In this document: in pieces, positions 1-64,000 of the stretch | Layout: each line of letters starts with the position of its first letter | How positions within the stretch are numbered: position 1 is the first letter of the stretch | Assembly: GCA_910584635.1 (NCBI GenBank) | Contig: CAJUBA010000003.1 | Coordinates: forward strand, 10,855-74,854 | DNA length: 64,000 bases | Source of the DNA: an uncultured Christensenella sp. | Lineage (GTDB): Bacteria > Bacillota > Clostridia > Christensenellales > UBA3700 | Reading direction: 5' to 3' | Position numbers and translations under genes: made by a program | Notes under the pieces: generated by a model | What the model was told of the DNA's origin: nothing | Seen by the model: the letters and a program-made list of their open reading frames with translations, nothing else | Database searches by the model: none

Positions 1-895
1 CCGTCGCGACTAAAATATTTAGTTGCCCCGATTTGAATCTTTTGATGATTTGCGTTCTTTCGCTCTGTCTTAAATCGCCGTGTATCGCTTCGGAAAGTCT
101 TCCTTTTGCAATCAAAGCGCGATTGAGTTTATCCGCTCTTATTTTAGTATTGCAAAATGCAATGACAAGAGAGTAATTGCCATCGTCTATGATTTTCAAC
201 ATCGCGCCCACACGCTGAGCGTCTTTAACAATGCTGTAATACTGTTCTATTTTGGGAATTTCTTCTCCGTCTATATCCGTCTTGACATAAGTCGGCGAAT
301 GAAAAAGGCTTTCTATAAGTTGACGGATATTTTGCGGAATCGTGGCGGAGAAACAAAGTTTTTGACATTTGCCGACGCTCGCGCCTATCTTTTCTATATC
401 GCCGCGAAATCCCATATCCAACATTTCGTCGCCTTCGTCAAGTACGAAATACCTTACGTTGGCAAGTTTAAGCGTTTTTCTCTCTATATGGTCCAACATC
501 CTTCCGGGAGTACCGACGATTATCTGAGGTTTTTTCCTCAAACAAAAAAGTTGTTTCTGTATATTCTGTCCGCCGTAAAGTCCTGCTACTCTTATCCTTT
601 CGCTATATTTTAACACCGACTGCAAAACTTCGCAAATCTGTATAACAAGTTCTCTCGTCGGACAGACGACGACCGCCTGAACGGAACTGTCGTCCCTATC
701 TATTTTGCTCAACATAGGGAGCGCAAACGCGAGAGTTTTTCCCGTACCGGTAGGCGCTTGCGCGACTATATCGCCGTTTCCCAACGCTAAAGGTATGACT
801 TTTTTTTGTATATCTGTGGGCGACGATAAATTTTGCTCGCCGAGACTTCTTATAAATTCGGGCGCAACGCCCAATTCTTCAAATGTATTATTCAT
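1..895 (-). CDS. DEAD-box ATP-dependent RNA helicase, N-terminal ~298 codons (3' end lies left of the window)
   Basis: Not in the ORF track because there is no stop in the window. My minus-strand translation from the ATG at 895 reads MNNTFEELGV..AQAPTGTGKTLAFALPML (motif I), CPTRELV (Ia), GTPGR (Ib), VLDEGDEMLDMGF (motif II, DEGD variant), FSAT (III), and HGDLRQSERTQIIKRFKSGQLNILVAT at the edge. Confidence 0.85.
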   Translation of the reverse strand, partial: MNNTFEELGVAPEFIRSLGEQNLSSPTDIQKKVIPLALGNGDIVAQAPTGTGKTLAFALPMLSKIDRDDSSVQAVVVCPTRELVIQICEVLQSVLKYSERIRVAGLYGGQNIQKQLFCLRKKPQIIVGTPGRMLDHIERKTLKLANVRYFVLDEGDEMLDMGFRGDIEKIGASVGKCQKLCFSATIPQNIRQLIESLFHSPTYVKTDIDGEEIPKIEQYYSIVKDAQRVGAMLKIIDDGNYSLVIAFCNTKIRADKLNRALIAKGRLSEAIHGDLRQSERTQIIKRFKSGQLNILVAT

Positions 896-916
896 ATTTT
901 AATTATACGACAAAAG

Positions 917-945
917 TTGATTTTTTCCAAACGATTAGATATAAT
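917..945 (+). promoter_or_regulatory. Sigma-A type promoter TTGATT-17-TATAAT, placed so the transcript would start at or next to the SDR ATG (leaderless)
   Basis: TTGATT at 917-922, 17-nt spacer, TATAAT at 940-945. The ATG is at 952, only 6 nt after the -10, with no Shine-Dalgarno between them. Confidence 0.5.
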
Positions 946-951
946 AGTTGT

Positions 952-1683
952 ATGAAAACCGCAATTATTTCAGGCGCTTCGCGCGGAATAGGCAAAGAGA
1001 TAGCGCTTTCTCTATCAAAGGAAGGTTACAGAGTAATCGTAAACTTTCTGAACTCGCAAGAGTCCGCTATATCTTTATGCGAGCAAATAAATTCCCAAGG
1101 CGGTCATGCCGTCGCTTTCAAAGCGGATATGGCGAATCCCCGTCAAATAAAAGAAATGGTGGATTTTACCGTTAAAAATTTTTCGACGGTTGACTTGCTT
1201 GTAGCAAACGCGGGAATTGGTTACTCCGCTCTTCTTACCGACCATTCTGACGAAATAATCAAAAAAATAATAGATATAAATCTTGTAGGCGTCATTACCC
1301 TTTGCAAAGAGGCGGCAAAAGTCATGCTTTCTCAAAAAAGCGGAAATATAATAACTATCTCTTCAATGTGGGGACAGGTAGGCGGAAGTTGCGAAAGCGT
1401 ATACTCTGCGGCAAAAGGCGGAGTTATCTCTTTTACTAAGGCGATAGCCAAAGAGTTTTCCCTCAGCGGAATACGCGTCAACTGCATATCTCCCGGATTT
1501 ATAGATACCGATATGAACAACAACATCTCGCTAAGCGACAAACTTTCGCTTGTAGATGAAATTCCCCTTGCAAGAGCGGGACTTGCAAGGGACGTCGCCG
1601 ACGCCGCCGTATGGCTCGCAAGCGACAAATCTTCCTACGTTACGGGTCAGATAATAGCCGTCAACGGCGGATTGATAATTTGA
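952..1683 (+). CDS. Short-chain dehydrogenase/reductase (3-oxoacyl-ACP reductase-like)
   Basis: MKTAIISGASRGIGKEIA (TGxxxGIG Rossmann motif), NAG, and S..YSAAK catalytic YxxxK. I chose the internal Met at 952 because the Rossmann motif starts there; the upstream 23 codons overlap the helicase start. Confidence 0.85.
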   Translation: MKTAIISGASRGIGKEIALSLSKEGYRVIVNFLNSQESAISLCEQINSQGGHAVAFKADMANPRQIKEMVDFTVKNFSTVDLLVANAGIGYSALLTDHSDEIIKKIIDINLVGVITLCKEAAKVMLSQKSGNIITISSMWGQVGGSCESVYSAAKGGVISFTKAIAKEFSLSGIRVNCISPGFIDTDMNNNISLSDKLSLVDEIPLARAGLARDVADAAVWLASDKSSYVTGQIIAVNGGLII

Positions 1684-1751
1684 TTCAACTTAAACTCAAC
1701 GCTATTCATATAATATATCGAAAATAAATTACATACGGAAAAACACTCAAA

Positions 1752-2984
1752 ATGAAAAGACTGAAAAGTTACAGACACACTTTCGCCTCATGTTGCGTCG
1801 CTTCGGGAATACAGGCGCTTACCGTCAATCTCGCGCCGCTTCTTTTTGTGAGTTTCCAAGAAAGTTTCGATATATCTTTAAGCAAACTTACCGCATTGAT
1901 TACCGTTACGTTTTTAGTCCAACTTTTAATGGACGCGGGCAGCGCAAAAATTATGGATAAAATAGGTTACAGAACAGCAGTTATTTTATCTCACGTTTTT
2001 GCTTCTTCGGGACTTATACTTATGGCTGCTCTGCCTTTTGCAATGTCGAATTCGTACGTAGGTCTTATGATAGGAACAATAATATGTTCCATAGGCGGAG
2101 GTATTGCCGAAGTTATAATATCGCCGGTAGTCGAAGCGATACCTGAAAAAAACGTGGGAAACATGTCGCTTCTGCACTCTTGTTATTGTTTCGGTTATTT
2201 GGCAGTCGTGCTGATAACCGTAGGCTACTTCCTTATTTTCGATAAAGACAATTGGCAATATCTCGTTTTGGCGTTTGCCGTAATACCTATAATAAACGCA
2301 ATTTACTTTTTCTTCGTTCCCTGTTCCACTCTCGACGAACAGCGAGGAGAAAGTATGCCTTTGAAAAATCTATTCAAATGCAAACGCTTTTATCTGTTTT
2401 TTATATTGATACTTTGCGCAGGCGCCTGCGAACAGGCAATGAGTCAATGGGTATCGTATTTCGCGGAAAAAGGTCTTAATCTTTCCAAAACGCTGGGAGA
2501 TCTCGTCGGTCCGTTTTCATTCGCCCTGCTCATGGGATTAGGAAGACTTTTCTATGGACTTTTCGGCAGAAAAATAAAACTGGCAAAGATACTTCCGATA
2601 CTCGGAATAGCCACTCTCGCCTGCTATATAACAGTAGCGATAAGCGAGATACCCATGCTATCTTTGATTATCTGCGCGCTGTGCGGTCTTGCGGTCAGCA
2701 TAATGTGGCCGGCGGCTTTGGATCTCGCTTCGAGAAATATTTCCAAAGGCGGAACCGCTATGTTCGCCATGCTTGCTTTGGGCGGCGATATCGGCTGCAC
2801 TTTAGGACCTAGCATTGTTGGTTACGTCTCCGACGCTTCCGAATTCGGGCTTCGAGGAGGACTAGCCGCAGCAATTGTTTTCGCAGTTATGTATATCGTC
2901 GCTTCGCTTGCGATCAGCAAACTGAAAAAAAGCGATCATTCTCAAATGCTTGAAAATAAATTGAACGGAGATATTCAACCTTAA
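1752..2984 (+). CDS. MFS family transporter
   Basis: 410 aa with about 12 hydrophobic segments of MFS-like spacing. Substrate is unknown. Confidence 0.7.
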   Translation: MKRLKSYRHTFASCCVASGIQALTVNLAPLLFVSFQESFDISLSKLTALITVTFLVQLLMDAGSAKIMDKIGYRTAVILSHVFASSGLILMAALPFAMSNSYVGLMIGTIICSIGGGIAEVIISPVVEAIPEKNVGNMSLLHSCYCFGYLAVVLITVGYFLIFDKDNWQYLVLAFAVIPIINAIYFFFVPCSTLDEQRGESMPLKNLFKCKRFYLFFILILCAGACEQAMSQWVSYFAEKGLNLSKTLGDLVGPFSFALLMGLGRLFYGLFGRKIKLAKILPILGIATLACYITVAISEIPMLSLIICALCGLAVSIMWPAALDLASRNISKGGTAMFAMLALGGDIGCTLGPSIVGYVSDASEFGLRGGLAAAIVFAVMYIVASLAISKLKKSDHSQMLENKLNGDIQP

Positions 2985-3070
2985 ATAACTCAAAAATATT
3001 GATAAAATTGTTTGATATATGATATAATTTGTTTTGAAATACAATATTATATATTATTACGGAGAATTTC

Positions 3071-3415
3071 ATGGAAAAATATACCGCAAAAAACATCGAC
3101 TGGGTAAAGACGGGAAAAAATCTCGAATATCTCAGAAGACATAATATAAATCTTATAAAAAAAGTCTGCGCTTACTGTCGAAGCAAGGAAGACAGTAAAA
3201 ATTACTGCATCGGAGGAGAAAGGTGCAAGACCTGTACTTTTGAAATGGACAATCATATTTCCAGAAACGAACTTGCAAGCGCCGTCGCGGGTTGGTCGGA
3301 CTCGCAAGTCGCCAATTGGGAAGACGCCCGTTCTATCATATCGATAGAAGACCTCTACGTCTATTGCGATTTGTGCGAATTGACTCTCGAAGACGTAATC
3401 GTCTGCGCAGATTAA
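3071..3415 (+). CDS. XRE-like HTH protein with an inserted Cys-rich (CxxC..CxxC) zinc-ribbon segment
   Basis: CAYCRSKEDSKNYCIGGERCKTC is followed by ISRNELASAVAGWSDSQVANWEDARSIISIEDL, an HTH_3-like recognition region. Confidence 0.55.
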   Translation: MEKYTAKNIDWVKTGKNLEYLRRHNINLIKKVCAYCRSKEDSKNYCIGGERCKTCTFEMDNHISRNELASAVAGWSDSQVANWEDARSIISIEDLYVYCDLCELTLEDVIVCAD

Positions 3416-3448
3416 ATTTTTATAAAAAATTCGATACAATATATCTCA

Positions 3449-3484
3449 GACCCGACGTAATACGTTCGGGTTTTGTTTTTTTAT
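3449..3484 (+). terminator. Rho-independent terminator
   Basis: Hairpin GACCCGACG..CGTTCGGG(TT) followed by TTTTGTTTTTTT. Confidence 0.6.
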
Positions 3485-3578
3485 TTGCGATATCTTCAAA
3501 CGTAAGTTATAATCTTTATTTTCCCGCTTGATATTTTACATAAATTATACTAAATTTTTCTGTATGATAAAAAAGATA

Positions 3579-3607
3579 TTGACACGGCGTTTTTTTTTAT
3601 TTATAAT
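3579..3607 (+). promoter_or_regulatory. Consensus sigma-A promoter TTGACA-17-TATAAT for the 731-aa lipoprotein gene
   Basis: TTGACA at 3579-3584, 17-nt spacer, TATAAT at 3602-3607. AGGAGG lies 8 nt before the ATG at 3651. Confidence 0.7.
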
Positions 3608-3650
3608 ATAGGTATTAAAATATATGAATAACTTAGGAGGTTATTAAATT

Positions 3651-5846
3651 ATGAAGAACAAGAAAATTGTTGTTTGTCTTTTGATAGCAATTATGGTTCT
3701 CGGCTTCACTCTTACCGCCCTCGTAGGCTGTAAGGATTGGAAGGAAGTTTCTTATGAAGAAATGGTTGACTTCCTCAACGCTGCCGTAGAAAACACCGTT
3801 GCCGACAAAAACATCAACGACTTGAAACTCGGCGCTCTTTTGACTGTCGATACGTCTTACGGCGATTCGAAAAAGAAGTATACGATTGACATTGCAGCCG
3901 ACGTCTCGCTTAAAGAAAACAGCGACAAGAACTCCGCAAGTTTGATAATCAGAGATGAAACCGCTAATAAAAACGTTATCTCTCTTTATTATGACGAAGC
4001 GACAGCAAGCGAATCTACTCCCGCTGCCGTTTACATGCAGATGGGCGACGGAGACACAGCAAAGAAATTCATTTTGAACGGCGTAAATATCAAAGACGTT
4101 TTGAGCAAGAACAATGCTTACATGTCCGATACAAATGCCGGAGAGATCGGCGATGCTGTTAGCGGAGGAATTGCTTCCCTCTTCGATACGCTTGGCGCGG
4201 CTACTGAGTTTGACATTTTCAAAACTCAGGTTTACAAAAAAGGCACCGCTTACCGTCTTGAAATAAATCTTGGCGACGTATTGCAAGGCGAAACTATTTC
4301 AAACCTTTTGAACGACCTCGGCGGCGCTGTCGACAACATAATCCAAGCGACAGGACTCGAAATCGATCTCCAGAATTTGAGCGCGATTCTTCCTAACATC
4401 GTACTTGGCATCAACGTCAACGTAAGCAGCAAAAAAGCAGAAAAAGCAACCATCACCGGTATATCCGCAGATCTTTTCTGTCCTGCGAAAGATATCGTTA
4501 TCAATAAAACTGATAAACGCGGCGCATTGCTCGATCTTAAAATCGCTAATGATTTCTCTGCGAAAGCAAGTATTGATCTTAAATTCGGCGACGATGTTAA
4601 CGTAATTAAACTTCAAAATTACGATGGATACCAAACGTTTATCGGCGCGATAAATCTCTCTGCAAAAGGTACTTTTGAACTCAAAACCGATATTAAAGAT
4701 ATCAGTCTTTTCAACTTGTTGAACATCAACATGCCTAAAGACACTTACAATCTTGAATTTGCAATTCACGCAGATCCTTCAAAACTCGTTGATTTGGACT
4801 TCACCGGCATCCACTGCTTGCCGCATGCAATCGACACCGCTATTGACGCTGTTAACGCTGCTTTGAATTACCTTAACGTAAAGATTACTACAAAGGACGG
4901 CAAAGATTTCTTGCAAATCGAACTTGAAAAGAACGCAGGCGGAACCGGAAACTTGGTAGTAGGAAATATAAATCTTTCTGCGCTCGGTATTGATCCTACT
5001 TCCGGTCTCGGCACTGCGCTACCAATGTTTAAAGGCATGGGACTTAAAGACGCTTGGAACCTTGTTGCCGGACTTAACTTGTTCCAAATTCCTTTGAACG
5101 TTGATCCCGGTTACAAACTCGTTTCTTCTACAAACGGAAAGTACGTATACGCTGTTGATACCGAACACGGTTATGTAGACGAAGATAATGACGGTAATCC
5201 CGATAAACAAGAAGACGGAAGATTTGCAACGACTGAAGAATACGACAACTGGACATGGCATCCTGTTCATAAATCAACCCTCACCGGATATGTCCAAAAA
5301 GATGGCAAGTGGGTTGTAGATACCGAACACGGTTATCAAGATAATAACGACGACGGCATGGTAGACAGAGAAGCCAACGGCGAATTTAGTTGTAACAGAA
5401 ATTACAAAAACTATAACGGCAAATTGATTACAAAGGCAGAATGGGACGCATTGTCTGAAGAAGAAAAGAATCCTCCGAAAGAAGAAGCGCCTGCTATTCC
5501 TACGGAAGTAAGAGATCTTCTTGACAATCTTGCAATCGTCGCAAAAGACGGACAATTGAAAATTTCGCTCAGCGGCATGGGATTCAAACTCGACAAGGAA
5601 CTCGAAAAGAACAACGTATTCCTTTCCGCAACTCTTACCCTTGACAAGACCGGCATCACTGTTGACGCTAATGTAAAGGGACTTGAAAACGTCAAGACAG
5701 AAGTAGAGAAACAGGTAGAAGATCCTGAAAATCCCGGACAGATGATAACTGTAAAAGAATGGGAATCCATCGGTTTGCCTGAGGATATCGGCGTTGGAAT
5801 TCAAATTAAGTTCAGCGACATCAAATACGGCAATGCCGGCAAATAA
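3651..5846 (+). CDS. Large surface lipoprotein (731 aa), smallest member of a three-gene paralogous family in this window
   Basis: Signal peptide plus lipobox LTALVGC. The N-terminal block KKYTIDIAADVSL..VISLYYDE parallels SYAIDVMGNIDL..IGLYYQD (26338-30147) and KYECSLALNLNV..ILLDVYNSD (30451-33498). Confidence 0.75.
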   Translation: MKNKKIVVCLLIAIMVLGFTLTALVGCKDWKEVSYEEMVDFLNAAVENTVADKNINDLKLGALLTVDTSYGDSKKKYTIDIAADVSLKENSDKNSASLIIRDETANKNVISLYYDEATASESTPAAVYMQMGDGDTAKKFILNGVNIKDVLSKNNAYMSDTNAGEIGDAVSGGIASLFDTLGAATEFDIFKTQVYKKGTAYRLEINLGDVLQGETISNLLNDLGGAVDNIIQATGLEIDLQNLSAILPNIVLGINVNVSSKKAEKATITGISADLFCPAKDIVINKTDKRGALLDLKIANDFSAKASIDLKFGDDVNVIKLQNYDGYQTFIGAINLSAKGTFELKTDIKDISLFNLLNINMPKDTYNLEFAIHADPSKLVDLDFTGIHCLPHAIDTAIDAVNAALNYLNVKITTKDGKDFLQIELEKNAGGTGNLVVGNINLSALGIDPTSGLGTALPMFKGMGLKDAWNLVAGLNLFQIPLNVDPGYKLVSSTNGKYVYAVDTEHGYVDEDNDGNPDKQEDGRFATTEEYDNWTWHPVHKSTLTGYVQKDGKWVVDTEHGYQDNNDDGMVDREANGEFSCNRNYKNYNGKLITKAEWDALSEEEKNPPKEEAPAIPTEVRDLLDNLAIVAKDGQLKISLSGMGFKLDKELEKNNVFLSATLTLDKTGITVDANVKGLENVKTEVEKQVEDPENPGQMITVKEWESIGLPEDIGVGIQIKFSDIKYGNAGK

Positions 5847-5877
5847 TGATTGAGTAATCACTCATTTGAGAAAAACT

Positions 5878-5908
5878 CGAGGGTACAGAAATGTACCCTC
5901 GTTTTTTT
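5878..5908 (+). terminator. Rho-independent terminator
   Basis: CGAGGGTACA-gaaa-TGTACCCTCG followed by TTTTTTT. Confidence 0.85.
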
Positions 5909-6208
5909 ATATTATTTAGAGAGCCGCTAGTTAAACGCCAGTAAAACAGTAGGATGAATATATAAAAAATAAAAGTATTTAATAGTGTTAAACTATACGA
6001 AACGTATGCCCGTTTGAAAGCAAGATTGGTAGATTGTTTATATTCCAAACGTACGCTATTTCTGTAATTAAGGGAAAAATGTTTGCCCTATATTGTGAAA
6101 TACCACCCGTTTGGCGGATGGTATTATGTTAAATATATTTTATAATCTTGTTAATGTTCCATAGAATGTCTTATTAAGATTGCAAATATCTTAAAATCAA
6201 ACTATTTA

Positions 6209-6797
6209 CTATTTCACGTTTGGCTGATAAATAATATTCTTACCGTCAATAAAAGGAACGTCGTTAAATAGTCTTATTTTATCCTTCTCATCTCGCAAAT
6301 TTACAAACTCAATACCTATATTTCCCCCCGTATAGGAACAAGTATAGACTATTTGAGAAAACTGCAACAAATCGGTATAAACGTAATCTTTGTCAGGCAT
6401 TACTCTTTTACCGTCGATATAAACTCGCATCTCATATCCGTACGGACTCGCAAATCCGTAGTTGGTTATCATAAACGAAACTTTTCCGTTCTCTATTTTC
6501 AAATTCGACGCTACCAACTGATACCCAAAATGGTATTTAAGATAATCAAACGCGCTTATTTTTCCATTCTCCAAAAGAGATGGATTATAAGGAAATCCGT
6601 TTTCTTTAAGCGTATTTTCCGTCAAATACTCGGATCGTAAAAGCAATACTCTCGTCGAGTTGATGTTCAAACTCTTTTGGAGTCGCTTTATATTCCGCAA
6701 TATTCAAACTGTTTTTACTGCACGCCGCAAAAGTAACGAATACCGTAATTGCCATTATAAGCGCGGCTACCGTAAATAAATTCCATTCTCTTTTCAT
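6209..6797 (-). pseudogene. Frameshifted, truncated lipoprotein; the C-terminal part resembles the DUF4832 end of DUF4874/DUF4832 glycoside-hydrolase-like proteins
   Basis: ORF 6606-6797 encodes only a signal peptide plus lipobox (VTFAAC) and about 40 residues. ORF 6209-6700 continues in another frame (..FDYLKYHFGYQLVASNLKIENGKVSFMITNYGF..). The two overlap by 95 nt. Confidence 0.5.
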
Positions 6798-6924
6798 AAA
6801 ATCCCTCTTAACTTAAAAACATTATATATGGCAAATCCGGCAGTGTCAACCTCGATTTTATTGCCTAATATATTCAAATCTAAATTATCCAACTGAATTT
6901 ACACTAAAATTTAATACTAAAACG

Positions 6925-6958
6925 CAAAAAATACCGAATCTCTTTTGAGATTCGGTAT
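6925..6958 (-). terminator. Terminator after the tRNA pair (hairpin usable in both directions)
   Basis: ATACCGAATCTC-tttt-GAGATTCGGTAT, flanked by an A-run and a T-run. Confidence 0.8.
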
Positions 6959-6961
6959 TTT

Positions 6962-7038
6962 TGGTACCGGTGATCGGAGTCGAACCAATGACCTGTCGGG
7001 TATGAACCGACCGCTCTAACCAACTAAGCTACACCGGC
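6962..7038 (-). tRNA. tRNA with CAU anticodon, elongator type (tRNA-Met, or tRNA-Ile2 if lysidine-modified)
   Basis: Reverse complement GCCGGTGTAGCTTAGTTGGTTAGAGCGGTCGGTTCATACCCGACAGGTCATTGGTTCGACTCCGATCACCGGTACCA folds as a cloverleaf. Anticodon loop TTCATAC, paired 1-72, encoded CCA. Confidence 0.9.
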
Positions 7039-7045
7039 GGAATAA

Positions 7046-7120
<75 letters not shown>

Positions 7121-7139
7121 ATATTCACAATGCTTTACA

Positions 7140-7168
7140 ATAATAATTGAATTTTTAACTTTTGTCAA
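7140..7168 (-). promoter_or_regulatory. Sigma-A promoter TTGACA-17-TATTAT for the tRNA pair
   Basis: On the minus strand, TTGACA (7168-7163), 17 nt, TATTAT (7145-7140). The tRNA 5' end is at 7120. Confidence 0.6.
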
Positions 7169-7334
7169 GAGTTTTTGCTCGATTTCGTCAAATTTTAATT
7201 ATTTAGCGACGATTTACCGATATTCCTTTTACAAAGCAATAATTATCTTCTTGATTTTTCACTTATAATATTTTATATATCAATACAAAATAACAAAACT
7301 ATAAATATAATATGCCCGCAAATTTATTTTATAC

Positions 7335-8204
7335 CTATTTACTTTTCTTTTTATCAAGTATATATTTCAAATATCCTTCCTGATTATCGCTTTCGCGTAC
7401 GGTTACGCTGTCTTTTCCAAGCATACGCATTAACGCCGCCAACAGCATTCCTCCGCCGACAATAACGTTTCTGCGTTTTGGTTCAAGTCCGTTGATTTTC
7501 AATCTCTCTTCCATATCAAGCGAATGAATTCTTTGCGTAATGCTCTCGACGGTCTTCAAAGTCAGCGTATAGTTGTCTACGATTTTGGAATCGTAAACTT
7601 TCAAATTCTCGTTTATAGCGACAAAAGTGGAAGCCGTTCCTCCGATAGATAATAGGTTGTCGAATTTCGGCAATTTACCGTATCCTTTAATTACTTGCGA
7701 TATATATTTATCTATCGCCTTGCAATCCTCTTTGCAATTATCGTAAATTCGTACCAAACCTATAGGCAGACTCTTTGCGTAAATCAAACCGTTTTCATCG
7801 CCTACGGCAAGTTCGCTACTTGCTCCGCCTATATCCATAACGCAACACATACCGCTTGTATACGCTCCCGAAAAGCCCAATTTCGCCTCGTCTTCGCTCG
7901 CAACGACGTCAACGCATATTTTCCTATCGGACAGCATTTTAACAAAATCTTCGCGGTTCTGCGCGCTCCTGACGGCTTCAGTGGCAAAAACATAAACCTC
8001 TTCGCAACCGACGCATCTCGCTTCATCTACAAAAACGCCGACGGCGTCCGCCGTAACAATCATATTCTCGTCGCTCAACCTGCCCGTTAACGCCAAACCG
8101 CGTCCAAGTCCCGTGGTATTTATTTTCTTATAAACTCTATCCGTACCGTCGCTTACAAGCAGTCTTACGGAATTTGAACCGATGTCTATTATACCGTATT
8201 TCAT
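7335..8204 (-). CDS. Ppx/GppA family phosphatase (N-terminal ASKHA domains only)
   Basis: MKYGIIDIGSNSVRLLV.. and ..VMDIGGASSEL.. ..SIGGTAST are actin-like ATPase motifs typical of Ppx/GppA. Start set at the Met of MKYGIIDIGSNS. Confidence 0.8.
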   Translation of the reverse strand: MKYGIIDIGSNSVRLLVSDGTDRVYKKINTTGLGRGLALTGRLSDENMIVTADAVGVFVDEARCVGCEEVYVFATEAVRSAQNREDFVKMLSDRKICVDVVASEDEAKLGFSGAYTSGMCCVMDIGGASSELAVGDENGLIYAKSLPIGLVRIYDNCKEDCKAIDKYISQVIKGYGKLPKFDNLLSIGGTASTFVAINENLKVYDSKIVDNYTLTLKTVESITQRIHSLDMEERLKINGLEPKRRNVIVGGGMLLAALMRMLGKDSVTVRESDNQEGYLKYILDKKKSK

Positions 8205-8307
8205 ACTATAAATTATATCCGAACGCCTTACAATCGGCAAGCGAATAAAATAAAATATCCTCAACAATAATATTTTAGATAAATTTTATTAAATTCGACG
8301 AATTTAG

Positions 8308-8336
8308 TTGACAACATAAAATATTTATATTATATT
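8308..8336 (+). promoter_or_regulatory. Sigma-A promoter TTGACA-17-TATATT for tRNA-Glu
   Basis: TTGACA at 8308-8313 and TATATT at 8331-8336. The tRNA starts at 8359. Confidence 0.55.
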
Positions 8337-8358
8337 TAACTAGCATTATTATCAATAA

Positions 8359-8433
8359 GGCTCCATGGTCAAGCGGTCAAGACATCGCCCTTTCACGGCG
8401 GTAACTCGGGTTCGATTCCCGATGGAGTCACCA
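8359..8433 (+). tRNA. tRNA-Glu (UUC)
   Basis: GGCTCCATGGTCAAGCGGTCAAGACATCGCCCTTTCACGGCGGTAACTCGGGTTCGATTCCCGATGGAGTCACCA. Anticodon loop CTTTCAC, encoded CCA. Confidence 0.92.
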
Positions 8434-9591
8434 GACGAGGGGTATAAGAACACCCCGAAAGAGAAGTCGATTTATCGGCTTCTTTTTCTTTTGCGCTTTG
8501 TTCGGTTTCGCTCTCGTTTTCGCCGTTGCCGTCGGGGTAGTCGGGGAAAATCAAATTCAATAACAGATCCTCTTTCTGCCCGCCTTTCAAGTGGAATAAC
8601 ACTTTCATTTTGTCGTCGTAAAGCACAACGCGATAAATAAAGATATTGATTATCTCCTTGCGGTGCTTGGTCTTGGTATAATCGAGCGTGCGGAAATGTA
8701 ACAGCCATTTGCGAATGTCCGAATATCTGTATTTCATTTGCATTGCCTTTTCCATTGCAACGGTGTCCGCAATCTCCTTGTTTTTGTTCTCTAACCGCTC
8801 CACTTGCGACAATATAATGTCCGTTGCCTTGCCGTGCATTAGGGCTTGCATTAGGTTGTCAATAGCCTTTTTGTTGTCCTCTATGATAGTTTCAAGCCGC
8901 TTTATCTCGCTGTCGTTGCGCGCCGCTTGTATGAGCGTGTAGGTTTCGGCGGCTACCATATCAATAAATTCGTCCGTTAAAACGCCGTACTTGTTCCGTT
9001 CCGTGCCGTCGCCCGTAATGGCGGTTATAATTTCGTCTTCGATAAACTGCTTGCGCACTGTCCTTTTGTCGCAAGTCCGCTTTGTAACGCCTACACACTT
9101 GTAATAGTTGTGTAGCGTTTTGTTTTTGCTCATTGCGCTCACGCCCGTCATTTTATTGCCGCATTTCCCGCATATCAATTTTTCTGATAAAATGTACTCG
9201 ACTTTTGCCTTGCCTCTTGCGGGCGCGGTGGCATATAACGCAAGTTTTTGTTGCGCTTACCCAAATAGCGGCGGTTACTCAAAATGCGCTGAAATCTGTT
9301 TTTGTTGAACTCGCCGCCTTTGGTCGTTTTAACGCCCCGCCCGTTCAGATAGCGAATTAAATCGGCATAATTGCTCCCTGCGACAAACATTTCAAAAACG
9401 GTCTTTACAATGGGCGCAATCTCCTCGTCAAGCACAAAACTTTTCTCGCCGTTTACTTTGTAGCCGAGCGGAATAACGCCGCCGAAATACTTACACTTTG
9501 CCGCCGACATAGCGATACCGCGCTCCTTTGCGCCGTCTGCTTGGTGTGCGGACGGCGGCTTAAAAATTTTGTTACGAATAGAATACTGCAA
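8393..9591 (-). pseudogene. Remnant of a large serine recombinase/integrase (catalytic domain deleted, frameshifted)
   Basis: ORF 9175-9591 holds the recombinase-domain stretch (GGVIPLGYKV..IAPIVKTVFEMF..YADLIRYLNGRGVKT). ORF 8393-9178, in another frame, holds the zinc ribbon (ICGKCGNKM..YYKC) and coiled coil. There is no YxRxS resolvase domain, and the ORF tail reads through tRNA-Glu. Confidence 0.75.
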
Positions 9592-9635
9592 ATTATATTT
9601 TTTTGTCGGAATTTAGTTTATAAACAATTTAGTAA

Positions 9636-10526
9636 TTATTTTTTACTATTACGATATTCTTTTGCGGAAATACAATATTGTTCTTTGAATTTACGGCAGA
9701 AATAGCCGACGTTATCAAAGCCCGTTTCCGTTGCTATGCTTGCAATAGTTCTATCAGTTGATAAAAGTAATTCGGCGGCGCGGGCAAGTCTGTATTGAAT
9801 TAGATAAGAAAAAGGCGACATATTTATGCCTTTTCGGAAGATTTGTAATGCGCTGTTTTTACTGATGTAAACGGCGGCGGCAATATCGTCTAATTTAATA
9901 TTTTCGCTGTAATGCGTATGAATATATTGCATCATAATTTGAAGTCGAGAGCAGTGTTGCATTTCTCGGCTTTTCGCTTGTGTTTTTGATGTTATTTCAA
10001 TGTTATCGTAAAATATATTCCATAGTTCAAACAGTTTCTTAACGGTTTCAAATTCATTAAAATTGTTTTGACTTTGCAACTCAAATATGCTTAATAATAT
10101 ATTTAAGACAATGCTTTGCCACTTGATATTCGGATTTAAGATTTGAAATGATATGCCAAAATCAATAATCGGTTTTATGTACTTTGTAAATATGCGTCCT
10201 TGCGTTTCGCCAAATAAATTGGGCGAAAATACGATGTTAGGAAATATATTGTTATCTGTTGCCTCATAACGGTGTAAAACGCCGCTATTGACAAATAAGC
10301 CGTAACCCTTCGATAAATCTAACTTTTCAGTTCCGACATAACAAGTAACCGAGCCTTCCCGAACATAAATAAATTCAAATTCGGGGTGCCAATGCCAAGC
10401 AATACAATGAAAATCAAATTCCCATACGTTTTCCAAATAGTAGTGAAACGGGAAATCGGGGTTGTCATTCGGCAGTTTTTCACGGTACGACTCGTCGGTT
10501 ATCGTTTTTAATTGTTGTTTTTCCAT
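9636..10526 (-). CDS. AraC family transcriptional regulator with an N-terminal cupin domain
   Basis: WHWHPEFEFIYVREG is cupin-like. The C-terminal ..IAAAVYISKNSALQIFRK..TIASIATETGFDNVGYFCRKFKE is the AraC dual HTH. Confidence 0.85.
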   Translation of the reverse strand: MEKQQLKTITDESYREKLPNDNPDFPFHYYLENVWEFDFHCIAWHWHPEFEFIYVREGSVTCYVGTEKLDLSKGYGLFVNSGVLHRYEATDNNIFPNIVFSPNLFGETQGRIFTKYIKPIIDFGISFQILNPNIKWQSIVLNILLSIFELQSQNNFNEFETVKKLFELWNIFYDNIEITSKTQAKSREMQHCSRLQIMMQYIHTHYSENIKLDDIAAAVYISKNSALQIFRKGINMSPFSYLIQYRLARAAELLLSTDRTIASIATETGFDNVGYFCRKFKEQYCISAKEYRNSKK

Positions 10527-10636
10527 AATGCGCCTTGCCTTTGTGATATTGTACCATAAATGAGTGAAATATTGCAATCATTATCGGCTATATATGTGAT
10601 ATAATATATTTATCAATTTCATTAGGAGATTTATAT

Positions 10637-11227
10637 ATGCAATTTAATTGGTTGAACGAAAGTAAGGTTGAAAAGAAAGGAAACGCAATCGAAATCTACG
10701 CACCCGCTAAAAGCGACTTCTTTTGCGGCGGCAACGTAACAAGCGACGAAGGCACTTTGCCCGCTAATATCTGCAACGCGCCGTATTACTACACGGAAGT
10801 CAGCGGAGATTTTGTCATGCGCGTAAGAGTATCGCTCAAATTTTTAAGCACTTACGATTCTTCTTCCGTTATGGTCATGCAAGATATTAAGAATTGGGCA
10901 AAATTTTGTTTTGAGCAAACGGATTTCGGAACGCACGCCGTTGTCAGCGTAGTAACGCGCGACAATATTTCCGACGACGCAAACGGCTGTAATATCGAAA
11001 CCGATAAAGTTTGGTTGCAGATTTGCAGACGCGACAACGCTTTTGCGTTCCATTATTCGGTGGACGGTGTAAACTTCTATATGACGAGATTTTTCATTCT
11101 CGACTTTGGAAATACGGTCAAAGTGGGGCTTGTTGCGCAATCGCCTACGGGTAACGGCGGTATAAGAATTTATGAAGATTTGACGATTGAAAGCAAGACG
11201 GTCAAAAATATTCGCGCAGGTAAATAA
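10637..11227 (+). CDS. DUF1349 family protein (concanavalin-like fold)
   Basis: MQFNWLNES..APAKSDFF..YYYTEVSGDFVMRVRV..VMVMQD..WAKFCFE matches my memory of the DUF1349 pattern. Confidence 0.6.
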   Translation: MQFNWLNESKVEKKGNAIEIYAPAKSDFFCGGNVTSDEGTLPANICNAPYYYTEVSGDFVMRVRVSLKFLSTYDSSSVMVMQDIKNWAKFCFEQTDFGTHAVVSVVTRDNISDDANGCNIETDKVWLQICRRDNAFAFHYSVDGVNFYMTRFFILDFGNTVKVGLVAQSPTGNGGIRIYEDLTIESKTVKNIRAGK

Positions 11228-11238
11228 GGAAAAAGATT

Positions 11239-11814
11239 ATGACAGAATGGGAAAAAATGCTCGCGGGTATTCCTTGCGACGACAGAGATCGGCAACTCGA
11301 ACAACGCAGACTTATTGCAAAAAAACTTTTTCGTGAGTATAATCGCACCACCGAAGAAGATATGCCTAAACGAAAAGAGATTATGCAAAAACTTTTTCGT
11401 AGCGTTGGCGAAAACGTATTTATCGAACCCGACTTTATATGTGAGTTCGGCAATAATATTAAAATCGGGAACGACGTATTTATAAATTTCGGCTGCATAA
11501 TCTTTGATTGCGGCGAAGTAACGATAGGCGATAACACCATGTTCGGACCGAGAGCGGGAATTTACACGACAAATCACGCTCTCGACGCGGAAGAACGCGT
11601 TAAAAATATTTGTATATCGAAACCCATCCATATCGGTAAGCGCGTTTGGCTTGGTGCGGACGTAAAGATTATTCAAGGCGTTACTATTGGCGACGATACA
11701 GTTATCGGCGCGGGAAGCGTTGTTACAAGAAGTATTCCGTCGGGTGTAGTCGCAGTAGGAAACCCGTGTAAAGTTATAAGAAAAATTACCGAAAAAGACA
11801 AATTGATAAAATGA
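11239..11814 (+). CDS. maa: Maltose/galactoside O-acetyltransferase (hexapeptide-repeat, Maa/LacA type)
   Basis: N-terminal MTEWEKMLAG..CDDRDRQLEQRRLIAKKLFREYN and hexapeptide turns ..IGDNTMFGP..IGKRVWLGADVKIIQGVTIGDDTVIGAGSVV. Confidence 0.85.
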   Translation: MTEWEKMLAGIPCDDRDRQLEQRRLIAKKLFREYNRTTEEDMPKRKEIMQKLFRSVGENVFIEPDFICEFGNNIKIGNDVFINFGCIIFDCGEVTIGDNTMFGPRAGIYTTNHALDAEERVKNICISKPIHIGKRVWLGADVKIIQGVTIGDDTVIGAGSVVTRSIPSGVVAVGNPCKVIRKITEKDKLIK

Positions 11815-11969
11815 CTTATTATGTTGTATGCCCCGAATGCGGGTATAAATTACTAAAAGCGGGCGACGGCTCAACAATAGAAATATATTGCCCGAAATGC
11901 AAGGGCAAAATGCTAATCGCCGTAAAAGACGGCTATTACCTTATTGGCACTGCGTCGCACGGAACATAA
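11811..11969 (+). CDS. 52-aa zinc-ribbon protein (cysteine-rich KTR-like)
   Basis: Below the ORF-track size cutoff. ATGA overlap with the maa stop. Translates to MTYYVVCPECGYKLLKAGDGSTIEIYCPKCKGKMLIAVKDGYYLIGTASHGT, with two CPxC(G/K) knuckles. Confidence 0.5.
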   Translation: MTYYVVCPECGYKLLKAGDGSTIEIYCPKCKGKMLIAVKDGYYLIGTASHGT

Positions 11970-12085
11970 ACGGCAATGAGTGCGGGTGGCGACAGCCGCC
12001 CGCACTGTGGCGTATAGTATTACCTTTACGCCACCCCGTAACGTGTAACATAATTTAAGGCATTTAATGTAAAATCGGCTATTAT

Positions 12086-12791
12086 TCAATAAAAAATGAC
12101 AAAATTCCATTTATGCCTTGTTGTACCATTTAGGGTGGGTATGGGTGGGAGTAAATAGCCGTCAATACTCGGAGCGATAGAATTTTCGTATCCGATATTT
12201 TGATATACGCGAATATAATCGACGTACATAGACGCTTCGCTATCGTGAGTAAACTGTCCTATTTTCTGACCGTGCGGTCCGTAACCGTCGCCCGCGTCGA
12301 TTTCGTTGGTAAATCGCAAAAATTCGGGAGTTAAGTCTAAACGCCGATTCGTACACGTCTATATCCGTGCCGTCTTCGCCGTCAAAACCTATTTCTCTCA
12401 TTTCATTACCTTGCAACCAAAAAGCAGACCACATACCGTCTTTGTCGGGGAATTTGATGCTAGTTTCATAATAGCCGAACGCTTGCGCCCATAAAATGTT
12501 GCTGGCGTATTCCCTTTTACCGTCTTTTTCTCCGCTGACGACTTCGGCGCGGGTTTCGAATCCTCCGGTAAAACGTCCGCTAGTATGTCCGTATTTGCGA
12601 CACGTTTCGCAATCGTGGTCTTCGTCGTAATACGCTCTGACTCTAACTTTTTCCTCCTCGACGCTTACCGCTTTACTGCACCAGTAATTTGCATATTCGG
12701 GGTGGCTTTTGGACTGACTTTCCCATCTTAAATCGTGTCTTGACGTCGTCCATATTTCGGGGTCAAGTCCGCTTTCGCTTTGATATTTCAC
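12086..12791 (-). pseudogene. GH16-like beta-glucanase pseudogene (frameshift; degraded 5' part extends to about 12960)
   Basis: ORF 12240-12791 has ..MWSAFWLQGNE..GTDIDVYES (the ExDxxE-type GH16 site, here DIDVYE). The fold continues in another frame in 12086-12319 (..SMYVDYIRVYQ). There is no signal peptide or N-terminus, and upstream stops are seen when reading 12792-12960. Confidence 0.6.
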
Positions 12792-12980
12792 GTCGAAATT
12801 ATCTATTAAGGTAGCGTACCATCCTTCGGCGTTTGTTTGTTTTTCTCCGCCTTGATAGCGATACGTACCTGTATCTATATCCGCTATATCATAAAATCAT
12901 CTACTTTCAAACGGGTAATATCTACTTCGTCCGCAGTCTTTCCAATTCAATAGTCAAATATTTGTATTATGTTGTAATCG

Positions 12981-13430
12981 CTAATTCAAAAACTTTATCA
13001 AAGCGTCGCAACCAACTTTAATATCTTCGTAAGTCTTGTCGAAATCGCCCGTATACCACGGGTCGGCAACGTCTCTTTTCGACCCTGCAAATTCAAGCAT
13101 AGTATGAATTTTCTTTTGTTCGTCGCCGCCGAAAATTCTTAGCATATTCACTATATTGTAAGAATCCATTCCTATAAACATATCGTAATTGCCGTAATCG
13201 TCCGCGCGAAGTTTGATTGACCTTTTTCCTTCGCAACTTATACCGACTTGAGCAAGTTTTTCACGCGTGCCTCTATGAACGGGATTGCCTATCTCTTCCG
13301 CGCTTGTGGCGCTGGATGCGATAAAAAATTCTTTTTCTCTGCCTTGCCTTTTGACAATATCTTTTAATACGAATTCCGCCATAGGCGAACGGCATATATT
13401 GCCGTGGCACACAAACATTATTTTATACAT
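12981..13430 (-). CDS. Low-molecular-weight protein-tyrosine phosphatase
   Basis: MFVCHGNICRSPMAEF is the CX5R(S) P-loop at the N-terminus; DPWYTGDF is the Asp loop. Confidence 0.88.
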   Translation of the reverse strand: MYKIMFVCHGNICRSPMAEFVLKDIVKRQGREKEFFIASSATSAEEIGNPVHRGTREKLAQVGISCEGKRSIKLRADDYGNYDMFIGMDSYNIVNMLRIFGGDEQKKIHTMLEFAGSKRDVADPWYTGDFDKTYEDIKVGCDALIKFLN

Positions 13431-13439
13431 TCTACCCTC

Positions 13440-14174
13440 TCAATATTCGACTTTATAAAGATAAAGTCCGCACGGTTCCAAAGTTTTTCCCGTTCCTACG
13501 TGTTTTTTAGAATTTATTAACTGCGGTATGGAATCCGCGTCTATTCTTCCTCTTCCAACGTCAATAAGCGTTCCCGCTATAATACGCACCATATTGTGCA
13601 GAAAGCCGTTTCCGCTGATAATGATTTTGAGTTCGTCGTTATCCTGTTCTATTTCCAAAGAATAAATCTCTCGGACTGTATTTTGTTTTTCTTCGTCTGC
13701 AAGCATAAACGCTCTGAAATCGTGTTCTCCGATAAAATATTTGCAAGCGCGCTTCATCTTATCGATATCGAGATCGTAAAAACAAATATGGCAGTATTTC
13801 CTCTTCAACGGAGAGTGAATTTTGCAAAGGCAGATTTTGTACATATAAGTCTTTTTCTTAGCGTCAAACCTAGCGTGAAAATTATCGTCTACCTTTTCGC
13901 AGGAAGTAATTGCTATGTCTTTTGGAAGCAAGGGATTCATACTGTAACCGAAAGAAGACGTATCAAAAGTTTTGTCGGTATCGAAATGTATTACCTGCGC
14001 TATTGCGTGAACGCCCGCGTCTGTACGTCCGCTTGCATGAATTGTTATTTCTTGCTGAAAACGCATAGAAAGCGCTTCTTCGAGTTTACTTTGAACAGTA
14101 GACAAGCCTTTCTGTCTTTGGAATCCGTAATACGCTTCCCCGTCATAGCAAACCGTCAACTTATATCTTGCCAT
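13440..14174 (-). CDS. truA: tRNA pseudouridine(38-40) synthase TruA
   Basis: ..YDGEAYYGFQRQ..ITIHASGRTDAGVHA (catalytic Asp motif)..GFLHNMVRIIAG. It sits directly after ecfT, as in many Firmicutes. Confidence 0.9.
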   Translation of the reverse strand: MARYKLTVCYDGEAYYGFQRQKGLSTVQSKLEEALSMRFQQEITIHASGRTDAGVHAIAQVIHFDTDKTFDTSSFGYSMNPLLPKDIAITSCEKVDDNFHARFDAKKKTYMYKICLCKIHSPLKRKYCHICFYDLDIDKMKRACKYFIGEHDFRAFMLADEEKQNTVREIYSLEIEQDNDELKIIISGNGFLHNMVRIIAGTLIDVGRGRIDADSIPQLINSKKHVGTGKTLEPCGLYLYKVEY

Positions 14175-15076
14175 TATCTACCTATTTTATTGAAAATATT
14201 ATAAATGAAAATATCCAGACCTTGAACTTCGAAACCGTTCAAATCAGGCGGCGTAACGAAAGTACCCACATAATATTTATCAAGCAAAATCGCCGTCATA
14301 ACCGCGGCAAAACCTACGAACATTACTATATCGCTCGCTTTGATTTTGAACACTTTCATTTTTGTACGCGTAGTTGATGCGTTGTAACATCTAGCGTCCA
14401 AAGCGTCGGCAAGTTCGTCCGCTCTTCTGAAAGCGCTGACAACCAAAGGTATAAGCACGGGCAACATCGCCTTAATTTTTTTGAAAAGATTTCCGCTGTC
14501 AAGATTTGCTCCTCTTGCCTTTTGCGCCATCATTATCTTATCCGTTTCTTCGACAAGTCCCGGAATAAACCTTAATGCAATAGACATTATTATCGCAAGA
14601 TCGTGTACGGGTATTTTAATGAGTTTGAGCGGTTTGAGCAAATACTCGAGCGCGTCGGTAAGTTCCGTAGGCGTAGTAGTCAGCGTCAGTACGGAAGAAC
14701 CCAATACCAACAGCGTAAATCTAAGCGCCATTTTTATTGCAAAATTTATTCCCTGATCGGTTATGTTAATAACGAGTTGTCCCATTTTTATGGGAATAAG
14801 AACGTTGCCGGACGAAGTAAAAAAGATATTTATCAGCGCGGTGAAAATCAAAAGGAAAAGTATGCCTTTTATCGTCTTCAACACTATTTTATACGGCACG
14901 TGAGAAATGGCGATTACAAGCGCAAGCAAGAAAAACATAAAAACAAAAGCCGTATACGACACGATAAAAAATACCGTAACCATAAAGAGCAACGTAACCA
15001 GAATTTTTATTCTGGCGTCAATGCTGTGAATAAAAGAACTCACCGGATAATACTGACCGAAAGAAATATCTCTCAT
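14174..15076 (-). CDS. ecfT: Energy-coupling factor transporter transmembrane component EcfT
   Basis: Polytopic membrane protein with ..ALRFIP..ETDKIMMAQKARG (the Ala-Arg-Gly coupling motifs of EcfT). It follows two ECF ATPase genes. Confidence 0.88.
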   Translation of the reverse strand: MRDISFGQYYPVSSFIHSIDARIKILVTLLFMVTVFFIVSYTAFVFMFFLLALVIAISHVPYKIVLKTIKGILFLLIFTALINIFFTSSGNVLIPIKMGQLVINITDQGINFAIKMALRFTLLVLGSSVLTLTTTPTELTDALEYLLKPLKLIKIPVHDLAIIMSIALRFIPGLVEETDKIMMAQKARGANLDSGNLFKKIKAMLPVLIPLVVSAFRRADELADALDARCYNASTTRTKMKVFKIKASDIVMFVGFAAVMTAILLDKYYVGTFVTPPDLNGFEVQGLDIFIYNIFNKIGR

Positions 15077-16140
15077 TCTTTGCCCTTCTTACTCCTTTTC
15101 TGTTTTTTATCGTTCGCTTTCGACTTAATCTTCGACTTCGAAGATTTAACGGTAATTTCCTCGTCTTCCGAGACAGCGGAATTGCCTTCCAAAGCCGCTC
15201 TTTCTTCCGAGGTAAGCCATTTTTGCGAAAAATCGTACATATCGAATACGCAGGCGTTTTTATCTATCTGCGTAGCGTGTTTTTCATTATATCTTTCTAC
15301 TATCGCCGCCATAAGATCCTCGGCGGTTACAATCCCTTCTCCAAGGTCTATTCCTCTATCCCTCATTGCGTTCGCTATCTTGACGGCTTTGGGAATATCC
15401 AATCCCATATTCTGCAACTGTATAGAGTGCTTGAACAACTGTTGCATAGGTTCGTCGTAGACAATACGCGAATCGTTGAAAACTACTATTCTGTTGGCAA
15501 ATCTTGTAATTTCGTCTATATCGTGAGAAATGACCACTATAGTAGGCGAACAGTGCGTTTTCAAATACTTTATGAGATTGAGTATCTGCTCCTTGCCAAA
15601 CGGATCCAGACCTGCCGTCGGCTCGTCCAATATAAGCATCTTGGGACGCATAGCGATAATTCCCGCAATCGCCACTCTTCTCTTTTGACCTCCCGAAAGT
15701 TCGAAAGGCGCTCTGTCCTTTACCGCTTCGTAATCCAGTCCTACCATCTCAATCGCTTCTTTTACCCTCGCGGACACTTCTTCTGCGCTTAGCCCGAGAT
15801 TTTTCGGTCCGAAAGCCACGTCCTTTTCCACGGTATCGGCGAAAAGTTGATACTCGGGATATTGGAAGACCATGCCTACTTGGCTCCTTAAAGCGCGAAG
15901 ATTGACTTTGGGACGCTTTTGCGGAGTAAGTTTTATATCGAAAATCTCTATCTCGCCTTCCTGAGGTTTGATAAGACCGTTTATATGCTGAATAAACGTG
16001 GATTTTCCGCTTCCGGTATGTCCGATAATACCGAGAAAATCTCCCTCGTTTATCTGTAAATTTATATTGTTAAGCGCTTTCTTTTCATAAGGCGTCTTCG
16101 CGCTGTAAGTAAAAGAGAGTTTTTTTACAACAATCGGCAT
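15073..16140 (-). CDS. ecfA2: ECF transporter ATPase EcfA2 with a ~65-aa Lys/Ser/Glu-rich C-terminal extension
   Basis: Walker A GHTGSGKST, signature LSGGQKRR, Walker B LILDEPTAGLD. The tail is ..EGNSAVSEDEEITVKSSKSKIKSKANDKKQKRSKKGKE. Confidence 0.88.
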   Translation of the reverse strand: MPIVVKKLSFTYSAKTPYEKKALNNINLQINEGDFLGIIGHTGSGKSTFIQHINGLIKPQEGEIEIFDIKLTPQKRPKVNLRALRSQVGMVFQYPEYQLFADTVEKDVAFGPKNLGLSAEEVSARVKEAIEMVGLDYEAVKDRAPFELSGGQKRRVAIAGIIAMRPKMLILDEPTAGLDPFGKEQILNLIKYLKTHCSPTIVVISHDIDEITRFANRIVVFNDSRIVYDEPMQQLFKHSIQLQNMGLDIPKAVKIANAMRDRGIDLGEGIVTAEDLMAAIVERYNEKHATQIDKNACVFDMYDFSQKWLTSEERAALEGNSAVSEDEEITVKSSKSKIKSKANDKKQKRSKKGKE

Positions 16141-16958
16141 AATCTGTCAGTCAACTCCTCGTCTTTTACTATTCCTTCGCCTATATCTATCCCCGCTCTT
16201 TTGAGAGAAATCGCAAGTTGAGTTTCCCACGGCACGGCAAGTTTGACGGCTTTGAGTTCCTCGTAATGCTTAAACACTTCTTCGGGTTCGTCGTCAAAAA
16301 CTATCTTGCCCGAATCCATAACCACAAGCCTGTCCGCATTCAGCGCTTCATCCATAAAATGCGTGATATGTATTACCGTTATCCCTTCTTGGCGGTTTAA
16401 TTCGTGCGCTACTTTAAGCACTTCGCTTCTGCCTTTGGGGTCAAGCATAGCCGTAGACTCGTCGAGTACCAGTATCTTGGGAAGTATGGCAAGCACTCCC
16501 GCAATGGCAAGACGCTGTTTCTGTCCTCCGCTCATTTTGAAGGGAGTACGCTTTCTGTATTCGAGCATGCCTACTTTGGACAGCGCCCATTCCACTCGCC
16601 TTATAATCTCCTGTCTTTCTATTCCCAGATTTTCCGGTCCGAAAGCAATATCGTCTTCAACTATCGAGGCTATCATCTGATTGTCGGGATTTTGAAAAAC
16701 CATTCCCACGCTTTTACGTATATCGTAAATTTTATCGGGATCGAGTGTGGAATTTCCGAAAATCTTTACGTCCCCGCTTGTTGGCAAAAGCAATCCGTTG
16801 AGCAGTTTTGCAAGCGTGCTTTTACCGCTTCCGTTGTGTCCGACCAACGCGACAAACGTCCCCTCTTCAATATGAAGAGATATATCTTTTATCGCGTCGA
16901 CGCGATAAGCGTCGCTTACGTTGTACGAATACGTTACACGGTCCAACAAAACTGCCAT
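16125..16958 (-). CDS. ecfA1: ECF transporter ATPase EcfA1
   Basis: Walker A GHNGSGKST, signature MSGGQKQR, Walker B LVLDESTAMLD. Start moved to the ATG at 16958 (MAVLLDRV), because the track start at 17018 is a TTG inside the promoter. Confidence 0.85.
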   Translation of the reverse strand: MAVLLDRVTYSYNVSDAYRVDAIKDISLHIEEGTFVALVGHNGSGKSTLAKLLNGLLLPTSGDVKIFGNSTLDPDKIYDIRKSVGMVFQNPDNQMIASIVEDDIAFGPENLGIERQEIIRRVEWALSKVGMLEYRKRTPFKMSGGQKQRLAIAGVLAILPKILVLDESTAMLDPKGRSEVLKVAHELNRQEGITVIHITHFMDEALNADRLVVMDSGKIVFDDEPEEVFKHYEELKAVKLAVPWETQLAISLKRAGIDIGEGIVKDEELTDRLCRLL

Positions 16959-16989
16959 AATGCGAAAATACCCATGATAATTTTTTTGT

Positions 16990-17018
16990 ATTATACCATA
17001 TAAATTAACAAAAGACAA
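16990..17018 (-). promoter_or_regulatory. Sigma-A promoter TTGTCT-17-TATAAT for the ecfA1-ecfA2-ecfT-truA operon
   Basis: On the minus strand, TTGTCT (17018-17013), 17 nt, TATAAT (16995-16990). Confidence 0.55.
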
Positions 17019-17087
17019 TTATTCTGTCCAATTTATTTAAGCGCGTACGCTATATGCCGCGATAGCAAAAACTTGCGGTAAAATCGA

Positions 17088-17116
17088 TTGACTATATAAA
17101 TATACTATATTATAAT
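17088..17116 (+). promoter_or_regulatory. Sigma-A promoter TTGACT-17-TATAAT for PFOR
   Basis: TTGACT at 17088-17093 and TATAAT at 17111-17116. GGAGG lies before the ATG at 17156. Confidence 0.7.
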
Positions 17117-17155
17117 AATTAAAAAGATAACATTCCTAAACGGAGGTAAAATATA

Positions 17156-20100
17156 ATGAGTAAGAAAATGACTATCGACGGTAATACCGCAGCCGCTCAC
17201 GTCGCGTACGCGTTCAGTGAAGTAGCCGCTATTTACCCAATCACACCTTCCTCTCCCATGGCAGAAAACTGCGACGAATGGGCTACGGCGGGAAGAAAGA
17301 ATATTTTCGGACAGGTACTTAAACTTGCGGAGATGCAATCCGAAGCGGGCGCTGCGGGCGCGGTACACGGCTCTCTTATGGCTGGCGCTTTGACCACGAC
17401 GTTCACCGCAAGCCAAGGATTGCTTTTGATGATTCCTAATATGTACAAAATCGCGGGCGAACTTACGCCTTGCGTATTTCACGTAAGCGCGCGCGCTTTG
17501 GCTTATCACGCGCTCAACATTTTCGGCGATCATTCCGACGTAATGGCTTGCCGTCAGACGGGATTTGCAATGCTCTGCTCCAACTCCGTACAGGAAGTTA
17601 TGGATATGGCGTTGGTATCTCATCTTTCCACGCTCAAAGCGAAAGTTCCGTTCATGCATTTCTTCGACGGATTCAGAACTTCGCACGAAGTATCCAAAAT
17701 CGAAGTTATCGATTACGCCGACATGAAAAATATCGTAGATAAGAAATACGCTTGCTACATAGACGAATTCAAAAAGCGTTCGCTCAATCCCGAGCATCCC
17801 GTTCAGAAAGGCACCGCTCAGAACCCGGATATATACTTCCAAAACCGCGAAGCGTGCAACAAGTACTATCAGGCTGTTCCCGAAATCGTTGCGGAAGCAA
17901 TGGAAGACGTCAAGAATATTACCGGTCGCGAATACAAACCTTATCAGTATTACGGCGCGGCGGACGCTGAATCCGTAATAGTAATAATGGGTAGCGGCGC
18001 GGAAGCGGTAAGCGAAACCGTAGACTATCTCAACGCAAAAGGCGGAAAGTACGGCGTACTCAAAGTAAGACTTTACCGTCCGTTCGCTTGCAATATGTTT
18101 GCAAACGCGCTTCCTAAGAGCGTCAAGAGAGTAGCAGTTCTCGACAGAGTAAAAGAATGCGGTAGCGCAGGCGAACCTCTCTATCTCGACGTAGTAACCG
18201 CGCTCAACGAAACGGGAAGAAAAGACATTGTAGTTACCGGCGGAAGATACGGATTGGGTAGCAAAGAATTTACCCCGTCCATGATCAACGCTATCTATAA
18301 AAACATGGAAAGCGCAAACGCTAAAAACCACTTTACGGTAGGTATTGTAGACGACGTTACCAATACTTCTATCGAAGTAAGCGAAAAAATCGACGCTTCG
18401 GCTAAGGGCGCAATTTCTTGCAAGTTCTTCGGACTAGGTTCCGACGGAACGGTAGGAAGCAATAAAAACTCTATAAAGATAATCGGCGATTACAGCGAAA
18501 AATTCGCTCAGGCGTATTTTGCTTACGACTCCAAAAAGTCGGGCGGCATAACCGTATCTCACCTTAGATTCGGCGACACCCCGATAAGAAGTTCCTATCT
18601 TATAGATCAGGCTGACTTCGTCGCTTGCCACAATCCTTCTTACGTTACCAAATACGATATGATTTCCGACCTCAAGGACGGCGGAGTATTCTTGCTTAAC
18701 TCGCCTTGGAGTTTGGAAGATATGGATAAACACCTTCCCGCGAAAATGAAAAACATGATCGCTAAGAAGAAAATCAAATTCTATAATATCGACGCTATCA
18801 AAGTAGTAAGCGAAATAGGACTCGGCAACCGTATATCTACTACTATGCAGGCTTGTTTCTTCAAACTCGCAAACGTAATAGACTACGCCGAAGCGGATAA
18901 ACACATGAAGGAATTCGTAGTTAAGTCCTTCTCCAAGAAAGGCGAAAAGGTCGTAAACATGAACTTTGCCGCTATCGACAACGCTATCGCAAACTTGCAG
19001 GAAGTTCACTACCCCGAATCTTGGGCGACGACAACCGATGGCGCGGTAGTAAAACCCGTAACCGACGACAAGTATTTCAACGAAATAATCGCTCCGATAC
19101 TTGCGCAGGAAGGCGATAAACTCCCCGTTTCCAAATTCGTGGATTACGCGGACGGCGCAGTACCTACCGCTACGACCAAGTTTGAAAAACGCGGTATCGC
19201 GGTAAAAGTACCGGTATGGATAAAAGAAAACTGTCTGCAATGCAACCAGTGTTCTTTCGTATGTCCTCACGCTTGTATAATCCCCGTCGCTCAAAAAGCC
19301 GACGCGCTCGCAAACGCGCCCAAGACTTTTGACACGGTAAATATGAAGAACCCCAAAGCCAAAGAATATCAATTCAGAGTTCAAGTATCTCCGCTCGACT
19401 GTTCGGGTTGCGGAAACTGCGCGAACATCTGCCCTGCTAAGGAAAAGGCTTTGGTAATGACTCCGCTTGAAGAAGTATTGGCAAAAGGCGAAAGCGACAA
19501 CTGGAACTTTGCCGATTCTTTGGACAACAGCGACGTACCTATCGCTCGCGATACGGTAATCGGAAGCCAGTTCAACCGTTCTCTCTTTGAATTCTCCGGC
19601 GCTTGCGCAGGTTGCGGCGAAACTCCTTATCTCAAAGTAGTTACCCAACTCTACGGCGACAGAATGATAGTAGCAAACGCAACCGGATGTTCTTCTATCT
19701 ACGGCGGTTCCGCTCCGACTTGTCCTTACAGCAAGAATAAGAAAGGCGAAGGTCCGGCTTGGGCAAACAGCCTTTTCGAAGATAATGCTGAATTCGGTTT
19801 CGGTATGCTTACCGCAACAAATCAACGCAGAATCAAACTCATGGAAGATATGGAAGCGGTTATGGCGCTCGGCGTAAGCGAGGATTTGTCTTCTAAGTTC
19901 AACGCTTGGATGGAAACTTACAACGACGCTATCGCCAACAAACCGGCTTGCGACGCTATCAAAGCGGTAATTGCCGACGCTGCAAACAAAGAAAGCGACG
20001 CGCAAAAGAAAGAGTTGCTTGAAAACATCTCCAAAAACGCAGATTGTCTTGTAAAGAAATCCGTATGGGCGTTCGGCGGCGACGGTTGGGCTTACGACAT

Positions 20101-20695
20101 CGGTTACGGCGGACTTGACCACGTTCTCGCAATGGGTCAAAACATCAACGTAGTCGTTCTCGACACGGAAGTATACTCCAACACAGGCGGTCAGGCGTCT
20201 AAGTCTTCTCCGACGGGCGCGGTTGCTAAATTCGCGGCAGGCGGAAAAGTTACCAAGAAGAAAGACCTCGGTAAAATGGCTATGAGTTACGGATACGTTT
20301 ACGTTGCTCAAGTCGCTATGGGCGCAAATATGAATCAATACGTAAAGGCGTTGAAAGAAGCGGAAGCGTACGACGGACCGTCGCTCATCATCTGCTATGC
20401 GCCTTGTATTAACCACGGTATCAATATGTCCAACTCGCAACTCGAAGAAAAGAGAGCGGTAGAGGCAGGATACTGGCAGTTGTACAGATTCAACCCCGCT
20501 CTTGCTGAAGAAGGCAAAAATCCGTTTACTCTCGACAGTAAAGAAGCGACTGCAGATTACAAAGAATTCTTGCTCGGCGAAAACAGATACGCTCAACTTG
20601 CTAAATCCAAACCGCAAGTAGCGGAAAAACTCTTCGCTATCAACGAAAAAGAAGCGAAAGAAAGATACGCAGGCTACAAGAAACTTTCTGAGTAA
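17156..20695 (+). CDS. nifJ: Pyruvate:ferredoxin (flavodoxin) oxidoreductase, single-polypeptide NifJ/PFOR type
   Basis: 1179 aa. N-terminal [29 protein letters not shown], two ferredoxin-type clusters ([13 protein letters not shown] and [12 protein letters not shown]), and the TPP-binding [16 protein letters not shown]. Confidence 0.95.
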   Translation: [1179 protein letters not shown]

Positions 20696-20766
20696 TAAGC
20701 ATACGGCGAAAAGGAATTCTGAATAAATAATAATCAGACTTTCCCGCCAAATCTATAAAACATAAA

Positions 20767-20799
20767 ACGCTCCTCCGCAATCCGCGAGGAGCGTTTTTC
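20767..20799. terminator. Bidirectional rho-independent terminator between PFOR and the XRE gene
   Basis: ACGCTCCTC-cgcaatccgc-GAGGAGCGT with AAAA upstream and TTTTT downstream. Confidence 0.8.
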
Positions 20800-20836
20800 T
20801 ATTTCGACTAAACGTATTTCAGACCAGTCGTAAAAT

Positions 20837-21073
20837 CTACGTTTTTCGAACGTAATTTACCTCATCAAATATAAATAATATCTCATTTGCATCCAATTCC
20901 AATACCTCGCATAATTTGACAAATACTTCTATCGACGGCATTCGGTATCCTTTCTTATACTGACTTACCGTACCCTGATGTACTCCTATCCTCTCGCCTA
21001 TCTCTCTTTGCGTTAACTCGCTTTCTTCTATCGCCTCATGTATTTTATTTTTTATTTGTTCTTTCGTTATCAT
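20837..21073 (-). CDS. XRE family HTH regulator (78 aa)
   Basis: ..LTQREIGERIGVHQGTVSQYKKGYRMPSIEVFVKLCEVL is a classic HTH_3. Confidence 0.8.
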   Translation of the reverse strand: MITKEQIKNKIHEAIEESELTQREIGERIGVHQGTVSQYKKGYRMPSIEVFVKLCEVLELDANEILFIFDEVNYVRKT

Positions 21074-21138
21074 TTTGTTCTTCCTTAAATATGATTATCA
21101 CTATTTTACTACAATTATTTCTTTTTTGAACGCCTATT

Positions 21139-21185
21139 GTTCATTTTTTATGAACCGTATATATTTTAGTTCATAATTTATGAAC
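21139..21185. promoter_or_regulatory. Two 17-bp palindromic operator candidates between the divergent XRE genes
   Basis: GTTCATTTTTTATGAAC (21139-21155) and GTTCATAATTTATGAAC (21169-21185) share GTTCAT/ATGAAC half-sites with centres 30 bp apart. Confidence 0.55.
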
Positions 21186-21238
21186 TGCCAACTATTTTAA
21201 CAAAAAACTTTATATAATAGTAATGTAGGAGTAAATAT

Positions 21239-21442
21239 ATGAAAGAATTTGGAGAAAGAGTAAAAAAAGAACTAAATGAACAAGGAAAACTACAAAAAGA
21301 TCTTTGCGATCATTTGAACGTAAAAAAATCAACACTTTCAGAATGGCTAAACGGTAAAAATGAGCCTAGCATGAAGTATATAGTAGAAATCGCTCGTTTT
21401 TTGGACGTTTCAACTGACTATTTATTGGGCATTGAAAATTAA
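21239..21442 (+). CDS. XRE family HTH regulator (67 aa)
   Basis: ..KLQKDLCDHLNVKKSTLSEWLNGKNEPSMKYIVEIARFLDVSTDYLLG, with AGGAG before the ATG. Confidence 0.8.
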   Translation: MKEFGERVKKELNEQGKLQKDLCDHLNVKKSTLSEWLNGKNEPSMKYIVEIARFLDVSTDYLLGIEN

Positions 21443-21759
21443 AAGGTTTTACTTACTACCTATTTAATCGTAAATTTAATTGATTTTATTTAACTTATAT
21501 ATTTTGACTGCGCTTTTTCCGACCAAACGCGAAATCTGCATTGCATTACGATTTCGGTCGGCTAGATTAGAAATTACATTTATTAAATGTGATTGCGCCC
21601 AAATAAGTCGTAGTGAACGCCTTGTATTTATTGCCCCTATCGAACTTGCGTTAATATAAAAACACTCAAAATAGTTTGACGGATTAGAGTAATTTGCAAT
21701 TAGTAAAATAGCGAATTTTTTGTTAAGACAATATAAAAAACTAAACAAAATAAATATAA

Positions 21760-21925
21760 TTTGACGGATTAGGGAAAAAGGCAAAAAAAGAAAGCGGTAG
21801 ATTTTTTTGTCGAGATAGTGTAAGAAAAAGTCCCTCGTACTTACCGTACGTTGGGACCTTTTTGTTACACTGTATCGGCGGAAAGGATGCCGCTTTACTT
21901 TTGCCTTTTTCCCTAATCCGTCAAA
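21760..21925. repeat. 166-bp MITE-like palindromic element with 27-bp perfect terminal inverted repeats
   Basis: TTTGACGGATTAGGGAAAAAGGCAAAA at 21760-21786 and its exact reverse complement at 21899-21925. AAAGCGG/CCGCTTT extends the pairing. There is a nested inner inverted repeat GTGTAAGAAAAAGTCCC (21818-21834) / GGGACCTTTTTGTTACAC (21853-21870), and a partial third copy TTTGACGGATTAG at about 21677. Confidence 0.7.
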
Positions 21926-22380
21926 CACTCTCTCACTTTCATCCACTCGTCTTTATTCCACCCGCCCGCGTTTGCAGGAGAAGTGGACGGAAGACATATA
22001 AATTGCAAGTCGGGATAAGTCTTTTTTGCAATTTCAAAGGATTTCTTTCCGTTACAGAATATGCCTTTGATATTGGCGGTTTTCAATACTTTTGTAATAT
22101 CGTTGGGAACGACTTTTTTAATATCGCTGTCCAAAGAACCGTTTCGCTCGCAAGAATAGATTATATCCATCAAAGCGATATTATTGGCTTTCAGCCACGC
22201 TTTCTTTCCTTCGATACTCCCGGGAACTTCGCTGCCTGCGACCTCGCCTATCGTCTTCCAAAACCTATTTCGCGGATGCATATAATAAAATCCCTCTTCC
22301 AAAGACTTTACGGAAGCCATACTTCCCAATATAAGCGCTTTGCTGTTTTCGTCGAAAATAGGTTCAAAAGAATATATCAT
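21913..22380 (-). CDS. UDG-superfamily DNA glycosylase (hypoxanthine/deoxyinosine-DNA glycosylase-like)
   Basis: MIYSFEPIFDENSKALILGSMASVKSLEEGFYYMHPRNRFWK resembles the N-terminal signature of the hypoxanthine-DNA glycosylase family. The last 4 codons and the stop lie in the right repeat arm of the palindromic element. Confidence 0.6.
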   Translation of the reverse strand: MIYSFEPIFDENSKALILGSMASVKSLEEGFYYMHPRNRFWKTIGEVAGSEVPGSIEGKKAWLKANNIALMDIIYSCERNGSLDSDIKKVVPNDITKVLKTANIKGIFCNGKKSFEIAKKTYPDLQFICLPSTSPANAGGWNKDEWMKVRECLTD

Positions 22381-22381
22381 A

Positions 22382-23209
22382 CTATTTGCTTACGGAAATT
22401 TTAGTACAAGGCGCCTGTCCGTTCAAAACCTCGCTTATAGTAAACCTAGGATTTGCTATATAAACCTGCGTCCCGTTTTTAAGAGGCGCTTTTATAAACT
22501 CCAACTTGGCGTTTGCTCCGTTCGCGCCAACTCTCGACGCGCCTTTACACAGATTCTGAGCCTCTTTTACGGCGTCTAAAAGTTCGTATATATCTTTACC
22601 CGTAATATCGCTGATAAGCGTCTTTTCATCGCTGGGATCTGCGTATATTCCAAGAGTAGACGTATATATAAGCAAGGTCTTGCATTTTACAAGACAAGCG
22701 ATTTGCGACGCGGTTTCGTCGTTGTCCATGCAATGTACTATATCGTCGCGTTTTTTTGCCAACTCCTGCAATTCGAGTTTGTCTATTTCTTCAGAGGAAA
22801 GCGGATCGTTGTAATTGACGATAGGAATAGCGTTTTGAGCGGGACATCTTAGTAAAAGACTTTTGAGAATCTCTTTCTTCGCGGGATCGTTGAAATGTCT
22901 ATGCTCGACAAGTATCTGCCTTACGCTGTATTTGGGGTCGACAAACTGACGGTAATTTTTCATAAGTATCGTCTGACCTTGCGCGGCGTAGTCCATCTTG
23001 ACTTCGTTGTAATCTCCCTCGATTTCCTTGCCGTTGCGACGCATATAATCCAATCTGCCTATTTCCGTCGCTCCGCTTGACACCCAAATGTAACCCGGTT
23101 TGAGTTCCCTGCTTATTCTCGATATAGCGTTGTAATCTATATCCCCCCACGCTTTATTGACAAGCGCCATAGAACCTACTTTTCCTACTAATTCCACATC
23201 AAATTTCAT
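22382..23209 (-). CDS. Amino-acid kinase family protein (glutamate 5-kinase-like, no PUA domain)
   Basis: ..LVGKVGSMALV.. ..IWVSSGATEIGR.. ..MDNDETASQIA.. are amino-acid-kinase fold motifs. There is no proA neighbour. Confidence 0.55.
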   Translation of the reverse strand: MKFDVELVGKVGSMALVNKAWGDIDYNAISRISRELKPGYIWVSSGATEIGRLDYMRRNGKEIEGDYNEVKMDYAAQGQTILMKNYRQFVDPKYSVRQILVEHRHFNDPAKKEILKSLLLRCPAQNAIPIVNYNDPLSSEEIDKLELQELAKKRDDIVHCMDNDETASQIACLVKCKTLLIYTSTLGIYADPSDEKTLISDITGKDIYELLDAVKEAQNLCKGASRVGANGANAKLEFIKAPLKNGTQVYIANPRFTISEVLNGQAPCTKISVSK

Positions 23210-23233
23210 TGCTTCATCCTCTGACTTTCTATA

Positions 23234-24475
23234 TTATAAGTACAAATATTCCTTTTTGTAAATCACCGTCGCTATTGCGCCCGACTCTTTTATTTCTTCG
23301 CCTTCCACCTCGTAAGGTACGCCCGTGGTCGTGTTCTTTTCCTCATTTTCGTCGGCGATAAGATTCATCACTCCGTTTTCGTCGATTTGAACGGTTATTG
23401 TTCCGTCTTGGTCGGTGCGGTAAACTTGCGCAAATCCGTTGTAATCGTCGTCGGGAACAAGGTCGACGTATTTGTCGAGTCTATCCAACAATTCGGGAGT
23501 AGGATGTCCGTAACTTTCTCCGTTTGTGGAAATAATCGCGTATTCGCAATCAACCTTATTGAGAAACTCTTGCGTCGTGGAAGTCTTTGAACCGTGATGA
23601 CCTACTTTCAATACATCGGCGTCGACGTTGTCGAAATATCCTTTGTCTATAAGATATTCTTCCGACATTTCGTTGGAATCGCCGGTAAGCACAATAGTTT
23701 TGTCCGAATATTCCAAAAGACAGGTCGGCGAAATCGCATTCTTCAACTCCGCTGATGAATTGTCCTTAATTACAGGATAATCCTTTTCGTCGAAAGAATA
23801 GCATTTCATAAGCCAGTTTTCTCCCGAAATCTCAAATTGACCTATATTTTCATAATATAAGGATTTCTTGGTTATGCCGTTTTCAACGTAAGTTTCCGAC
23901 TGTGCCGCATTGTACGCGTTCAGCCAAGTGGACTTTTCGATATTCACTCTCGGGAAATAAAAATTCTTTATTTGATAGTTGTCTATCAACTTTTTGGCTT
24001 CTCTTATATGGTCGAAATCGGCATGAGTAATAAAAAGATAGTCTATCGTCGTAATCTCCAACTCTTTAAGATTGCTCTCCAATACGCCCCACGGAGAAGG
24101 CGTGCCGAATTCGCTTCCTATATCCATTATCATTACTTGACCGTCCGGGAATATAAACAAAATGCAATCGCCTTGACCTATGTCCAATACGCGCATTTCC
24201 AAAATATCTCCCTCCAGTTTCGCTGTACCGGAAGGCACCGGAGTTTTATCTCCGCTAGGGGTTCCGTCCGAATTGATAAAACTCTTGATATAGTCAATTA
24301 TATCTCCCCACAACCCCTTTACGCTTATCACTATTATCGCTACGATAAGTACTATTATAAGTATTACAGTCAAAAGCGTAATAAGTTTTTTGACGGCGGA
24401 TGATTGCGCCGCCGCCTTTCTTCTGCTGTTTGATTTTCCTTTGCCTTTTCCGCCTTTACCGGATTTAGCCGCCAT
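23234..24475 (-). CDS. Membrane-anchored metallo-beta-lactamase fold protein (ComEC/Rec2 C-terminal-domain-like)
   Basis: Lys/Gly-rich N-terminus, one TM segment, then VLDIGQGDCILF, ITHADFDHI and VGHHGSKTS (MBL His/Asp motifs). Start set at the ATG at 24475 behind AAGGAG. Confidence 0.7.
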   Translation of the reverse strand: MAAKSGKGGKGKGKSNSRRKAAAQSSAVKKLITLLTVILIIVLIVAIIVISVKGLWGDIIDYIKSFINSDGTPSGDKTPVPSGTAKLEGDILEMRVLDIGQGDCILFIFPDGQVMIMDIGSEFGTPSPWGVLESNLKELEITTIDYLFITHADFDHIREAKKLIDNYQIKNFYFPRVNIEKSTWLNAYNAAQSETYVENGITKKSLYYENIGQFEISGENWLMKCYSFDEKDYPVIKDNSSAELKNAISPTCLLEYSDKTIVLTGDSNEMSEEYLIDKGYFDNVDADVLKVGHHGSKTSTTQEFLNKVDCEYAIISTNGESYGHPTPELLDRLDKYVDLVPDDDYNGFAQVYRTDQDGTITVQIDENGVMNLIADENEEKNTTTGVPYEVEGEEIKESGAIATVIYKKEYLYL

Positions 24476-24491
24476 GTTTACTCCTTTGGAC

Positions 24492-26015
24492 TTAGTCTTC
24501 GTCCGAGAAATATTCAAGTATTTTCTTTTTCTTTTCGGGTTTGTTGTCGCCGTGTTTGATAAACGCGGTCGTAACGAGCGCCAAACCTATAAATATCGAC
24601 GCGTATATAAATATGCTGTTGGGCGATATATTTGTCATAAATATACCGGCAAACGCAGGCGTTATCGCTTGCGCTGACATTGAGAACGCGTAATAATAAC
24701 CCGTGTACTTTCCTACCGTACTTCCTTTGGAAAGTTCCGTAACCATAGGAAGAGTGTTTACGTTTACGCATACCATGCCGAAACCTGCAAGCAGGAAGCA
24801 AAGCGGGAAGAGATATTTGACGCCCGGCGTCTTCGCCGTCATGAAGAAACACGGTATAAACGCGAGCGCCGCTATGATAACGCCGATAATTACGGTTTTC
24901 TTTCTTCCCAACTTACTAGCCATAAGCGATACCGGCAACAACGCTATTGCTCCGCCCGCTCCGTTGAGTATGGATATCGTGCCTACGTAACCTTGCGTAA
25001 AAGCAAGAGGTCCGGTGGCGTAAGTCGACAGGTGCGACTTGACTGCGTTGTATCCCATAAACCATAGAAATACCGTCATAAGGATAAGGAAGAGCGATAC
25101 GACTTTGGCTTTCGGCAACTTCTCATTGCCTTCTACCTCCTCTTCGTCTACTACGTTATACTTTTCCTCTTCCTCGGCGCGGAGTTGAACGAATTTTTTC
25201 TCCTTTACCGTCAGCATATAGATAAGCAAAAGTATCAAAAGAACTATCGCCGTAACAAAGAACAGCCAGAAGTAATTCTGCGTCGGTTTGTTGGCGAAAA
25301 TCTTGTACAAAACGATTGCGACAAGTCCGCCTGCTCCGCCCATAAACGTAATCAACGCGTTTGCTTGCGAACGCAACGGCTTAGGCGTGATGTCCGGCAT
25401 TAGCGAAACCGCAGGAGAACGGTAAGACGCCATCGAAACCAAAAGCATAAGCAACGCGACTATAAACATAACGAGTATCCACACGTTGTCTTTTGCTATT
25501 GCTCCAGCCATTGCAATCTGCGCCGTCTTTATCGCCGCGTTTATATCGGTATTTCCAAGACTCATAAGCGAGTCGTAACTCACGTCGGATATAGCGAGTT
25601 GATTTACCAAATCCTGCAATTCGGAGTTGTAGGATACCAAAGTTTCGTAGTTGTTATAACCCGCGTCCATTATTCTTTGGAATTGGAAAAACTCAAAGAG
25701 CGCCATTATAATCAACGACACGGCGGCGGCTATCGAACCCCAAAAGATAAACTTTGTTCTTCTTCCCATTTTTGCTTTGACGGATTTATCCGACAGTCCT
25801 CCGAAAAACGGTAGCAGGAAGATAGCAAGCAGATTATCCAGTCCCATGATAAGTCCGTACTGCCACTCGTTCAGACCGAAACGCCTGTTGAGAATCAATG
25901 GCATCGCGTAGTCGTACACTTCCCAAAAACACATTATTCCGAAAAATGCAAAGCCTACGAGAATTGTTCGCTTAAAATCAAGCCTTAAAGTGTCGTTTGC
26001 TCTTTCTTTTTTCAT
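24492..26015 (-). CDS. MFS-type transporter (GPH/SLC45-like), 507 aa
   Basis: About 12 TM segments with a long hydrophilic insert; ..LPFFGGLSDK..GRRKTF-like motif after TM2. Confidence 0.65.
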   Translation of the reverse strand: MKKERANDTLRLDFKRTILVGFAFFGIMCFWEVYDYAMPLILNRRFGLNEWQYGLIMGLDNLLAIFLLPFFGGLSDKSVKAKMGRRTKFIFWGSIAAAVSLIIMALFEFFQFQRIMDAGYNNYETLVSYNSELQDLVNQLAISDVSYDSLMSLGNTDINAAIKTAQIAMAGAIAKDNVWILVMFIVALLMLLVSMASYRSPAVSLMPDITPKPLRSQANALITFMGGAGGLVAIVLYKIFANKPTQNYFWLFFVTAIVLLILLLIYMLTVKEKKFVQLRAEEEEKYNVVDEEEVEGNEKLPKAKVVSLFLILMTVFLWFMGYNAVKSHLSTYATGPLAFTQGYVGTISILNGAGGAIALLPVSLMASKLGRKKTVIIGVIIAALAFIPCFFMTAKTPGVKYLFPLCFLLAGFGMVCVNVNTLPMVTELSKGSTVGKYTGYYYAFSMSAQAITPAFAGIFMTNISPNSIFIYASIFIGLALVTTAFIKHGDNKPEKKKKILEYFSDED

Positions 26016-26250
26016 AATTCCCCTTGTTGCAAATTGCTTAACAGTAACCTATTGTAAGTATATCACAACACAATTAAAAAGGCAAGATTCTTTTTCGCAA
26101 AAGGGCGACGAATTACGATTTTACAAACGTCGCGATTATGCTTTTCTATATAGATTTTCTCAACGCTTTAATATCGCTCTTATTAAGCGGCAAAATGCGG
26201 CGCTTTCATAGACATTATTGAATTAAAATAGATAAATCAATTAAATATAT

Positions 26251-26272
26251 GCAGGGTCGAAACCGACCCTGC
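26251..26272 (-). terminator. Terminator hairpin downstream of the 1269-aa lipoprotein gene
   Basis: GCAGGGTCG-aaac-CGACCCTGC, AT/T-rich on both sides. Confidence 0.55.
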
Positions 26273-26337
26273 ATTTTGGGAATGTTTGCAATCAGGAGAG
26301 GGATAATTCCTAATTGCATTTGATGAAGGAAATTGAC

Positions 26338-29300
26338 TTAATTTGCAGCCTTTACGGTTTTACTCGAACCGAATTTATACGAGTATTCAAATCCATCGTA
26401 AATGAAGTTTACGATAAGATTGACTTTCTCGCCTACTTGTTCGCTAGTAAATGCGCCGTCTGTCAGCGCTATTTCAGGATTTCCGGTAGCCGTACTCTTA
26501 GCGACAACGCTTACTTCTATATCTTCGAATTTTTGTCCTGCAAACGTATCTGTAAGAACGTATTTTCCGTCTTTATAAGCGAGTTCCATAACGTGTTTTT
26601 CTCCGCTTTGCGTAGTAATCGTATATTTAGCCATACCGTCAAACGTCTTTCCTACTATCACGTCAGCAGACACAGAACCGAGTTCGTAAGGTTTCGCTGC
26701 GCTCAACGACACGTTTGTTTTAGAAATAGATTTTTCTTCTTCGTTCAAAGTGAACTTAACCGTAACGTCTATACTAGGAACCTGCGTGCCTTTCTTAGCG
26801 GAGTCGTAAGACATTGCTTTTAGAACGTCCCACGCAATCGTGTAATCGTCCGACAAAATATTTGTCTTTGTCGAGTCGCCTTTCTTTGACGCTGTAACCG
26901 TCGCTTGAATCTTAACAGTCGGATTCTCTACGCTGTCGACCATATAATACTTTCCGTCTATAAACGTCAGTACAAGAGTACGGGCGTCAGCATACTTATC
27001 GTCGTCTGCATTCCAATAGTAGTACGTCAACTTGCCGTCGAGATTTGCGCAAACGTTCGATGTTTTTCCCAAATCGCCAAACTCGCCGTGTTCCATTAAA
27101 AATTTTACAGTATCTTTAGTAGAGTTAGAGAGTTTTACCTTAGATAATACTTCGTCGTTTTCTCCGTACAGATACAGCCACAAATAAGAGGCAGACGAAT
27201 CTTTTGTAAAGGTAGTGCGGTCAAATTCGATTTTATAATCTTCAAACGATTTAGAAATCTCAAAACTCTTTGCTCCGTCAGAAGAAAGATCTATATCGCT
27301 AATCAATTGACCGTTTACAGTCGCTCTGTATTGATTTTCTTGAATGTACGTAGTGGAACCCGAGGAGTTTTGCAACAATAATTTCAATTTTGCTTTTTGT
27401 TCTGCGCCGTATATCTCAACTTTTATAGCGCCGTCTCCGCCGTCAACTAACGCCGGTTTACTTGGAGAAACCGTTTTCACGTTAACCGTTTTCATGACTT
27501 CGAAATCCAAATACTTGAATACAAATGAATATTCGTTTCCGTCATTGACAAGATATACTCCGTCTATCAAGTTATCGCTAGTTGCTACAATGCTAATTTC
27601 TCCTTTTGAGTCGTCTTGATAAGTTACTTTAATCTTTCCGCTCATATATTGGCTCATATCGATCTTTGCATCAGAATTCAATTCAATAGGAGCAAGTTCA
27701 AATGTCTCGGGGCATTCGTTATCAACTATTAGTTCCTCAATGCTGACGACTTTCATCAACTTAACGTCCAACTCCAATACATCTGCAGCCAAAGGTATAA
27801 CAGTATTGGCTAAAGCGCCGCCAACTGTTCCCGTAAAGACTTTGTCAAATAAGAAACCGCTGAACAATCCGCCCTGTCCGTCAAGCGGTAAAACTGCTAC
27901 CTTAATGGTCTGCATCTCTCCTATCTTGGTCGGGTCGTAGTCAATTATATCGACAATTTGAGTATGTGCCGTGTAAACGTTATTATCGAAAGCAGTGTAA
28001 GAATACTGTATACGCTTACCTATAAGTTTGTTGAGTTCTCCTTCGGTAAGTCTCAATTCACTGCTTCCCGAATAAATAATCTCATCGCCTTTAAGATTTG
28101 TTATATCTCCTACTACCTGCTTGTTAGCGTCTTCAATAGATAACGGCTTATGTCCGCCGAAATCGCGCGCTACGTTACTGTCGGTAGGAAGATTCATAAT
28201 CGCTTCCGCGCAATTGAAATCGCTCGCCGTACCTAGTTCAACGCTATTTACTCCTATTCTCATAGAACCGAATAAATTCTTCTCGTCGCTTACTTTATCG
28301 GGACTTAAAAGACCGTCAAATATACCTTTCGCCACGGTAGACGTAGTTATGTTTTTGAATGAACTGAGCGCGGACATTCCGGTTAATTCCGCCAAGTTTA
28401 TATTCAAATATTGGTCTAAATCAAACGCGGAGTTCAACAAAGCGTATGTTTCATTGAGATTAAGCGTAATGCCTGAATCCCCTACGCTTAGACATTTCGT
28501 AATAATAGAAAGTATCGGATCCAACATTGTGTTTATATCGAACTCAAACGGATCTTCAGGCGCGCTAGGTTCATCCGAACCGTCGCCGGCAAAACCGTCA
28601 ATCAACAAGCCTAAGTCTATTGACGTCATAAAGTTTTGACTTGCTATATTTGCTGGTCCGCCCAAAAGATTAAGCGCTATGCCGGCAATTATCTCTGAAA
28701 CAGAAGCGGCTTCCGCAACTGTTTTCTTAAGCGATGTTTCAGAAACAATTCTGCTCAAATTCAACGCAACGTAGAGTCTGCCGTTGCCGAAGTTTGCGGG
28801 ATCGAAAGCAATATCGAGAATTGACGTATCAGTTTGACCGCCTTTTCTAGTCGGACACATTGCGTCCGTACAGATTACACCTTGCTCTCCCGGAGTATGT
28901 TCATGGTAAATAGAGAAATACAATTTCATCTTCTTTACGGCTTCGTCGTTCATCCAGTTGTTGGGGTTAGACTTAATAGCGTTTACAAGCGCAAACGGAT
29001 CGATATCCGCTACCAACTTATAAGTCAAATGCTCGTAATCTTTACCCGTTCTATCCAAAAGGTCGATATTTCCCGTTACGGAAATATTAGCAAGATTGAT
29101 TTCGCTTGCAGATTGGATTTTATCCTCGTCGAGTTTTCCGCTTACGTAATCGTAAGAACCGCCCGCTATTTCGAAAGCGCCGAGAGAAGCGTTGCCGTCG
29201 TTAACGGTAATGTTGGCAAAAGCATTGTCGGAATCGGAAAGATCGACGGCAAACTTGAATTGCATTTCATTCTGTTCAAAGAATTCGCCGAGTATTTCGA

Positions 29301-30147
29301 GATTTTCGTCAGAAATCATCGTAAGGAAATTCTTAACCATATCGGAATTTACGATTTCCCATATATGAGAAATATCGATAGTTATTTCATATACTCCGTC
29401 GTTGCATACGATATCGTCTGCGTCGCGGAAAAGTATTACCGGCAAAAGATCGATTAAACCGCTCAAATCCGCGCCTGCGGTAGCCTGCGGAGCGTTGACG
29501 CTTGTCAAGATAGAAGTCAAATCGCTGTTTTTAATCTTAAAGATTTGATCTCCTACTTCCAAATACATAGTATTATCTTGATAGTACAATCCGATGTTAT
29601 TGCCGTCAGCCGAAACTATAGCGTGGAAAAGCGTAGAATTGTTTTGAGTTTGGCTCAAATCAATGTTACCCATTACGTCGATTGCGTAAGAAGTGGTTTT
29701 TCCGCTGTTCTTGACGCTTGCCGCCGCTTGAATATTGACTTTGAATTTCTCCTTACCTTCGAGCGCGAACGCTTTGCTCATGCCGTCGGTAAAGTCCTCC
29801 CATAGTTCAAAAGTAGATTTTGCGGGCGCGTCAACTATTTTGAGAGTAATTTTCTTAGACGTCGCTTTATAATTTTCCGTTTCGTCTGCAGAAACCGTTA
29901 TCTCGTATTCGCCCTTGTCGGCATATCCCTGAGCGGGATCGTATTTTAATTGAGTTTCATCGTGATTGAGCGAAGCGACTACATTATGTACTTGACCGTC
30001 GTAAATGTATGTCTGCTCGGTTTGCGCTATGATATAAGCGTCGCTTTTTTCAGGTTCGGGATCTTTACAACTTACCATAAAGATACTCGTCGACAAAACG
30101 ACCAACACCAACAACGCGCACAACCACGCCAGTTTGTTACGTTTCAT
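26338..30147 (-). CDS. Giant surface lipoprotein (1269 aa), paralog of 30451-33498 and 3651-5846
   Basis: Signal peptide plus lipobox IFMVSC, with AAGGAGG before the ATG. It shares with its neighbour the block C..C..TSILDIAFDPANFGNGRLYVALN (versus AILDIAFSPQDFGSYNIYISVG). Confidence 0.8.
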   Translation of the reverse strand: MKRNKLAWLCALLVLVVLSTSIFMVSCKDPEPEKSDAYIIAQTEQTYIYDGQVHNVVASLNHDETQLKYDPAQGYADKGEYEITVSADETENYKATSKKITLKIVDAPAKSTFELWEDFTDGMSKAFALEGKEKFKVNIQAAASVKNSGKTTSYAIDVMGNIDLSQTQNNSTLFHAIVSADGNNIGLYYQDNTMYLEVGDQIFKIKNSDLTSILTSVNAPQATAGADLSGLIDLLPVILFRDADDIVCNDGVYEITIDISHIWEIVNSDMVKNFLTMISDENLEILGEFFEQNEMQFKFAVDLSDSDNAFANITVNDGNASLGAFEIAGGSYDYVSGKLDEDKIQSASEINLANISVTGNIDLLDRTGKDYEHLTYKLVADIDPFALVNAIKSNPNNWMNDEAVKKMKLYFSIYHEHTPGEQGVICTDAMCPTRKGGQTDTSILDIAFDPANFGNGRLYVALNLSRIVSETSLKKTVAEAASVSEIIAGIALNLLGGPANIASQNFMTSIDLGLLIDGFAGDGSDEPSAPEDPFEFDINTMLDPILSIITKCLSVGDSGITLNLNETYALLNSAFDLDQYLNINLAELTGMSALSSFKNITTSTVAKGIFDGLLSPDKVSDEKNLFGSMRIGVNSVELGTASDFNCAEAIMNLPTDSNVARDFGGHKPLSIEDANKQVVGDITNLKGDEIIYSGSSELRLTEGELNKLIGKRIQYSYTAFDNNVYTAHTQIVDIIDYDPTKIGEMQTIKVAVLPLDGQGGLFSGFLFDKVFTGTVGGALANTVIPLAADVLELDVKLMKVVSIEELIVDNECPETFELAPIELNSDAKIDMSQYMSGKIKVTYQDDSKGEISIVATSDNLIDGVYLVNDGNEYSFVFKYLDFEVMKTVNVKTVSPSKPALVDGGDGAIKVEIYGAEQKAKLKLLLQNSSGSTTYIQENQYRATVNGQLISDIDLSSDGAKSFEISKSFEDYKIEFDRTTFTKDSSASYLWLYLYGENDEVLSKVKLSNSTKDTVKFLMEHGEFGDLGKTSNVCANLDGKLTYYYWNADDDKYADARTLVLTFIDGKYYMVDSVENPTVKIQATVTASKKGDSTKTNILSDDYTIAWDVLKAMSYDSAKKGTQVPSIDVTVKFTLNEEEKSISKTNVSLSAAKPYELGSVSADVIVGKTFDGMAKYTITTQSGEKHVMELAYKDGKYVLTDTFAGQKFEDIEVSVVAKSTATGNPEIALTDGAFTSEQVGEKVNLIVNFIYDGFEYSYKFGSSKTVKAAN

Positions 30148-30400
30148 AATTTGCCTCCTTGTGAGTTTTTATTTTATCTCACTATCATTTTGTGGAGGCA
30201 TACTGAATTCTAACTGAATTTTTGTTTATTTTCAAAAAAATTTTACAAATATTTTTTATTGATTGGGAAATTTCAGATATTTCGACTTCGCTTTCGCTAC
30301 GCTCAATATGACGGATAAATAAGCGAAAGTTTGTATTCCATACCGTCATCTGAGCCTAGTCGAAGACTCTAATCAAAATAAATATTTTATTTAGTCCGAC

Positions 30401-30437
30401 TAAAATAAAAGAGCAGCGCAGAATTTACATTTGCTCT
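30401..30437 (-). terminator. Weak terminator candidate after the 1015-aa lipoprotein gene
   Basis: AGAGCA..16-nt loop..TGCTCT followed (minus sense) by TTTTATTTT. The stem is only 6 bp. Confidence 0.3.
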
Positions 30438-30450
30438 GAAAATTTTAGAA

Positions 30451-33400
30451 TCATCGTAGCGCGTTCCGCGCTTGCACCTTTATCGAACAAGTTGAACTTC
30501 CAAGCGTAATTCTCATTTCATAATATCCGCTTTGGATAAAACTGACTTTTAATCTTAACGATATACTTTTATATATTGTAGGCGGAAGCGACACGGTGTA
30601 CGGCAACTCAATATTTTTATTATCCAACAATACGCTTTGTACTTGATAATAATTTTGAGGGTCGTCTACGAGTTTGTACGAAATTGAACCCAAAGAATTG
30701 ATATACCCTACCCTTATCTGCATATTCAATTGCAAATCGCGCCCTTCTTCGCCGTGGTACGTGTTGACAATCTCCGCGTCGAAATTATACACGTATCCTA
30801 CAAAGTAATCTGCCGACGGAACTGTCTTATTAACCAAAGCGTATTCGCTTTTGCTTACCTCTTGCGATTTTGGCGATATAAACAGAATTGTTTCCGCATA
30901 GAGTCCGTCGCACTCATACGAAAGAATATACTTCCCTTCACGTCTAAATACCACACTCGTTGAAGAAAGCGTAGGATTTATATAAAAATATTCGTTGGAT
31001 TGCGACAATGTATAGCCGTTAATCTTGGCGTTACTCAACGGCAGGCGCGCTTCGCTGACGCTTCCGTCCGCCATTATCCACTTCATAGTCGCTACGCGCA
31101 ATTCCGAATTATAGCCGTTTTCGTTTAATTCCAAATTCAGTTCGTCCAAACTAATATTCAGGCTTTTCTCTCTTGCCGGCGTAATCGACGCTTTCACTCC
31201 GCAATATCTTCCGAACAAATAGAAATTCATTACGATATCTTCTTCGCTTCCTACGTATTTATTACCGATATAATCGTAGACAAACATCTCGTCTGCGTTT
31301 GTCGCCGCTACGCTCCTATTCTTTACTTTTCCGTTTTTATATGAAATCTCCGCCCTTATTCTGTCAATCGACCTTGTGTCCGACGCCGATATTTTTTCGC
31401 CTTGCATAAATGCCACGTTTTCAGGACGTATGAACTTAACGGAATCGAGTTCGTCAATCCTTACGTAAGTCTTGACGGTCATACTCAGCCACTTACCCCA
31501 CTCTTGCGCTCTTATCGCTTCCCAAAGCATATTTTCTATATTCCCTCTTCCGACAGGTATGCAGTAAAGTTCTATCTCTTGCCATCCCGATTGCAAAACG
31601 TCAATTTCCGAATAACCAGTTATATAAAGTTCGCAATCAAACTTATCTCCGTAAATATCCTCAGCCTGCGCTTTTACATAAGAACCGATTATGTCTTGCG
31701 TTTCCGTCGCGCATATTGGCGTTTGAGCGTCAAACAGTACTCCGTTTTGATACAAATCGTTGTAAATGCCTACTACTGTTTTTTCTCCGTCGTCCGCGAT
31801 TATCTTTTCTCCTTTGTAATCATAGTTGAGCGCGGGAGTTTTGTTCATCAAACCCATAGTATACTGTTTAGTACCCTCTACGTCGTAACCGTAAAGATGT
31901 ATTGCGCTTCGTTTGACGTCATATCTCTGTACGCTCCATCTCAAATGAGTCTGCTCTAATTCCGCGGTATCCGCAAAGTAACCGTCGCCTTTGAAAATAC
32001 TCATGATTTTGCCGACGGTGTTTTCGTCGAGTCCTGCTATTTCAAGCATCCTATCTATCGGGAAAGAGAGCGACGAACCGTCGTATATCAACGACATCAG
32101 TATTTCTTCCAAAAACGTTCTTCCGCCCGAATCTTCCTCGCCGTCGCGTCCGCCCGAATAAGCGAAAGTCTGTCTTGACAAAGTATCTGCGGAAATTACC
32201 GCAAGAAGATATTCGGGAATCTGATTTCTTAAAATCCTTTCCAGCCCCGTCCACTGTGAAACAATTCTGCTACCCAAAAATGCTCGCGCTCCGACGCTGA
32301 TATAAATATTATAACTACCGAAATCTTGCGGAGAAAACGCTATATCCAATATTGCGCCTTTGGCTTTGTCATACTTATCGGCGCAAAATGCTCCGCAATC
32401 GGCGTCGCATTTATGAGATAGTCTGAAATGGAAAAAGTTGTCGCTTGCAAGCGCGTTGAAATCGCCTTGCGCCGCAAGCAAATCTAAAATGTCTACCTTC
32501 GCTTTGAATTCGTATTCGAACTGCATTACGCTCTTGCCGTCTGCGCTGTTTTTCAATTTAACAGTTCCGCCGCAAGTTACGTCGGTAAGTCTTCCGTTGA
32601 TATAAAGCGAATCGTCGGGTTGAAAACGCGATAAATCCAAAGAATCGTTTTCCACTCTGAACTTTGGGACGTTTACGTTAAGCGTACGCTCCGCGCCGTT
32701 TCTTGAATCGAAATATTTTAATTGCTCGCAATATATCCTATCTATTAAACCGTCTTTGAGATCTATGTTAATCTTACCTTTAAGAGAAGGAGTTTCCGAG
32801 AGCATATCTTCATAGTTCTCGACTTTTGATACGGTAAAGAATAACTTTTGCAATACTTCGGGCAGACCGAAGAACGCGTCTCTTGAAAACGTAGAGTCCA
32901 ATCCTTTTTTCAAATCAAAATCAAATGTAAACTTCGTTCCCTCTTTATCGTTAACGGTTGCGTCGGTAAAAAACACTTCCGCCATAGCCTCAAACAGCGC
33001 GCCGGGAGTGGTATAATCTACGCCGTCGCCGAGCAGTCCTACCGCCTGGATTACAGTGTAAATCAACGGCGCATGCTCAAACGATACTCTTTCATATTCG
33101 CCTGCGTCCTCGTTCCATAAACACCAATATAGCATCTCGTCCGAATTATAAACGTCGAGAAGTATCTTTTTCTCCTCGCCCCGTATTCGCGTTATTCGCA
33201 ACGCCCCCGCCTGTCCGGTTCTTTGTCCGACATTCAAATTCAAAGCGAGAGAACATTCGTACTTATCGCCCGAACTTTCTTCGACCGCCTCTAAATCTAA
33301 TTCAAACGCAATTTGTCTTTTAGTGGAAATATTTATATAATGTCTGTCAATCGCCGATGATATTTCGCCGATATAATCCTGCCACGGCTTCAGCGGCAAT

Positions 33401-33498
33401 TCCTCTTTATTTTTATACGAGCCGTCGCAAGCGCCAAAAACGGCGCAAGTAAGCAAAACAAGCAGCGCAATAAAAATAAGAAATCGTCTGCTTCGCAT
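30451..33498 (-). CDS. Giant surface lipoprotein (1015 aa), paralog family member; last gene translationally linked to the kinase
   Basis: Signal peptide plus lipobox AVFGAC. GGAGG lies inside the last codons of the kinase gene, 4 nt between stop and ATG. Confidence 0.8.
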   Translation of the reverse strand: MRSRRFLIFIALLVLLTCAVFGACDGSYKNKEELPLKPWQDYIGEISSAIDRHYINISTKRQIAFELDLEAVEESSGDKYECSLALNLNVGQRTGQAGALRITRIRGEEKKILLDVYNSDEMLYWCLWNEDAGEYERVSFEHAPLIYTVIQAVGLLGDGVDYTTPGALFEAMAEVFFTDATVNDKEGTKFTFDFDLKKGLDSTFSRDAFFGLPEVLQKLFFTVSKVENYEDMLSETPSLKGKINIDLKDGLIDRIYCEQLKYFDSRNGAERTLNVNVPKFRVENDSLDLSRFQPDDSLYINGRLTDVTCGGTVKLKNSADGKSVMQFEYEFKAKVDILDLLAAQGDFNALASDNFFHFRLSHKCDADCGAFCADKYDKAKGAILDIAFSPQDFGSYNIYISVGARAFLGSRIVSQWTGLERILRNQIPEYLLAVISADTLSRQTFAYSGGRDGEEDSGGRTFLEEILMSLIYDGSSLSFPIDRMLEIAGLDENTVGKIMSIFKGDGYFADTAELEQTHLRWSVQRYDVKRSAIHLYGYDVEGTKQYTMGLMNKTPALNYDYKGEKIIADDGEKTVVGIYNDLYQNGVLFDAQTPICATETQDIIGSYVKAQAEDIYGDKFDCELYITGYSEIDVLQSGWQEIELYCIPVGRGNIENMLWEAIRAQEWGKWLSMTVKTYVRIDELDSVKFIRPENVAFMQGEKISASDTRSIDRIRAEISYKNGKVKNRSVAATNADEMFVYDYIGNKYVGSEEDIVMNFYLFGRYCGVKASITPAREKSLNISLDELNLELNENGYNSELRVATMKWIMADGSVSEARLPLSNAKINGYTLSQSNEYFYINPTLSSTSVVFRREGKYILSYECDGLYAETILFISPKSQEVSKSEYALVNKTVPSADYFVGYVYNFDAEIVNTYHGEEGRDLQLNMQIRVGYINSLGSISYKLVDDPQNYYQVQSVLLDNKNIELPYTVSLPPTIYKSISLRLKVSFIQSGYYEMRITLGSSTCSIKVQARNALR

Positions 33499-33501
33499 AA
33501 A

Positions 33502-34737
33502 TTACCTCCGCTCTGGTAAAATAGCCGTAACCACTATGCCTTGCGGTATATTGTGAGTGGCGTAAATCTTTCCGCCTACTTCTTCTACAATAGTTTTGGC
33601 AATAGCAAGTCCCAATCCGCTGCCCTGCTGATTCTTGGCGTTTTCACTTCTGTAAAACCTGTCGAAAATCTTTTCCTCTTCTCCGTCGGCGATACCTATA
33701 CCCGTATCCGCTACGCTGAGCGCGTAAGCGTTGTCAATCTTCTTCAAAGATACTTTTATTTTATCTCCGTCGCGAGTATACTTGACGGCGTTTTCAAGAA
33801 GAATTATCAACAACTGCTTTAATTTTTCCCCATCCATATTTACCGAAGCGGAGCGAACGTTCGCCAACAGAGTACGGTTGGATTCTCCGATTATTTCGCT
33901 GTAAATTTCCAATACGTCGGACACTATCTCGCCCGCATCGGAGTTGTCCTTTTCCTTTTTAACGGAAGGCGTGGATACGCTTCTCATAAGATCCTGCGAC
34001 AGCGCGTTTATATGTTCGGCTTCCTGTATCGTATTTTCAAGAAGATCGCTTACCTGACTGACCGAGCAATCGGGCGACGCTAAAATATTTTCCATATTGC
34101 CGCGAATTACCGTAAGCGGAGTGCGTATCTCGTGAGTCATTTCATGAATGAAATCTTTTTGCTGTTTTATCGCTCGCACTACAGGACGTCCCATAAGAAA
34201 CGCAAAAGCCGTATATATGCCCATAATCAATATGAACGCCACGGGGAAAAACCATATAAAATTCCCCAAAGAATCATAAACTCTCAGCAAGTCGGCATTC
34301 ATAAGAAGTTTGATATATACGCCTTCGCTGTATACGAAAGTATAAGTTTTGTAAGAATAATCTCCTATTTTTTCGGTAATAGTCTTATCGAACGTATCGG
34401 GCAATTCCGTCTTATGTTCGGCAAGATAAGAATTGGCTGTATAATACCCCGCCGTGCTGTCCGCGCGACGACGGTATATAATAACGTCTATATTTTCTCT
34501 GTATAAGATAGCGTTGTTTTCTCCGCCGTCCTCTACCAGTTCTTCAACCGAAGAAATCGGAGTGTCTTTGAGCAATTCGGCGTATTTCTTCATTTCCTTT
34601 TGCGCGCTTACCGTTCCGCTGTTCATAGCCTGATACACAATACCTATGCCTAAAACGAGCAACACAGCAAAAGTAACGAGTCCCGCTATCCACGCTCTTT
34701 GTTGCCAACTTTTTGTGGTAATTATTTGCTTGCTCAT
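33502..34737 (-). CDS. Sensor histidine kinase (two TM segments, HisKA, HATPase_c)
   Basis: H-box HEMTHEIRTPLTVI, N-box LLENAVKYT, G-boxes DTGIGI and GSGLGLAI. Start set at the ATG at 34737 (MSKQIITTK), overlapping the regulator stop as TAATG. Confidence 0.88.
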   Translation of the reverse strand: MSKQIITTKSWQQRAWIAGLVTFAVLLVLGIGIVYQAMNSGTVSAQKEMKKYAELLKDTPISSVEELVEDGGENNAILYRENIDVIIYRRRADSTAGYYTANSYLAEHKTELPDTFDKTITEKIGDYSYKTYTFVYSEGVYIKLLMNADLLRVYDSLGNFIWFFPVAFILIMGIYTAFAFLMGRPVVRAIKQQKDFIHEMTHEIRTPLTVIRGNMENILASPDCSVSQVSDLLENTIQEAEHINALSQDLMRSVSTPSVKKEKDNSDAGEIVSDVLEIYSEIIGESNRTLLANVRSASVNMDGEKLKQLLIILLENAVKYTRDGDKIKVSLKKIDNAYALSVADTGIGIADGEEEKIFDRFYRSENAKNQQGSGLGLAIAKTIVEEVGGKIYATHNIPQGIVVTAILPERR

Positions 34738-35435
34738 TACTTCTCCTCCGACGGCTCCGAATTGAGATAATTTTCCGTCCAACGGTAACCTACCGTTTTT
34801 ATAGTCTGTAAACAATCGTTCATGCCTATCTCTGTCAAAATCTTGCGGAGTCTGTAAACGTATACTTCTATTACCGATTGAATAGTTTCGCTGTAAAATC
34901 CGCATACGCTGTCAAACAACTGCTGTTTGGTAACCGTGATTTCTTTATTCTTGACAAGCGTTTCCAATACGTCGTACATTTTACCGTTAATAGGCAAAGT
35001 CTTTTCTTTGAACTTGACCATTTTGCTTTTATAATCTATACTCAAATCGCCGAGTTTGTATCTCAACGCGCCGAAATCTCTGTGATACCTGCGCATTGTA
35101 GCCTGAACTCTCGCCAATAATTCCTCTCTCGAAAAGGGCTTGACCATATAATCGTCCGCGCCGAGATTGAGAAATTCTACTTTTCTTTCAAGCATGCCGA
35201 TAGCGGACAAAATGATTATCGGAGTAAGTTTATGTCTGCGCGCGCCGCGCAAAACCTCTTCGCCGTTCATTTTAGGCAACATAATATCCAAAATCACTAT
35301 GTCGTATTCTTCGGTAAGAATCTTGTTTAATCCGCTCTCCCCGTCGTATACCGCTTCCGTTTCGGCGATACTCCCGAGCATACGGCGCAGCGCGTCGGAC
35401 AACGGCTTGTCGTCCTCTATTATCAACGCTCTCAT
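34737..35435 (-). CDS. OmpR-family response regulator
   Basis: MRALIIEDDKPL..DIVILDIMLPKMNG..K (receiver Asp/Lys) and the winged-helix ..VYVYRLRKIL..IKTVGYRW. AAAGGAGAGGG precedes the ATG at 35435. Confidence 0.9.
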   Translation of the reverse strand: MRALIIEDDKPLSDALRRMLGSIAETEAVYDGESGLNKILTEEYDIVILDIMLPKMNGEEVLRGARRHKLTPIIILSAIGMLERKVEFLNLGADDYMVKPFSREELLARVQATMRRYHRDFGALRYKLGDLSIDYKSKMVKFKEKTLPINGKMYDVLETLVKNKEITVTKQQLFDSVCGFYSETIQSVIEVYVYRLRKILTEIGMNDCLQTIKTVGYRWTENYLNSEPSEEK

Positions 35436-35620
35436 TCCCTCTCCTTTGTTGCTTTTCGCTCCCAAATCGTGAATATAAATTTTATTATACTTTATTTATG
35501 CGCGCTCGTAACTATTTATATCAATAGTATATTTCAATTGTGCTATAATTAACATATATCGCATAAAATCAATATCGCGTCTTCCTATATCATATCAATT
35601 CAAGCATTAAAATTACGCTA

Positions 35621-35763
35621 GGTCAGTAAAGGTGTACATTTCTTGACCGTAATAATTTTCCCATATTTTACTATTTTTTACTATATTTCTACATAATAAG
35701 TATACAATAAAGACTTGTCGAATTCAAGATATTTAAGTCAGGAAATGTACACTTTTCTTGTAA
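35621..35763. promoter_or_regulatory. Candidate invertible promoter switch A (as assembled, the promoter faces the regulator/kinase/lipoprotein operon)
   Basis: Site a1 GGTCAGTAAA-GGTGTACA-TTTCTTGACC (35621-35648) and site a2 AGTCAGGAAA-TGTACACT-TTTCTTGTAA (35736-35763) are inverted relative to each other. They flank 87 bp containing a promoter. A homologous cassette lies at 44573-44715. Confidence 0.65.
35699..35727 (-). promoter_or_regulatory. Promoter TTGAAT-17-TATACT inside switch A, reading toward the response-regulator gene
   Basis: On the minus strand, TTGAAT (35727-35722), 17 nt, TATACT (35704-35699). Confidence 0.55.
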
Positions 35764-35819
35764 TTTTTCGCTATTTGTCGATTTTTTTTAACGTTTTTTT
35801 GATTTAGGCGACATTGCAT

Positions 35820-35850
35820 GGAAAAACGGGCAAGCCGCAGCCTGCCCGTT
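35820..35850 (-). terminator. Rho-independent terminator after the GH36 gene
   Basis: Minus sense AACGGGCA-ggctgcggct-TGCCCGTT followed by TTTTC. Confidence 0.75.
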
Positions 35851-35866
35851 AAATTTATTTCAATGT

Positions 35867-37534
35867 TTATGAAAGACTTTTATTTTCTCCGGTACGAACG
35901 TTGAATCGCATACTCTTACGCTCGCCGTTTTCCACGTACTGCGCGTCCATTATATCCTTTTGGCAGAATTGCGCGGACAGTATTTTAATGTCTTTGCTTT
36001 GGAAAGTCTCTTTCAATGCGGCTATCTGCGCGTCGTTATATCTGCTTACGTCGTCGGATATAAACAGTAGACTTCCGAACGTAGAATTTATTTTTGCAAG
36101 CATTTTTCTTTGCTCAAACGTCATACCGATATTATTGTCGCGAAGCAAGAATACGTCGGGATCGTTCATCCACGCTCTGCCGTCGAGGTGTCTTCTGAAT
36201 ATCGAATTGCATACTGCATGCGGAGTGGATACGTCCTCTCTCATGCAATATTTTCTGTTTTTCCATTGCAAATGAATATCCGCGCCGATACGGCAGTAAT
36301 CTACTTTTCCGAAAGCGGGCATAAGCGGAACTCCGCATCCCAATACCAACTTATCCTGACAGCATTCTCTTATAAGGTCCATAGCGTCGCACATAACTTC
36401 TCCGCGCGACTTTCCGTGTAGAGGCAAAACGCAAGCGCCGTAAAGAAAATCAAGTTTTACGAGATCGTATCCCCAATCGTTGAGTACCGTATCAAAAACG
36501 TGTTTGAGATGCTCTCTTACCTGCGGATTGTAAATATCCAACGAATAGAATCCGCCCCAGTTGGCGCCCGTATTATACGGTTTGCCGTTTTTATCTTTTA
36601 TAAACCAATCTTTGTGGTCGCGGAATATTTCCGAACGCGCCGTAGCCGCAAACGGAGCAAGCCACAGTCCCGCCAACATTCCGTTTTCATGAATACTGTC
36701 GGCAATGACTTTCATCCCGTTTGGGAATTTTACCTTATCAGTTTTCAACCAATCGCCGATAGCCTGCTGATAACCGTCGTCTATCTGGAAACAGTCGAAT
36801 TTTATATTCTGAGCGGTAATGCTTGCCAAATCTCTTTTTATTATATCCTCGCTAATACTCGAATAGTAATTGTACCAAGAAGTATATCCCACGCGTTTTT
36901 TATTTTCGCGGGAAACAACGTTCATCATCTTGAAATATTCGTCAAACGCTTCGTCGTACTCTCCGCTTACAAACGCGACTTCCATAACTTTTTTCTCACT
37001 CTCGAATACTACGCCTTCCAATTCTTTGGAAATCTTGACCACTCCTTCGTTGCAATCGAAAGTGATTACGGTATATCCAGTTCTTTCGCTGAGAGAACCG
37101 AAAATTTCCACGTTATCGCCTTTTCGAATATATCCGTAAGACCAGCCGTAAAACACGCCAGTTTTTCTGGGATATTTCCAAAACAGATAATCTCCCGATT
37201 TAGATACCCCGATTTTTCTTCCGCCGGGACTTTTGATTGAAATTTCCGTAAATCTAGTCAATTCGCTCATCTTTTCTTGAGAAGCGTATTCCATACTGTC
37301 CGTCCAACTTTGATAACCGTTTACAAACATTCTGTCGTCGCTGTCGTATTTATAAGGCGTTTTAACGTCGAAAGAGATAAACTCAATCTTTTCGTTTGGA
37401 CACACTGACATATTCAATACGTTGTTTTCAATCCCGTATTTCAATGTAAAATGCTCGCATTTATTCGCGTTGCAAAAGTAAGTCTTTCCGTTGGCTTTAT
37501 ATTTAATTTCAAAAGATAACGAATCCGCCGTCAT
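35867..37534 (-). CDS. GH36-like alpha-galactosidase family protein
   Basis: ..FDCFQIDDGYQQAIGDWL.. and ..YDLVKLDFLY.. ..GCGVP.. match the (beta/alpha)8 catalytic core motifs of GH36/GH27-clan enzymes. No signal peptide. Confidence 0.7.
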   Translation of the reverse strand: MTADSLSFEIKYKANGKTYFCNANKCEHFTLKYGIENNVLNMSVCPNEKIEFISFDVKTPYKYDSDDRMFVNGYQSWTDSMEYASQEKMSELTRFTEISIKSPGGRKIGVSKSGDYLFWKYPRKTGVFYGWSYGYIRKGDNVEIFGSLSERTGYTVITFDCNEGVVKISKELEGVVFESEKKVMEVAFVSGEYDEAFDEYFKMMNVVSRENKKRVGYTSWYNYYSSISEDIIKRDLASITAQNIKFDCFQIDDGYQQAIGDWLKTDKVKFPNGMKVIADSIHENGMLAGLWLAPFAATARSEIFRDHKDWFIKDKNGKPYNTGANWGGFYSLDIYNPQVREHLKHVFDTVLNDWGYDLVKLDFLYGACVLPLHGKSRGEVMCDAMDLIRECCQDKLVLGCGVPLMPAFGKVDYCRIGADIHLQWKNRKYCMREDVSTPHAVCNSIFRRHLDGRAWMNDPDVFLLRDNNIGMTFEQRKMLAKINSTFGSLLFISDDVSRYNDAQIAALKETFQSKDIKILSAQFCQKDIMDAQYVENGERKSMRFNVRTGENKSLS

Positions 37535-37563
37535 ATCCTTCTCCTTTCCTAATATATATTTTG

Positions 37564-39195
37564 TTATTTAACATCGGTCTTTGCCGACATACAAAGCGAA
37601 TTTATCCGCTCTCTGCATTCCAAATGCCACTCGTCGCTGTGGGGGTATTTATCAAATTGAATCTTCTCTATTCCTTTTTCCAATACTTCCAAAGTTTTTT
37701 CTCTACCGACAAGACTTTCCGCCAATTTAAGCGCTCTCATATCCTGCAAACCGTCGTAAAAAACCTTCAATCTCAAAGACAAAAGCGGTTCGCCGTTCTT
37801 GCCCGGATATACGACAAAGGAATCGCCGGAAGGGAAAAATCCTCCCGCGTCGGTTTCTTCAAAAGGATCTACCTCGCCCACCGAAAGGCGTTTGTACCAA
37901 AAATTATATCCCCAATGCAAAAAACCTTTGACGTCGAATTTATATAATTGATAACCTATTACGCGATTGCGTTGGGACGGCATAGAGAAAAACCTATTGG
38001 ACACGTCTTTGAATTGCGCGCCGCAATAATAAGTCCAAAGTTGGGGAACCTTGTCTATAAACGGTTTTATATGGTCGGTAGCCGGTATAGGCAATTTGAC
38101 CATTCCTTTTTCGTAGAAATCAAAACTGCTCAACGCGTCTATTATTTCAAACTCGGAAAACAGTTCCTTTACGATATCGCTCGCTTTGCGATAACTTTTC
38201 TGGACAATCTTCATAGGCTCGTCGGAAATGTGGAAATACGTTCTCTTGTCAATGCCTTTATTTTTTAAGTACGCTTTCAACTCGGGCGCCAACACCGAAA
38301 GAAAAGCGCGGTACTTTTTACCCGAGGCGCGAGTATTCCATCCGAAAATTCTCTTTTCTGCGCCGTTGACTTTTGCGATTATCTTAGGACATCTTTTAGC
38401 GCCCCATTGAGTAAATAAATGGGACATCTCAAAATATTTTATACCCGTTCTTTCGCACATATCAATCCATCTATCCAGTTTTGAAAAATCGAACTTGTAT
38501 TTACTGTCGCTATATTCCACGCCTATAAGTTGAACCGTAGGGCGTTCCTTACCCCTCTTCGTATCGAGAGGCGGGGTGAATATAGGAGTCAAGACCATGT
38601 TCATTCCGTGTTCGCAAGCGACTTTAAGATAATTTTCAACAATTCTCCAATACTCCTCGGAAAAAATCTCCGTAGAATAATAAGTGGCAAGACAGTCAGT
38701 ATGGAACCAGTTGGTATAAATCAAATCTTGATTAGGCAGCAAAGCGTCAAGCACGTCGAATTCAAACTCAGCGTTCTGTTGAGCGTCCGCCGTTTTCAAA
38801 ACTACGTTTACGTTAGATTTTCCTACGGGAAGATTATTCTCGCTAAAAAGTTCCAACCACAACGACGTCCATTTCCCCGCCTTTAGTTTTATATTACCGT
38901 CGGTAGGTCTTAAAAGTTCGGGAAAATTCCCCGATTCTCTTCTCAGAGTATAGTCGTCCTGCGCTCTGCCCGTTGCCATGCCGGAATATATTTCTTCTAC
39001 GATATACATCTTTATATTATTCTCAAGAGTCGATTCTATCATTATCGAAACTTCGCAATCGCTTTCGGCGCAAATTGCAACCTGAACGGACGCTCTTTCG
39101 TTTTTGAACAGACTCATTCCCTTAAAAGGCTTCGACTTTGGTTCTTCGTCGGAAAACACTTTTACTAGCGAACTTAGCGGTATAACTTTCAACAT
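37564..39195 (-). CDS. DUF4091 domain protein (glycoside-hydrolase-like)
   Basis: The N-terminus MLKVIPLSSLVKVFSDEEP.. and overall length are typical of DUF4091 proteins as I remember them. It precedes GH36 in the same orientation. Confidence 0.6.
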   Translation of the reverse strand: MLKVIPLSSLVKVFSDEEPKSKPFKGMSLFKNERASVQVAICAESDCEVSIMIESTLENNIKMYIVEEIYSGMATGRAQDDYTLRRESGNFPELLRPTDGNIKLKAGKWTSLWLELFSENNLPVGKSNVNVVLKTADAQQNAEFEFDVLDALLPNQDLIYTNWFHTDCLATYYSTEIFSEEYWRIVENYLKVACEHGMNMVLTPIFTPPLDTKRGKERPTVQLIGVEYSDSKYKFDFSKLDRWIDMCERTGIKYFEMSHLFTQWGAKRCPKIIAKVNGAEKRIFGWNTRASGKKYRAFLSVLAPELKAYLKNKGIDKRTYFHISDEPMKIVQKSYRKASDIVKELFSEFEIIDALSSFDFYEKGMVKLPIPATDHIKPFIDKVPQLWTYYCGAQFKDVSNRFFSMPSQRNRVIGYQLYKFDVKGFLHWGYNFWYKRLSVGEVDPFEETDAGGFFPSGDSFVVYPGKNGEPLLSLRLKVFYDGLQDMRALKLAESLVGREKTLEVLEKGIEKIQFDKYPHSDEWHLECRERINSLCMSAKTDVK

Positions 39196-39374
39196 AAATA
39201 TCTCCTAAATTTTATACTACCTTATTTAGTCTATCATATTATTGATTAAAATACAACCTCAAAAATTTTTACGCTGATTTATTCAAAAAACTTTTGATAT
39301 TTCTGAATAAAACGAATTTCGCAACGCATACTAAAACTGTAACCGAAAGGTTGCGAAAAACAGGAGGAGATTTT

Positions 39375-39500
39375 ATGACAAGAAACAACAAGTCGCAAAG
39401 CAGTCAGTCTAATTCTCAGAAAAGCAAGACTTCTTCTGCTTCTAAGTCTCAAACAAAAAATTGCGGAAACTGTTGCGGTTGCGGAAGTAAAAATAACTAA
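39375..39500 (+). CDS. 41-aa Ser/Gln/Lys-rich peptide with a C-terminal Cys cluster
   Basis: AGGAGG lies 6 nt before the ATG at 39375. Translates to MTRNNKSQSSQSNSQKSKTSSASKSQTKNCGNCCGCGSKNN and is followed by a strong terminator. Confidence 0.55.
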   Translation: MTRNNKSQSSQSNSQKSKTSSASKSQTKNCGNCCGCGSKNN

Positions 39501-39574
39501 TTACTCACGCTTCACGAACTAACGCAAATCGGAGAAATATAATTCTAAGCCATAGTAATCATATTTCTCCTCAA

Positions 39575-39608
39575 ACAAAAAAGCCGGCGAAGAAATTCGT
39601 CGGTTTTT
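39575..39608. terminator. Bidirectional rho-independent terminator (small peptide gene / 1632-aa gene)
   Basis: AAAAAA-GCCGGCGAA-gaaa-TTCGTCGG-TTTTTG. Confidence 0.85.
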
Positions 39609-39654
39609 GTATGGCTTGGATTTCGGTCGGAATTCTATAACGCCGGATAACGGA

Positions 39655-42600
39655 CTAACTCTTCCTCATGGAGCGTTGCTCTTTGATATAATCGCTGTAA
39701 CGTTCAATTTGGTCTTCACGTAGGTCTATCATCTCCTTCGCCGTCGCCAACGCTTGACTGTCTCCTACTATCAATTCCGTTTCCTTTACCTTTACTTTCG
39801 TTCCTTCGCTTCCCGCGTTCCTTCTGATGTCCTTCATATACTCGTCTTCCATCTTAAATAACGCTACTGTACAATCTTTCTTTATCGTCAGTTTTACCAA
39901 CGGATTTACAGATGACTGTCCCAGTAAGATATAGTACGTGGATTTCTTCTCCTTACACTTATCTTTACTCATTGCGTATTCTTTCAACGTATCAAAGAAC
40001 TTCTTTTGTTTTGCGGATAGTTTTGCGTACGCTTCGTCAAGAGTCAGTCTTGGAGCAACTGTCTTGGCTTTTGTCGTCGGCTTTTCCACAGGCAACGGTA
40101 CCGTCTTTTCTACAATCTTCTCTACCTCTTCCGGCACTTCGACCTTGACTTCTTTTACTACCTCTTTTTCTATTATCTTTTCCACAGGTACTTCCACTAT
40201 TTTTTCAATCGGCTTTTCTACTATCTTCTCTACTAATTTCTCCGTTTGTTGATTTGCCGTCAATTCCTGTATCTGTTTTATCAGCATCTCTTGATTCTTC
40301 AACAGTTGCTTTATTGTTTCGTCGTTTGTTACCGTCGCCGCTACTTCTTTCTCTATCACTCTTTCTACTTGCTGTTGCTTGCTTAATTTCTCTACTAATT
40401 TTTCTATTACCTCTTCGCTTACTCCTTCCTTCTCTTTCGATTGTTCAGAAATTTTTTGCATCATTATTTCATTCGCTTGCATTAGTCGGTCGAGTTTTTC
40501 TTCATTTTCACTGTATTGCGCCTGTTGCGGCAAGTACTGCTGCACGTTCGGCAACATTGCAGATACCGCGTCGTTTATCATACAGCGCATATCTTCCATT
40601 CCAACCGCCGGCTGTCCGCTATATCCGTAATTCTGTCCTTGCATATTATTGTTACCTCCAATCATACGCATTAACATCATCTTGTTGTATTCCTCTTTTG
40701 CCTCGTCTACTTCTTCTTCTATTTTTCCATAACGTTTTTTCTCTACTAGCATAAAGATTAGCGACAATACCGCTACGCCCATCAACACGCCCGCTATTAT
40801 CGTCCAGTTGGTCATACTCCAGCCAAACAAACCTATTCCGCTCATAGCGTAAAAAGTCCGGTATCTCTTCTCTATTAACTGCTTTGACTTCTTACACTTA
40901 TTCGCAAAACTTATTCCCTTCGCCGTAAACATCAAGATTAAGACTATGCTTACTCCGCTCGCTATTACCTGCCACCATTCTTTCAATATATCCAACACTT
41001 TATCGAAATCAACTGTTTGCGTCGGCTCTTTCGGGTCGTTTGTAGAATTGTTGTTATCCTCGCTCGGATAATACGGATTGTTCGGATCGTCCGGGTCAAA
41101 TATCTCTTCGTTCTCTTTTACTTCAAACTCTACCCACTCCGTCTCCGTACTTCCGTCTGCAAATATATAGTTGGTCTTATCCGTTATCACTGCTCGCACT
41201 TCATACTTGTTTCCGGGTTTCAAGTCCTTGAACTCCAATATGTTTCCGTCTATATCTCTGTATTCGTGCTTTATCCCCTTTATCTCGCTTGCGCTTACGC
41301 TCAACGACGGTGGATTGTGTTTTGTATTCCATACGTCGTTCTTTATCTCCATCCGCTTTATCTCATACTCTATTATCGCGACTCCGTCTACTACGTTCTC
41401 TCCGCTTAGGTAGTATCCTTCTACTCCTTCCTTTATCCTTATCTCTACTCTGTACTTTCCTACCTTCGTCGGCGCTTCTGCCAATGCCGTTGTTCCGTCT
41501 TTGTCGTAATACTCTATTTCAAAGTCGCTTTCGCTTAACGCTCCTTCTATCTTCAATTTAACATCTTGACTCTTTCCGTTGTACGTTAGTTCCGTCTTGC
41601 TTAGCGTTACTCCTATTCCCGTCGCGTTCTCTCCTACGCTAAACGGCGACGACAGTACGTTCTCTTTATCAAACTCTACGTCGTTTGCGTACATACTCTT
41701 TATTACCGCTTTCGTTACGTAGTATCTTACTTCGTTCTCTACTATCTCTATCTCGCTTTCGCTTAACGCTTCTCCTACTATCTCTTTCTTTGCATTATCC
41801 CATAAGTAATACTCGTACTCTACTACGTTCTTATCCTCTTTCAGTTTCTGTCTGTCATACTTCCCTTCGTAATTCTCGCTTTCCCATTCTACCTTTATTA
41901 CCAACTTCTCTATTGTCCAATTCATCTCCCATGAGAAGTCTTCGCTTCCGTTATAGGTATAGTTGTTTCCTTTTCCTCCTACTTGCGGCAGTTCGTAATT
42001 CTGTTCGTATCCGCTTTCCAATATAAACGTTACGCTTACGTTTCCGCTATCTCCTGCGTGCGCTCCCTCTCTTACTCCAGTATATCTTTCTACGCTCAAT
42101 CCTTCGGGCAAAGTCTTCTCGTCTATCTTCGCTTTCATTTCAGATACGTTGGTACTAAACGGTATCTTACCGTCATATTCCCACTTAACACCGGACAAGT
42201 CGAACTTAGCCTTGTCTATCGTCCACTCGATTGAGTACTCTTTTACGTTCGTAGGATTAGCCGTTTCTTTAAGTTTTATTGTTGTCTTATACTTTCCCGC
42301 ATTCTTTACCGTTTCTAACGCTTCTTCGCCGGAATCAGTCATGAGTACCGTTCTTATTCCATACTCTTCGTCTATCTCGTATCCGGTAGGCGCGCTGACC
42401 GTAAACGTATACGCTTTATCTTTGCTATATACTAACGCTTTATCCAGTTTTACTTCATACTGTCCTATCTCAGCGTCTTTTATCTGACCGCTTGGTTTTC
42501 CGTTAGCGTTTAATTTCCATCTCAACGTCGACTCGCTTCCTTCGTCTTTGACGTCCAAAGTAGCGGTCGGATCTATTTTTATCTCGTAATTTCCGTTTGT

Positions 42601-44553
42601 CGTCGTCGCTTTCAAATTATATTTAGTCGTTTCCAACAATGCGGTATCAAACGTAACCGTCTGAATATCCGCGCTTGCGTCTTCGTTGTTTATTAACTTG
42701 ATTTCGCCTGTTATCTCCGTATCTGGCAAATCTTTAGCCGTCGCGACAATCTTTATAGCAACTTCGTCGTCGTTTCTCGGTCTTTTGTCGCTTTGGGCGT
42801 TTAATTCCAAATTAAACTTTTTGCTGCTTCCTTTAATCGCCGTGAGACCTCCGCCTTCTCCGTTTAGGTCGCTTAAAGATATATAGACTTGCGCTTTGGT
42901 AATCTCAAATTCCAACTTGTCTTTTGCGTTTTTCCACATACAGTTTTTAGTATCTTTTAATTCCACCGTCAAAGCGTACTTGCCTACGTTTTTTTCGCTT
43001 ACTTGCTTTGTAGACGAACTGATTTCCGCGCCTTTATAACTTATCTTCACGTATTCCGCGTCATAGACAAGTCTGAAAGTTACGTTATCCCCGCCATTAT
43101 AAGTCTTTTGCGAAATTGCGTTGTAAAACGAAGGATAATCTACTTCTTTCTGAACGACGGTAAACTTTACCTTTTTCTCATCGCTATCCTCGCCTACTTG
43201 CCAATAATACTCCGACTTTGGCGTTACCCCTACATAGTATTCGCCTACGTCTTTGGGATTTGTCGAGAGAGGATTCAATGATTTGTCGTAAAACTTTACC
43301 GTTACCGATTGCGAATATTCTTGCGTATACCATTTCTCTCCCTGCAAATCAAGTTCCTTGCCCGCGTAACTTTTGACAACGTCTTGCGGAGCAGACAAGC
43401 CCTTTGTAGAATACTTATCCGCTTCCGTCAAATTAAAATGGAATGCAGGTCTTACTAAATGCGTATCGCTCGTTACTGTGTCCCAATACGATTCTCCGTT
43501 TTCAGTCAAAATCCACGCATGTATGCCGGTAGAGGTTGCGCCTGTTCTTGACCATATTCCCGAATCGTTTATTCTTAATTGACCGGGCATACCCCAAATA
43601 CCGGTCGCGGTATTTCCGTAACCCGTTTCGCAAAGTCCGGGAATCCAAAGATAGTCGTATTGCCAGTCGTAATATTGAGCGACTCTGTCCTGCACCTCGT
43701 ACGTTGTCGTAACGCCCCAATTATTTTCCACTTTAGCGCACGCGTCATTCAAAGCATTTTTTGCGCTGCCTCCGCTAAATAGGTTCCACGACTCCGTCTT
43801 CTGATAACCCACGTTCGTAGGCTTTACGATAAATTTCGTAATATTGCCTTTATAATTTTTATCAGTGAACAGAGAATAATTGTAATCGGGATCGGGATCT
43901 ATTACTTTCAATCCTGATTGCAGAGCGGTAGAATTGTAGTATATATCGACGGTGTTTCCATCCCGATCTTCTCCTTTGCCGTTGAGCAATTTGGATCTTA
44001 TATAACTTGTGCTGTAAACGCTCGTCGGATAATCAATTGATAAAGACGCATCTTTCCAAGTATGCCACAGCGAAGTATCTATCGGATTTTTTAACATCAG
44101 AGTTGCTATAACGTTGCCGTTATCGTCCAAAGTCAACGACGTAACGTACCATTCCATATTGCCTAGAATTACGCTTGTAAAACTTTCAGAGTCGTTTAAC
44201 GCGTAAATTTCCGTGGCGGTCTTTCCCGTTTTCAAACCTAAACCTGTGGTATCCGACGATTTTTCAGACGCTACGATTTTTACCGCTTCATAATCCGCGC
44301 CTTCCTGCCCGGTCAATTTGGAATAAAACTTGGTCATTTCCCTTCCGTCAAAAACCTTTTTGGTCATTTCCGCGTCGGAAGAAGAGAGCATCAATTCCGA
44401 CATTACGGTATCCGATACCGTTTGAATTTTAATATCTTCCCTAATGTTTAATTTATAAAAATCCGAAACAAACAAAGCGCTGAAAATATACAGCGTTAAA
44501 AGTACCGCTAATAATGTAAATACCAACTTGGCTTTTTTCTTTATTCTATTCAT
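39655..44553 (-). CDS. 1632-aa membrane-spanning surface protein: N-terminal anchor, DUF6273-like domain, Ig-like/MBG-like repeat array, 2-3 TM segments, ~430-aa cytoplasmic tail with E/K/V/I repeats
   Basis: N-terminal hydrophobic anchor. ..WSRTGATS..HLVRPAFHFNL is DUF6273-like. There are many ~90-aa beta-rich repeats (..YNGKSQDVKL.., ..YTYNGSEDF..), TM stretches WWQVIASGVSIVLILMF and WTIIAGVLMGVAVLSLIFMLV, then the EKIVEKPIEKIVEVPVEKIIEKEVVKEVKVEVPEEVEKIVEK repeats. Confidence 0.8.
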   Translation of the reverse strand: MNRIKKKAKLVFTLLAVLLTLYIFSALFVSDFYKLNIREDIKIQTVSDTVMSELMLSSSDAEMTKKVFDGREMTKFYSKLTGQEGADYEAVKIVASEKSSDTTGLGLKTGKTATEIYALNDSESFTSVILGNMEWYVTSLTLDDNGNVIATLMLKNPIDTSLWHTWKDASLSIDYPTSVYSTSYIRSKLLNGKGEDRDGNTVDIYYNSTALQSGLKVIDPDPDYNYSLFTDKNYKGNITKFIVKPTNVGYQKTESWNLFSGGSAKNALNDACAKVENNWGVTTTYEVQDRVAQYYDWQYDYLWIPGLCETGYGNTATGIWGMPGQLRINDSGIWSRTGATSTGIHAWILTENGESYWDTVTSDTHLVRPAFHFNLTEADKYSTKGLSAPQDVVKSYAGKELDLQGEKWYTQEYSQSVTVKFYDKSLNPLSTNPKDVGEYYVGVTPKSEYYWQVGEDSDEKKVKFTVVQKEVDYPSFYNAISQKTYNGGDNVTFRLVYDAEYVKISYKGAEISSSTKQVSEKNVGKYALTVELKDTKNCMWKNAKDKLEFEITKAQVYISLSDLNGEGGGLTAIKGSSKKFNLELNAQSDKRPRNDDEVAIKIVATAKDLPDTEITGEIKLINNEDASADIQTVTFDTALLETTKYNLKATTTNGNYEIKIDPTATLDVKDEGSESTLRWKLNANGKPSGQIKDAEIGQYEVKLDKALVYSKDKAYTFTVSAPTGYEIDEEYGIRTVLMTDSGEEALETVKNAGKYKTTIKLKETANPTNVKEYSIEWTIDKAKFDLSGVKWEYDGKIPFSTNVSEMKAKIDEKTLPEGLSVERYTGVREGAHAGDSGNVSVTFILESGYEQNYELPQVGGKGNNYTYNGSEDFSWEMNWTIEKLVIKVEWESENYEGKYDRQKLKEDKNVVEYEYYLWDNAKKEIVGEALSESEIEIVENEVRYYVTKAVIKSMYANDVEFDKENVLSSPFSVGENATGIGVTLSKTELTYNGKSQDVKLKIEGALSESDFEIEYYDKDGTTALAEAPTKVGKYRVEIRIKEGVEGYYLSGENVVDGVAIIEYEIKRMEIKNDVWNTKHNPPSLSVSASEIKGIKHEYRDIDGNILEFKDLKPGNKYEVRAVITDKTNYIFADGSTETEWVEFEVKENEEIFDPDDPNNPYYPSEDNNNSTNDPKEPTQTVDFDKVLDILKEWWQVIASGVSIVLILMFTAKGISFANKCKKSKQLIEKRYRTFYAMSGIGLFGWSMTNWTIIAGVLMGVAVLSLIFMLVEKKRYGKIEEEVDEAKEEYNKMMLMRMIGGNNNMQGQNYGYSGQPAVGMEDMRCMINDAVSAMLPNVQQYLPQQAQYSENEEKLDRLMQANEIMMQKISEQSKEKEGVSEEVIEKLVEKLSKQQQVERVIEKEVAATVTNDETIKQLLKNQEMLIKQIQELTANQQTEKLVEKIVEKPIEKIVEVPVEKIIEKEVVKEVKVEVPEEVEKIVEKTVPLPVEKPTTKAKTVAPRLTLDEAYAKLSAKQKKFFDTLKEYAMSKDKCKEKKSTYYILLGQSSVNPLVKLTIKKDCTVALFKMEDEYMKDIRRNAGSEGTKVKVKETELIVGDSQALATAKEMIDLREDQIERYSDYIKEQRSMRKS

Positions 44554-44572
44554 TTTTACCCCATTTTTTACG

Positions 44573-44715
44573 GGTCAGTAAAAGTGTACTTTTACTGACC
44601 GCGAGATATTGCCAAATGAAATTCATTATTGTATACTTATAGTGAAAAAATGCTCGTTTTTTTGAGTATTACAGCGTAAAATTTATTGGTCAGGAAATGT
44701 ACACTTTTTTTGGAA
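44573..44715. promoter_or_regulatory. Candidate invertible promoter switch B (as assembled, the promoter faces away from the 1632-aa gene)
   Basis: Site b1 GGTCAGTAAA-AGTGTACT-TTTACTGACC (44573-44600; 13-bp arms perfect) and site b2 GGTCAGGAAA-TGTACACT-TTTTTTGGAA (44688-44715) are inverted. They flank 87 bp homologous to the inner segment of switch A, but in the opposite orientation. Confidence 0.65.
44609..44637 (+). promoter_or_regulatory. Promoter TTGCCA-17-TATACT inside switch B, reading away from the 1632-aa gene
   Basis: TTGCCA at 44609-44614, 17 nt, TATACT at 44632-44637. The -10 context TTATTGTATACTTAT is identical to the minus-strand sequence of switch A. Confidence 0.55.
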
Positions 44716-44858
44716 TTATGTTAGATTTTGATTAAAATAGAAAAAATTTGACTATATTGCATGTTTTATGATTTGCGATAATATTAAAAATCTGTAATAA
44801 AATAAAATGCTCTGCTCTTTGAACAACGCTTTTTGTTTTTCTATATTTGTAAATATTT

Positions 44859-45338
44859 TTATTCTATTATTTTACAGACGTCTATCCATTTTTGATAGTT
44901 TGACGTCAATTCTAATTCCGATAAAGTCATTTTTATCGCGCTGTTAGAACTTCCGCAAGCGGGATAGATATGCGAAAATCTTTTCAAAGAAACATCGAGA
45001 TATACCTCTACCCCTTCGTTTATTCCAAAAGGACAAACCCCGCCGACTGCGTGTCCTATTCTGCTCTCCACCTGGTCAAAAGGAATCATCTTGGCTTTTG
45101 CGGAAAATTCCGCCTTATATTTTGAGTTGTCTATCTTACAATCGCCCGCCGCAACAATCAATACGGAACGCCCGTCGACAATAAAAGACAGTGTCTTCGC
45201 TATCTCTTCTTCTCTACATCCGACGGCAATAGCGGCGTCTTTGACCGTTGCCGACGAAACGTCAAATTCCAAAATTCTTTCTTCCATACAGTATTTTTTC
45301 AAATACTCTTTCGCTCTCATTAAAGACATATTACTCAC
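44859..45338 (-). CDS. YbaK/EbsC-family aminoacyl-tRNA deacylase domain protein
   Basis: ..KTLSFIVDGRSVLIVAAGDCKIDNSKYK..GHAVGGVCPFG.. is the typical YbaK/ProRS-editing domain core. Confidence 0.8.
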   Translation of the reverse strand: MSNMSLMRAKEYLKKYCMEERILEFDVSSATVKDAAIAVGCREEEIAKTLSFIVDGRSVLIVAAGDCKIDNSKYKAEFSAKAKMIPFDQVESRIGHAVGGVCPFGINEGVEVYLDVSLKRFSHIYPACGSSNSAIKMTLSELELTSNYQKWIDVCKIIE

Positions 45339-45457
45339 CTCTTACAAATAATTTTACTCTCTGCAAGACAAGAATTCAAGTATAAAGTTCAATATTCTTT
45401 TTATAAAACTGTTTCTATTAAAATAATATCACTGTAAAAATTTTACATAATAAAATA

Positions 45458-45471
45458 CGAACAAACGTTTG
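45458..45471. promoter_or_regulatory. LexA (SOS/Cheo) box upstream of dinB
   Basis: CGAACAAACGTTTG compared with the Firmicute consensus CGAAC-N4-GTTCG (one mismatch). It is embedded in the larger palindrome AAAATACGAACAAACGTTTGTATTTT (45452-45477). Confidence 0.7.
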
Positions 45472-45504
45472 TATTTTATTGTAAAACTATGCTATTATAT
45501 GACT

Positions 45505-46731
45505 ATGAAAAGAATATTACACTGCGACGCCAACAATTTTTACGCTTCGGTAGAATGTATGCTTGATCCGACGTTGAAAGATAAATTCGTAGCCGTTTCG
45601 GGTAATCCCGACAAACGGCATGGAATTATTTTGGCAAAAAATCAAAAAGCAAAGGAATGCGGAATAAAGACGGGCGAAGTTATTTGGGAGGCAAAACGCA
45701 AATGCCCTCAACTCGTGCTTGTTCCCCCGCAATACGATAAATACGTCGAATATTCAAATAAAATATTCGATATATACTGTCAATACACCGATAGAGTGGA
45801 ACCTTTCGGGATAGACGAATGTTGGTTGGACGTCAGCGGATCCATGCGACTTTTTCACAGCGCGGAAAATATAGCGGACGAACTCAGAGCGCGAATTAAA
45901 AAAGAAATCGGTATAACTATTTCCGTCGGAGTATCTTTCAACAAAGTCTTTGCCAAACTTGGTTCCGACATGAAAAAACCGGACGCTACGACTATAATAG
46001 ACGAAGATAATTTCAAGACTAAAGTTTGGCAGTTGGACGTAACCGATATGCTTATGATAGGACGGCGTACTGCGAAAAAATTAAATGAAATCGGAATAAA
46101 TACAATTGGGGATCTCGCAAAAGCAAATCCCGATATTTTAGAGCGCAAATTCGGAATCAACGGGCGCAAAATGTATGACAACGCAAATGGAGCCAACGAT
46201 GAAGAAGTCCGCCTTTACTATGACGCGCATGTACCAAAAAGTATCGGCAACTCGACTACTCTTCCCAAAGACATAACCAACCGCGCGGAAGCCAAAGCGG
46301 TAATTATGGCTTTAAGCGAAATGGTAGCGATAAGACTTCGCCGACATGATTTTGTAGCGGGAGGAATGCATTTGGGGATAAAATACAACGACCTTTCGTA
46401 TATAGGGAAACAGATAAAACTTCCTTTGAAAATCAACTCGGCAAATTCTCTTTGCGACTGCGCAATGCAGATTTACGATTCTTTCAGACTGATTCTGCCA
46501 ATCAGAGCGCTAAGCGTGTCGACGTTTGATTTAAGTTCCGGAAGCGAGAATATCCAACTTTCTCTTTTGGACGATATAGAAAAAAGCGACAAACTTTGCC
46601 GACTTGACAAGTCTTTGGACGAAATACGAAAAAAATATGGCTACGATGCATTAAAATCGGCGTCGCTTATGGAATATCCTTTTATCACGGACGGACTTGT
46701 AGACAGCGATTTTGTTCCTTTCAAAAAGTAA
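45505..46731 (+). CDS. dinB: DNA polymerase IV (Y-family, DinB)
   Basis: MKRILHCDANNFYASVE..VAVSGNPDKRHGIILA..VEPFGIDECWLDV..ISVGVSFNKVFAKLGSDMKKPD. Confidence 0.92.
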   Translation: MKRILHCDANNFYASVECMLDPTLKDKFVAVSGNPDKRHGIILAKNQKAKECGIKTGEVIWEAKRKCPQLVLVPPQYDKYVEYSNKIFDIYCQYTDRVEPFGIDECWLDVSGSMRLFHSAENIADELRARIKKEIGITISVGVSFNKVFAKLGSDMKKPDATTIIDEDNFKTKVWQLDVTDMLMIGRRTAKKLNEIGINTIGDLAKANPDILERKFGINGRKMYDNANGANDEEVRLYYDAHVPKSIGNSTTLPKDITNRAEAKAVIMALSEMVAIRLRRHDFVAGGMHLGIKYNDLSYIGKQIKLPLKINSANSLCDCAMQIYDSFRLILPIRALSVSTFDLSSGSENIQLSLLDDIEKSDKLCRLDKSLDEIRKKYGYDALKSASLMEYPFITDGLVDSDFVPFKK

Positions 46732-46839
46732 TTTTTTGAACTTAAAAATTATTGCCAAGACAAGCAAAAATATGATAACGAAAAAGTCGCTCGGATTCGA
46801 GCGACTTTTATTCTAATGTAATTATTACTATTTTAATAC

Positions 46840-47703
46840 TTATTCAACTTCGTTTGGAAAGTATTTTGCGCAAAGAGATAGCCATTCTTCCTCGTCAATA
46901 GTATATTTCTGCTCCGTCAAATATTCATAATCCTCAACGTTAAGTCCGTCGAATTGACTTTGTACAACTTCATAACAATCCTTTACGATTTGAGCGTCTC
47001 TGGAAATATACCCCTCTCCTGCTTTTGAAGATATATATACATGAGCGTATTCATTTACCGGTTCATAATCAAAATAAACGAATTGCTTTTTATTGTTGCC
47101 GTATCTATAACCTACTCTGCCGTCTTCCCAAATAACAAGCATTACGAAATTATAATCATCTTTAGACTTAAAATCCAAATATACTACTCCCGCGTAAGCG
47201 CAATCGTCTTCCGTCGCCGGAGTATATGTATTTATAGTCGTTAAAGTGCCGGAACTCTTAAACTCCATATAGGTCTTCCACCAACTGTCAATAAGTACCG
47301 ACGAATTGTAAATAGTATCGGCGTTGTGATTGTTTACCATTCCGTCGCCTACTACGATAGCCATAGAAAGCGCCTGATCGTACATCTCTTGACGAGCGCT
47401 TTCTACGTCTTCAATATCGCTCTTAACCGCGCTGTCTTTCAATACGATTTCTTTGATTTTTTCAACGTAGTTTTTAGAATCGTAATCTGCCGCTAACTTT
47501 GTAAGATTATTGACAGCCTCTGCCGATTGATTGGCTTTGAAATTATCGGTGTTTAATCCGTTGTCTTTCATTACCGTGATAATCTTTTCCCTAAAAGCGT
47601 CGAATTCCTCTGCTGCAGTAGGTTTTCCGCAACCGGCAAACGAACATACGCCGATTACTGCGCAAAGAACAACTGCAATAACGAAAAATAGTTTCTTTTT
47701 CAT
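46840..47703 (-). CDS. Lipoprotein of unknown function
   Basis: MKKKLFFVIAVVLCAVIGVCSFAGC (signal peptide plus lipobox). Start set at the ATG at 47703. Confidence 0.7.
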   Translation of the reverse strand: MKKKLFFVIAVVLCAVIGVCSFAGCGKPTAAEEFDAFREKIITVMKDNGLNTDNFKANQSAEAVNNLTKLAADYDSKNYVEKIKEIVLKDSAVKSDIEDVESARQEMYDQALSMAIVVGDGMVNNHNADTIYNSSVLIDSWWKTYMEFKSSGTLTTINTYTPATEDDCAYAGVVYLDFKSKDDYNFVMLVIWEDGRVGYRYGNNKKQFVYFDYEPVNEYAHVYISSKAGEGYISRDAQIVKDCYEVVQSQFDGLNVEDYEYLTEQKYTIDEEEWLSLCAKYFPNEVE

Positions 47704-47840
47704 AATTATCCCCCTTATCAATTTAATTATTGAAAAAATTTTTATTACTAATGTTATTATATATCATTACCGACAGGAATTCAAGAGTTTTCCGAAAAGT
47801 TTTACAAAATATATATTATTATTGATATTATAAAAAAGAA

Positions 47841-47875
47841 AGCGCCTATCCGATTGAATAGACGCTTTTTGTTTT
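47841..47875. terminator. Hairpin terminator downstream of the 40-aa ORF (usable in both directions)
   Basis: AGCGCCTAT-ccgattga-ATAGACGCT (one mismatch), with AAAAAAGAA before and TTTTTGTTTT after. Confidence 0.55.
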
Positions 47876-47888
47876 GCTTGATTATAAA

Positions 47889-48011
47889 TTAGTTTTCTTC
47901 GAGATATCTTGTCGCTGCGGGTTGCGGTTTAATTCTCGGATTGAGAATATTAGCCTGTGGGGACGTGTTACTGACAGGGGCAACTGAATCTTTCAACAGA
48001 TAGTGAATCAT
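47889..48011 (-). CDS. 40-aa ORF forming a complete small transcription unit at the edge of the mobile element
   Basis: AGGAGAAAC lies before the ATG at 48011. Translates to MIHYLLKDSVAPVSNTSPQANILNPRIKPQPAATRYLEEN. It has its own promoter (48069-48098) and terminator (47841-47875). No recognisable family. Confidence 0.35.
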   Translation of the reverse strand: MIHYLLKDSVAPVSNTSPQANILNPRIKPQPAATRYLEEN

Positions 48012-48068
48012 TTTCTTGTTTCTCCTATTTGAAACTACATAGCAAAAATTTATTAACTATGTCCCTGT

Positions 48069-48098
48069 ATATTAGCACAAAACGAGTATTTATGTCAA
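48069..48098 (-). promoter_or_regulatory. Promoter TTGACA-18-TAATAT reading leftward out of the recombinase end
   Basis: On the minus strand, TTGACA (48098-48093), 18 nt, TAATAT (48074-48069). Confidence 0.5.
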
Positions 48099-48111
48099 AT
48101 ATTTTAATAGC

Positions 48112-48139
48112 AAAAAGACCGATTATTCGGTCTTTTTTT
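48112..48139. terminator. Bidirectional terminator immediately after the serine recombinase gene
   Basis: AAAAAGACCG-attatt-CGGTCTTTTT. Confidence 0.8.
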
Positions 48140-48144
48140 AGTCG

Positions 48145-49914
48145 TTATACAAAAATATGAGCCGTAATATCACGCCATTGATTGCGCCGTAACATACCTT
48201 TACGTTCTTTACGATATGCTCTTGCTTCATCAAATTCTACCGTAATAGTACATATCTCTCGGTAGTTATCTACCTGTTCTTTCTGATGCGGCAACAAGTT
48301 CAAATACCATGCAAACTCATCTTGTGTATAAGGTATAATACGGAATATTGCCTGTTCCAAAAATTGTCTATCTAATTTCTGTTGCGAAAAATCAACTTGC
48401 GTAGTAAGCAATTCACTTAACTGTCCAAAATCCATTTTGCCGCTTTGATCGTTTGAGTTCTGATTCTCATATTGCAAAATAGATTTTTCTATTGCTTCAA
48501 TTTCAACATTTACTTTTTGCCTATGTACTTGAAATTCTTCCTTGCTGATTTCGCCCTCCATTCGCATATTGGTTAAGTTGTCTAATTTCTTCTTTGCCTT
48601 ATCTAACTTTGAAAGCAACTCTTTACGTCTATCCAACTTTTGCTCTCTCTCATTGACATAGCAACTATTATATATATGGTATGCTTCGATAATTGCTTCT
48701 CTGTTATCACCCCACAAGGAACTAAAAATCTTCCGTGCCAATAATTCAAATTTCCAATCACATATCTCACTTAAATCGCAATATCCCTCTGATGCCACCC
48801 CCGAATCATCGCGTAAACGTTTTGAGCCATTGTTCAACTGATTATAGCACTTGTACCCATAAATAATTTCGCCGTTCAAATTAACTCGCCATTTATTCTT
48901 TCTCATTGCAGAGCCACAACGACACTTTAATTTATGCACCCATACATCTTCACTACTGTGATAGCCTGTTACATTACTACCAAAACGTCTATGAACCTCT
49001 GCGTGCTTTGATTCCCTGATCTCTTTACACTTCTCCCAAAGTTCTTCGGAAATAATAGGCTCAAAATCACCCTTGATATAAAGATGTGTACTTTCATCTC
49101 TGTTTATGATAGATTTTTGATCCAAGAAGTTATTACGGCAAGATTTTAGATAACATTTGTACCCTTTATAAGTTGCATTATGTAAAATGCGAGATATTTT
49201 AGTACATTCCCAACGAACAAGTCCCGAACCGTCTTTTCTCTGTCTTTGTACAAGTTCGCTAACTATCTTTTTGAAACCTAATCCTTGTGCATAAAGATTA
49301 TATATCAATCGCACCGTTTCCGCTTGTTCCTCATTTATAACGTAAGTGTCTCCAACTCTATCATAGCCGAGAATATTTCCGTTTCCATACAGCACACCTT
49401 TATCTCGGCTTATTTTTTGTCCTGCTCTCACACGCTCGGAAGTTTTACGGCTTTCCTCTTGTGCCAAAGTTGCCATAATTGTTAAACGCAATTCCCCGTC
49501 GTTGTCCATAGTCCAAATATTATCTTCAACAAAATAGACTTCAATTCCGTAATTCTTCAGCTCACGGGTAGTGATCAACGTGTCAACGGTGTTTCGCGCA
49601 AATCGGCAGACTTCGCGTGTAACAATTAAATCAAACTTTCGCTCTTTGGCATCGGCAAGCATTTCCAAAAACGCAGGTCTTTTCTTTGCTTGCGTACCGG
49701 TAATACCCTCATCAATATATTTCCGCAAAACCGTCCAATTAGAATGATACTTCGTTTGATCGTCATACCATTGCAACTGATTTTGCAACGCAGACAACTG
49801 CGCTTCATGTTCAGTGGAAACACGCCCGTAATATACAATTTTACGCGGTCTGTTCCTGTCTAAAACATTTACATTTGTAGGCATCACCATTCGATTTGTT
49901 CCGTAAAAATCCAT
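48145..49914 (-). CDS. Large serine recombinase (integrase)
   Basis: Resolvase catalytic domain (IVYYGRVSTEHEAQ..LIVTREVCRFARN), recombinase domain (..LGYDRVGDTYVINEEQAETVRLIY..), zinc ribbon (KCRCGSAM..YKCYN) and a C-terminal coiled coil. Confidence 0.92.
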   Translation of the reverse strand: MDFYGTNRMVMPTNVNVLDRNRPRKIVYYGRVSTEHEAQLSALQNQLQWYDDQTKYHSNWTVLRKYIDEGITGTQAKKRPAFLEMLADAKERKFDLIVTREVCRFARNTVDTLITTRELKNYGIEVYFVEDNIWTMDNDGELRLTIMATLAQEESRKTSERVRAGQKISRDKGVLYGNGNILGYDRVGDTYVINEEQAETVRLIYNLYAQGLGFKKIVSELVQRQRKDGSGLVRWECTKISRILHNATYKGYKCYLKSCRNNFLDQKSIINRDESTHLYIKGDFEPIISEELWEKCKEIRESKHAEVHRRFGSNVTGYHSSEDVWVHKLKCRCGSAMRKNKWRVNLNGEIIYGYKCYNQLNNGSKRLRDDSGVASEGYCDLSEICDWKFELLARKIFSSLWGDNREAIIEAYHIYNSCYVNEREQKLDRRKELLSKLDKAKKKLDNLTNMRMEGEISKEEFQVHRQKVNVEIEAIEKSILQYENQNSNDQSGKMDFGQLSELLTTQVDFSQQKLDRQFLEQAIFRIIPYTQDEFAWYLNLLPHQKEQVDNYREICTITVEFDEARAYRKERKGMLRRNQWRDITAHIFV

Positions 49915-49924
49915 AATATTCTCC

Positions 49925-50095
49925 TTATGCCGCTTGTTTATTTCGGCTTAATTTAGTATTACTTTTTTGACTTCGTATATATCTGTCCTTGCTTTTTAGA
50001 ACACGCTCGTATGTCCCCAAATTCAACTGCCCTTTATGGTACATTGCTTCTAAAAGCAAATAGCCAATATACTTACTATCCAATATCTTCTTCAC
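49925..50095 (-). CDS. 56-aa basic protein upstream of the recombinase (possible directionality/accessory factor)
   Basis: GTG at 50095 behind GAGAGGGG. Translates to VKKILDSKYIGYLLLEAMYHKGQLNLGTYERVLKSKDRYIRSQKSNTKLSRNKQAA. The track's longer version starts on a TTG inside repeat copy 1. Confidence 0.45.
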   Translation of the reverse strand: MKKILDSKYIGYLLLEAMYHKGQLNLGTYERVLKSKDRYIRSQKSNTKLSRNKQAA

Positions 50096-50108
50096 TAATT
50101 CCCCTCTC

Positions 50109-50183
50109 AAAAAAATAGAGAGGGTTTGAATTGCTTTTTCGCAAACCAAACCCTCTCTGTTGCCCAACGGATTAAATGATTTT
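50109..50183 (-). repeat. Leader/terminator module, copy 1
   Basis: Minus sense: AAAATCATTTAATCCGTTGGGCAAC, then hairpin AGAGAGGGTTTG..CAAACCCTCTCT, then ATTTTTTTG. It is directly followed by the RBS and GTG of the 56-aa gene. Confidence 0.7.
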
Positions 50184-50228
50184 ACTTTCTTGCTTTTAAT
50201 GATAATTTACATTACCACCTCTACACTT

Positions 50229-50309
50229 AAAAATAAGAAAAGGATTTGAAATGCTTTGTGCAAATCAAACCCTCTCTGTTACCCAACGGATTAAATGATT
50301 TCTTATTTA
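50229..50309 (-). repeat. Leader/terminator module, copy 2
   Basis: Minus sense: TAAATAAGAAATCATTTAATCCGTTGGGTAAC, then hairpin AGAGAGGGTTTGA..TCAAATCCTTTTCT (keeps pairing through G-U), then TATTTTT. It starts 4 nt after the fic stop. Confidence 0.65.
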
Positions 50310-50313
50310 GTTG

Positions 50314-51222
50314 TTACATCTCTAAATCAGAGCCGCCACTGCTTCCCCCACCGCCGTCATCGTCAGTTTCACTCTGTGATAAACCTCCGCCTGCGTATAT
50401 AGACAGCCATAGTTTCATACTTGAAAGCTCGCTTTCAGCAAGCAGTTTTGCCATACCTTCTGTCTTGCTTTCAGGGCGCGTACTGTATTTTTCTTTGTCC
50501 CTATAAGAGCTTATTGCGGCATAGTACCTATCTCTTTCTTCATAACGAATATCGACAGGTAAAAGTCCCAACGAAATCATTTCATAGATTAAAAGCAATC
50601 TGCCCGTTCTTCCGTTACCGTCTATAAACGGGTGTATGTTCTCAAACTCTATATGATGCTTTGCAAGGTTATGGAACAAGTCAACCCAATTAAACTGTCC
50701 TTTTTCCGCAAGTTCGGCGTGATGCCTACAATCCACCTGCAATTCTTCTGAATACGCTTTCATCTTTTCAGGCACTTGCGTAGGCGGACAAGGTGTGTAC
50801 ACTATACGCGACAGACTTCCCACATAGTTTTGTATCTTTCTGTATTTACCCGCTTCGTCATCGCCACGCAATACAAAGCTGTGAATTTTCTTTATAAAGT
50901 CCTCTGTTATCGGCTTTTTCTCTTTAAGCGATTCATACAGAAAATCAAACGCTTGCTTGTACCCAATAATATCTTCGCTTTCGCGCAGAGAGTGCGCACC
51001 TGTTACAATTCCCTTTTCGATAAGCAACTTCGTTTCGTCAAACGTAAATGTATTGCCCTCTATGGCGTTTGAATTGTGCGTTGCGCTGATTGAAAACTCA
51101 TTATTGAAATATTTAAGTTCACTCGCCGACAGCGGACGTACCTTTTTCATAAGAGCATAGCACTCGTCTATCTCATTTATGATGTCTATGTACTTTTGCT
51201 GTTCTTCCATTTTTTTAGACAT
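50314..51222 (-). CDS. Fic family protein (AMPylase-type Fido domain) with an intramolecular inhibitory motif
   Basis: Active-site HPFIDGNGRTGRLL. N-terminal SNAIEGN matches the (S/T)xxxE(G/N) inhibitory helix of class II Fic proteins. Gly/Asp/Ser-rich tail ending DLEM. Confidence 0.9.
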   Translation of the reverse strand: MSKKMEEQQKYIDIINEIDECYALMKKVRPLSASELKYFNNEFSISATHNSNAIEGNTFTFDETKLLIEKGIVTGAHSLRESEDIIGYKQAFDFLYESLKEKKPITEDFIKKIHSFVLRGDDEAGKYRKIQNYVGSLSRIVYTPCPPTQVPEKMKAYSEELQVDCRHHAELAEKGQFNWVDLFHNLAKHHIEFENIHPFIDGNGRTGRLLLIYEMISLGLLPVDIRYEERDRYYAAISSYRDKEKYSTRPESKTEGMAKLLAESELSSMKLWLSIYAGGGLSQSETDDDGGGGSSGGSDLEM

Positions 51223-51245
51223 AGCCCTGCTCTCCTTTGCTTTAT

Positions 51246-51274
51246 ATTATACTCATTTTGCACTGAATAGTCAA
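51246..51274 (-). promoter_or_regulatory. Consensus promoter TTGACT-17-TATAAT dedicated to fic
   Basis: On the minus strand, TTGACT (51274-51269), 17 nt, TATAAT (51251-51246), then AAGGAGAG and the ATG at 51222. Confidence 0.7.
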
Positions 51275-51276
51275 GA

Positions 51277-51690
51277 CTAATAAGCACGCACAAAACTCTT
51301 TTTAACAAGCCGAAAGCCTTTTCTGAAAATAATCGGCAGAGTTTCGACATTTAGCTCTCCGTCTTTCAACGATATTACTTTCACGCCGTTCTCCGTAAGA
51401 AAATTAACTTCGTGCGTTATCTCTATCGGGGAATTGCCAAGCACATCAAGTTCAGGAACAAGCAATACCTCAAATTCACGGTACTTTGCCTGCAACCTTA
51501 AATTGCTGTATGTAAGCGCGTCCATTTTACCGCTTTCCAATATCGTACGCATCGCCGATAGCCCATTTGCTTTTGTATATTCGGTCAATACTTCGCTTTG
51601 GCTTTGCAATTCCGCACGATCCCCTGCTACCGAACGACAATATAATATTGCCTTCTTCGCTGTCCCTTTACTTACCGCTTGATTGTTCAT
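51277..51690 (-). CDS. 137-aa resolvase-catalytic-domain-like protein, probably catalytically degenerate, no DNA-binding domain
   Basis: AILYCRSVAGDRAELQSQ..EVLLVPELDVLGN..GVKVISL follows the serine-recombinase N-domain layout, but the YxRxS serine register is shifted (YCRSV) and the DRLGR arginines are absent. Start is at the ATG at 51690 behind AGGAGG. Confidence 0.55.
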   Translation of the reverse strand: MNNQAVSKGTAKKAILYCRSVAGDRAELQSQSEVLTEYTKANGLSAMRTILESGKMDALTYSNLRLQAKYREFEVLLVPELDVLGNSPIEITHEVNFLTENGVKVISLKDGELNVETLPIIFRKGFRLVKKSFVRAY

Positions 51691-51705
51691 ATACGCTGAC
51701 CTCCT

Positions 51706-51785
51706 ATAAAATAAAAGAGGGTTTGATTGCTTTTGCAAATCAAACCCTCTCTGTTACCCAACGGATTAAATGATTTCCTATTTAA
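51706..51785 (-). repeat. Leader/terminator module, copy 3 (between a promoter and the resolvase-like gene)
   Basis: Minus sense: TAAATAGGAAATCATTTAATCCGTTGGGTAAC, then hairpin AGAGGGTTTGATTTGC-aaaa-GCAATCAAACCCTCT, then TTTATTTT, then AGGAGG and ATG. Confidence 0.7.
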
Positions 51786-51793
51786 CTGCAATC

Positions 51794-51822
51794 ATTATAA
51801 CATTTTTATTCTGGTTTGTAAA
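51794..51822 (-). promoter_or_regulatory. Promoter TTTACA-17-TATAAT immediately upstream of module copy 3
   Basis: On the minus strand, TTTACA (51822-51817), 17 nt, TATAAT (51799-51794). Confidence 0.6.
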
Positions 51823-51848
51823 GGGACCCGAAGCATTTTCTTCAAAAA

Positions 51849-54800
51849 TTAAGCAACTTCCGCTTCGTCCTCGTCGTCATCTTCATTGAGTATTTCTACA
51901 ATAGGTTTTGCTTCCGTATCTTCGTCCAAGACTATTGGTGTTTCCTGCTTGCCCAAGTCAAGTTCCGCATCTATCGCCGCAAGCTCGTTACGCAACTGCT
52001 CTGCTTCTTCTGCCTGCTCAAACGGTTTATCTACTTGCTCTTTTGCCGCCGCCAAATCTTCTTCGATACTTGCCTTTTCCGATTGTGAACGGCGCATTTG
52101 AAGATCAAAATCATCCAAACCGTTTTCCAATCGCATGATTGTTCCCACATCGCTATCAGATATTGCAATATCATACTCGCCTGCGCCTATAAGTTTGACT
52201 GAATATGTGTCGCCCTTTTTTGCCTGCGGAACAATCTTGAATCCTTTTATAAATCCGACATTTTTACCAACATACTCGCCAGACTTTACAACTCGAATCA
52301 ACAACGCACCTGCATCTTTTCTTTCTTCGTAACTGTTTTTGCCGATACGAATTAAATCCTTATCATGTTCGTTACGAAGTTGAATATCGTCCTGCAAGTT
52401 CTTTATTTTTACTTCACGAGCGTTTATTCTTTCAGGTGCGTGATAAATCTGCGCCTGTAAAGCATATCGGTTATCACGGTAAACTTTTTCCAAATCACTC
52501 AACTGTCCTAACCGCATCTCGATTTCCATTTTTCTCTTGATTTTCGGGTTATCCGAAGTTATGGCTTTTATTTCGGCAAACGATAATGTTGCATCGTCAA
52601 TATCTTCCGCAACTCGTACCGATAAATCGCCACGGTTGATTTGTGATATAAACCGCTGCTTCGTTTCCAAAATCTGATATGAGTACGCATCGAATGTACG
52701 CTTCGTAACATAGGTAAACAGATATACTTCTTTGTTCTCGTTACCCTGTCTTACTATGCGCCCCTCACGCTGTTCCAAGTCGCTTGGTCTGAACGGTGTG
52801 TCCAAGTGATGCAACGCTATTAACTTGTTCTGAAAGTTTGTACCCGCACCACACTTTTCGGTAGAGCCGAGAAACACTCGAACTTCGCCGTTCCTTACCC
52901 TGTCGAAAATATCTTGCTTCTGCTGATCGGTTTTGGCTTCGTGAACGTAGGCGATTTCTTCTTCGGGTATTCCGCACTCGATTAGTTTGCGCTTAATATC
53001 GTTGTACACATCGAAGTCCTGTTCGGGGTTATAATCGCCGTACATTTTCTTTGGGGTTGACATATCACAGAATACAACCTGCGTACAACGCTGTTCTGCC
53101 GTATCCGACCAAATTTTATAGATATTATCTACACAACGGTTAATCTTACTGTTGCTATCGTCGGGTATCGTCGAATCAAAGCATCTCGGATCAAGCGCAA
53201 TCATTTTGCCGTCATGGGTAACGCATAGCATATTATCTTCCCACGGCTCAACCGCGCCCGCAGATATTTTCTCTGAACGTTCAACTATCTGATCGTTCAA
53301 TTCCAATATCGTGTCCGTCGGCTCTAACTGCTCAACAATCTTTTTTGCTTCCGGCACAGGCAAGTTCAGCATATCCGCCGTTTTAACGTCTGCGAAACTG
53401 CGATACATTTTCAAGAGTTCGGGCAAGTTCGTAAACTTCGCAACCCTTGTTCTCGTTCTGTAACCCTGACCGCTCGGCGCAAGTTCCAACGCCGTTATTG
53501 TTTCGGTGTATAACGCCGCCCACGAATCGAAAAATTGTAACCCGACTTCCCTTAAACCGTTTCTCTGCAAATAGGTCTGCAACGTGTACATCTCGACAAG
53601 TGAGTTGCTTATAGGCGTACCCGTCGCAAAGACTACACCTCTGTCGCCGCCGCGTACTTCGCCTATGTATTCGCACTTCAAGTCCATATCCGATGAACGT
53701 TGCGACATAGCTCTGCTTATGCCTGAAACATTGTTCATTTTCGTAAAGATAAACTTGTTCTTGTACTTATGCGCTTCGTCTACGAAAATATAATCTACGC
53801 CCAAATCCTCGAACTGCAACAAATCGTCTTTCTTTTCTGCACTCGTCAATTTTTCAAGCTGCGCTCTTTTATTTTTCAAGGTGCGTTCCAAGTCTTTAAT
53901 ACGCAATCTTTCGCCCCTTTCATCTTTTGTCTGACGAATACCTATCTCGATTTCGGCTATTTCTCTGTTCAGTCTTTCTTCCTGTCTTTGCCGTGAAATG
54001 GGTATCTTCTCAAAACTCGACATAGCGATAACTACCGCGTCCCAATCTCCCGTTGCCACCTTTGCGACAAACCTTTTACGGCTCGTCTTTTCAAAGTCTT
54101 TCTTTGTTGCCATAAGCACGTTGGCGTTTGGATAGAGAGTTCTGAACTCGTTAGCCCATTGAACGACCAAGTGATTAGGCACAACGATTATAGGCTTCTT
54201 TGCCGTACCGCACTCTTTGAGCTTCATACAGGCTGCCGCAATCTCGAATGTCTTTCCTGCGCCTACCGAATGATGCAGCAATACGTTGTTGCCTTGCAAC
54301 ATTCTCGCAACTGCATCTTTCTGATACGGCTTCAATGTAATTTCGGGATTCATGCCCGGAAACTCTAAATAGCTTCCGTCGAACTGCGGTACAACCGTTG
54401 TGTTGTATATTTCGTTGTATTTATTTACAAGGTGTTCTCGTCTTTGCGGTTCGTCGAATATCCACCGCTTGAACTCGTCGTATATCTTTCTTTGCCTTTC
54501 ACGAACTGCGATAGTTTCTTTCTTGTTCGTTACGCGCTTCTTCTTGCCGTCCTCCTCAACTTCGTCCGTTATTGTCGGTGTTTGCTGATTAAGGCAACGC
54601 TCGAACACCTGAAATGCGTCCATTCTTTCCGTTCCGAATACAGAACGTGCTTTTACGCTTTGGCGCATCCATGCAGGTCTGTCAACTCGCCATTCGCCCG
54701 TTATAGCGTTAAACACGACTTCAACGTAGTTGGTATAAGCCGGATTAACATCAAGCAGTTCGCAAATGAACTGCTTATAGTATTTTGTATCAACCCAATT

Positions 54801-57662
54801 TACGCCGATTTTGACAGAAATATCATTTGCTTCCAACGGCGCGGGCTGTGCAAGCCGCAAGGCTTCCACATTCCTTTTCAACGCATCGTTATGTTCGGCA
54901 ATCCATTCCGCTTGCTCTAACTTCTTACGGACATTTCCCGACAAGTATTCAGATGCGTCCTCCCAACCCAAGTATGGATCGTTCTCATCCATTACACACT
55001 TCGACGGATTACGGTAAACCTTATCGCCAAGTTCTTCTACAACCTCGTCATAGGTCTTTCCCGTCAACTGTTCAATAACGCGCAAATCAACCACGCCGCG
55101 TTCGCTCTTACAAACGTTAAGCGCATCCATTACACTGTTACAATGCGTAACTCTCTGATACGGCTTTATTGTGCGTTTAGAAAAAATGTCCGTCTTTTCC
55201 GCTGTGCCTGTTTTCTCATCTACTTTCTCTATGGAAATCAACAAAGCATAATCAGCATCTTCACGGAACAGACTGCGGTTGAGTTTGGAATTGACTATGC
55301 CGTATGTCTTAACGAACTTATCATACTCACGGTTAAGCGTTCTTTGCTCGTTTCTCAAAACCTCGTCCGTACAGTTTTCAAGCTGAACGCTCAATACCTT
55401 TCGTACCTGTTCGCGCAAACTGATAAGCGCACGCATACGGTCTATATTCGTTCTCGAAATGTCCCTTGCAAACAGCGTGTCCTGCTCTCTCTGATACAGT
55501 GTATTTCCGATAAAAGTATAGCAATAATTCTTTAAGTTCTTGTGTTCTTCGTCAATCGGCAATTCCGCTTCTGCAACCGCTTGTCCGACAGGCACGGCTT
55601 TCTTTTCGTCATACACGCTTTCGGGCAGCATTGCAACCGCATCTGCAATCGCTTTGCCAAGTTCCCTATCGTCGGGTAAAAGTTCAGTCTCGTCATCGCC
55701 GCCGTACATTGACTTATGCTGTACCATTGTGCCGAGCAACATTTTGGGATGTTCGATAAAGTATTGGTTGACGGGAACGCCGTTATCGTCAACGCCTACG
55801 TTGATCCAACTGTCCTTTGCCTTTTCAACGATTTTATCTCGCTTCTGAAAGAACAAAATATCTGCCGTTACTTCCGTTCCCGCGCTCGTCTTAAACGCAT
55901 TGTTCGGTAAACGAATTGCGCCCAACAACTTCGCACGGTTAGCGATATACTGTCTTACATCGCTGTCCTTTTTATCCAACGTTCCTTTGGTTGTAATCGC
56001 CGCAATAATTCCGCCCGGTCTGACCTTATCCAACGACTTCGCAAAGAAGTAATTGTGTATGTAAAAGCCAAATCGGTTATATCTTGGATCGTGTACTTTG
56101 AATGCGCCGAATGGCACGTTTGTAATTACACCGTCGAAAGAGTTGTCGGCAAAGTTTGTTTTCTCAAAACCCTGTACTTTGACTTTCGTTTCGGGGTACA
56201 GAAGATTTGCGATATTTCCTGTTATCTCGTCAATCTCTACACCGTATGTTTCCTTTGCGTTGAACGTGTCGGGCAACAGTCCGATAAAGTTTCCGATACC
56301 CATTGCAGGTTCAAGTATTTTACCGCGCTCAAAGCCTATGCGTTTCAAGCCCGCATATATTCCGTCAATTACCGTCTTGGGCGTGTAATGCGCAGATAAT
56401 ACCGACTCTCTTGCCAAACGGTATTCGTCCGAATCAAGCAGTTCCAAAAGCTCGTGATACTCTTTGTTCCATTCAGGCTTATCGGGATCAAACGCATAAG
56501 CAAGACCGCCCCAACCAACGTACTTGGAAAGAACGCGCTTTTCTTCGTCCGTTGCCGTTCTGCCCGCTGCACGGATTTCGTGCATCAGCTTTATTGCTTC
56601 TACGTTCTGACGGAAACGTGTTTTTGCGCCTGTGGCATATTCAAAGTTCTCGTCTGTTAAACGGTAGTTGTGTACGGCTGATACACTACTTCCGCCAACA
56701 CCGTTTCCTCGATTGTATGCTCGGCTTGACGAAGGCTCTGCAATTTCGTCAGGAAGCTCGAAGTTGAGTTGTTCACTTCCGACGTCTTTTCCAACTGCGC
56801 CCGCAAGCTCATCGCCTGCTTCTGTATCGCTGTCAAGTGCTGTGAGAGTTGCCCTGTCATCAACAATATCTGATACTCTCTCGGATACTCCGATTTCAGA
56901 TATTCCCGACGCAAGTTCCCATAACGAAAGTTGCGAATAGTTTCTTGTTTCATTGTTATCTTCCTCCAAACGAAAACTTTGCTTTGCCGTTTTCTGCCGT
57001 TCTTTCTCTTTCTTCTTTTCTTCCCGTGCCTGTTCTTCTTCGATTATCGCTTCGCGCAAGCCTTCCGATATTTCCAAAACTTCCATACAAAGCCGGAAAT
57101 TCGTATCGTCATCAAACGGTAACGGGGCTATATCTACGCCCTTATTGCCTGTGTAGGTTGCCAAGCATTGCGTTACGCCCTCGGTTAGACAAGCAAGATA
57201 TTCTTCGGTGTATTCGTCGGTGTCGCCCTCTGCAACGTGTTCCTGACAATATCGATATACCGCCGCTTGCACTTCGCTCTCACCATTTTTCGGAACGCCG
57301 AATAGAACGTTTTGCCGATTGATACAGTCCCGTAACTGACTTTCACGCATTTTGTGCTGTACGCCGTGATAGCGTTCGCTGCCATAGGTCTGCGAAATAT
57401 CGAACACATACACTTTGCGGTTAGGTCTGTTTTCATCATAATAAACAATACCGTGTTCGCCGCGTTTTATTCTGCGGTTGTCTTGGTCGTGCCAATCGTC
57501 AAAAGTTTTACATACCATTACACTTGGTCTCGCCGCATAAATCTGAACGCCGTTCCAAAACGATATATGCGGATTGTTTGTGAGAAAAGCGTAAAACCCC
57601 GCCAATCTTGCACCGCTCTGAAAGATGCTGTTTATTCTCTCACTTGCTTGTTCTGCTCTCAT
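51849..57662 (-). CDS. 1937-aa fusion protein: ArdC-like N-terminal domain + N6-adenine DNA methyltransferase + SNF2/DEAH helicase (P1 DarB-like architecture)
   Basis: In N-to-C order: an ArdC-like ..FWNGVQIYAARPSVMVCKTFDDWHDQDNRRIKRGEHGI; methylase motif I ILEPAMGIGNFIG and motif IV VITNVPFG; helicase motif I SVGAGKTFE, motif II FVDEAHKYKN, and motif VI QREGRIVRQGN; then an acidic C-terminus. Confidence 0.88.
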   Translation of the reverse strand: MRAEQASERINSIFQSGARLAGFYAFLTNNPHISFWNGVQIYAARPSVMVCKTFDDWHDQDNRRIKRGEHGIVYYDENRPNRKVYVFDISQTYGSERYHGVQHKMRESQLRDCINRQNVLFGVPKNGESEVQAAVYRYCQEHVAEGDTDEYTEEYLACLTEGVTQCLATYTGNKGVDIAPLPFDDDTNFRLCMEVLEISEGLREAIIEEEQAREEKKKEKERQKTAKQSFRLEEDNNETRNYSQLSLWELASGISEIGVSERVSDIVDDRATLTALDSDTEAGDELAGAVGKDVGSEQLNFELPDEIAEPSSSRAYNRGNGVGGSSVSAVHNYRLTDENFEYATGAKTRFRQNVEAIKLMHEIRAAGRTATDEEKRVLSKYVGWGGLAYAFDPDKPEWNKEYHELLELLDSDEYRLARESVLSAHYTPKTVIDGIYAGLKRIGFERGKILEPAMGIGNFIGLLPDTFNAKETYGVEIDEITGNIANLLYPETKVKVQGFEKTNFADNSFDGVITNVPFGAFKVHDPRYNRFGFYIHNYFFAKSLDKVRPGGIIAAITTKGTLDKKDSDVRQYIANRAKLLGAIRLPNNAFKTSAGTEVTADILFFQKRDKIVEKAKDSWINVGVDDNGVPVNQYFIEHPKMLLGTMVQHKSMYGGDDETELLPDDRELGKAIADAVAMLPESVYDEKKAVPVGQAVAEAELPIDEEHKNLKNYCYTFIGNTLYQREQDTLFARDISRTNIDRMRALISLREQVRKVLSVQLENCTDEVLRNEQRTLNREYDKFVKTYGIVNSKLNRSLFREDADYALLISIEKVDEKTGTAEKTDIFSKRTIKPYQRVTHCNSVMDALNVCKSERGVVDLRVIEQLTGKTYDEVVEELGDKVYRNPSKCVMDENDPYLGWEDASEYLSGNVRKKLEQAEWIAEHNDALKRNVEALRLAQPAPLEANDISVKIGVNWVDTKYYKQFICELLDVNPAYTNYVEVVFNAITGEWRVDRPAWMRQSVKARSVFGTERMDAFQVFERCLNQQTPTITDEVEEDGKKKRVTNKKETIAVRERQRKIYDEFKRWIFDEPQRREHLVNKYNEIYNTTVVPQFDGSYLEFPGMNPEITLKPYQKDAVARMLQGNNVLLHHSVGAGKTFEIAAACMKLKECGTAKKPIIVVPNHLVVQWANEFRTLYPNANVLMATKKDFEKTSRKRFVAKVATGDWDAVVIAMSSFEKIPISRQRQEERLNREIAEIEIGIRQTKDERGERLRIKDLERTLKNKRAQLEKLTSAEKKDDLLQFEDLGVDYIFVDEAHKYKNKFIFTKMNNVSGISRAMSQRSSDMDLKCEYIGEVRGGDRGVVFATGTPISNSLVEMYTLQTYLQRNGLREVGLQFFDSWAALYTETITALELAPSGQGYRTRTRVAKFTNLPELLKMYRSFADVKTADMLNLPVPEAKKIVEQLEPTDTILELNDQIVERSEKISAGAVEPWEDNMLCVTHDGKMIALDPRCFDSTIPDDSNSKINRCVDNIYKIWSDTAEQRCTQVVFCDMSTPKKMYGDYNPEQDFDVYNDIKRKLIECGIPEEEIAYVHEAKTDQQKQDIFDRVRNGEVRVFLGSTEKCGAGTNFQNKLIALHHLDTPFRPSDLEQREGRIVRQGNENKEVYLFTYVTKRTFDAYSYQILETKQRFISQINRGDLSVRVAEDIDDATLSFAEIKAITSDNPKIKRKMEIEMRLGQLSDLEKVYRDNRYALQAQIYHAPERINAREVKIKNLQDDIQLRNEHDKDLIRIGKNSYEERKDAGALLIRVVKSGEYVGKNVGFIKGFKIVPQAKKGDTYSVKLIGAGEYDIAISDSDVGTIMRLENGLDDFDLQMRRSQSEKASIEEDLAAAKEQVDKPFEQAEEAEQLRNELAAIDAELDLGKQETPIVLDEDTEAKPIVEILNEDDDEDEAEVA

Positions 57663-57680
57663 TATCCCCTCTGTCTTTTC

Positions 57681-58202
57681 TTACTCGGCTTCTGCACTCA
57701 CATACTTTTTTTGTTTCTCGTCATAGACAAAGCCGCCGTCGCCCCACAGTTCACGATAGAGCGTAATCGCATCTTGACTTAACTGCTCGTATTCTTCGCT
57801 CTCAACTTCATAGCCGCCGTAAAACACTTTATAACCTGCCGCCGTCGCCGAATTGTCGCAATACTCATATCTCACGCTGAAATCGGGTTGCGCTTCTGAT
57901 ATTGCCCGTGCAATCTTCTCAACCGTATCGTGCGAATCAAAGTAAATCAGATTACCAAGCGTGGGCGGGTTGCCCTCGCCCTCAAAGTAAACTTGCGTAT
58001 TCGATGCACCGCGTATTGTTCCCCACTTTTCAAAACACTCTTGCTCGTTGTGTTCATCATTGACAGGAATGATTTTTGCGAAATCTATTACCCTATCGCC
58101 GTCGCTTTCGGGGTCGGGCTTTAATATGCTCTCAATATACTCTTTTATTTGCGCATTGTAGTCGCCTGTAATACACAGCAAATTGCCCATTGTATCGTTC
58201 AT
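57681..58202 (-). CDS. Hypothetical acidic protein (173 aa), possibly DUF1281/Api92-like
   Basis: MGNLLCITGDY..FEKWGTIRGASNTQV is reminiscent of the WGTKWN motif of plasmid YubB/DUF1281-type proteins. The resemblance is weak. Tail ..SAEAE. Confidence 0.6.
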   Translation of the reverse strand: MNDTMGNLLCITGDYNAQIKEYIESILKPDPESDGDRVIDFAKIIPVNDEHNEQECFEKWGTIRGASNTQVYFEGEGNPPTLGNLIYFDSHDTVEKIARAISEAQPDFSVRYEYCDNSATAAGYKVFYGGYEVESEEYEQLSQDAITLYRELWGDGGFVYDEKQKKYVSAEAE

Positions 58203-58206
58203 AACG

Positions 58207-58452
58207 TTAGTTCATCTCCGATTTTTCTTCAACCTGATAATCATCCGCAACATCGTAAACCTCATGACCGCACGATATAAGCTGCAAGCCACATACAGGG
58301 CAACGTTCTATATCGCAACCTTCGTGATGTTGTTCGCCGAATTGTGCGCCGCAGTCGTCGCAAACGGCATCGGGATTGCACTCGTCCCAATCGCCGACAT
58401 CGCCGACTTTAATCGGATCGTATAATTTTCCGTCAATTAAAAATTTTGACAT
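58207..58452 (-). CDS. 81-aa Cys/His-rich acidic protein (putative zinc-binding)
   Basis: Start set at the ATG at 58452 (MSKFLIDGKLYD..). ..CDDCGAQFGEQHHEGCDIERCPVCG..SCGHE. The ATG lies 1 nt after the upstream stop. Confidence 0.6.
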   Translation of the reverse strand: MSKFLIDGKLYDPIKVGDVGDWDECNPDAVCDDCGAQFGEQHHEGCDIERCPVCGLQLISCGHEVYDVADDYQVEEKSEMN

Positions 58453-58453
58453 A

Positions 58454-58864
58454 TCACATCTCCAATTCTTTTTTGTTTGCCTGTTGCAACGCTTGGTTTG
58501 CATCGTAGGTATACAGACTTTCGCCGACATACGGATTTTGTCCGAACTCGTCAAGCCAATTCCGCAATTCTGTCTTGCTCATATACTTGAATCTATGCCG
58601 TGATGCAAGCTCGCTTTTAATAAAACTCTTTACGCCCTCAAACTCTTTCTTGGCGGTGGTCTCATCGTAGAAAAGCCGTTCTGCTTTCGGCATCTCGCTC
58701 TTTTGCAAATTGCCGATATACCAAACATTTGCAACTTTCGATTTCAGAAGCGGCACGTCCAAAACGTACTCAAAGTATTCGTAACTTGTTTCGGCATAAC
58801 CGCCTTTGGCAATGTCTACCGTTTCCCAACCTTTCTTCCACTTAAAGTTCAGCTTCGCTTTCAT
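58454..58864 (-). CDS. Hypothetical protein (136 aa)
   Basis: Intact ORF, co-oriented and overlapping its upstream neighbour by 23 nt. Tail ..KKELEM. Confidence 0.6.
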   Translation of the reverse strand: MKAKLNFKWKKGWETVDIAKGGYAETSYEYFEYVLDVPLLKSKVANVWYIGNLQKSEMPKAERLFYDETTAKKEFEGVKSFIKSELASRHRFKYMSKTELRNWLDEFGQNPYVGESLYTYDANQALQQANKKELEM

Positions 58865-59657
58865 GTTTTATTGCCTGTTCTACCGTTTTGCCTGTAAATT
58901 CTGCGAACGCTTCTTTTGCATCGTAAAAGCCGAGCGATTCCCACAACTCGTTACCTTCGTGCGTTCCGTCAGCTTCGGGGTGTATGTTTCCGACAAGAAT
59001 AAAGGTCTGCGCGGGTGAACAATGCTTTTTCATAAGCGTTACATTAACCGAAGAATCGGTTTTTAGCCGCGCCGAACACATAGTTGTATTTTCTATGCCT
59101 GCATATTTGATTGTCTTGCAATTATCGTCAAGCAATACTTCTTGCGGCTTTTCCCCGCTTACGCCCCAATCCTGTAAAACATAAAGCATTTCGTTTTGTT
59201 GATCGCCAAACGCTTCGCTTAATACGCCGCATAACGCATTGCTTTTATACGTTTCGTTCTCGCCGACTTCCAAGATGTAGTTATACGTTTCAGGCGAAAA
59301 CCTAACCAAACAGATACCTTTATGCTCTATTTTTTTATTCTTATTGAGTACAAAAACATCAGTAGTAAACACTTGATTTGCCTGCAAACGTTCTTCCGCA
59401 TCGTCATAATGGTTACTGTTATATTCCAAAGGAATCATATTTTTACCGTGTCGGCACTTAAAGTCATGGAACATATATGTATGCCAACAACTGCAATCGT
59501 CCGAAAGAAAATGAACGGGATCAATTATTTGCCTAATACCGATTTTCTTGTTTCCCCTGAAAAAACTGTCTCCGACTTGGTAACGCACTCTGCCCATATA
59601 TACAAAGTCTTTACCTTCAACTAACTTCTTTTCTTCAACTTCCTTTCTTGTTAGCAT
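58842..59657 (-). CDS. Hypothetical protein (271 aa)
   Basis: Intact ORF with AAGGAGGA 9 nt upstream region. Tail ..HESEAEL. Confidence 0.65.
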   Translation of the reverse strand: MLTRKEVEEKKLVEGKDFVYMGRVRYQVGDSFFRGNKKIGIRQIIDPVHFLSDDCSCWHTYMFHDFKCRHGKNMIPLEYNSNHYDDAEERLQANQVFTTDVFVLNKNKKIEHKGICLVRFSPETYNYILEVGENETYKSNALCGVLSEAFGDQQNEMLYVLQDWGVSGEKPQEVLLDDNCKTIKYAGIENTTMCSARLKTDSSVNVTLMKKHCSPAQTFILVGNIHPEADGTHEGNELWESLGFYDAKEAFAEFTGKTVEQAIKHESEAEL

Positions 59658-59666
59658 TATTCCTCC

Positions 59667-60356
59667 TTACATCTCAGGCTCGTCAGGCTCACGCTCTTTT
59701 TCCGCACAGCCGCTTGCGCCGCCCGTCCAACCTGCTTCAAGTTCCTCGGCGATCTTCTCTGCTTCGGCATTTGCTACACCGAGAAAATTGTATCTTTCCC
59801 AACGGCAACGTTCGCCGTCAGCGCAAAAGTAACCATAACAAGCATTACCCGAAGCACTTGGTGTTACACCGAATCCCGACTGTACACGAAACAACTGATA
59901 TTCGGGCTTGCGGTATTTCTCGCTTAATTTATCAAGCGGAATAATACAAACTTTGCCCGAATTGTCTAACGCACCGTCGGCAGGTGCTTCATACATTGTT
60001 CTGCAACAGTCCGCTTTCGTAAACTCACTTAATCCTTTGTCTGCCAATACCGCATTTATAGCTTTAATGCGTTTATCGCATACAATAAGGTCTTTTTGCA
60101 ATTCCTGTTTACAGTCTTTGAGATACTTTTTTTGATCTCTTATAAACTCGCTGACTTTTTGATCAATGGCTTTTGCATCATTTAAGGTTGTTTCAACAAG
60201 TAAGTTTTCATTCGCATCGTCATAACCGACATAGAAATCGCAAAGTTCCTTGCCTTTTTCATCGTACAGATGCGGATAAGCGTTCTGCATTTTGTTGACT
60301 TGTACAATGCCGTTTTCGTCTTTGAGATTGTCTAACTGCTTATTTATGAAAATCAT
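59667..60356 (-). CDS. Hypothetical protein (229 aa), Cys-rich C-terminal half
   Basis: Intact ORF with AAGGGGGA before the ATG. ..NACYGYFCADGERCRWERY... Tail ..PDEPEM. Confidence 0.65.
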   Translation of the reverse strand: MIFINKQLDNLKDENGIVQVNKMQNAYPHLYDEKGKELCDFYVGYDDANENLLVETTLNDAKAIDQKVSEFIRDQKKYLKDCKQELQKDLIVCDKRIKAINAVLADKGLSEFTKADCCRTMYEAPADGALDNSGKVCIIPLDKLSEKYRKPEYQLFRVQSGFGVTPSASGNACYGYFCADGERCRWERYNFLGVANAEAEKIAEELEAGWTGGASGCAEKEREPDEPEM

Positions 60357-60365
60357 ATTTCCCCC

Positions 60366-60722
60366 TTACATTTCCGCTTTGGAAGTTTGTTCGCCGCTCA
60401 TTCTAATACGCTCTTCTTCCTCGCGTTCCAAATCTTCGTCAAGCGGCTCATAGTTCTCAACGTAGTTCGTATAATAGTTGACATCAAAACCGCTTTCATC
60501 TTCCAAAACATCAGAGACTTCTTCGCGGCTTACAAGTTCGGTGATTATCTCATCAGTATGCTCACGCGCAAACTGTTCGTCCTCGCCAAAGTTTTCATAT
60601 TGCGAAATCCAATTACCGTATGTAGAATGGCTTGTGCCTTCTTTTATAATCGCATCTGCAATTTCTTTTATCTTGACTTGTTCGGGCGAAAGTTGTTCCG
60701 GCTGCTTGTTATCTAAACTCAT
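60366..60722 (-). CDS. Hypothetical highly acidic protein (118 aa)
   Basis: Intact ORF with AAGGGA before the ATG, rich in Glu/Asp. Tail ..TSKAEM. Confidence 0.6.
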   Translation of the reverse strand: MSLDNKQPEQLSPEQVKIKEIADAIIKEGTSHSTYGNWISQYENFGEDEQFAREHTDEIITELVSREEVSDVLEDESGFDVNYYTNYVENYEPLDEDLEREEEERIRMSGEQTSKAEM

Positions 60723-60731
60723 AGCCGTCCC

Positions 60732-61289
60732 TTACATTTCCGCTTCGGGTTTGCTCTGCAACGCCCGCTGATCGTCGATAAAACGGTTAGCCGCCCACCT
60801 TGCGTTTTCGTTCAACTGTCTTTGGAACGCTTGATTGGTTTTAGAGAAAACAAAGCCAAGATGCCTCAACTTCTGATAAGTCGCATTGTCTACCCTGCCG
60901 CCGCCCTCAAAAATAATCTGCAATCTTTTAATGTCCTGATTTTCCACGACATCGAAGCCCAAGCCGTCCGTATTGTATGTAGCTTTCTCACGGCTCTTTT
61001 CCGCTTCCAACTGCTTGATGCGCTGTTTCGTTCTTCTGATTTCCTGATTTGAGTTCTGCAACTGCCATACGGGGTGCGGCTGCTTTTCCCATGAATAGCC
61101 GCCCGCAATTTCCTCGTCCAACCTTTTCGCTTTTTCTTCGGGCATATCGGGATAACCGACCATAGTGCCTTTTTTGCGAAAATACTCGTTTCGCTTCTTC
61201 ATTTCCTCGTGATTGGATTGTTGTTGTGCCAATCTCTCTTTCAACGCTTCCAATGCGTTATCGTCCGTCGAATAAATTACCTTACCCAA
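60732..61289 (-). CDS. DUF3560-like protein (185 aa)
   Basis: ..KRLQIIFEGGGRVDNATYQKLRHLGFVFSKTNQAFQRQLNENA resembles the DUF3560 C-terminal pattern seen on plasmids and ICEs. TTG start at 61289. Tail ..SKPEAEM. Confidence 0.6.
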   Translation of the reverse strand: MGKVIYSTDDNALEALKERLAQQQSNHEEMKKRNEYFRKKGTMVGYPDMPEEKAKRLDEEIAGGYSWEKQPHPVWQLQNSNQEIRRTKQRIKQLEAEKSREKATYNTDGLGFDVVENQDIKRLQIIFEGGGRVDNATYQKLRHLGFVFSKTNQAFQRQLNENARWAANRFIDDQRALQSKPEAEM

Positions 61290-62241
61290 GTTCGCTTTCC
61301 TCCTCTAAAATGTCGCTGTGATATTTTTTGTTGTATCGTTTGATGAAGTCGTTTATTTCTTCCCAATTAACCGTGCTTGCATATTCGTCTTTCAAGTAAT
61401 AATCATACAAACACGCTAACACGCTTTTTCCGTTCTCATACAGACAACGGAAACCGTCTGCATCAAGATAATGCGTTTCACTGTCTGCCGTAAGAAATTC
61501 CTTTAACTCGTTATAGAAATGAATTTGATAAGCATCGTTAAAGATTTCTTCTTTTGGCTTTTGCATTTCGGCGGCATAGAAATCGTTATATTCCTGCGTA
61601 ACATTTTCCGCTACCGCCGCACGATAATCTATTTCTTCCGTCATTCCATTTCCCCCCCCCTCTGTCAAAGCGCTCTTTATAGACTGCGCATCGTCTTTCG
61701 ATATGCAACCTATTTCCATTAAGCGTTTCAGACAATAGTTTCTATATTCTTCGTCCTGCCATTCAACGCGGTAAAACTCATCGCCACAAACAGGCTCTTG
61801 TCCTTCACGATCCACGCCGTCCGCAAATTCGGGCAAGTACACTTTTTCATACGCCCACCGTGCTTCAATCCAATAGCCGTTTTCGTCCGAATCATTACAC
61901 CACTCGTTCCATAACGTATCAGGGTGTTGCCATGTCAGCTCGTCAAATAGCTCTGCCGCCAAGCTCTCGCTATTTGTAAGATTGATTAAGTCCTGTCGGG
62001 TAAAATGTGCTTGCAATTCGTCCGTAGGTACTCGCTCGGATTTGCCGTCGGGAAAGCCATATTCGGGAATATAGACTATTTCGTTTTTGTCCTTATACCG
62101 CCACGGCTCGTGAAACGCTACGCTGTTCTTATAGATAAAACCGTCGCTGCCGCCGTTCGCACAATATTCGCTTGAATACAGATATTGTCCGTCTTTACTC
62201 TTTTCTTTTCTGCCACGATTTTCGTCCTTATATCTTGCCAT
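61282..62241 (-). CDS. Hypothetical protein (319 aa)
   Basis: Intact ORF. The ATG immediately follows the upstream TAA (..GAGATGTAAATG..). Acidic, Trp/Tyr-rich. Tail ..EEESELG. Confidence 0.65.
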   Translation of the reverse strand: MARYKDENRGRKEKSKDGQYLYSSEYCANGGSDGFIYKNSVAFHEPWRYKDKNEIVYIPEYGFPDGKSERVPTDELQAHFTRQDLINLTNSESLAAELFDELTWQHPDTLWNEWCNDSDENGYWIEARWAYEKVYLPEFADGVDREGQEPVCGDEFYRVEWQDEEYRNYCLKRLMEIGCISKDDAQSIKSALTEGGGNGMTEEIDYRAAVAENVTQEYNDFYAAEMQKPKEEIFNDAYQIHFYNELKEFLTADSETHYLDADGFRCLYENGKSVLACLYDYYLKDEYASTVNWEEINDFIKRYNKKYHSDILEEESELG

Positions 62242-62865
62242 TTACATCTCCGCTTCGCTCTGCATAAACTTATCGAAAGCACGTTTATCTGCGCCTTTAA
62301 GGTATTGGGAAAAGTTCTTTAACGCCGCTTTGAGATTGTGTTCTTCATAAGATACACCGCAGATGTGCTGCTCATTTATTCCCATTGCCGTACACGCATA
62401 GCTTTTCCACTCGCCCTTGTAATACACTTCACCGATCTCGATTTTTCTGTCGTTTTCTTCGTCCGAAAACTCATTGATAGTAACGGCTTCCAGAATGTTC
62501 CAAAGCGTTCCGTTAGTATGCCCTTGCATTAGATAGTCGTAAACCTCTTTCGGCTCATACTGCTCTTTCATACAGTCAAGGAAATGCAAAGCATTGTCTT
62601 CGGTTAAATGCGCTATGTATGCGGCATCGTCTTTCATATCGGGCAGATAAGCATACAGCGGCATTACTCGCCCGTCGCAAAACGGTTCTTGCTCTGTCGT
62701 AGGGGCAGACACAATAAGACCGTTACCGCACTCTACTACGTTGCCCTTATCGGGTATGCCTTCTTTTGCCTTGCAGATAAGAACATCGTCGTTAAGCAAC
62801 TCATAGAAATATTCCTTTGCCGTATCGTCCAACTGCTCAATGATTTTATTCTTAACTTGCATCAC
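62242..62865 (-). CDS. Hypothetical protein (207 aa)
   Basis: Intact ORF, overlapping the methylase stop by 14 nt. Tail ..MQSEAEM. Confidence 0.65.
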   Translation of the reverse strand: MMQVKNKIIEQLDDTAKEYFYELLNDDVLICKAKEGIPDKGNVVECGNGLIVSAPTTEQEPFCDGRVMPLYAYLPDMKDDAAYIAHLTEDNALHFLDCMKEQYEPKEVYDYLMQGHTNGTLWNILEAVTINEFSDEENDRKIEIGEVYYKGEWKSYACTAMGINEQHICGVSYEEHNLKAALKNFSQYLKGADKRAFDKFMQSEAEM

Positions 62866-63970
62866 TTTCTTGCCCTCTCATAAAGTCAAATAACGGTAAT
62901 TCGTATATTAACTGCTTAGGCGTTTTCTTTCGTTCTTGGTACACTTTTTCTTCCCAATTCTTAACGCCGTACAGCACACCGAATATCGCCATTAAAGCCG
63001 TTACAACAATGCTATTCCCTGCCTGCGCATACAAGTCGGCTTCCTTTACATTGTCAGTCCTACTTCCATCTACGACCTTATAACGGCACTTGCCGTAGTC
63101 GTCGTCTGTAAAACCCATAAGCCTGAAACTTTCTAATGGCGTTACGCGCCTAATGATCGGATTGTCTTTATCTCGGTCATCATAGATTTTTACTCCGTGC
63201 GTTGCATCGTTTGAACACAACAAACAAGCCGCAATACCGTCAATCGAAATGATGATATTGTCTTGTCTGTAATTCGTCCAATTCAGTTCGCCGCAACGAA
63301 TAATGTAGTGCGTATTGCCGTATAATGTCGGCTTTTCGATAACCGCATTTTTTATGATTTCTTCCGTAAGTTGCGGCACGTCTTTATCTAAAACGTGTTT
63401 TAAGCGCACACCCGAATCGTACCCTATCGGAAACTCAAACCCGCAATCGACGTCTTTCCGAATAGCAACCACAAACAGTCTTTCCCTGTTCTGCGGAACA
63501 TTGAAATACTTTGCGTTTACGACTTTGGAATATACGTTGTAACCGTAAGCCAACAACATAAAATAAAACCTGCGGAAATTATGTAAGTGGTTTTGCGTGA
63601 GTACCCCCGGCACGTTTTCCCAAACGACAACGTTTGGCTTCGATATGGCAATAAATTGTAAGTAACTCCACATAAGACTTGATTTCGTTCCGCTACCTTC
63701 ATCGCCGCCCTCGCCTTTGCCTGCCGTTGAAAAGCTCTGACACGGTGTTCCACCGACAAGCAAATCAATATCAAGCGGCACCGGCTTTTCGTTGACTTCC
63801 GTAAGGCTTCCGAAATTCTTACCTCTGTCCACTTCGTGAATTGCACAGTATGACTTTATTGCCGCTTCATCGATTTCGCTGAAACACGCAAGTTCATACG
63901 GTATTCCGAGCCTTGTTAAAGCCTTTTCAGGCGCACCGATTCCACTACATACCGTCGCTACTTTAAGCAC
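62852..63970 (-). CDS. dcm: DNA (cytosine-5)-methyltransferase, orphan (no endonuclease gene seen in the window)
   Basis: Motif I VATVCSGIGAPE, motif IV GGTPCQSFSTAG, motif VI ENVPG, motif X QAGNSIVV. GTG start at 63970 behind GGAGG. Confidence 0.9.
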   Translation of the reverse strand: MLKVATVCSGIGAPEKALTRLGIPYELACFSEIDEAAIKSYCAIHEVDRGKNFGSLTEVNEKPVPLDIDLLVGGTPCQSFSTAGKGEGGDEGSGTKSSLMWSYLQFIAISKPNVVVWENVPGVLTQNHLHNFRRFYFMLLAYGYNVYSKVVNAKYFNVPQNRERLFVVAIRKDVDCGFEFPIGYDSGVRLKHVLDKDVPQLTEEIIKNAVIEKPTLYGNTHYIIRCGELNWTNYRQDNIIISIDGIAACLLCSNDATHGVKIYDDRDKDNPIIRRVTPLESFRLMGFTDDDYGKCRYKVVDGSRTDNVKEADLYAQAGNSIVVTALMAIFGVLYGVKNWEEKVYQERKKTPKQLIYELPLFDFMRGQESDAS

Positions 63971-64000
63971 TATCCCGCCTCCGCTTCACTTTCTTCCAAA
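63970..64000 (-). CDS. 3' end of a further co-oriented gene (only the last ~10 codons are in the window)
   Basis: Reads ..LEESEAEAG then TAG, which overlaps the GTG of the methylase gene. It has the same acidic SEAE-type tail as downstream genes. Confidence 0.4.
   Translation of the reverse strand, partial: LEESEAEAG

What the first reader, a model, noticed from the sequence alone, without database searches (positions are those of the whole stretch)
35621..35763. Candidate invertible promoter (switch A, ON as assembled) in front of a two-component system and two giant lipoproteins
Seen in the sequence. Two 28-bp sites with an arm / 8-bp spacer / arm layout sit in inverted orientation: a1 GGTCAGTAAA-GGTGTACA-TTTCTTGACC and a2 AGTCAGGAAA-TGTACACT-TTTCTTGTAA. 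GTGTACATTTCTTGAC in a1 matches the reverse complement of GTCAGGAAATGTACAC in a2 at 15 of 16 positions. They bracket exactly 87 bp containing the promoter TTGAAT-17-TATACT, which points at the response regulator gene (ATG at 35435). A second cassette at 44573-44715 has the same site architecture, the same 87-bp spacing and a homologous inner segment. That inner segment is flipped, while the outer half-sites keep their orientation. This is what site-specific inversion produces and what simple duplication does not. Palindromic arms around an asymmetric 8-bp core resemble tyrosine-recombinase core sites (loxP/FRT logic). Precedents are the RecV-flipped cwpV and flagellar switches of Clostridioides difficile and the Bacteroides invertons. 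Placing a whole sensor kinase / regulator pair under a phase switch is unusual.
Basis: partly seen in the sequence, partly recalled or inferred. Interest (0 to 1): 0.85.

Follow-up and report, generated by a model that had tools for sequence, protein, structure and literature searches.

The report
Invertible promoter family, serine invertase
The two cassettes belong to a large family of about 120-bp flip-flop promoters in uncultured mouse-gut Clostridia that turn giant surface-protein genes on and off, probably through a small serine DNA invertase; this is a new example of a well-known bacterial strategy, and the flagged copy (switch A) has never been seen flipped.

Summary
Both cassettes have two sites 115 bp apart centre to centre, an 87-bp interior, and a sigma-70 promoter at the same offset. 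The promoter is mirrored between A and B.

The same architecture occurs 47 times in four related Clostridia MAGs and nowhere else among 185,579 species genomes. It almost always sits in front of 1000-2000-aa paralogues of the window's 1632-aa protein, and 35 of 42 unique copies are OFF.

Inversion is real. Switch B is flipped in 2 of 10 other assemblies with identical flanks. One family member was assembled in both orientations in a single sample.

The enzyme is probably a roughly 200-aa Sin/Hin-type serine recombinase, not a tyrosine recombinase. Its gene lies 97-100 bp from the distal site of one inverton in three of the four MAGs. It is not in the window.

Switch A is a true family member placed in front of a two-component system and two probable lipoproteins. 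It is ON in all about 15 assemblies, including a sister species. It also has a unique half-site substitution and lacks the family's interior hairpin, so it may be biased or locked ON.

A phase-variable two-component system already has a precedent (cmrRST). This is a new member of a known kind and moderately interesting.

The parts
35621..35648 (.). Switch A, gene-proximal recombination site a1. It is a near-palindrome, GGTCAGTAAA-G-GTGTAC-A-TTTCTTGACC, with core GTGTAC at 35632-35637.
   Evidence: It matches the family proximal consensus GTCAGGAAAA-GTACAC-TTTTCCTGACCG. The inner half-site reads GTCAAG, whereas all 45 other aligned family members have GTCAG.
35649..35735 (-). Switch A invertible interior (87 bp). 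It carries the promoter: -35 TTGAAT at 35722-35727 and -10 TATACT at 35699-35704, minus strand. As assembled it points at the response-regulator gene (ON).
   Evidence: for the promoter scan. The -35 box is at the family-invariant offset of 25 nt from the start of the core. It is the only family member whose promoter-distal half has no hairpin (MFE 0).
35736..35763 (.). Switch A, gene-distal site a2, AGTCAGGAAA-T-GTACAC-T-TTTCTTGTAA, with core GTACAC at 35747-35752. The outer half is the degenerate A/T-tract type.
   Evidence: Its outer half ATTACAAGAAAA compares with the family distal consensus ATTCCAAAAAAA.
35831..35848 (-). Terminator-like hairpin plus T-run downstream of the GH gene. It would insulate switch A from upstream transcription.
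34737..35435 (-). OmpR-type response regulator (232 aa), the first gene behind switch A. Its 185-nt leader contains TTGATAT repeats.
   Evidence: Pfam Response_reg 7.6e-23 and Trans_reg_C 1.7e-14. Gene call in L001.
33502..34737 (-). Sensor histidine kinase (411 aa).
   Evidence: HisKA and HATPase_c.
26338..33498 (-). Two large probable lipoproteins, 1015 aa (30451-33498) and 1269 aa (26338-30147). A terminator follows at 26274..26249, so this is the end of the switch-A operon.
   Evidence: No Pfam hits. Signal peptides end in ...FGAC and ...MVSC. Terminator. No homologues behind other invertons.
44573..44600 (.). Switch B, gene-proximal site b1. It is a perfect 13-2-13 palindrome, GGTCAGTAAAAGT-GT-ACTTTTACTGACC, with core GTGTAC at 44584-44589. 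It lies 20 nt upstream of the 1632-aa ORF start.
44601..44687 (+). Switch B invertible interior (87 bp). Promoter: -35 TTGCCA at 44609-44614 and -10 TATACT at 44632-44637, plus strand. As assembled it points away from the 1632-aa gene (OFF).
   Evidence: The interior is inverted in L015 and L016 with 198-200/200 identical flanks.
44688..44715 (.). Switch B, gene-distal site b2, GGTCAGGAAA-T-GTACAC-T-TTTTTTGGAA, with core GTACAC at 44699-44704.
   Evidence: It matches the distal consensus ...GTACAC-TTTTTTTGGAAT.
39655..44553 (-). 1632-aa giant membrane-anchored protein, the canonical cargo of the inverton family. It has an N-terminal TM or signal segment, an ectodomain of about 1170 aa, two TM helices at 1196-1266, and a coiled-coil plus conserved C-terminal domain.
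   Evidence: It is 25-57% identical to the ORFs downstream of nearly every inverton in the four MAGs. TM profile. Only weak adhesin-type domains were found: MBG_3, and Flg_new and DUF6273 in paralogues.

Best explanation
**What the cassettes are.** Switch A (35621-35763) and switch B (44573-44715) belong to a lineage-specific family of about 146-bp invertible promoter cassettes. Each cassette has three elements:
- a gene-proximal, nearly palindromic 28-bp site, GGTCAG(G/T)AAA-n-GTGTAC-n-TTTnCTGACC;
- an 85-88-bp interior with a sigma-70 promoter at a fixed offset;
- a gene-distal site whose inner half is a good half-site and whose outer half is a conserved A/T tract (ATTCCAAAAAAA).

**How they work.** A site-specific recombinase exchanges strands inside the shared core (mapped here to AAAAGTGTAC) of the two inverted sites. 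This flips the interior, so the promoter reads either into the downstream gene (ON) or away from it (OFF).

**The enzyme (inferred).** It is most likely a small (about 200 aa) Sin/Hin-type serine recombinase. In related genomes its gene lies 97-100 bp beyond the distal site of one inverton. It would act in trans on 10-17 or more invertons per genome.

**Cargo and purpose.** The usual cargo is a paralogous family of 1000-2000-aa membrane-anchored surface proteins. The system therefore gives combinatorial phase or antigenic variation of the cell surface, with most copies OFF at any time.
- Switch B is a canonical copy. It is OFF in the window.
- Switch A is the same cassette recruited in front of a response regulator / histidine kinase / two-lipoprotein operon. 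It is ON.

**Shown.** The architecture, the family, the promoter consensus, inversion of B and of paralogues in nature, and the linkage to the serine recombinase gene.

**Inferred.** Promoter activity, the identity of the enzyme, and whether A itself still flips (about even odds).
For: **Architecture and promoter.**

**Family.**
- One pattern scan of 185,579 species genomes returned 47 cassettes, all in four 'Clostridia bacterium' MAGs.
- Core-to-core length is 120-122 nt.
- The -35 box is at offset 25 in every copy.
- The proximal palindrome always faces a giant ORF that starts 25-70 nt away.
- 35 of 42 unique copies are OFF and 7 are ON.

**Inversion in nature.**
- The switch B interior is reverse-complemented in L015 and L016 relative to the window and eight other assemblies. 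Flanks are 198-200/200 identical.
- Inner-arm SNPs travel with the segment (L012 against L016). This confines the crossover to AAAAGTGTAC.
- L040 and L057 are contigs from one sample. They share both flanks (38/38 and 39/39 nt) and have exactly inverted interiors.
- The invertase-adjacent inverton of P0007 is flipped in L074 relative to seven other assemblies.
- 17 of 47 invertons lie within 61 nt of a contig end.

**Enzyme.**
- Four orthologous PF00239 proteins (E 1e-26 to 2e-29, 75-93% identical to one another) are the only recombinases found in 265 kb of flanks. Each lies 97-100 bp from a distal site.
- The same linkage holds for homologues P0005, P0002, P0007 and P0106 in other bacteria. 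Their half-sites or cores have co-varied with the enzyme.
- The closest solved structures are Sin (2r0q, E 4e-30), gamma-delta resolvase and Gin.
- The catalytic motifs YARVSS and DRLGR are present.
- The site is a 13-2-13 dyad.
- Flipped B occurs in strains that lack the window's mobile element and its large serine recombinase (L015 and L016 have PPDK there).

**Switch A as a family member.**
- It keeps the full architecture.
- The sister-species orthologue has both cores changed together to GTATAC.
Against: - No read-level data were available, so all orientation evidence comes from consensus assemblies.
- Switch A was ON in every assembly examined: about 13 from one study plus 2 of a sister species.
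- The proximal inner half-site of A carries a substitution (GTCAAG) that no other family member has. The sister-species orthologue has two different substitutions in the same half-site. A is also the only copy without the interior hairpin.
- No invertase orthologue is in the 64-kb window. I could not show that one exists in this species' genome.
- In one of the four MAGs (JAIEDA01) no invertase fell within the fetched flanks.
- Promoter activity is only a consensus match.
- The serine-versus-tyrosine assignment rests on gene linkage and site symmetry, not on biochemistry. The tyrosine-recombinase search used only three seeds.
Confidence: 0.75

Rival explanations
1. Switch A is a fossil. It descends from the inverton family but is now locked, or almost locked, in the ON orientation. 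It simply serves as the fixed promoter of the two-component-system / lipoprotein operon. Only switch B and the other copies still flip.
For: - A is ON in all about 13 assemblies of the strain and in both assemblies of a sister species. B is flipped in 2 of 11.
- The proximal inner half-site has a G-to-A change at a position that does not vary in 45 other copies.
- The sister orthologue has independent changes in the same half-site (AGTCGGGATAA).
- A and its orthologue lack the interior hairpin that almost all other copies have.
- A more distant relative runs the same operon from a fixed promoter, so constitutive expression is viable.
Against: - The two cores are still identical (6/6), the inner arms match at 9/11, and the spacing is the canonical 121 nt.
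- In the sister species both cores changed together from GTGTAC to GTATAC. This is hard to explain without continued recombination or selection for matching cores.
- Consensus assemblies report only the majority orientation, and nearly all A-bearing assemblies come from one study.
Confidence: 0.45
2. The sites are tyrosine-recombinase core sites, with palindromic arms around an asymmetric 6-8-bp overlap as in loxP, FRT or RecV targets. A tyrosine recombinase encoded elsewhere flips them.
For: - The arm/8-bp spacer/arm reading fits the sequence.
- The mapped crossover interval (10 bp) is compatible with a 6-8-bp overlap.
- The best-studied Clostridia switches use the tyrosine recombinase RecV (PMC6837544), and hCom2 Clostridia inverton group 139 is linked to a tyrosine recombinase (PMC11892184).
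Against: - No tyrosine recombinase was detected in 265 kb of flanks or in the window (Pfam summaries).
- A conserved serine recombinase gene sits at a fixed distance from an inverton in several lineages, and the site sequences co-vary with it.
- Some lineages have a fully palindromic 6-bp core (GTATAC; L082 and L110). For a tyrosine recombinase this would remove most of the site polarity.
- The 8-bp spacers of partner sites are not identical in the window (a1 GGTGTACA against reverse-complemented a2 AGTGTACA).
Confidence: 0.1
3. One of the recombinases of the mobile element in the window is the invertase: the 589-aa large serine recombinase (48145-49914) or the 137-aa resolvase-like ORF (51277-51738).
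For: They are the only recombinase genes within the 64-kb window. They lie 3.5-7 kb from switch B.
Against: - The element is strain-specific. L012-L020 have PPDK or another gene in its place, yet L015 and L016 carry flipped B.
- The four MAGs with 9-17 invertons each show no homologue of either protein in the flanks.
- The neighbouring genes (Fic, SNF2 helicase, C5 methylase) indicate an integrative element.
Confidence: 0.03
4. There is no switch. The cassettes are a dispersed repeat or duplicated promoter module, and the mirrored interiors of A and B are an accident of divergence or of assembly.
For: The A and B interiors are only 41/87 identical when flipped.
Against: - Orthologous loci have identical flanks and exactly reverse-complemented interiors in independent assemblies.
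- The architecture is invariant across 47 copies.
Confidence: 0.02

Closest known systems
Bacteroides fragilis Mpi (Ssr2) and the capsular-polysaccharide promoter invertons
   Same: - One small serine recombinase acts in trans on many (7-13) short promoter-containing segments scattered round the genome.
- This produces combinatorial ON/OFF states of surface structures in a gut commensal, with most loci biased (PMC10403206, which cites Coyne 2003).
- This is the closest functional analogue.
   Different: - Different phylum.
- Unrelated inverted-repeat sequence.
- The interior is 87 bp, against roughly 170-230 bp in Bacteroides (from my own knowledge).
- The cargo is single giant membrane proteins, not polysaccharide operons.
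- The site pair is asymmetric (full palindrome proximal, half-degenerate A-tract distal).
- The invertase lies where the OFF-state promoter of its neighbouring inverton reads into it.
- No experimental data exist.
Hin/hix, Gin/gix and Cin/cix serine DNA invertases, and the Sin resolvase
   Same: - PF00239 catalytic domain with the YxRVSxxxQ and DRLGR motifs.
- Sequence homology to Sin (E 4e-30), gamma-delta resolvase and Gin.
- Crossover sites are two 12-13-bp half-sites around a 2-bp centre (b1 is a perfect 13-2-13 dyad).
- The recombinase gene lies next to the invertible segment.
   Different: - Hin and Gin invert 1-3-kb segments and need a Fis-bound enhancer (established knowledge). Here the sites are only 115 bp apart and no enhancer is known.
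- Sin is a resolvase.
- Whether cleavage is at the central dinucleotide is untested.
- Some sister lineages have a symmetric AT centre.
Clostridioides difficile RecV switches, especially cmrRST (Cdi6), cwpV and flgB
   Same: - Firmicutes/Clostridia.
- Several short invertible regulatory elements are served by one recombinase encoded elsewhere.
- cmrRST is a phase-variable signal-transduction system with OmpR-type regulators (PMC6837544, PMC8844915). It is a direct precedent for switch A's cargo.
   Different: - RecV is a tyrosine recombinase.
- The C. difficile inverted repeats differ from one another and from these sites.
- C. difficile has about 7-8 switches, not 10-17 near-identical ones.
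- Its elements are longer (about 150-300 bp, from my own knowledge).
E. coli fimS with FimB/FimE
   Same: A promoter inversion controls a surface structure. Recombinase expression depends on switch orientation (orientational control of fimE, established knowledge). This resembles the inferred read-through from the OFF-state promoter into the invertase gene.
   Different: Tyrosine recombinases, a single 314-bp switch, and a different coupling mechanism.

Membership tests
Invertible promoter (inverton) phase switch | A short DNA segment bracketed by inverted repeats | tested here: met
   A has a 27-nt inverted repeat at 81% and B a 21-nt inverted repeat at 90%. Both have 87-bp interiors. The same holds in 47 further copies.
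Invertible promoter (inverton) phase switch | A promoter inside the segment that faces the adjacent gene in only one orientation | tested here: inconclusive
   A TTGnnn-17/18-TAnnnT consensus sits at an identical offset in every copy and is mirrored between A and B. No transcription data are available.
Invertible promoter (inverton) phase switch | Both orientations exist at the same locus in natural populations | tested here: met
   Met for switch B (L015 and L016 against eight others), for L040/L057 within one sample, and for L074. Not met for switch A itself: about 15 of 15 assemblies are ON.
Invertible promoter (inverton) phase switch | A cognate site-specific recombinase in the same genome | not testable with these tools
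   Only 64 kb of this genome is available and it has no orthologue. Related genomes have one beside an inverton.
Small serine recombinase (resolvase/invertase) system | A recombinase with the PF00239 catalytic domain and the nucleophilic serine motif | tested here: met
   L035, L053, L024 and L037 ORFs: PF00239 E 1e-26 to 2e-29. Motifs YARVSS(S/A)DQN and SIDRLGRN are present. Sin E 4e-30. These proteins are in related genomes, not in the window.
Small serine recombinase (resolvase/invertase) system | A crossover site made of two inverted 12-13-bp half-sites around a 2-bp centre | tested here: met
   b1 is a perfect 13-2-13 palindrome. The family consensus is GGTCAGGAAAAGT-AC-ACTTTTCCTGACC. The layout is also compatible with a tyrosine-type core, so it is not discriminating alone.
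Small serine recombinase (resolvase/invertase) system | Double-strand cleavage with a 2-bp stagger at the site centre, and dependence on the enzyme | not testable with these tools
   The crossover is only narrowed to the 10-bp interval AAAAGTGTAC, using SNPs that move with the segment.
Small serine recombinase (resolvase/invertase) system | An accessory enhancer or architectural protein, as for Hin/Gin (Fis) or Sin (HU/IHF) | not tested
   A conserved interior hairpin or palindrome and the fixed 114-116-bp phasing are candidate accessory features. Their role is unknown.
Tyrosine-recombinase switch (RecV / FimB / Cre-loxP logic) | A tyrosine recombinase gene linked to the system | tested here: not met
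   FimB, FimE and lambda Int seeds gave no hit with E < 0.9 in 265 kb of flanks plus the window. No Phage_integrase appeared in the Pfam results for the window or flanks. One encoded elsewhere in the genome cannot be excluded.
Tyrosine-recombinase switch (RecV / FimB / Cre-loxP logic) | An asymmetric 6-8-bp overlap region that is identical in the two partner sites | tested here: inconclusive
   The 6-bp GTGTAC is identical and asymmetric in the window. The 8-bp spacers differ between partners. Sister lineages use a palindromic GTATAC.

The most novel reading that the evidence does not exclude
**Proposed two-tier stochastic circuit.**
- The invertase sits where the OFF-state promoter of its neighbouring 'master' inverton reads straight into it. 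This geometry holds in 16 of 17 assemblies.
- Cells would therefore alternate between two states. In the switching-competent state invertase is high and all 10-17 surface-protein promoters are being reshuffled. In the frozen state the master inverton has flipped to its giant gene, invertase is low, and the surface pattern is locked.
- In the window's lineage the same invertase would also gate a two-component system (switch A). That would couple environmental sensing to the stochastic layer.

**Other unusual features.**
- The loop is extremely short and phase-fixed at 115 bp.
- The site pair is asymmetric.
- The interior hairpin is conserved.

Together these would then define a mechanistically distinct, enhancer-independent class of serine invertase.
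Probability: 0.2. Interest if true: 0.65.

Novelty: new member of a known kind. Interest (0 to 1): 0.48.

Why it matters
- **Reach of the strategy.** Uncultured mouse-gut Clostridia appear to use the same strategy as Bacteroides: one global serine invertase and many tiny promoter switches. Here it varies a family of giant surface proteins that have no annotated function.
- **Practical use.** The work yields a precise, searchable site grammar and a candidate enzyme.
- **Assembly.** It explains why these genomes assemble badly at these loci, since 17 of 47 copies lie at contig ends.
- **Recombinase diversity.** The recombinase family has thousands of close homologues in gut Firmicutes, and their target half-sites and cores appear to co-vary with the enzyme. 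This is potentially a rich source of orthogonal small invertases that work on about 115-bp substrates.
- **Switch A.** It shows a switch cassette captured by a regulatory operon, and possibly being lost again.

Tried and rejected
- **Flipped switch A in assemblies.** Two look-ups, anchored on the response regulator and on the GH protein, gave 20 loci from about 13 assemblies. All were ON.
- **Orthologues of switch A.** The sister species is ON. A more distant relative has no inverton.
- **JGI metagenome scans.** Two scans, one for A-type interiors and one for the general family pattern, found nothing. That collection seems to lack these organisms.
- **Exact-protein look-up of the 1632-aa ORF.** It is not on record.
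- **The window's large serine recombinase as invertase.** Searches seeded with it and with the 137-aa resolvase-like ORF found no homologue in the inverton flanks. Rejected as the invertase.
- **Tyrosine recombinase search.** Negative.
- **Rfam on 35300-45000.** Only two sub-threshold sRNA hits, elsewhere in the region. No known RNA family explains the cassettes or the 185-nt leader.
- **Literature searches.** Neither the site sequences nor serine-invertase invertons in Clostridia gave a description of this family.
- **Distal T-run as a terminator.** I considered that it blocks OFF-state read-through and rejected this. The T-run would pair with the inner arm rather than trail a hairpin.
- **Invertase in the window's own species.** I could not identify it.
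Full report
**1. The observation**

- In A, the promoter TTGAAT-17-TATACT is on the minus strand (35727..35699). It faces the response-regulator ATG at 35435.
- In B, TTGCCA-17-TATACT is on the plus strand (44609..44637). It faces away from the 1632-aa ORF that starts at 44553.
- In both cassettes the -35 box begins 8 nt inside the segment, at opposite ends. The cassettes are therefore mirror images inside constant outer half-sites.
- The motif GTCAGNAAANGTRYAC is strongly over-represented: 11 matches against 1.0 expected. The good matches are confined to these four sites.
- Interior similarity is modest but significantly better in the flipped register (score 15 against -2.6 +/- 4.9 for shuffles).
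- b1 is a perfect 13-2-13 palindrome. The sites can be read as two half-sites around a 2-bp centre as well as arm/8-bp spacer/arm.

**2. Gene context**

- Behind A, on the minus strand, lie an OmpR-type response regulator, a histidine kinase, a 1015-aa probable lipoprotein and a 1269-aa probable lipoprotein, followed by a terminator.
- A terminator-like hairpin upstream of A (35848..35831) separates it from two glycoside-hydrolase genes.
- Behind B lies a 1632-aa protein. It has an N-terminal TM or signal segment, an ectodomain of about 1170 aa, two TM helices and a coiled-coil/conserved C-terminal region. Only weak adhesin-type domain hits were found.
- The region 48-64 kb is a strain-specific mobile element. 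It carries a large serine recombinase, Fic, a 137-aa resolvase-like ORF, a 1937-aa SNF2 helicase protein and a C5 methylase.

**3. The family**

One scan of one genome per species (185,579 species) with GTGTACNTTTNYTGAC-N80-95-GTCAGNAAANGTACAC returned 47 cassettes. All were in four uncultured 'Clostridia bacterium' MAGs, with 9-17 per genome. They share a strict grammar:
- The gene-proximal site is GTCAGGAAAA-GTACAC-TTTTCCTGACCG, which is palindromic.
- The gene-distal site is AAATTCCAAAAAAA-GTGTAC-TTTTCCTGAC. Its outer half is a conserved A-tract rather than a half-site.
- Core-to-core length is 120-122 nt, so the site centres are 114-116 bp apart. That is about 11 helical turns.
- A TTGnnn-17/18-TAnnnT promoter has its -35 box exactly 25 nt from the start of the core.
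- The proximal site is followed within 25-70 nt by a 1000-2000-aa ORF. These ORFs are paralogues of the window's 1632-aa protein at 25-57% identity.

Of 42 unique copies, 35 are OFF and 7 are ON. Seventeen of the 47 lie within 61 nt of a contig end. The window's species is not one of the four MAGs, since DNA identity is only about 70-80%.

**4. Inversion happens**

- *Switch B across assemblies.* I anchored on the YbaK-like gene next to B and obtained ten further assemblies of this species. In L015 and L016 the B interior is reverse-complemented and the promoter faces the giant gene (ON). The 200-bp flanks on both sides are 198-200/200 identical.
- *Crossover position.* SNPs in the inner arms move with the segment (L012 against L016) and the outer halves stay put. 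This places the crossover inside AAAAGTGTAC.
- *Both orientations in one sample.* In one MAG from one sample, contigs L040 and L057 share both outer flanks (38/38 and 39/39 nt) and carry exactly inverted interiors.
- *A related inverton.* The inverton next to invertase P0007 is flipped in one of eight assemblies, and two contigs start inside its site.

**5. The enzyme**

- *Gene linkage.* A Pfam scan of 110 flank ORFs found four Resolvase-domain proteins. They are orthologues of about 200 aa, 75-93% identical to one another (L024, L035, L037, L053). Each start codon lies 97-100 bp from the GTGTAC core of a distal site, and each gene is transcribed away from the inverton.
- *Motifs and homology.* They carry the catalytic YARVSS and DRLGR motifs. 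Sin (E 4e-30), gamma-delta resolvase and Gin are the closest solved structures.
- *Negative search for tyrosine recombinases.* None was detectable in the 265 kb of flanks or in the window.
- *Wider homologues.* They number in the thousands. Where examined, they keep the same invertase / roughly 100 bp / mini-inverton / surface-protein layout, with altered cores (GTATAG, GTATAC) or half-sites (GTAGTAAAA). This suggests that enzyme and site have co-evolved.
- *The window's mobile element is not needed.* Flipped B occurs in strains without it.

I therefore favour a small serine invertase acting in trans, as Mpi does in Bacteroides fragilis (PMC10403206). This rests on linkage and site symmetry, not on biochemistry. 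No orthologue lies in the window.

**6. Switch A specifically**

*Family membership and origin.* A has the complete family grammar but an atypical cargo and an atypically long (185-nt) leader. A relative with an 82%-identical regulator has the same regulator / kinase / lipoprotein operon behind a fixed TTGACA-17-TATACT promoter, with no inverton. The cassette was therefore acquired by this operon.

*Signs of a locked or biased state.*
- A is ON in all 20 loci (about 13 assemblies) recovered for this strain, and in both assemblies of a sister species with a 91%-identical regulator.
- Its proximal inner half-site has a unique G-to-A change at an otherwise invariant position.
- The sister orthologue has different changes in the same half-site.
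- A and its orthologue are the only copies without the interior hairpin that the rest of the family conserves structurally. Mean z is -2.3, with 33 of 45 copies below -1.5.

*Signs of continued activity.*
- The cores are intact.
- The spacing is canonical.
- The sister orthologue changed both cores together to GTATAC.

I put the chance that A still flips at about one half. Consensus assemblies cannot settle this.

**7. Comparison and novelty**

- The system works like the Mpi regulon of Bacteroides and like Hin/Gin-type invertases.
- In cargo, switch A resembles the phase-variable cmrRST system of C. difficile (PMC6837544). A two-component system under a switch is therefore not new.
- The hCom2 inverton survey links its main Clostridia inverton group to tyrosine recombinases (PMC11892184). 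I found no description of this serine-linked, 87-bp, giant-protein family.
- It is a new member of a known kind. Its notable details are the very short, phase-fixed loop, the asymmetric site pair, the conserved hairpin, and an invertase gene positioned to be read from the OFF-state promoter of its neighbouring inverton.

**8. Verdict**

The inversion interpretation is right for the family and for B, unproven for A, and probably wrong about the recombinase class. Interest is moderate.

Noticed in passing
window 44601-44687, compared with L012-L020: Between strains the 200-bp flanks of switch B are 198-200/200 identical, but the 87-bp interior is only 74-76/87 identical. The window and L011 carry one allele and the other nine assemblies carry another. 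This suggests that interiors are exchanged or converted between paralogous invertons.
   Followed up: partly
interiors of 45 family members; window 35649-35698 is the exception: The promoter-distal half of the invertible segment forms a hairpin in nearly every copy (mean z -2.3). The stem sequences differ between subfamilies. Switch A (MFE 0) and its sister-species orthologue lack it. Its role is unknown: it could be an RNA 5' stem-loop or a protein-binding palindrome needed for recombination.
   Followed up: partly
L024, L035, L037, L053, L072-L083, L096-L099: The invertase gene always lies beyond the distal site and is transcribed outward. The OFF-state promoter of the neighbouring inverton therefore reads into it. 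This orientation is seen in 16 of 17 assemblies. It may couple invertase expression to the orientation of the switch.
   Followed up: partly
window 48145-64000: A strain-specific mobile element. It carries a 589-aa large serine recombinase, Fic (50314-51222), a 137-aa resolvase-like ORF (51277-51738), a 1937-aa SNF2/helicase protein (51849-57662), a DUF3848 protein and a C5 DNA methylase (62852-63970). Other strains have a PPDK gene at this junction.
   Followed up: partly
window 39655-44553; L012 and L014-L020: In eight of ten assemblies the contig ends 2.4-3.1 kb into the giant gene. The exact 1632-aa protein is not on record. This suggests a hypervariable or repeated central region.
   Followed up: no
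L098:4680-4900: In another bacterium, with invertase P0106 and a Big_2 surface protein, one assembly has a tandem double cassette: three sites and two promoter-bearing interiors. Three other assemblies have the single one.
   Followed up: no
L029:5029-5173: One family member has distal-type (A-tract) outer halves at both ends. This may be the product of recombination between two different invertons.
   Followed up: no
window 35436-35620 (minus strand): The 185-nt leader between switch A and the regulator gene contains several TTGATAT/GATAT direct repeats and a weak promoter-like site (35598..35571). It could be an autoregulatory or second promoter region, as in cmrRST.
   Followed up: no
L068 against L069 (orthologous to window roughly 5-10 kb): There is a second strain-variable island. 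L069 carries another large serine recombinase (563 aa) and a 797-aa ORF where L068 has GH16 and Mrr-like genes. The window ORF 9175-9591 has weak similarity to the large serine recombinase (E 3e-4).
   Followed up: no

What the first reader, a model, noticed from the sequence alone, without database searches (positions are those of the whole stretch)
44573..44715. Sister switch B is in the opposite orientation (OFF as assembled) directly in front of the 1632-aa surface protein gene
Seen in the sequence. Site b1 is GGTCAGTAAA-AGTGTACT-TTTACTGACC, a perfect 13-bp-arm palindrome that ends 19 nt before the ATG at 44553. Site b2 is GGTCAGGAAA-TGTACACT-TTTTTTGGAA. AAAAGTGTACTTTTACTGACC matches the reverse complement of GGTCAGGAAATGTACACTTTT at 19 of 21 positions. 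The 87-bp interior carries TTGCCA-17-TATACT on the plus strand, reading away from the gene. The 15-mer TTATTGTATACTTAT around the -10 lies 25 nt from b1 here (plus strand, 44626-44640). In switch A it lies 25 nt from a2 on the minus strand (35696-35710). The two cassettes are therefore mirror images with respect to their downstream genes. I can find no other promoter between b1 and the start codon, so expression of the giant gene should depend on flipping. Shared sites imply one recombinase and a coordinated, phase-variable surface repertoire.
Basis: partly seen in the sequence, partly recalled or inferred. Interest (0 to 1): 0.85.

Follow-up and report, generated by a model that had tools for sequence, protein, structure and literature searches.

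The report
Invertible promoter before giant surface gene
A 143-bp flip-flop DNA cassette carrying a promoter sits, switched off in this assembly, just in front of a giant membrane-anchored surface-protein gene; other assemblies of the same bacterium carry it flipped on, and related gut Clostridia have at least 7-15 complete copies of the same switch per genome, each genome also encoding a small serine invertase next to one of them.

Summary
Two 28-bp sites (44573-44600 and 44688-44715) flank an 87-bp segment. That segment holds the best sigma-70-like promoter of the region, and it points away from the 1632-aa gene.

The segment does invert. Of 16 other assemblies covering this locus, 14 match the window (OFF). 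Two (L025, L187) carry the segment reverse-complemented, with the inner half-sites exchanged exactly. This confines the crossover to the 10 bp AAAAGT-GT-AC.

The same cassette recurs in four related uncultured Clostridia MAGs: 27-34 sites per genome and 45 complete cassettes. It is nearly always about 20 nt upstream of a homologous 1300-1800-aa protein. Centre-to-centre spacing is 114-116 bp, or 104-105 bp. Six cassettes are ON and 39 OFF.

In three of those four genomes, and on further metagenome contigs, a 205-aa small serine recombinase is encoded divergently beside one cassette. It is Sin/Bin3-like and is not in the Mpi family. That cassette's promoter points into the recombinase gene when "OFF".

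The large serine recombinase at 48 kb belongs to a mobile element and is not the invertase. The invertase gene of this species was not located, and expression was not tested.

Verdict: a real phase-variation switch, and a new member of a known kind.

The parts
44573..44600 (.). Gene-proximal recombination site b1. It is a full palindrome, GGTCAGTAAAAGT-GT-ACTTTTACTGACC. The outer half is 44573-44585, the centre GT is 44586-44587, and the inner half is 44588-44600.
   Evidence: The outer seven positions (G/A)GTCAG(G/T) have GTCAG invariant in 60 of 60 'full' sites of the family.
44601..44687 (.). Invertible interior (87 bp). The whole flipped unit runs centre to centre, 44587-44701 (115 bp).
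   Evidence: It is reverse-complemented in L025 and L187 relative to the window, with the flanks unchanged.
44609..44637 (+). Sigma-70-like promoter TTGCCA-17-TATACT. The -35 hexamer lies 8 nt from the inner edge of b1. It reads away from the giant gene, so the switch is OFF as assembled.
   Evidence: 10 of 12, best in the region. The -35 and -10 hexamers sit at the same offset in all 47 distinct interiors, while the spacer sequences differ.
44649..44670 (+). Short palindrome or stem-loop (ATGCTC-loop-GAGTAT core) about 12 nt downstream of the -10, near the 5' end of the predicted transcript.
   Evidence: In the window copy z is only -1.1. Across 47 interiors a hairpin of differing sequence sits at the same place: mean z is -2.1, and 68% are below -1.5.
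44688..44715 (.). Gene-distal site b2, GGTCAGGAAATGT-AC-ACTTTTTTTGGAA. The inner half is 44688-44700 and the centre AC is 44701-44702. The outer half, 44703-44715, reads TTCCAAAAAAAGT on the minus strand.
   Evidence: The outer half TT(C)(C)AA(A)AAAAGT is conserved in 57-66 of 66 distal sites of the family.
44554..44572 (-). 19-nt leader with a ribosome-binding site (GGGGT, 44558-44562) between b1 and the start codon.
   Evidence: The same leader and RBS (AAAATGGGGTAAAAATG-like) follow the full site in most paralogous loci.
39655..44553 (-). Controlled gene: a 1632-aa protein. It has an N-terminal signal anchor, an external region of about 1150 aa, two more hydrophobic segments (about 1193-1217 and 1247-1273), and an E/K-rich tail of about 370 aa.
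   Evidence: It is homologous end to end (27-42% identity) to the proteins downstream of cassettes in sister genomes. The only Pfam hit is a sub-threshold MBG_3 match.
35621..35763 (.). Sister cassette A (a1 35621-35648, a2 35736-35763, 115 bp centre to centre). Its promoter TTGAAT-17-TATACT is on the minus strand and reads into the response-regulator/histidine-kinase operon, so it is ON.
   Evidence: It is in the same orientation in 10 of 10 other assemblies.
44859..45329 (-). Upstream neighbour on the same strand: a YbaK/tRNA-editing-domain gene. It is followed by a weak hairpin and a U-run (about 44800-44830) that may stop read-through into the cassette.
   Evidence: This is inference only.

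Best explanation
Switch B is a phase-variation switch of the invertible-promoter (inverton) type.

A site-specific recombinase pairs the two 28-bp sites and exchanges strands within the central AAAAGT-GT-AC. This reverses the 115 bp between the site centres.

In the window's orientation the only good promoter points away from the 1632-aa gene, so the gene is OFF. After inversion the promoter lies next to the distal site. It then reads through the rest of the interior, through site b1 and through the 19-nt leader into the gene, giving a 5' UTR of about 90 nt (ON).

The enzyme is most probably a small serine recombinase of about 205 aa, encoded elsewhere in this genome. Orthologues in three of the four sister genomes, and on further metagenome contigs, sit divergently next to one cassette.

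The same enzyme would serve switch A and every other cassette, giving each cell its own subset of expressed giant surface proteins.

Shown: the anatomy, the inversion at this very locus, the exact exchange of half-sites, the multi-locus family, and the link between cassettes and the giant gene family.

Inferred: promoter activity, OFF/ON expression, the identity of the recombinase in this species, and the serine (2-bp centre) mechanism.
For: Anatomy and significance.

Inversion at this locus:
- L025 (GCA_949092515.1) and L187 (ERZ17808734) carry the interior reverse-complemented between unchanged flanks. Fourteen other assemblies match the window.
- L187 is the window's own strain type. Both inner-half polymorphisms (position 3 A/T, position 7 C/A) moved with the segment, while the outer halves stayed. 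This is the pattern expected of conservative recombination within 10 bp around the centre.

Family:
- The site pattern gave 92 hits among 185,579 species genomes. About 83 come from four uncultured Clostridia MAGs, and about 6 look like chance.
- There are 45 complete cassettes, 6 ON and 39 OFF. The same interior subfamilies occur in both orientations.
- Centre-to-centre spacing is 114-116 bp in 45 of 47 cassettes and 104-105 bp in 2, which is about 11 or 10 helical turns.
- In 29 of 38 evaluable loci, the full site is followed 9-25 nt later by the ATG of a giant homologous protein.

Recombinase:
- Small serine recombinases lie 86-100 nt outside the distal site in L062, L067, L095, L099, L168-L170 and the P0007 loci.
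- They match Pfam Resolvase at 2e-29. The best solved relative is Bin3/Sin at 4e-30.
- The cassettes next to them also flip between samples. L169 is ON and L170 OFF. The P0007 cassette is ON in 5 and OFF in 20, and 4 contigs end exactly at the inner edge of the distal site.

Site architecture: two dyad-symmetric 13-bp half-sites around a 2-bp centre, inverted between partner sites. This is the layout of serine-recombinase crossover sites (established knowledge of hix, gix and res site I).
Against: - There are no read-level data. Each assembly shows only the majority orientation in its sample.
- There are no transcription data. The promoter is a consensus match supported by positional conservation.
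- The invertase orthologue of this species was not found. It is not in the window, and the closest abundant candidate (the P0007 cluster) could not be tied to this genome.
- The 10-bp crossover interval would also fit a tyrosine recombinase with a 6-bp overlap.
- The ybaK-like gene lies upstream on the same strand with only a weak terminator-like hairpin after it. Some read-through expression in the OFF state cannot be excluded.
- Some related cassettes have a palindromic AT centre, so the centre dinucleotide alone does not set polarity there.
Confidence: 0.82

Rival explanations
1. The cassette is invertible, but a tyrosine recombinase (RecV- or Tsr-like) encoded elsewhere flips it. The neighbouring serine recombinases in sister genomes would then be unrelated passengers.
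For: The crossover interval (10 bp) also fits a 6-bp overlap region. In the best-studied Firmicute, C. difficile, promoter switches use the tyrosine recombinase RecV (own knowledge). The invertase of this species was not located.
Against: No tyrosine recombinase was detected in roughly 0.5 Mb of sequence around about 90 cassette loci, using XerD, FimB and Cre seeds. A conserved serine recombinase (85-100% identical between species) sits at a fixed distance from a cassette in three of the four sister genomes and on further metagenome contigs. The sites are palindromic right up to a 2-bp centre.
Confidence: 0.08
2. The large serine recombinase encoded 3.4 kb away in the window (48145-49914) flips switches A and B.
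For: It is the only intact recombinase in the window and it is close to switch B.
Against: The identical protein lies at the end of a mobile element (Fic, SNF2/methylase, TraG) inserted in many unrelated contexts. Most strains that carry switch B lack the element, including L025, where B is flipped. The cassette-bearing sister loci contain no such gene.
Confidence: 0.02
3. Inversion occurs but does not gate the giant gene. Transcription would come mainly from upstream read-through (ybaK promoter) or an unrecognised promoter, and the cassette would only modulate levels or drive the divergent side.
For: ybaK is co-oriented upstream and only a weak terminator-like hairpin follows it. At invertase-adjacent cassettes the 'OFF' promoter clearly has a second target.
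Against: Only 19 nt separate b1 from the ATG. The cassette keeps the same fixed geometry in front of dozens of paralogous genes whose upstream neighbours are unrelated. In the OFF orientation the gene-sense strand presents a hairpin followed by a T-rich run, which may block read-through.
Confidence: 0.07
4. The apparent flips are assembly artefacts caused by the inverted repeats, and the repeats are static regulatory palindromes.
For: Many contigs break at cassettes, which shows that assemblers struggle there.
Against: The repeats (21-28 nt) are shorter than usual assembly k-mers. Flips were seen in independent assemblies at three different loci, always with exact reciprocal exchange of the half-site polymorphisms.
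Confidence: 0.01

Closest known systems
Bacteroides fragilis Mpi system: one serine invertase flipping the promoters of seven capsular-polysaccharide loci, 13 regions in all (Coyne et al. 2003, as summarised in PMC4747536)
   Same: One small serine recombinase is encoded at one place and acts on many dispersed promoter cassettes that share inverted repeats. It controls surface architecture in a gut commensal. Most loci can be ON or OFF independently.
   Different: The phylum differs (Clostridia). The recombinase is not in the Mpi family (NCBIfam 49 bits against a cut-off of 272). The site sequence differs. The targets are single giant protein genes, not polysaccharide operons. The invertible unit of 115 bp appears shorter than those described for B. 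fragilis (own recollection). The promoter is sigma-70-like. The invertase gene itself sits in the firing line of one cassette.
Salmonella Hin/hix flagellar phase variation, and the Gin/Cin/Pin family
   Same: A serine invertase acts on sites built from two dyad-symmetric half-sites around a 2-bp centre, with an A-tract next to the centre. A promoter is carried on the invertible segment.
   Different: In Hin the segment is about 1 kb, contains hin and needs a Fis-bound enhancer. Here the segment is 115 bp, the recombinase gene is outside it, and no enhancer is evident. The protein is closer to Sin/Bin3 (4e-30) than to Gin (1e-14). Many loci are involved rather than one.
Clostridioides difficile RecV switches (cwpV, flgB and others)
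   Same: A Firmicute uses one recombinase for several short invertible regulatory segments. One of these lies upstream of a large cell-surface protein (CwpV).
   Different: RecV is a tyrosine recombinase. There are about 7 switches per genome. The cwpV switch acts through a terminator in the leader rather than by carrying the promoter (own knowledge).
E. coli fimS with orientational control of fimE
   Same: Recombinase expression is coupled to the orientation of the switch it acts on. This is the proposal here for the invertase-adjacent cassette.
   Different: FimB and FimE are tyrosine recombinases. The coupling there works through the fate of the fimE transcript, not through the invertible promoter driving the recombinase gene (own knowledge).
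Sin/Bin3 small serine recombinases of staphylococcal plasmids and Tn552
   Same: They are the closest relatives with solved structures. They share the same domain layout, with a catalytic Ser in YARVSSxDQ and a C-terminal HTH.
   Different: They are resolvases acting on multi-subsite res sites in direct repeat. Here single crossover sites lie in inverted repeat.

Membership tests
Invertible promoter (inverton) phase-variation switch | A short DNA segment flanked by inverted repeats | tested here: met
   A 21-nt inverted repeat at 90% flanks 87 bp, and each arm is part of a 28-bp site.
Invertible promoter (inverton) phase-variation switch | Both orientations exist in natural populations of the same organism | tested here: met
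   L025 and L187 are flipped and 14 assemblies match the window. The half-site polymorphisms are exchanged reciprocally.
Invertible promoter (inverton) phase-variation switch | A promoter inside the segment that faces the controlled gene in one orientation only | tested here: inconclusive
   There is a consensus match (10 of 12) at a position conserved in 47 distinct interiors. No transcription data are available.
Invertible promoter (inverton) phase-variation switch | A dedicated site-specific recombinase | tested here: inconclusive
   A conserved small serine recombinase lies beside one cassette in three of the four sister genomes and on further metagenome contigs. It is not in the window and was not located for this species.
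Invertible promoter (inverton) phase-variation switch | Expression of the downstream gene follows orientation | not testable with these tools
   This needs RNA-seq, 5'-RACE or a reporter.
Mpi-family master DNA invertase system (Bacteroidales) | The recombinase scores above the NCBIfam NF009949 equivalog cut-off | tested here: not met
   49 bits (L062 invertase) and 37 bits (P0007) against a cut-off of 272.
Mpi-family master DNA invertase system (Bacteroidales) | One recombinase gene and many dispersed promoter cassettes with a shared repeat | tested here: met
   27-34 sites per sister genome, with one or two invertase genes among the loci held. This shows that the system works like Mpi, not that it belongs to that family.
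Hin/Gin-type invertase system | Small serine recombinase (Resolvase catalytic domain plus C-terminal HTH) | tested here: met
   Pfam Resolvase at 2e-29 and the catalytic motif YARVSSSDQ.
Hin/Gin-type invertase system | Recombinase gene and a Fis-dependent enhancer inside or beside a roughly 1-3-kb invertible segment | tested here: not met
   The segment is 115 bp and the gene is outside it. Fis dependence is not testable here.
Hin/Gin-type invertase system | Crossover at a 2-bp centre between dyad-symmetric half-sites | tested here: inconclusive
   The sites have a 13-2-13 layout, with centre GT inverted to AC in the partner site. The crossover maps to a 10-bp interval that contains the centre.
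RecV-type tyrosine-recombinase switches (C. difficile) | Tyrosine recombinase as the invertase | tested here: not met
   None was detected near about 90 cassette loci with XerD, FimB and Cre seeds, whereas serine recombinases were found. The rest of the genomes was not searched.

The most novel reading that the evidence does not exclude
The window shows two members of an undescribed genome-wide switch system in a clade of uncultured gut Clostridia. In it, one Sin/Bin3-like serine invertase would flip 15 or more helically phased 115-bp mini-cassettes per genome, each gating a giant surface protein. The invertase gene would itself be transcribed from the neighbouring cassette's promoter only when that cassette is 'OFF'. 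Cells would then alternate between a 'shuffling' state (invertase made) and a 'locked' state (invertase silent, neighbouring giant gene on).
Probability: 0.35. Interest if true: 0.65.

Novelty: new member of a known kind. Interest (0 to 1): 0.5.

Why it matters
Promoter inversion is textbook biology, so the principle is not new. This family does offer several useful things.

- It is a well-defined, sequence-predictable set of switches in uncultured mouse, human and animal gut Clostridia. In one survey of cultured gut strains, Clostridia-like genomes had a median of only 3 invertons (PMC11892184).
- It controls an unannotated family of 1300-1800-aa surface proteins that may make up several per cent of these small genomes. 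Most copies are silent. That is the signature of antigenic or phage-receptor variation.
- The cassettes are compact, only 115 bp between crossover points, and uniform. Their orientation can therefore be read directly from short reads in existing metagenomes.
- The short, phase-locked spacing and the invertase-facing promoter give testable questions about how a serine recombinase synapses such a small loop, and about feedback on switching rate.

Tried and rejected
1. The large serine recombinase at 48145-49914 as the invertase. Rejected: it is the integrase of a mobile element found identical in unrelated contexts, and most strains with switch B lack it.

2. The recombinase-like ORF at 8393-9612. 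It is a degraded remnant without a catalytic domain, next to tRNA-Glu.

3. JGI metagenome scans. The two-site pattern gave nothing, and the single-site pattern gave 27 hits that look like chance. The family seems absent from that collection.

4. Finding the invertase of this species. The P0007 cluster (88% identical to the L095 invertase, abundant in mouse-gut assemblies) comes from the same study series as some window-species contigs. No shared sample or MAG could be shown, and its own cassette has a different core, GTATAG. P0013 (76% identical) has no cassette nearby.

5. Function of the giant protein. There were no Pfam, NCBIfam or PDB sequence matches beyond a sub-threshold MBG_3 hit. Only 10 word-sharing homologues were found, all unnamed. 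The AlphaFold model of residues 30-480 had pLDDT 42, so no fold search was run.

6. Literature searches for this site, this clade or these MAG names. Nothing specific turned up.

7. Contig ends at cassettes as proof of heterogeneity. I treat this only as suggestive, because the cassettes are also dispersed repeats that break assemblies.

Full report
**1. Observation**

- The region reads exactly as described.
- Site b1 (44573-44600) has perfect 13-nt arms around the dinucleotide GT (I8). It ends 19 nt before the ATG (44553, minus strand) of a 1632-aa ORF.
- Site b2 (44688-44715) has the same inner half and centre in inverted orientation (AC), and a divergent outer half.
- The b1/b2 repeat is 21 nt at 90%, with 87 nt between the arms (I1).
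- TTGCCA-17-TATACT (44609-44637, + strand) scores 10 of 12, the best promoter-like match between 44300 and 45500. It points away from the gene.
- The motif is far above chance: 10 hits against 0.88 expected. The strong matches lie only in cassettes A (35621-35763) and B.
- The shared 15-mer and its 25-nt offsets are as stated.

**2. The segment really inverts**

I looked up exact copies of neighbouring proteins in public assemblies. This gave 16 other assemblies that cover switch B.

- Fourteen have the window's orientation.
- L025 (GCA_949092515.1) and L187 (ERZ17808734) have the interior reverse-complemented between unchanged flanks, so the promoter reads into the giant gene.
- L187 is the window's own sequence type. 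In the window the inner half-sites are ACATTTCCTGACC (distal) and ACTTTTACTGACC (proximal). In L187 they have changed places, and the outer halves are untouched.
- The crossover therefore lies between outer-half position 7 and inner-half position 3, within AAAAGT-GT-AC.
- The repeats are shorter than assembly k-mers, and the exchange is exactly reciprocal, so this is not an assembly artefact.
- Switch A is in the window's (ON) orientation in all 10 other assemblies. A and B therefore do not obviously switch together.

**3. A large family**

- The 20-nt site pattern was scanned over one genome for each of 185,579 species. It gave 92 loci.
- About 83 come from four uncultured Clostridia MAGs (CAMWIL01, CAMXSN01, JAIEEW01, JAIEDA01), with 27-34 sites each.
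- Three loci come from more distant relatives, and about six look like chance.
- JGI metagenomes gave only chance-like hits.
- The four MAGs hold 45 complete cassettes, and all have the window's design.
- The gene-proximal site is a full palindrome. Its outer positions are (G/A)GTCAG(G/T), with GTCAG invariant in 60 of 60.
- The distal site has the outer half TTCCAAAAAAAGT, conserved in 57-66 of 66.
- The -35 hexamer lies 8 nt from a site edge.
- Centre-to-centre spacing is 114-116 bp in 45 of 47 cassettes and 104-105 bp in the other two. That is about 11 or 10 helical turns. The interiors have diverged into several sequence subfamilies while keeping this length, which suggests a looping or phasing constraint (inference).
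- The same interior subfamilies occur in both orientations. Six cassettes are ON and 39 OFF.
- Most interiors carry a short hairpin of varying sequence at a fixed place just after the -10 (mean z -2.1). Its role is unknown. It could be a 5'-terminal stem-loop in the ON transcript, or a weak terminator for read-through in the OFF orientation.

**4. What the cassettes control**

- In 29 of 38 evaluable loci the full site is followed 9-25 nt later by an RBS and the ATG of a very long ORF. Many of these ORFs start MDIRKRKIKG followed by a hydrophobic segment.
- The window's 1632-aa protein aligns end to end with these proteins at 27-42% identity.
- It has an N-terminal signal anchor, about 1150 external residues, two further hydrophobic segments and an E/K-rich tail.
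- No curated family, solved structure or named homologue matches it, and a structure model failed.
- 'Surface protein' is therefore reasonable, but its function is unknown.

**5. The recombinase**

- The window's only intact recombinase is a large serine recombinase at 48145-49914. It is the integrase of a mobile element found identical in many unrelated contexts, and most strains with switch B lack the element.
- A second recombinase-like ORF (8393-9612) is a remnant.
- Searching the ORFs of all cassette loci with Hin and Gin sequences found small serine recombinases of 204-211 aa directly beside cassettes in L062, L067, L095 and L099.
- These match Pfam Resolvase at 2e-29 and carry the catalytic motif YARVSSSDQ.
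- They are 85-100% identical across species.
- They are closest to Bin3/Sin among solved structures (4e-30, against Gin at 1e-14).
- They fall far below the Mpi-family cut-off (49 bits against 272).
- Each gene is divergent from the giant gene and starts 86-100 nt outside the distal site.
- In L062 the only consensus-grade promoter upstream of the invertase gene is the cassette's own promoter in its 'OFF' orientation.
- These invertase-adjacent cassettes also flip between samples. L169 is ON and L170 OFF. For the P0007-type cassette, 5 are ON and 20 OFF, and four contigs end exactly at the inner edge of the distal site.
- Related cassettes keep the arms and the 115-bp spacing but have other cores: GTATAG and GTATAC, with centre AT.
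- I could not locate the invertase gene of the window's species.

**6. Mechanism proposed**

- A dimer of the small serine recombinase binds each 28-bp site.
- The two sites, 115 bp apart, synapse. This probably needs the AT-rich, phased interior and a DNA-bending protein (inference).
- Strands are exchanged at the central dinucleotide and the promoter is reversed.
- In the ON state the promoter abuts the A-rich distal site and flank, which may act as an UP element (inference). It would then produce an mRNA leader of about 90 nt.
- In the OFF state the promoter fires outward.
- Because every cassette uses the same sites, one enzyme can set each independently. This would give a combinatorial, mostly silent repertoire.

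**7. Comparison with known systems**

- The system works like the B. fragilis Mpi system, where one serine invertase inverts 13 regions including 7 capsule promoters (PMC4747536). It is not a member of that family.
- Site architecture resembles Hin/Gin. However, the segment is very short, the recombinase gene lies outside it, and no enhancer is evident.
- C. difficile RecV is the nearest Firmicute analogue but is a tyrosine recombinase (own knowledge).
- A survey of cultured gut strains found a median of 3 invertons per Clostridia-like genome. It also found that invertases near invertons are generally not positioned to be driven by them (PMC11892184). The density seen here and the invertase-facing promoter are therefore unusual, although the latter is unproven.

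**8. Verdict**

The finding is real and correctly interpreted. It is a new member of a known kind of system, with some features that could make it a distinctive variant if confirmed.

Noticed in passing
window 47900-64000: This is a mobile element: large serine recombinase 48145-49914, Fic 50314-51222, resolvase fragment 51277-51738 and a 1937-aa SNF2/methylase protein 51849-57662. It is inserted beside the 287-aa lipoprotein gene. The identical recombinase occurs in many unrelated contexts, and most strains of this species lack the element, with a PPDK gene there instead.
   Followed up: yes
window 8359-9612: A degraded large-serine-recombinase remnant lies on the minus strand. It keeps only the Zn-ribbon and C-terminal part and is frameshifted. 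It abuts tRNA-Glu (8359-8433), which looks like the scar of an old integration.
   Followed up: partly
window 26338-35763: Switch A is ON in the window and in 10 of 10 other assemblies. It heads an operon of a response regulator, a histidine kinase and two large proteins (1015 and 1269 aa). Those two proteins have no Pfam hits and are not homologous to the giant family behind the other cassettes.
   Followed up: partly
L062 3241-4090; also L067, L095, L099, L148-L157, L168-L183, L193-L202: The small serine invertase gene lies 86-100 nt outside the distal site of one cassette, divergent from the giant gene. That cassette's promoter therefore points into the invertase gene when the giant gene is OFF. 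No other consensus promoter was found in the spacer of L062.
   Followed up: partly
L148-L157, L172-L183, L193-L202 (P0007-type); L168: Some cassettes keep the same arms and the 115-bp spacing but have a different core: GTATAG or GTATAC, with a palindromic AT centre, instead of GTGTAC. These may be separate compatibility groups for one enzyme family.
   Followed up: partly
L091 1-1400 (JAIEDA010000031.1): A 377-aa reverse transcriptase (Pfam RVT_1, 6.5e-15) starts 178 nt downstream of a full site whose cassette is cut by the contig end. It may be a retroelement or DGR-type gene under switch control.
   Followed up: partly
window 35764-35790, and the outer flank of about half of the cassettes in L029-L120: A conserved A-rich flank, AAAAAAATCGACAAATAGCAAAAAA, lies just outside the distal site. 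Other cassettes, including switch B, share a different flank (TAGTCAAATTTTTTCTATTTTAATCAAAAT...). Its function is unknown; it may be an UP element or an accessory site.
   Followed up: no
window 44716-46731: In the OFF orientation the switch B promoter points antisense through the ybaK-like gene (44859-45329, minus strand) and toward dinB (45499-46731, plus strand). Whether any transcript gets that far is unknown.
   Followed up: no
L029-L120, L151, L153, L181, L183, L190: Many contigs of the sister MAGs and metagenome assemblies begin or end inside or exactly at the edge of a cassette. This fits mixed orientations, or repeat-induced breaks, in the source samples.
   Followed up: partly
L041 257-370, L048 5349-5475, L129 1-150: More distant Clostridia/Eubacteriales MAGs and one metagenome contig have paired sites with the same GTGTAC/GTACGC core and similar arms, but different spacing (84-116 bp). 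In L129 the adjacent ORF starts VAKYAYVRA, which may be a serine recombinase.
   Followed up: no

Follow-up and report, generated by a model that had tools for sequence, protein, structure and literature searches.

Control of excision and integration gene expression in the ICEs of gut Clostridia is, to our knowledge, largely unknown. In the sugar operons of Bacillus and E. coli, antiterminators of the BglG/SacY/LicT type bind RAT/terminator leaders. Phage lambda carries nut sites (boxA/boxB), which are short conserved RNA signals recurring downstream of its early promoters, and at PR'-tR' 6S a strong promoter is followed immediately by a terminator, yielding a short RNA unless antitermination takes place. 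Type III toxin-antitoxin systems (ToxIN/CptIN), often located on mobile elements and near defence genes, are composed of a promoter, a conserved non-coding RNA, a terminator and a protein gene. Within Gram-positive conjugative elements, terminators can gate element genes and have to be overcome for the element to function, as described for the T1 insulator terminator and canT of Tn916 (PMC11658703) and for conAn of pLS20 (PMC8191782). canT is a processive, cis-acting RNA of ~452 nt; it lies apart from its terminators and is effective at any terminator (PMC11658703).

Here we describe a short leader-terminator module that recurs within the 64-kb stretch of DNA analysed (the window) and in other assemblies, and for which our literature search found no description, either of the motif or of the pseudo-resolvase encoded behind it as a regulator. 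We hold with moderate confidence that the module is a cis-acting transcription attenuator operating on gene-sense RNA, with a conserved platform that is read by a putative trans-acting factor.

Three leader-terminator copies and their genes

The initial annotation described three minus-sense copies of a leader plus terminator, and this was confirmed: the 24-mer AAATCATTTAATCCGTTGGGYAAC has three exact matches in the window (51776-51753, 50301-50278 and 50182-50159), each of them on the minus strand, and 100 shuffled sequences gave no match even at three mismatches. A covariance-model search of the 64 kb returned no fourth copy. On the minus strand, a strong hairpin and then a U-tract (UUUUAUUUU, UUAUUUUU and AUUUUUUU) follow each copy, and the whole modules fold at -28.0, -22.5 and -28.3 kcal/mol (z = -5.1, -3.7 and -4.7). 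A simple terminator scan did not list these hairpins; our guess is that bulges or long stems place them outside the scan's rule. Reading the plus strand revealed no convincing antisense promoter or ORF.

Copy 3 (51706..51785; 101.4 bits in the covariance model; this and all features below are on the minus strand) belongs to what we term class A. It comprises the leader TTAAATAGG with a 43-nt core (51777-51735), a terminator hairpin at ~51752-51714 and a U-tract that extends to 51706, and is directly followed by the RBS AGGAGG (51705-51700) and the ATG at 51690 of a 137-aa pseudo-resolvase gene (51277..51690), in which Pfam recognizes the Resolvase N-domain only. The surrounding signals are present as first annotated, with a TTTACA-17-TATAAT promoter that includes a TG (51794..51822, 11/12 match) ending ~17 nt before AAATCA. 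Next comes fic (50314..51222), a 302-aa member of the Fic/DOC family that constitutes cargo between the class A and class B copies and has a separate promoter of its own (TTGACT-17-TATAAT, 51246..51274, 11/12).

The other two copies belong to class B and, as had been noted, form a tandem pair in the stretch from the fic stop (50314) to the GTG start (50095) of a 56-aa gene (49925..50095). Copy 2 (50229..50309; 102.2 bits) is promoterless and begins 5 nt past the fic stop, and copy 1 (50109..50190; 97.4 bits) lies 38 nt beyond it, its U-tract adjoining the RBS GAGAGGGG and the GTG. The 56-aa gene yielded no family match; it occupies the position of a recombination directionality factor or xis and abuts the gene for a 589-aa large serine recombinase with Resolvase and Recombinase domains (48145..49914), which is the last gene of the element. 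In related elements, the same position is taken by genes of 48, 71 (HTH_17 excisionase-type), 89 or 93 aa.

Conservation of the module across assemblies

We identified 36 distinct copies in metagenome-assembled genomes (MAGs) and metagenomes of gut Clostridia, and no match in the plasmid, phage and viral-contig collections searched. The layout, which the initial annotation had likened to an attenuator, is conserved throughout, with 36/36 copies sense-oriented and immediately 5' of an RBS and start codon. Class A accounts for 21 copies, each with a near-consensus sigma-70 promoter ending 14-17 nt upstream, and 19 of these precede a ~130-aa pseudo-resolvase. The 15 class B copies are promoterless, follow the stop codon of fic or a pseudo-resolvase and precede small xis-like genes together with a tyrosine or serine integrase. 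The interval between U-tract and start codon is too short to hold another promoter, so the downstream genes can be transcribed solely through the terminator. Two loci, L002 and one contig from an RNA run, show rearranged arrangements with the motif at the junction.

The copies were aligned using a hand-given structure and covariance-model realignment; in a MAFFT alignment the 3' arm was misplaced, and RNAalifold therefore missed the terminator. The annotation had singled out an invariant stretch of 24 nt, which is indeed exact in the three window copies, but the conserved block really measures ~43-51 nt, running from about T(T/G)AATAG through the entire 5' arm of the hairpin (GAAATCATTTAATCCGTTGGGTAACAGAGAGGGTTTGATTTGC). 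Pairwise identity is 0.88 in the core, compared with 0.42 for the promoter region and, in the gene, 0.76 for codon positions 1+2 and 0.50 for position 3; the platform is thus conserved much more strongly than its downstream gene. A leader peptide is ruled out because loop-length indels break every frame.

The predicted terminator itself is a G+C-rich stem-loop on the transcribed strand with an immediate U-tract, its stem containing 13-17 pairs above a GAGGG/CCCUC base. Across copies, 91.6% of the stem is paired; the 5' arm is essentially fixed and drift affects the 3' arm, nearly all changes being G-C to G·U on the latter. Copy 2, whose 3' arm has diverged to UCAAAUCCUUUUC, retains G·U pairing with the 5' arm upon folding, as had been proposed. 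The proposal that selection acts on an RNA structure extends to the full set: the sense hairpin is more stable than its antisense counterpart in 35/36 copies (mean -19.7 vs -14.3 kcal/mol), with 67 vs 2 G·U pairs, and a single G-C to A-U double change was found (L046, columns 43/73). The hairpin is therefore under selection as sense-strand RNA.

Terminators of this kind might simply be constitutive. As an insulator or leaky terminator, each would block or weaken transcription coming from the SNF2 operon, from the strong class A promoter and from fic, keeping integrase and pseudo-resolvase at a low fixed level, with the conserved block serving another purpose at the RNA level, for example as a 5' stabilizer, a processing site or a terminator-efficiency element. 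Hairpin and U-tract are predicted to make good terminators, insulating terminators near ICE ends have a precedent in Tn916 (PMC11658703) and no regulator was identified. We nevertheless regard a constitutive role as unlikely, since a plain terminator needs no 43-nt invariance exceeding that of the coding region, and the frozen 5' arm facing a drifting 3' arm suggests that the former is under an additional constraint.

Another reading is a very small riboswitch, with the ~35-nt platform and the 5' arm as its aptamer, which would suit the order of promoter, aptamer and terminator and the strong conservation of the sequence. We consider this highly improbable: no stable conserved helix or pseudoknot was found upstream of the terminator, the downstream recombinases and xis suggest no metabolite, and scanning Rfam 15 at E values up to 10 produced no family. 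The best Rfam hits were miRNA and snoRNA models at 14-22 bits, compared with gathering thresholds of 47-94 (E = 0.6-9), and reflect chance hairpin similarity.

The pseudo-resolvase and its portable cassette

The protein that co-occurs with the module on related elements is the pseudo-resolvase, a stand-alone serine-recombinase catalytic domain. The leader is present with all homologues examined (55-100% identity, ~20 contexts), and a profile search for distant pseudo-resolvases returned the same tight family only, with no more divergent leaders. The features of an active serine recombinase (a nucleophilic Ser in YxRVS(T), an E-helix and a DNA-binding domain) are missing: YCRS replaces YxRVS, there is no HTH or E-helix, the nucleophile column, aligned to TP901-1 integrase, contains A/V/M and is not conserved, and the neighbouring Ser is absent from the CCRA and FCCA members of the family. 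An AF2 model searched with Foldseek matched the catalytic domain of TP901-1 integrase best and ends, with no HTH, after a short helix (120-126). No known RNA- or DNA-binding module was recognized by these two methods, which counts against the attenuator reading.

Homology between contexts is limited to the promoter, leader and ORF, a cassette of ~520 bp. The initial placement of the module at the recombinase end of the element holds in the window but not generally, as the cassette is also found upstream of Wadjet, CBASS, AbiE and restriction-like loci. These defence loci have just one leader copy, and a separate promoter serves the defence operon, so there the leader can control the pseudo-resolvase alone; this likewise counts against the attenuator reading, as does a locus (L039) in which the promoter-leader drives a 58-aa gene and a serine integrase with no pseudo-resolvase within 10 kb.

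The conserved block could instead act as DNA, in the form of a 43-bp duplex operator, recombination site or cassette boundary that overlaps the terminator and promotes cargo exchange. AAATCA...TGATTT forms a terminal inverted repeat spanning 40 bp, copies flank variable cargo and the rearranged loci have the motif at their junction. However, on direct reading of the sequence dyad symmetry is poor outside this 6-mer, orientation relative to the downstream gene is constant, the motif occurs with tyrosine integrases, serine integrases or no integrase, defence loci contain one copy only and the pseudo-resolvase has no DNA-binding domain. Homologous recombination between identical repeats of 45-90 nt would suffice for the rearrangements, and we therefore judge a DNA-level site to be quite improbable.

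Constant co-inheritance of RNA and protein is compatible with an RNA product that functions in its own right. An abundant terminated RNA of ~85-90 nt, made from the class A promoter, could act in trans via its single-stranded conserved 5' part or as an RNP with the pseudo-resolvase, the terminator setting the ratio of RNA to protein as in type III toxin-antitoxin systems. In 21/36 copies a near-consensus promoter is followed by a terminator within ~100 nt, and two metatranscriptome assemblies contain a 43-nt unitig that matches 51735-51777 exactly. The assembled contigs of RNA-labelled runs are of low depth, some are clearly DNA and some carry promoter DNA. The small-RNA alternative offered in the initial annotation has nonetheless become less likely, and we consider it doubtful, because 15/36 copies are promoterless and the 64-kb window contains no complementary target of at least 13 nt besides the copies themselves (the best candidate, a 12-mer at 47563, is at about chance level). 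Tandem repeats are also absent, and the protein does not belong to the ToxN/AbiQ type.

A proposed attenuator and its relation to known systems

In the attenuator that we favour, a near-invariant platform of ~43-51 nt continues directly into an intrinsic terminator and takes in its 5' half. The genes behind it, namely the pseudo-resolvase in the case of copy 3 and the xis-like gene and integrase in that of copies 2 and 1, would be expressed by read-through only, as follows from their promoterless position behind a U-tract. The level of read-through would be set by a trans-acting factor that recognizes the invariant platform and either stabilizes or blocks an alternative hairpin (AAAUCA:UGAUUU plus AAUCC:GGGUU), predicted to sequester 11 nt of the terminator 5' arm.

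Such an antiterminator hairpin is plausible from folding. In 5/6 variants lacking the 3' arm it is the minimum free energy (MFE) structure, and a weak one (-6 to -10 kcal/mol, with z between 0 and -1.5). Paired cells make up 98.2% of it, and shuffling controls carry little information since the two strands hardly vary. Those core positions that do vary lie within its predicted loop and bulge, and the sole G-to-A change in the GGG run affects the G predicted to pair with U. No double compensatory change occurs among the copies, which, like the weak fold, counts against the hairpin, and the only local option upstream of the terminator is a mini-hairpin of 4 bp with a 3-nt loop. We did not count changes in either hairpin as support, since the 5' strand is A/C-rich and nearly any transition would be wobble-compatible. 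Fold prediction, pairing and the variable positions are suggestive of the alternative hairpin.

The best candidate for the factor would be the co-inherited pseudo-resolvase, in which case the leader at copy 3 would be autoregulatory, and through copies 2 and 1 the protein would act on excision and integration; a host-encoded factor or another element-encoded one is equally possible. In its strongest form, leader RNA and pseudo-resolvase would make up a dedicated RNA-protein switch, in which a former recombinase fold that has lost catalysis and DNA binding reads the 43-nt platform and controls termination, with feedback on its own gene and, in ICEs, on excision and integration, the cassette having been recruited in front of the Wadjet, CBASS, AbiE and restriction-like systems of gut Clostridia. 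This extended proposal seems improbable to us at present, and if the pseudo-resolvase does read the platform, this would add a new function to those of the serine-recombinase catalytic fold. The module is a concrete candidate control point before both xis/int genes and a conserved dead-recombinase gene, and a candidate new Rfam family. The promoter-leader-gene cassette looks like an undescribed gene-expression gate and, given its position directly upstream of several defence systems, may serve mobile cargo as a portable unit of regulation.

Type III toxin-antitoxin loci share the module's order of promoter, RNA, terminator and protein gene; here, there is one unit per terminator rather than tandem repeats of 34-36 nt, and the protein has a serine-recombinase fold, not that of ToxN/AbiQ. 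An ANTAR target was rejected because folding shows no upstream pair of small tandem hexaloop hairpins of which the second overlaps the terminator. Processive antiterminator RNAs (put, EAR, canT and conAn2) are structured, separate from and upstream of their terminators and ~60-450 nt long, whereas this module has at most 35 nt before the stem, no stable helix and no Rfam match. Unlike canT, its conserved part is no longer than 51 nt and is fused to, and repeated at, each terminator. Lambda offers a likeness in its short recurring RNA signal and in a promoter placed directly before a terminator, but no boxB-like hairpin lies upstream of the terminator here, class B copies are not promoter-proximal and no gene resembling N, Q or a NusG paralogue was seen.

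RAT leaders differ in context, which here is mobile-element recombination and defence rather than sugar use. The module sequence does not seem to resemble the RAT consensus, and no CAT-PRD antiterminator protein is encoded near the copies, either in the window or in ~25 related loci. The likeness lies in the architecture: a short conserved RNA, situated between genes or in a 5' leader, overlaps the terminator 5' arm; the alternative hairpin is predicted to be too weak to prevail without help; and the element is repeated before several transcription units, as RAT is for one regulator.

Leader-terminator copies in the window

The sequence AAATCATTTAATCCGTTGGGYAAC occurs three times in the window, always on the minus strand (51776-51753, 50301-50278 and 50182-50159), against a chance expectation of zero copies with three mismatches tolerated. 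Each occurrence is directly followed by a long hairpin and a U-tract, and the whole modules fold on the minus strand with energies of -28.0, -22.5 and -28.3 kcal/mol (z = -5.1, -3.7 and -4.7); exact matches, alignment and folds thus confirm and extend the three leader-plus-terminator copies described in the initial annotation. Copy 3 (51785-51706) lies between a TTTACA-17-TATAAT promoter (51822-51794, minus) and the AGGAGG-ATG (ATG at 51690, minus) of a 137-aa resolvase-like gene (51277-51690), which gives coordinates to the layout proposed for it. Copies 2 and 1 (50309-50229 and 50190-50109) were likewise seen in tandem on the minus strand. They occupy the gap that separates the stop of the Fic/DOC gene (50314) from a 56-aa gene with a GTG start (50095), and this gene adjoins a 589-aa large serine recombinase. 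The segment upstream of the terminator, put at 24 nt in the initial annotation, is indeed invariant but longer, spanning the whole 5' hairpin arm in the three-copy alignment. Two of the checks named there, a covariance-model search for more copies and Rfam, returned no fourth copy in the 64-kb window and no match to the module in Rfam 15; the motif is new to Rfam, and no description of it was found in the literature searched. A 153-aa ORF starting at TTG (51277-51738) over-extends through the leader, as does the N terminus of a 164-aa call of the same family in a related locus (P0068, L056:6001-6495), which also runs through the terminator.

Relatives and the shared cassette

One genome per species was scanned with a 20-mer, which recovered 11 true loci (MAGs of Christensenella, Christensenellaceae, Lachnospiraceae and other Clostridia) and one chance hit, and a degenerate pattern applied to metagenome contigs gave 10 further true loci and two chance hits; the module was not found in viral contigs, plasmids or phages. 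DNA patterns alone led to 22 loci, of which 19 contain the small resolvase-like gene, hereafter the pseudo-resolvase; two others are too short to judge and the third (L039, 10 kb) lacks it. Homologues with as little as 55% identity to the 137-aa protein were also traced to their contigs, and in every one the same module lies directly upstream of the gene. A covariance-model alignment comprised 36 distinct copies.

DNA homology common to all contexts runs for ~520 bp, from the promoter through the pseudo-resolvase stop codon. These contexts differ in what follows the cassette: fic with xis/int at the end of elements with a 1937-aa methylase/SNF2 protein (including the window), Wadjet JetABCD (four loci), CBASS with SAVED, SMODS, Cap2 and JAB, AbiEii, a Cap2-linker/HATPase plus PLD pair, an RNase III/radical-SAM pair and a C5-methylase/Vsr block. 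The module is unusual in being linked, in a way that can be tested, to a dead-recombinase gene, ICE excision genes and defence loci. The last each yielded a single module copy, and their defence operon has its own intergenic promoter. Wadjet-linked spacers from the pseudo-resolvase stop to jetA are conserved (L040:5399-5545, L052:6399-6544 and L056:6495-6643) and hold an inverted repeat, TTATGTCC-N8-GGACAATAA, just 5' of a TTGATT-N17-TATAAT promoter, which looks like a putative operator. A CBASS locus (L049:5381-5520) and a Cap2-linker/PLD locus (L020:4390-4523) have a common downstream promoter region, GGGTTGACTTTTGTGCTCGAA.GATTTATAAT, and different cargo. Between galactose and fumarase genes, L043:4264-8643 is a compact unit with the order 141-aa gene, leader, pseudo-resolvase, leader, 48-aa gene and 490-aa serine recombinase, ending with a sigma-70 region-4 protein and a 192-aa gene; the module may here form the centre of a minimal integrative element.

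Some rearranged arrangements hint that the module is instead a DNA site or cassette boundary. The order fic-leader-truncated pseudo-resolvase, in which only the last 42 codons remain behind a new ATG, occurs in a MAG (L002:1276-2673) and in one contig of the RNA-labelled run X12 that aligns to window positions 51415/50238, which points to the repeats as sites of rearrangement. Against a DNA site or boundary stand the fixed orientation of the module, its single copies in defence loci and its occurrence with tyrosine integrases, serine integrases or no integrase.

Two classes of copy and selection on RNA

In 21 of the 36 copies (class A), a near-consensus sigma-70 promoter, matching in 10/12 positions or more, stops 14-17 nt short of AAATCA, so the transcript should start ~10 nt ahead of the core, and a start codon follows within ~15-20 nt of the U-tract. 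The pseudo-resolvase is the downstream gene in 19 of these 21; the copy in L039 precedes a 58-aa ORF and then a serine integrase, and that in L036 no clear gene. The other 15 (class B) have no promoter and begin a few bases beyond the fic or pseudo-resolvase stop; most precede a small gene of 48, 56, 71 (HTH_17, excisionase-type), 89 or 93 aa, after which comes an integrase of the tyrosine or serine type. In both classes the space from U-tract to start codon is too short for a promoter, so downstream genes can be reached by transcription only through the terminator, and this obligatory path is the main argument for an attenuator over an end-of-operon terminator. The idea that each copy encodes a small RNA, or the RNA partner of an RNP, fits class A but not the promoter-less class B, and a search of the window gave no target. 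The only non-self leader complement there is a 12-mer, CAACGGATTAAA (47552-47563, minus strand), inside a 293-aa gene beside the integrase, with ~0.3 such matches expected by chance.

The platform GAAATCATTTAATCCGTTGGGTAACAKAGAGGGTTTGATTTGC is almost invariant among the 36 copies; the T(T/G)AATAG ahead of it is looser, and the 3' arm and loop drift. The terminator stem is paired in 91.6% of alignment cells, which come from related sequences and are not independent events. Its changes lie nearly all on the 3' side, from G-C to G·U, with a single G-C to A-U double change (L046, columns 43/73). Folded alone, the hairpin averages -19.7 kcal/mol in gene sense versus -14.3 on the other strand and is more stable in gene sense in 35/36 copies, with 67 G·U pairs on the sense strand versus 2 on the other. 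The argument made initially from G·U pairs in copy 2 thus extends to all 36: the hairpin is under selection as sense-strand RNA. Among 25 distinct promoter-leader-gene units, mean pairwise identity is 0.88 for the 43-nt core (an underestimate, because the comparison was ungapped) and 0.42 for the promoter region, and the downstream gene has 0.76 for codon positions 1+2 and 0.50 for the third; constraint on the platform therefore exceeds that on the protein it precedes. A fixed, leaky insulator is possible for such a terminator but leaves this invariance unexplained, and a riboswitch is unlikely because no conserved helix lies upstream of the terminator.

Column 37 of the copy alignment (window 51751, 50276 and 50157) carries an ACAGAG/ACATAG dimorphism. 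In 10/11 elements the class A and class B copies have the same variant, though their 3' arms differ; the exception is L007, a relative nearly identical to the window element. The pattern points to short gene conversion, or else to co-adaptation of the copies to one reader that they share.

Candidate mechanism and known systems

Promoter, platform and sense-strand RNA terminator have a fixed order and orientation, and the terminator lies obligatorily in the transcription path. An attenuator is accordingly the best-supported reading: the layout originally proposed stands, strengthened by the lack of promoter room and the 36-copy order, while the conditional read-through and factor proposed with it are the decisive but hypothetical step. 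A frozen 5' arm beside a free 3' arm implies a second job for the former, for which the simplest candidate would be an alternative hairpin (AAAUCA:UGAUUU plus AAUCC:GGGUU, with a UUU bulge and a loop of 15 nt) that would tie up 11 nt of the terminator arm. With the 3' arm removed, 5/6 variants are predicted to adopt this hairpin, which is weak, however, at -6 to -10 kcal/mol (z = 0 to -1.5). It is paired in 98.2% of cells, with zero double compensatory changes and controls that cannot discriminate. Variable core positions map to its loop and bulge, and the sole G-to-A in the GGG run affects the G whose partner would be U. These features are compatible with such a hairpin. A 43-nt unitig identical to 51735-51777 (depth 13-18, low-depth assembled contigs of two mouse-gut metatranscriptomes) shows the core to be common to several expressed or contaminating loci there and is uninformative on transcript ends.

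The pseudo-resolvase, always co-inherited with the leader, is the obvious candidate reader of the platform. The 137-aa product matches an N-terminal resolvase domain only, and its family is tight (126-137 aa, at least 178 clusters at 90% identity). The family aligns with the catalytic domain found in large serine integrases, and both sequence and predicted fold (mean pLDDT 79) give TP901-1 integrase as the best match. The column of the nucleophilic serine holds A, V or M, and the neighbouring Ser of YCRS is missing in CCRA and FCCA members; the predicted model lacks both the E-helix and the DNA-binding domain. PADLOC models and NCBIfam models above cut-off gave no match. We consider it rather unlikely to be the factor acting on the leader, given the absence of a recognisable nucleic-acid-binding module and its absence from L039.

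We rate the module as belonging with leader/terminator attenuators. It differs from RAT/BglG-type systems in that no CAT/PRD protein is present here, and its sequence is presumably unrelated to their element; the likeness is a functional analogy only, namely a weak, factor-dependent antiterminator with a conserved element overlapping the terminator.
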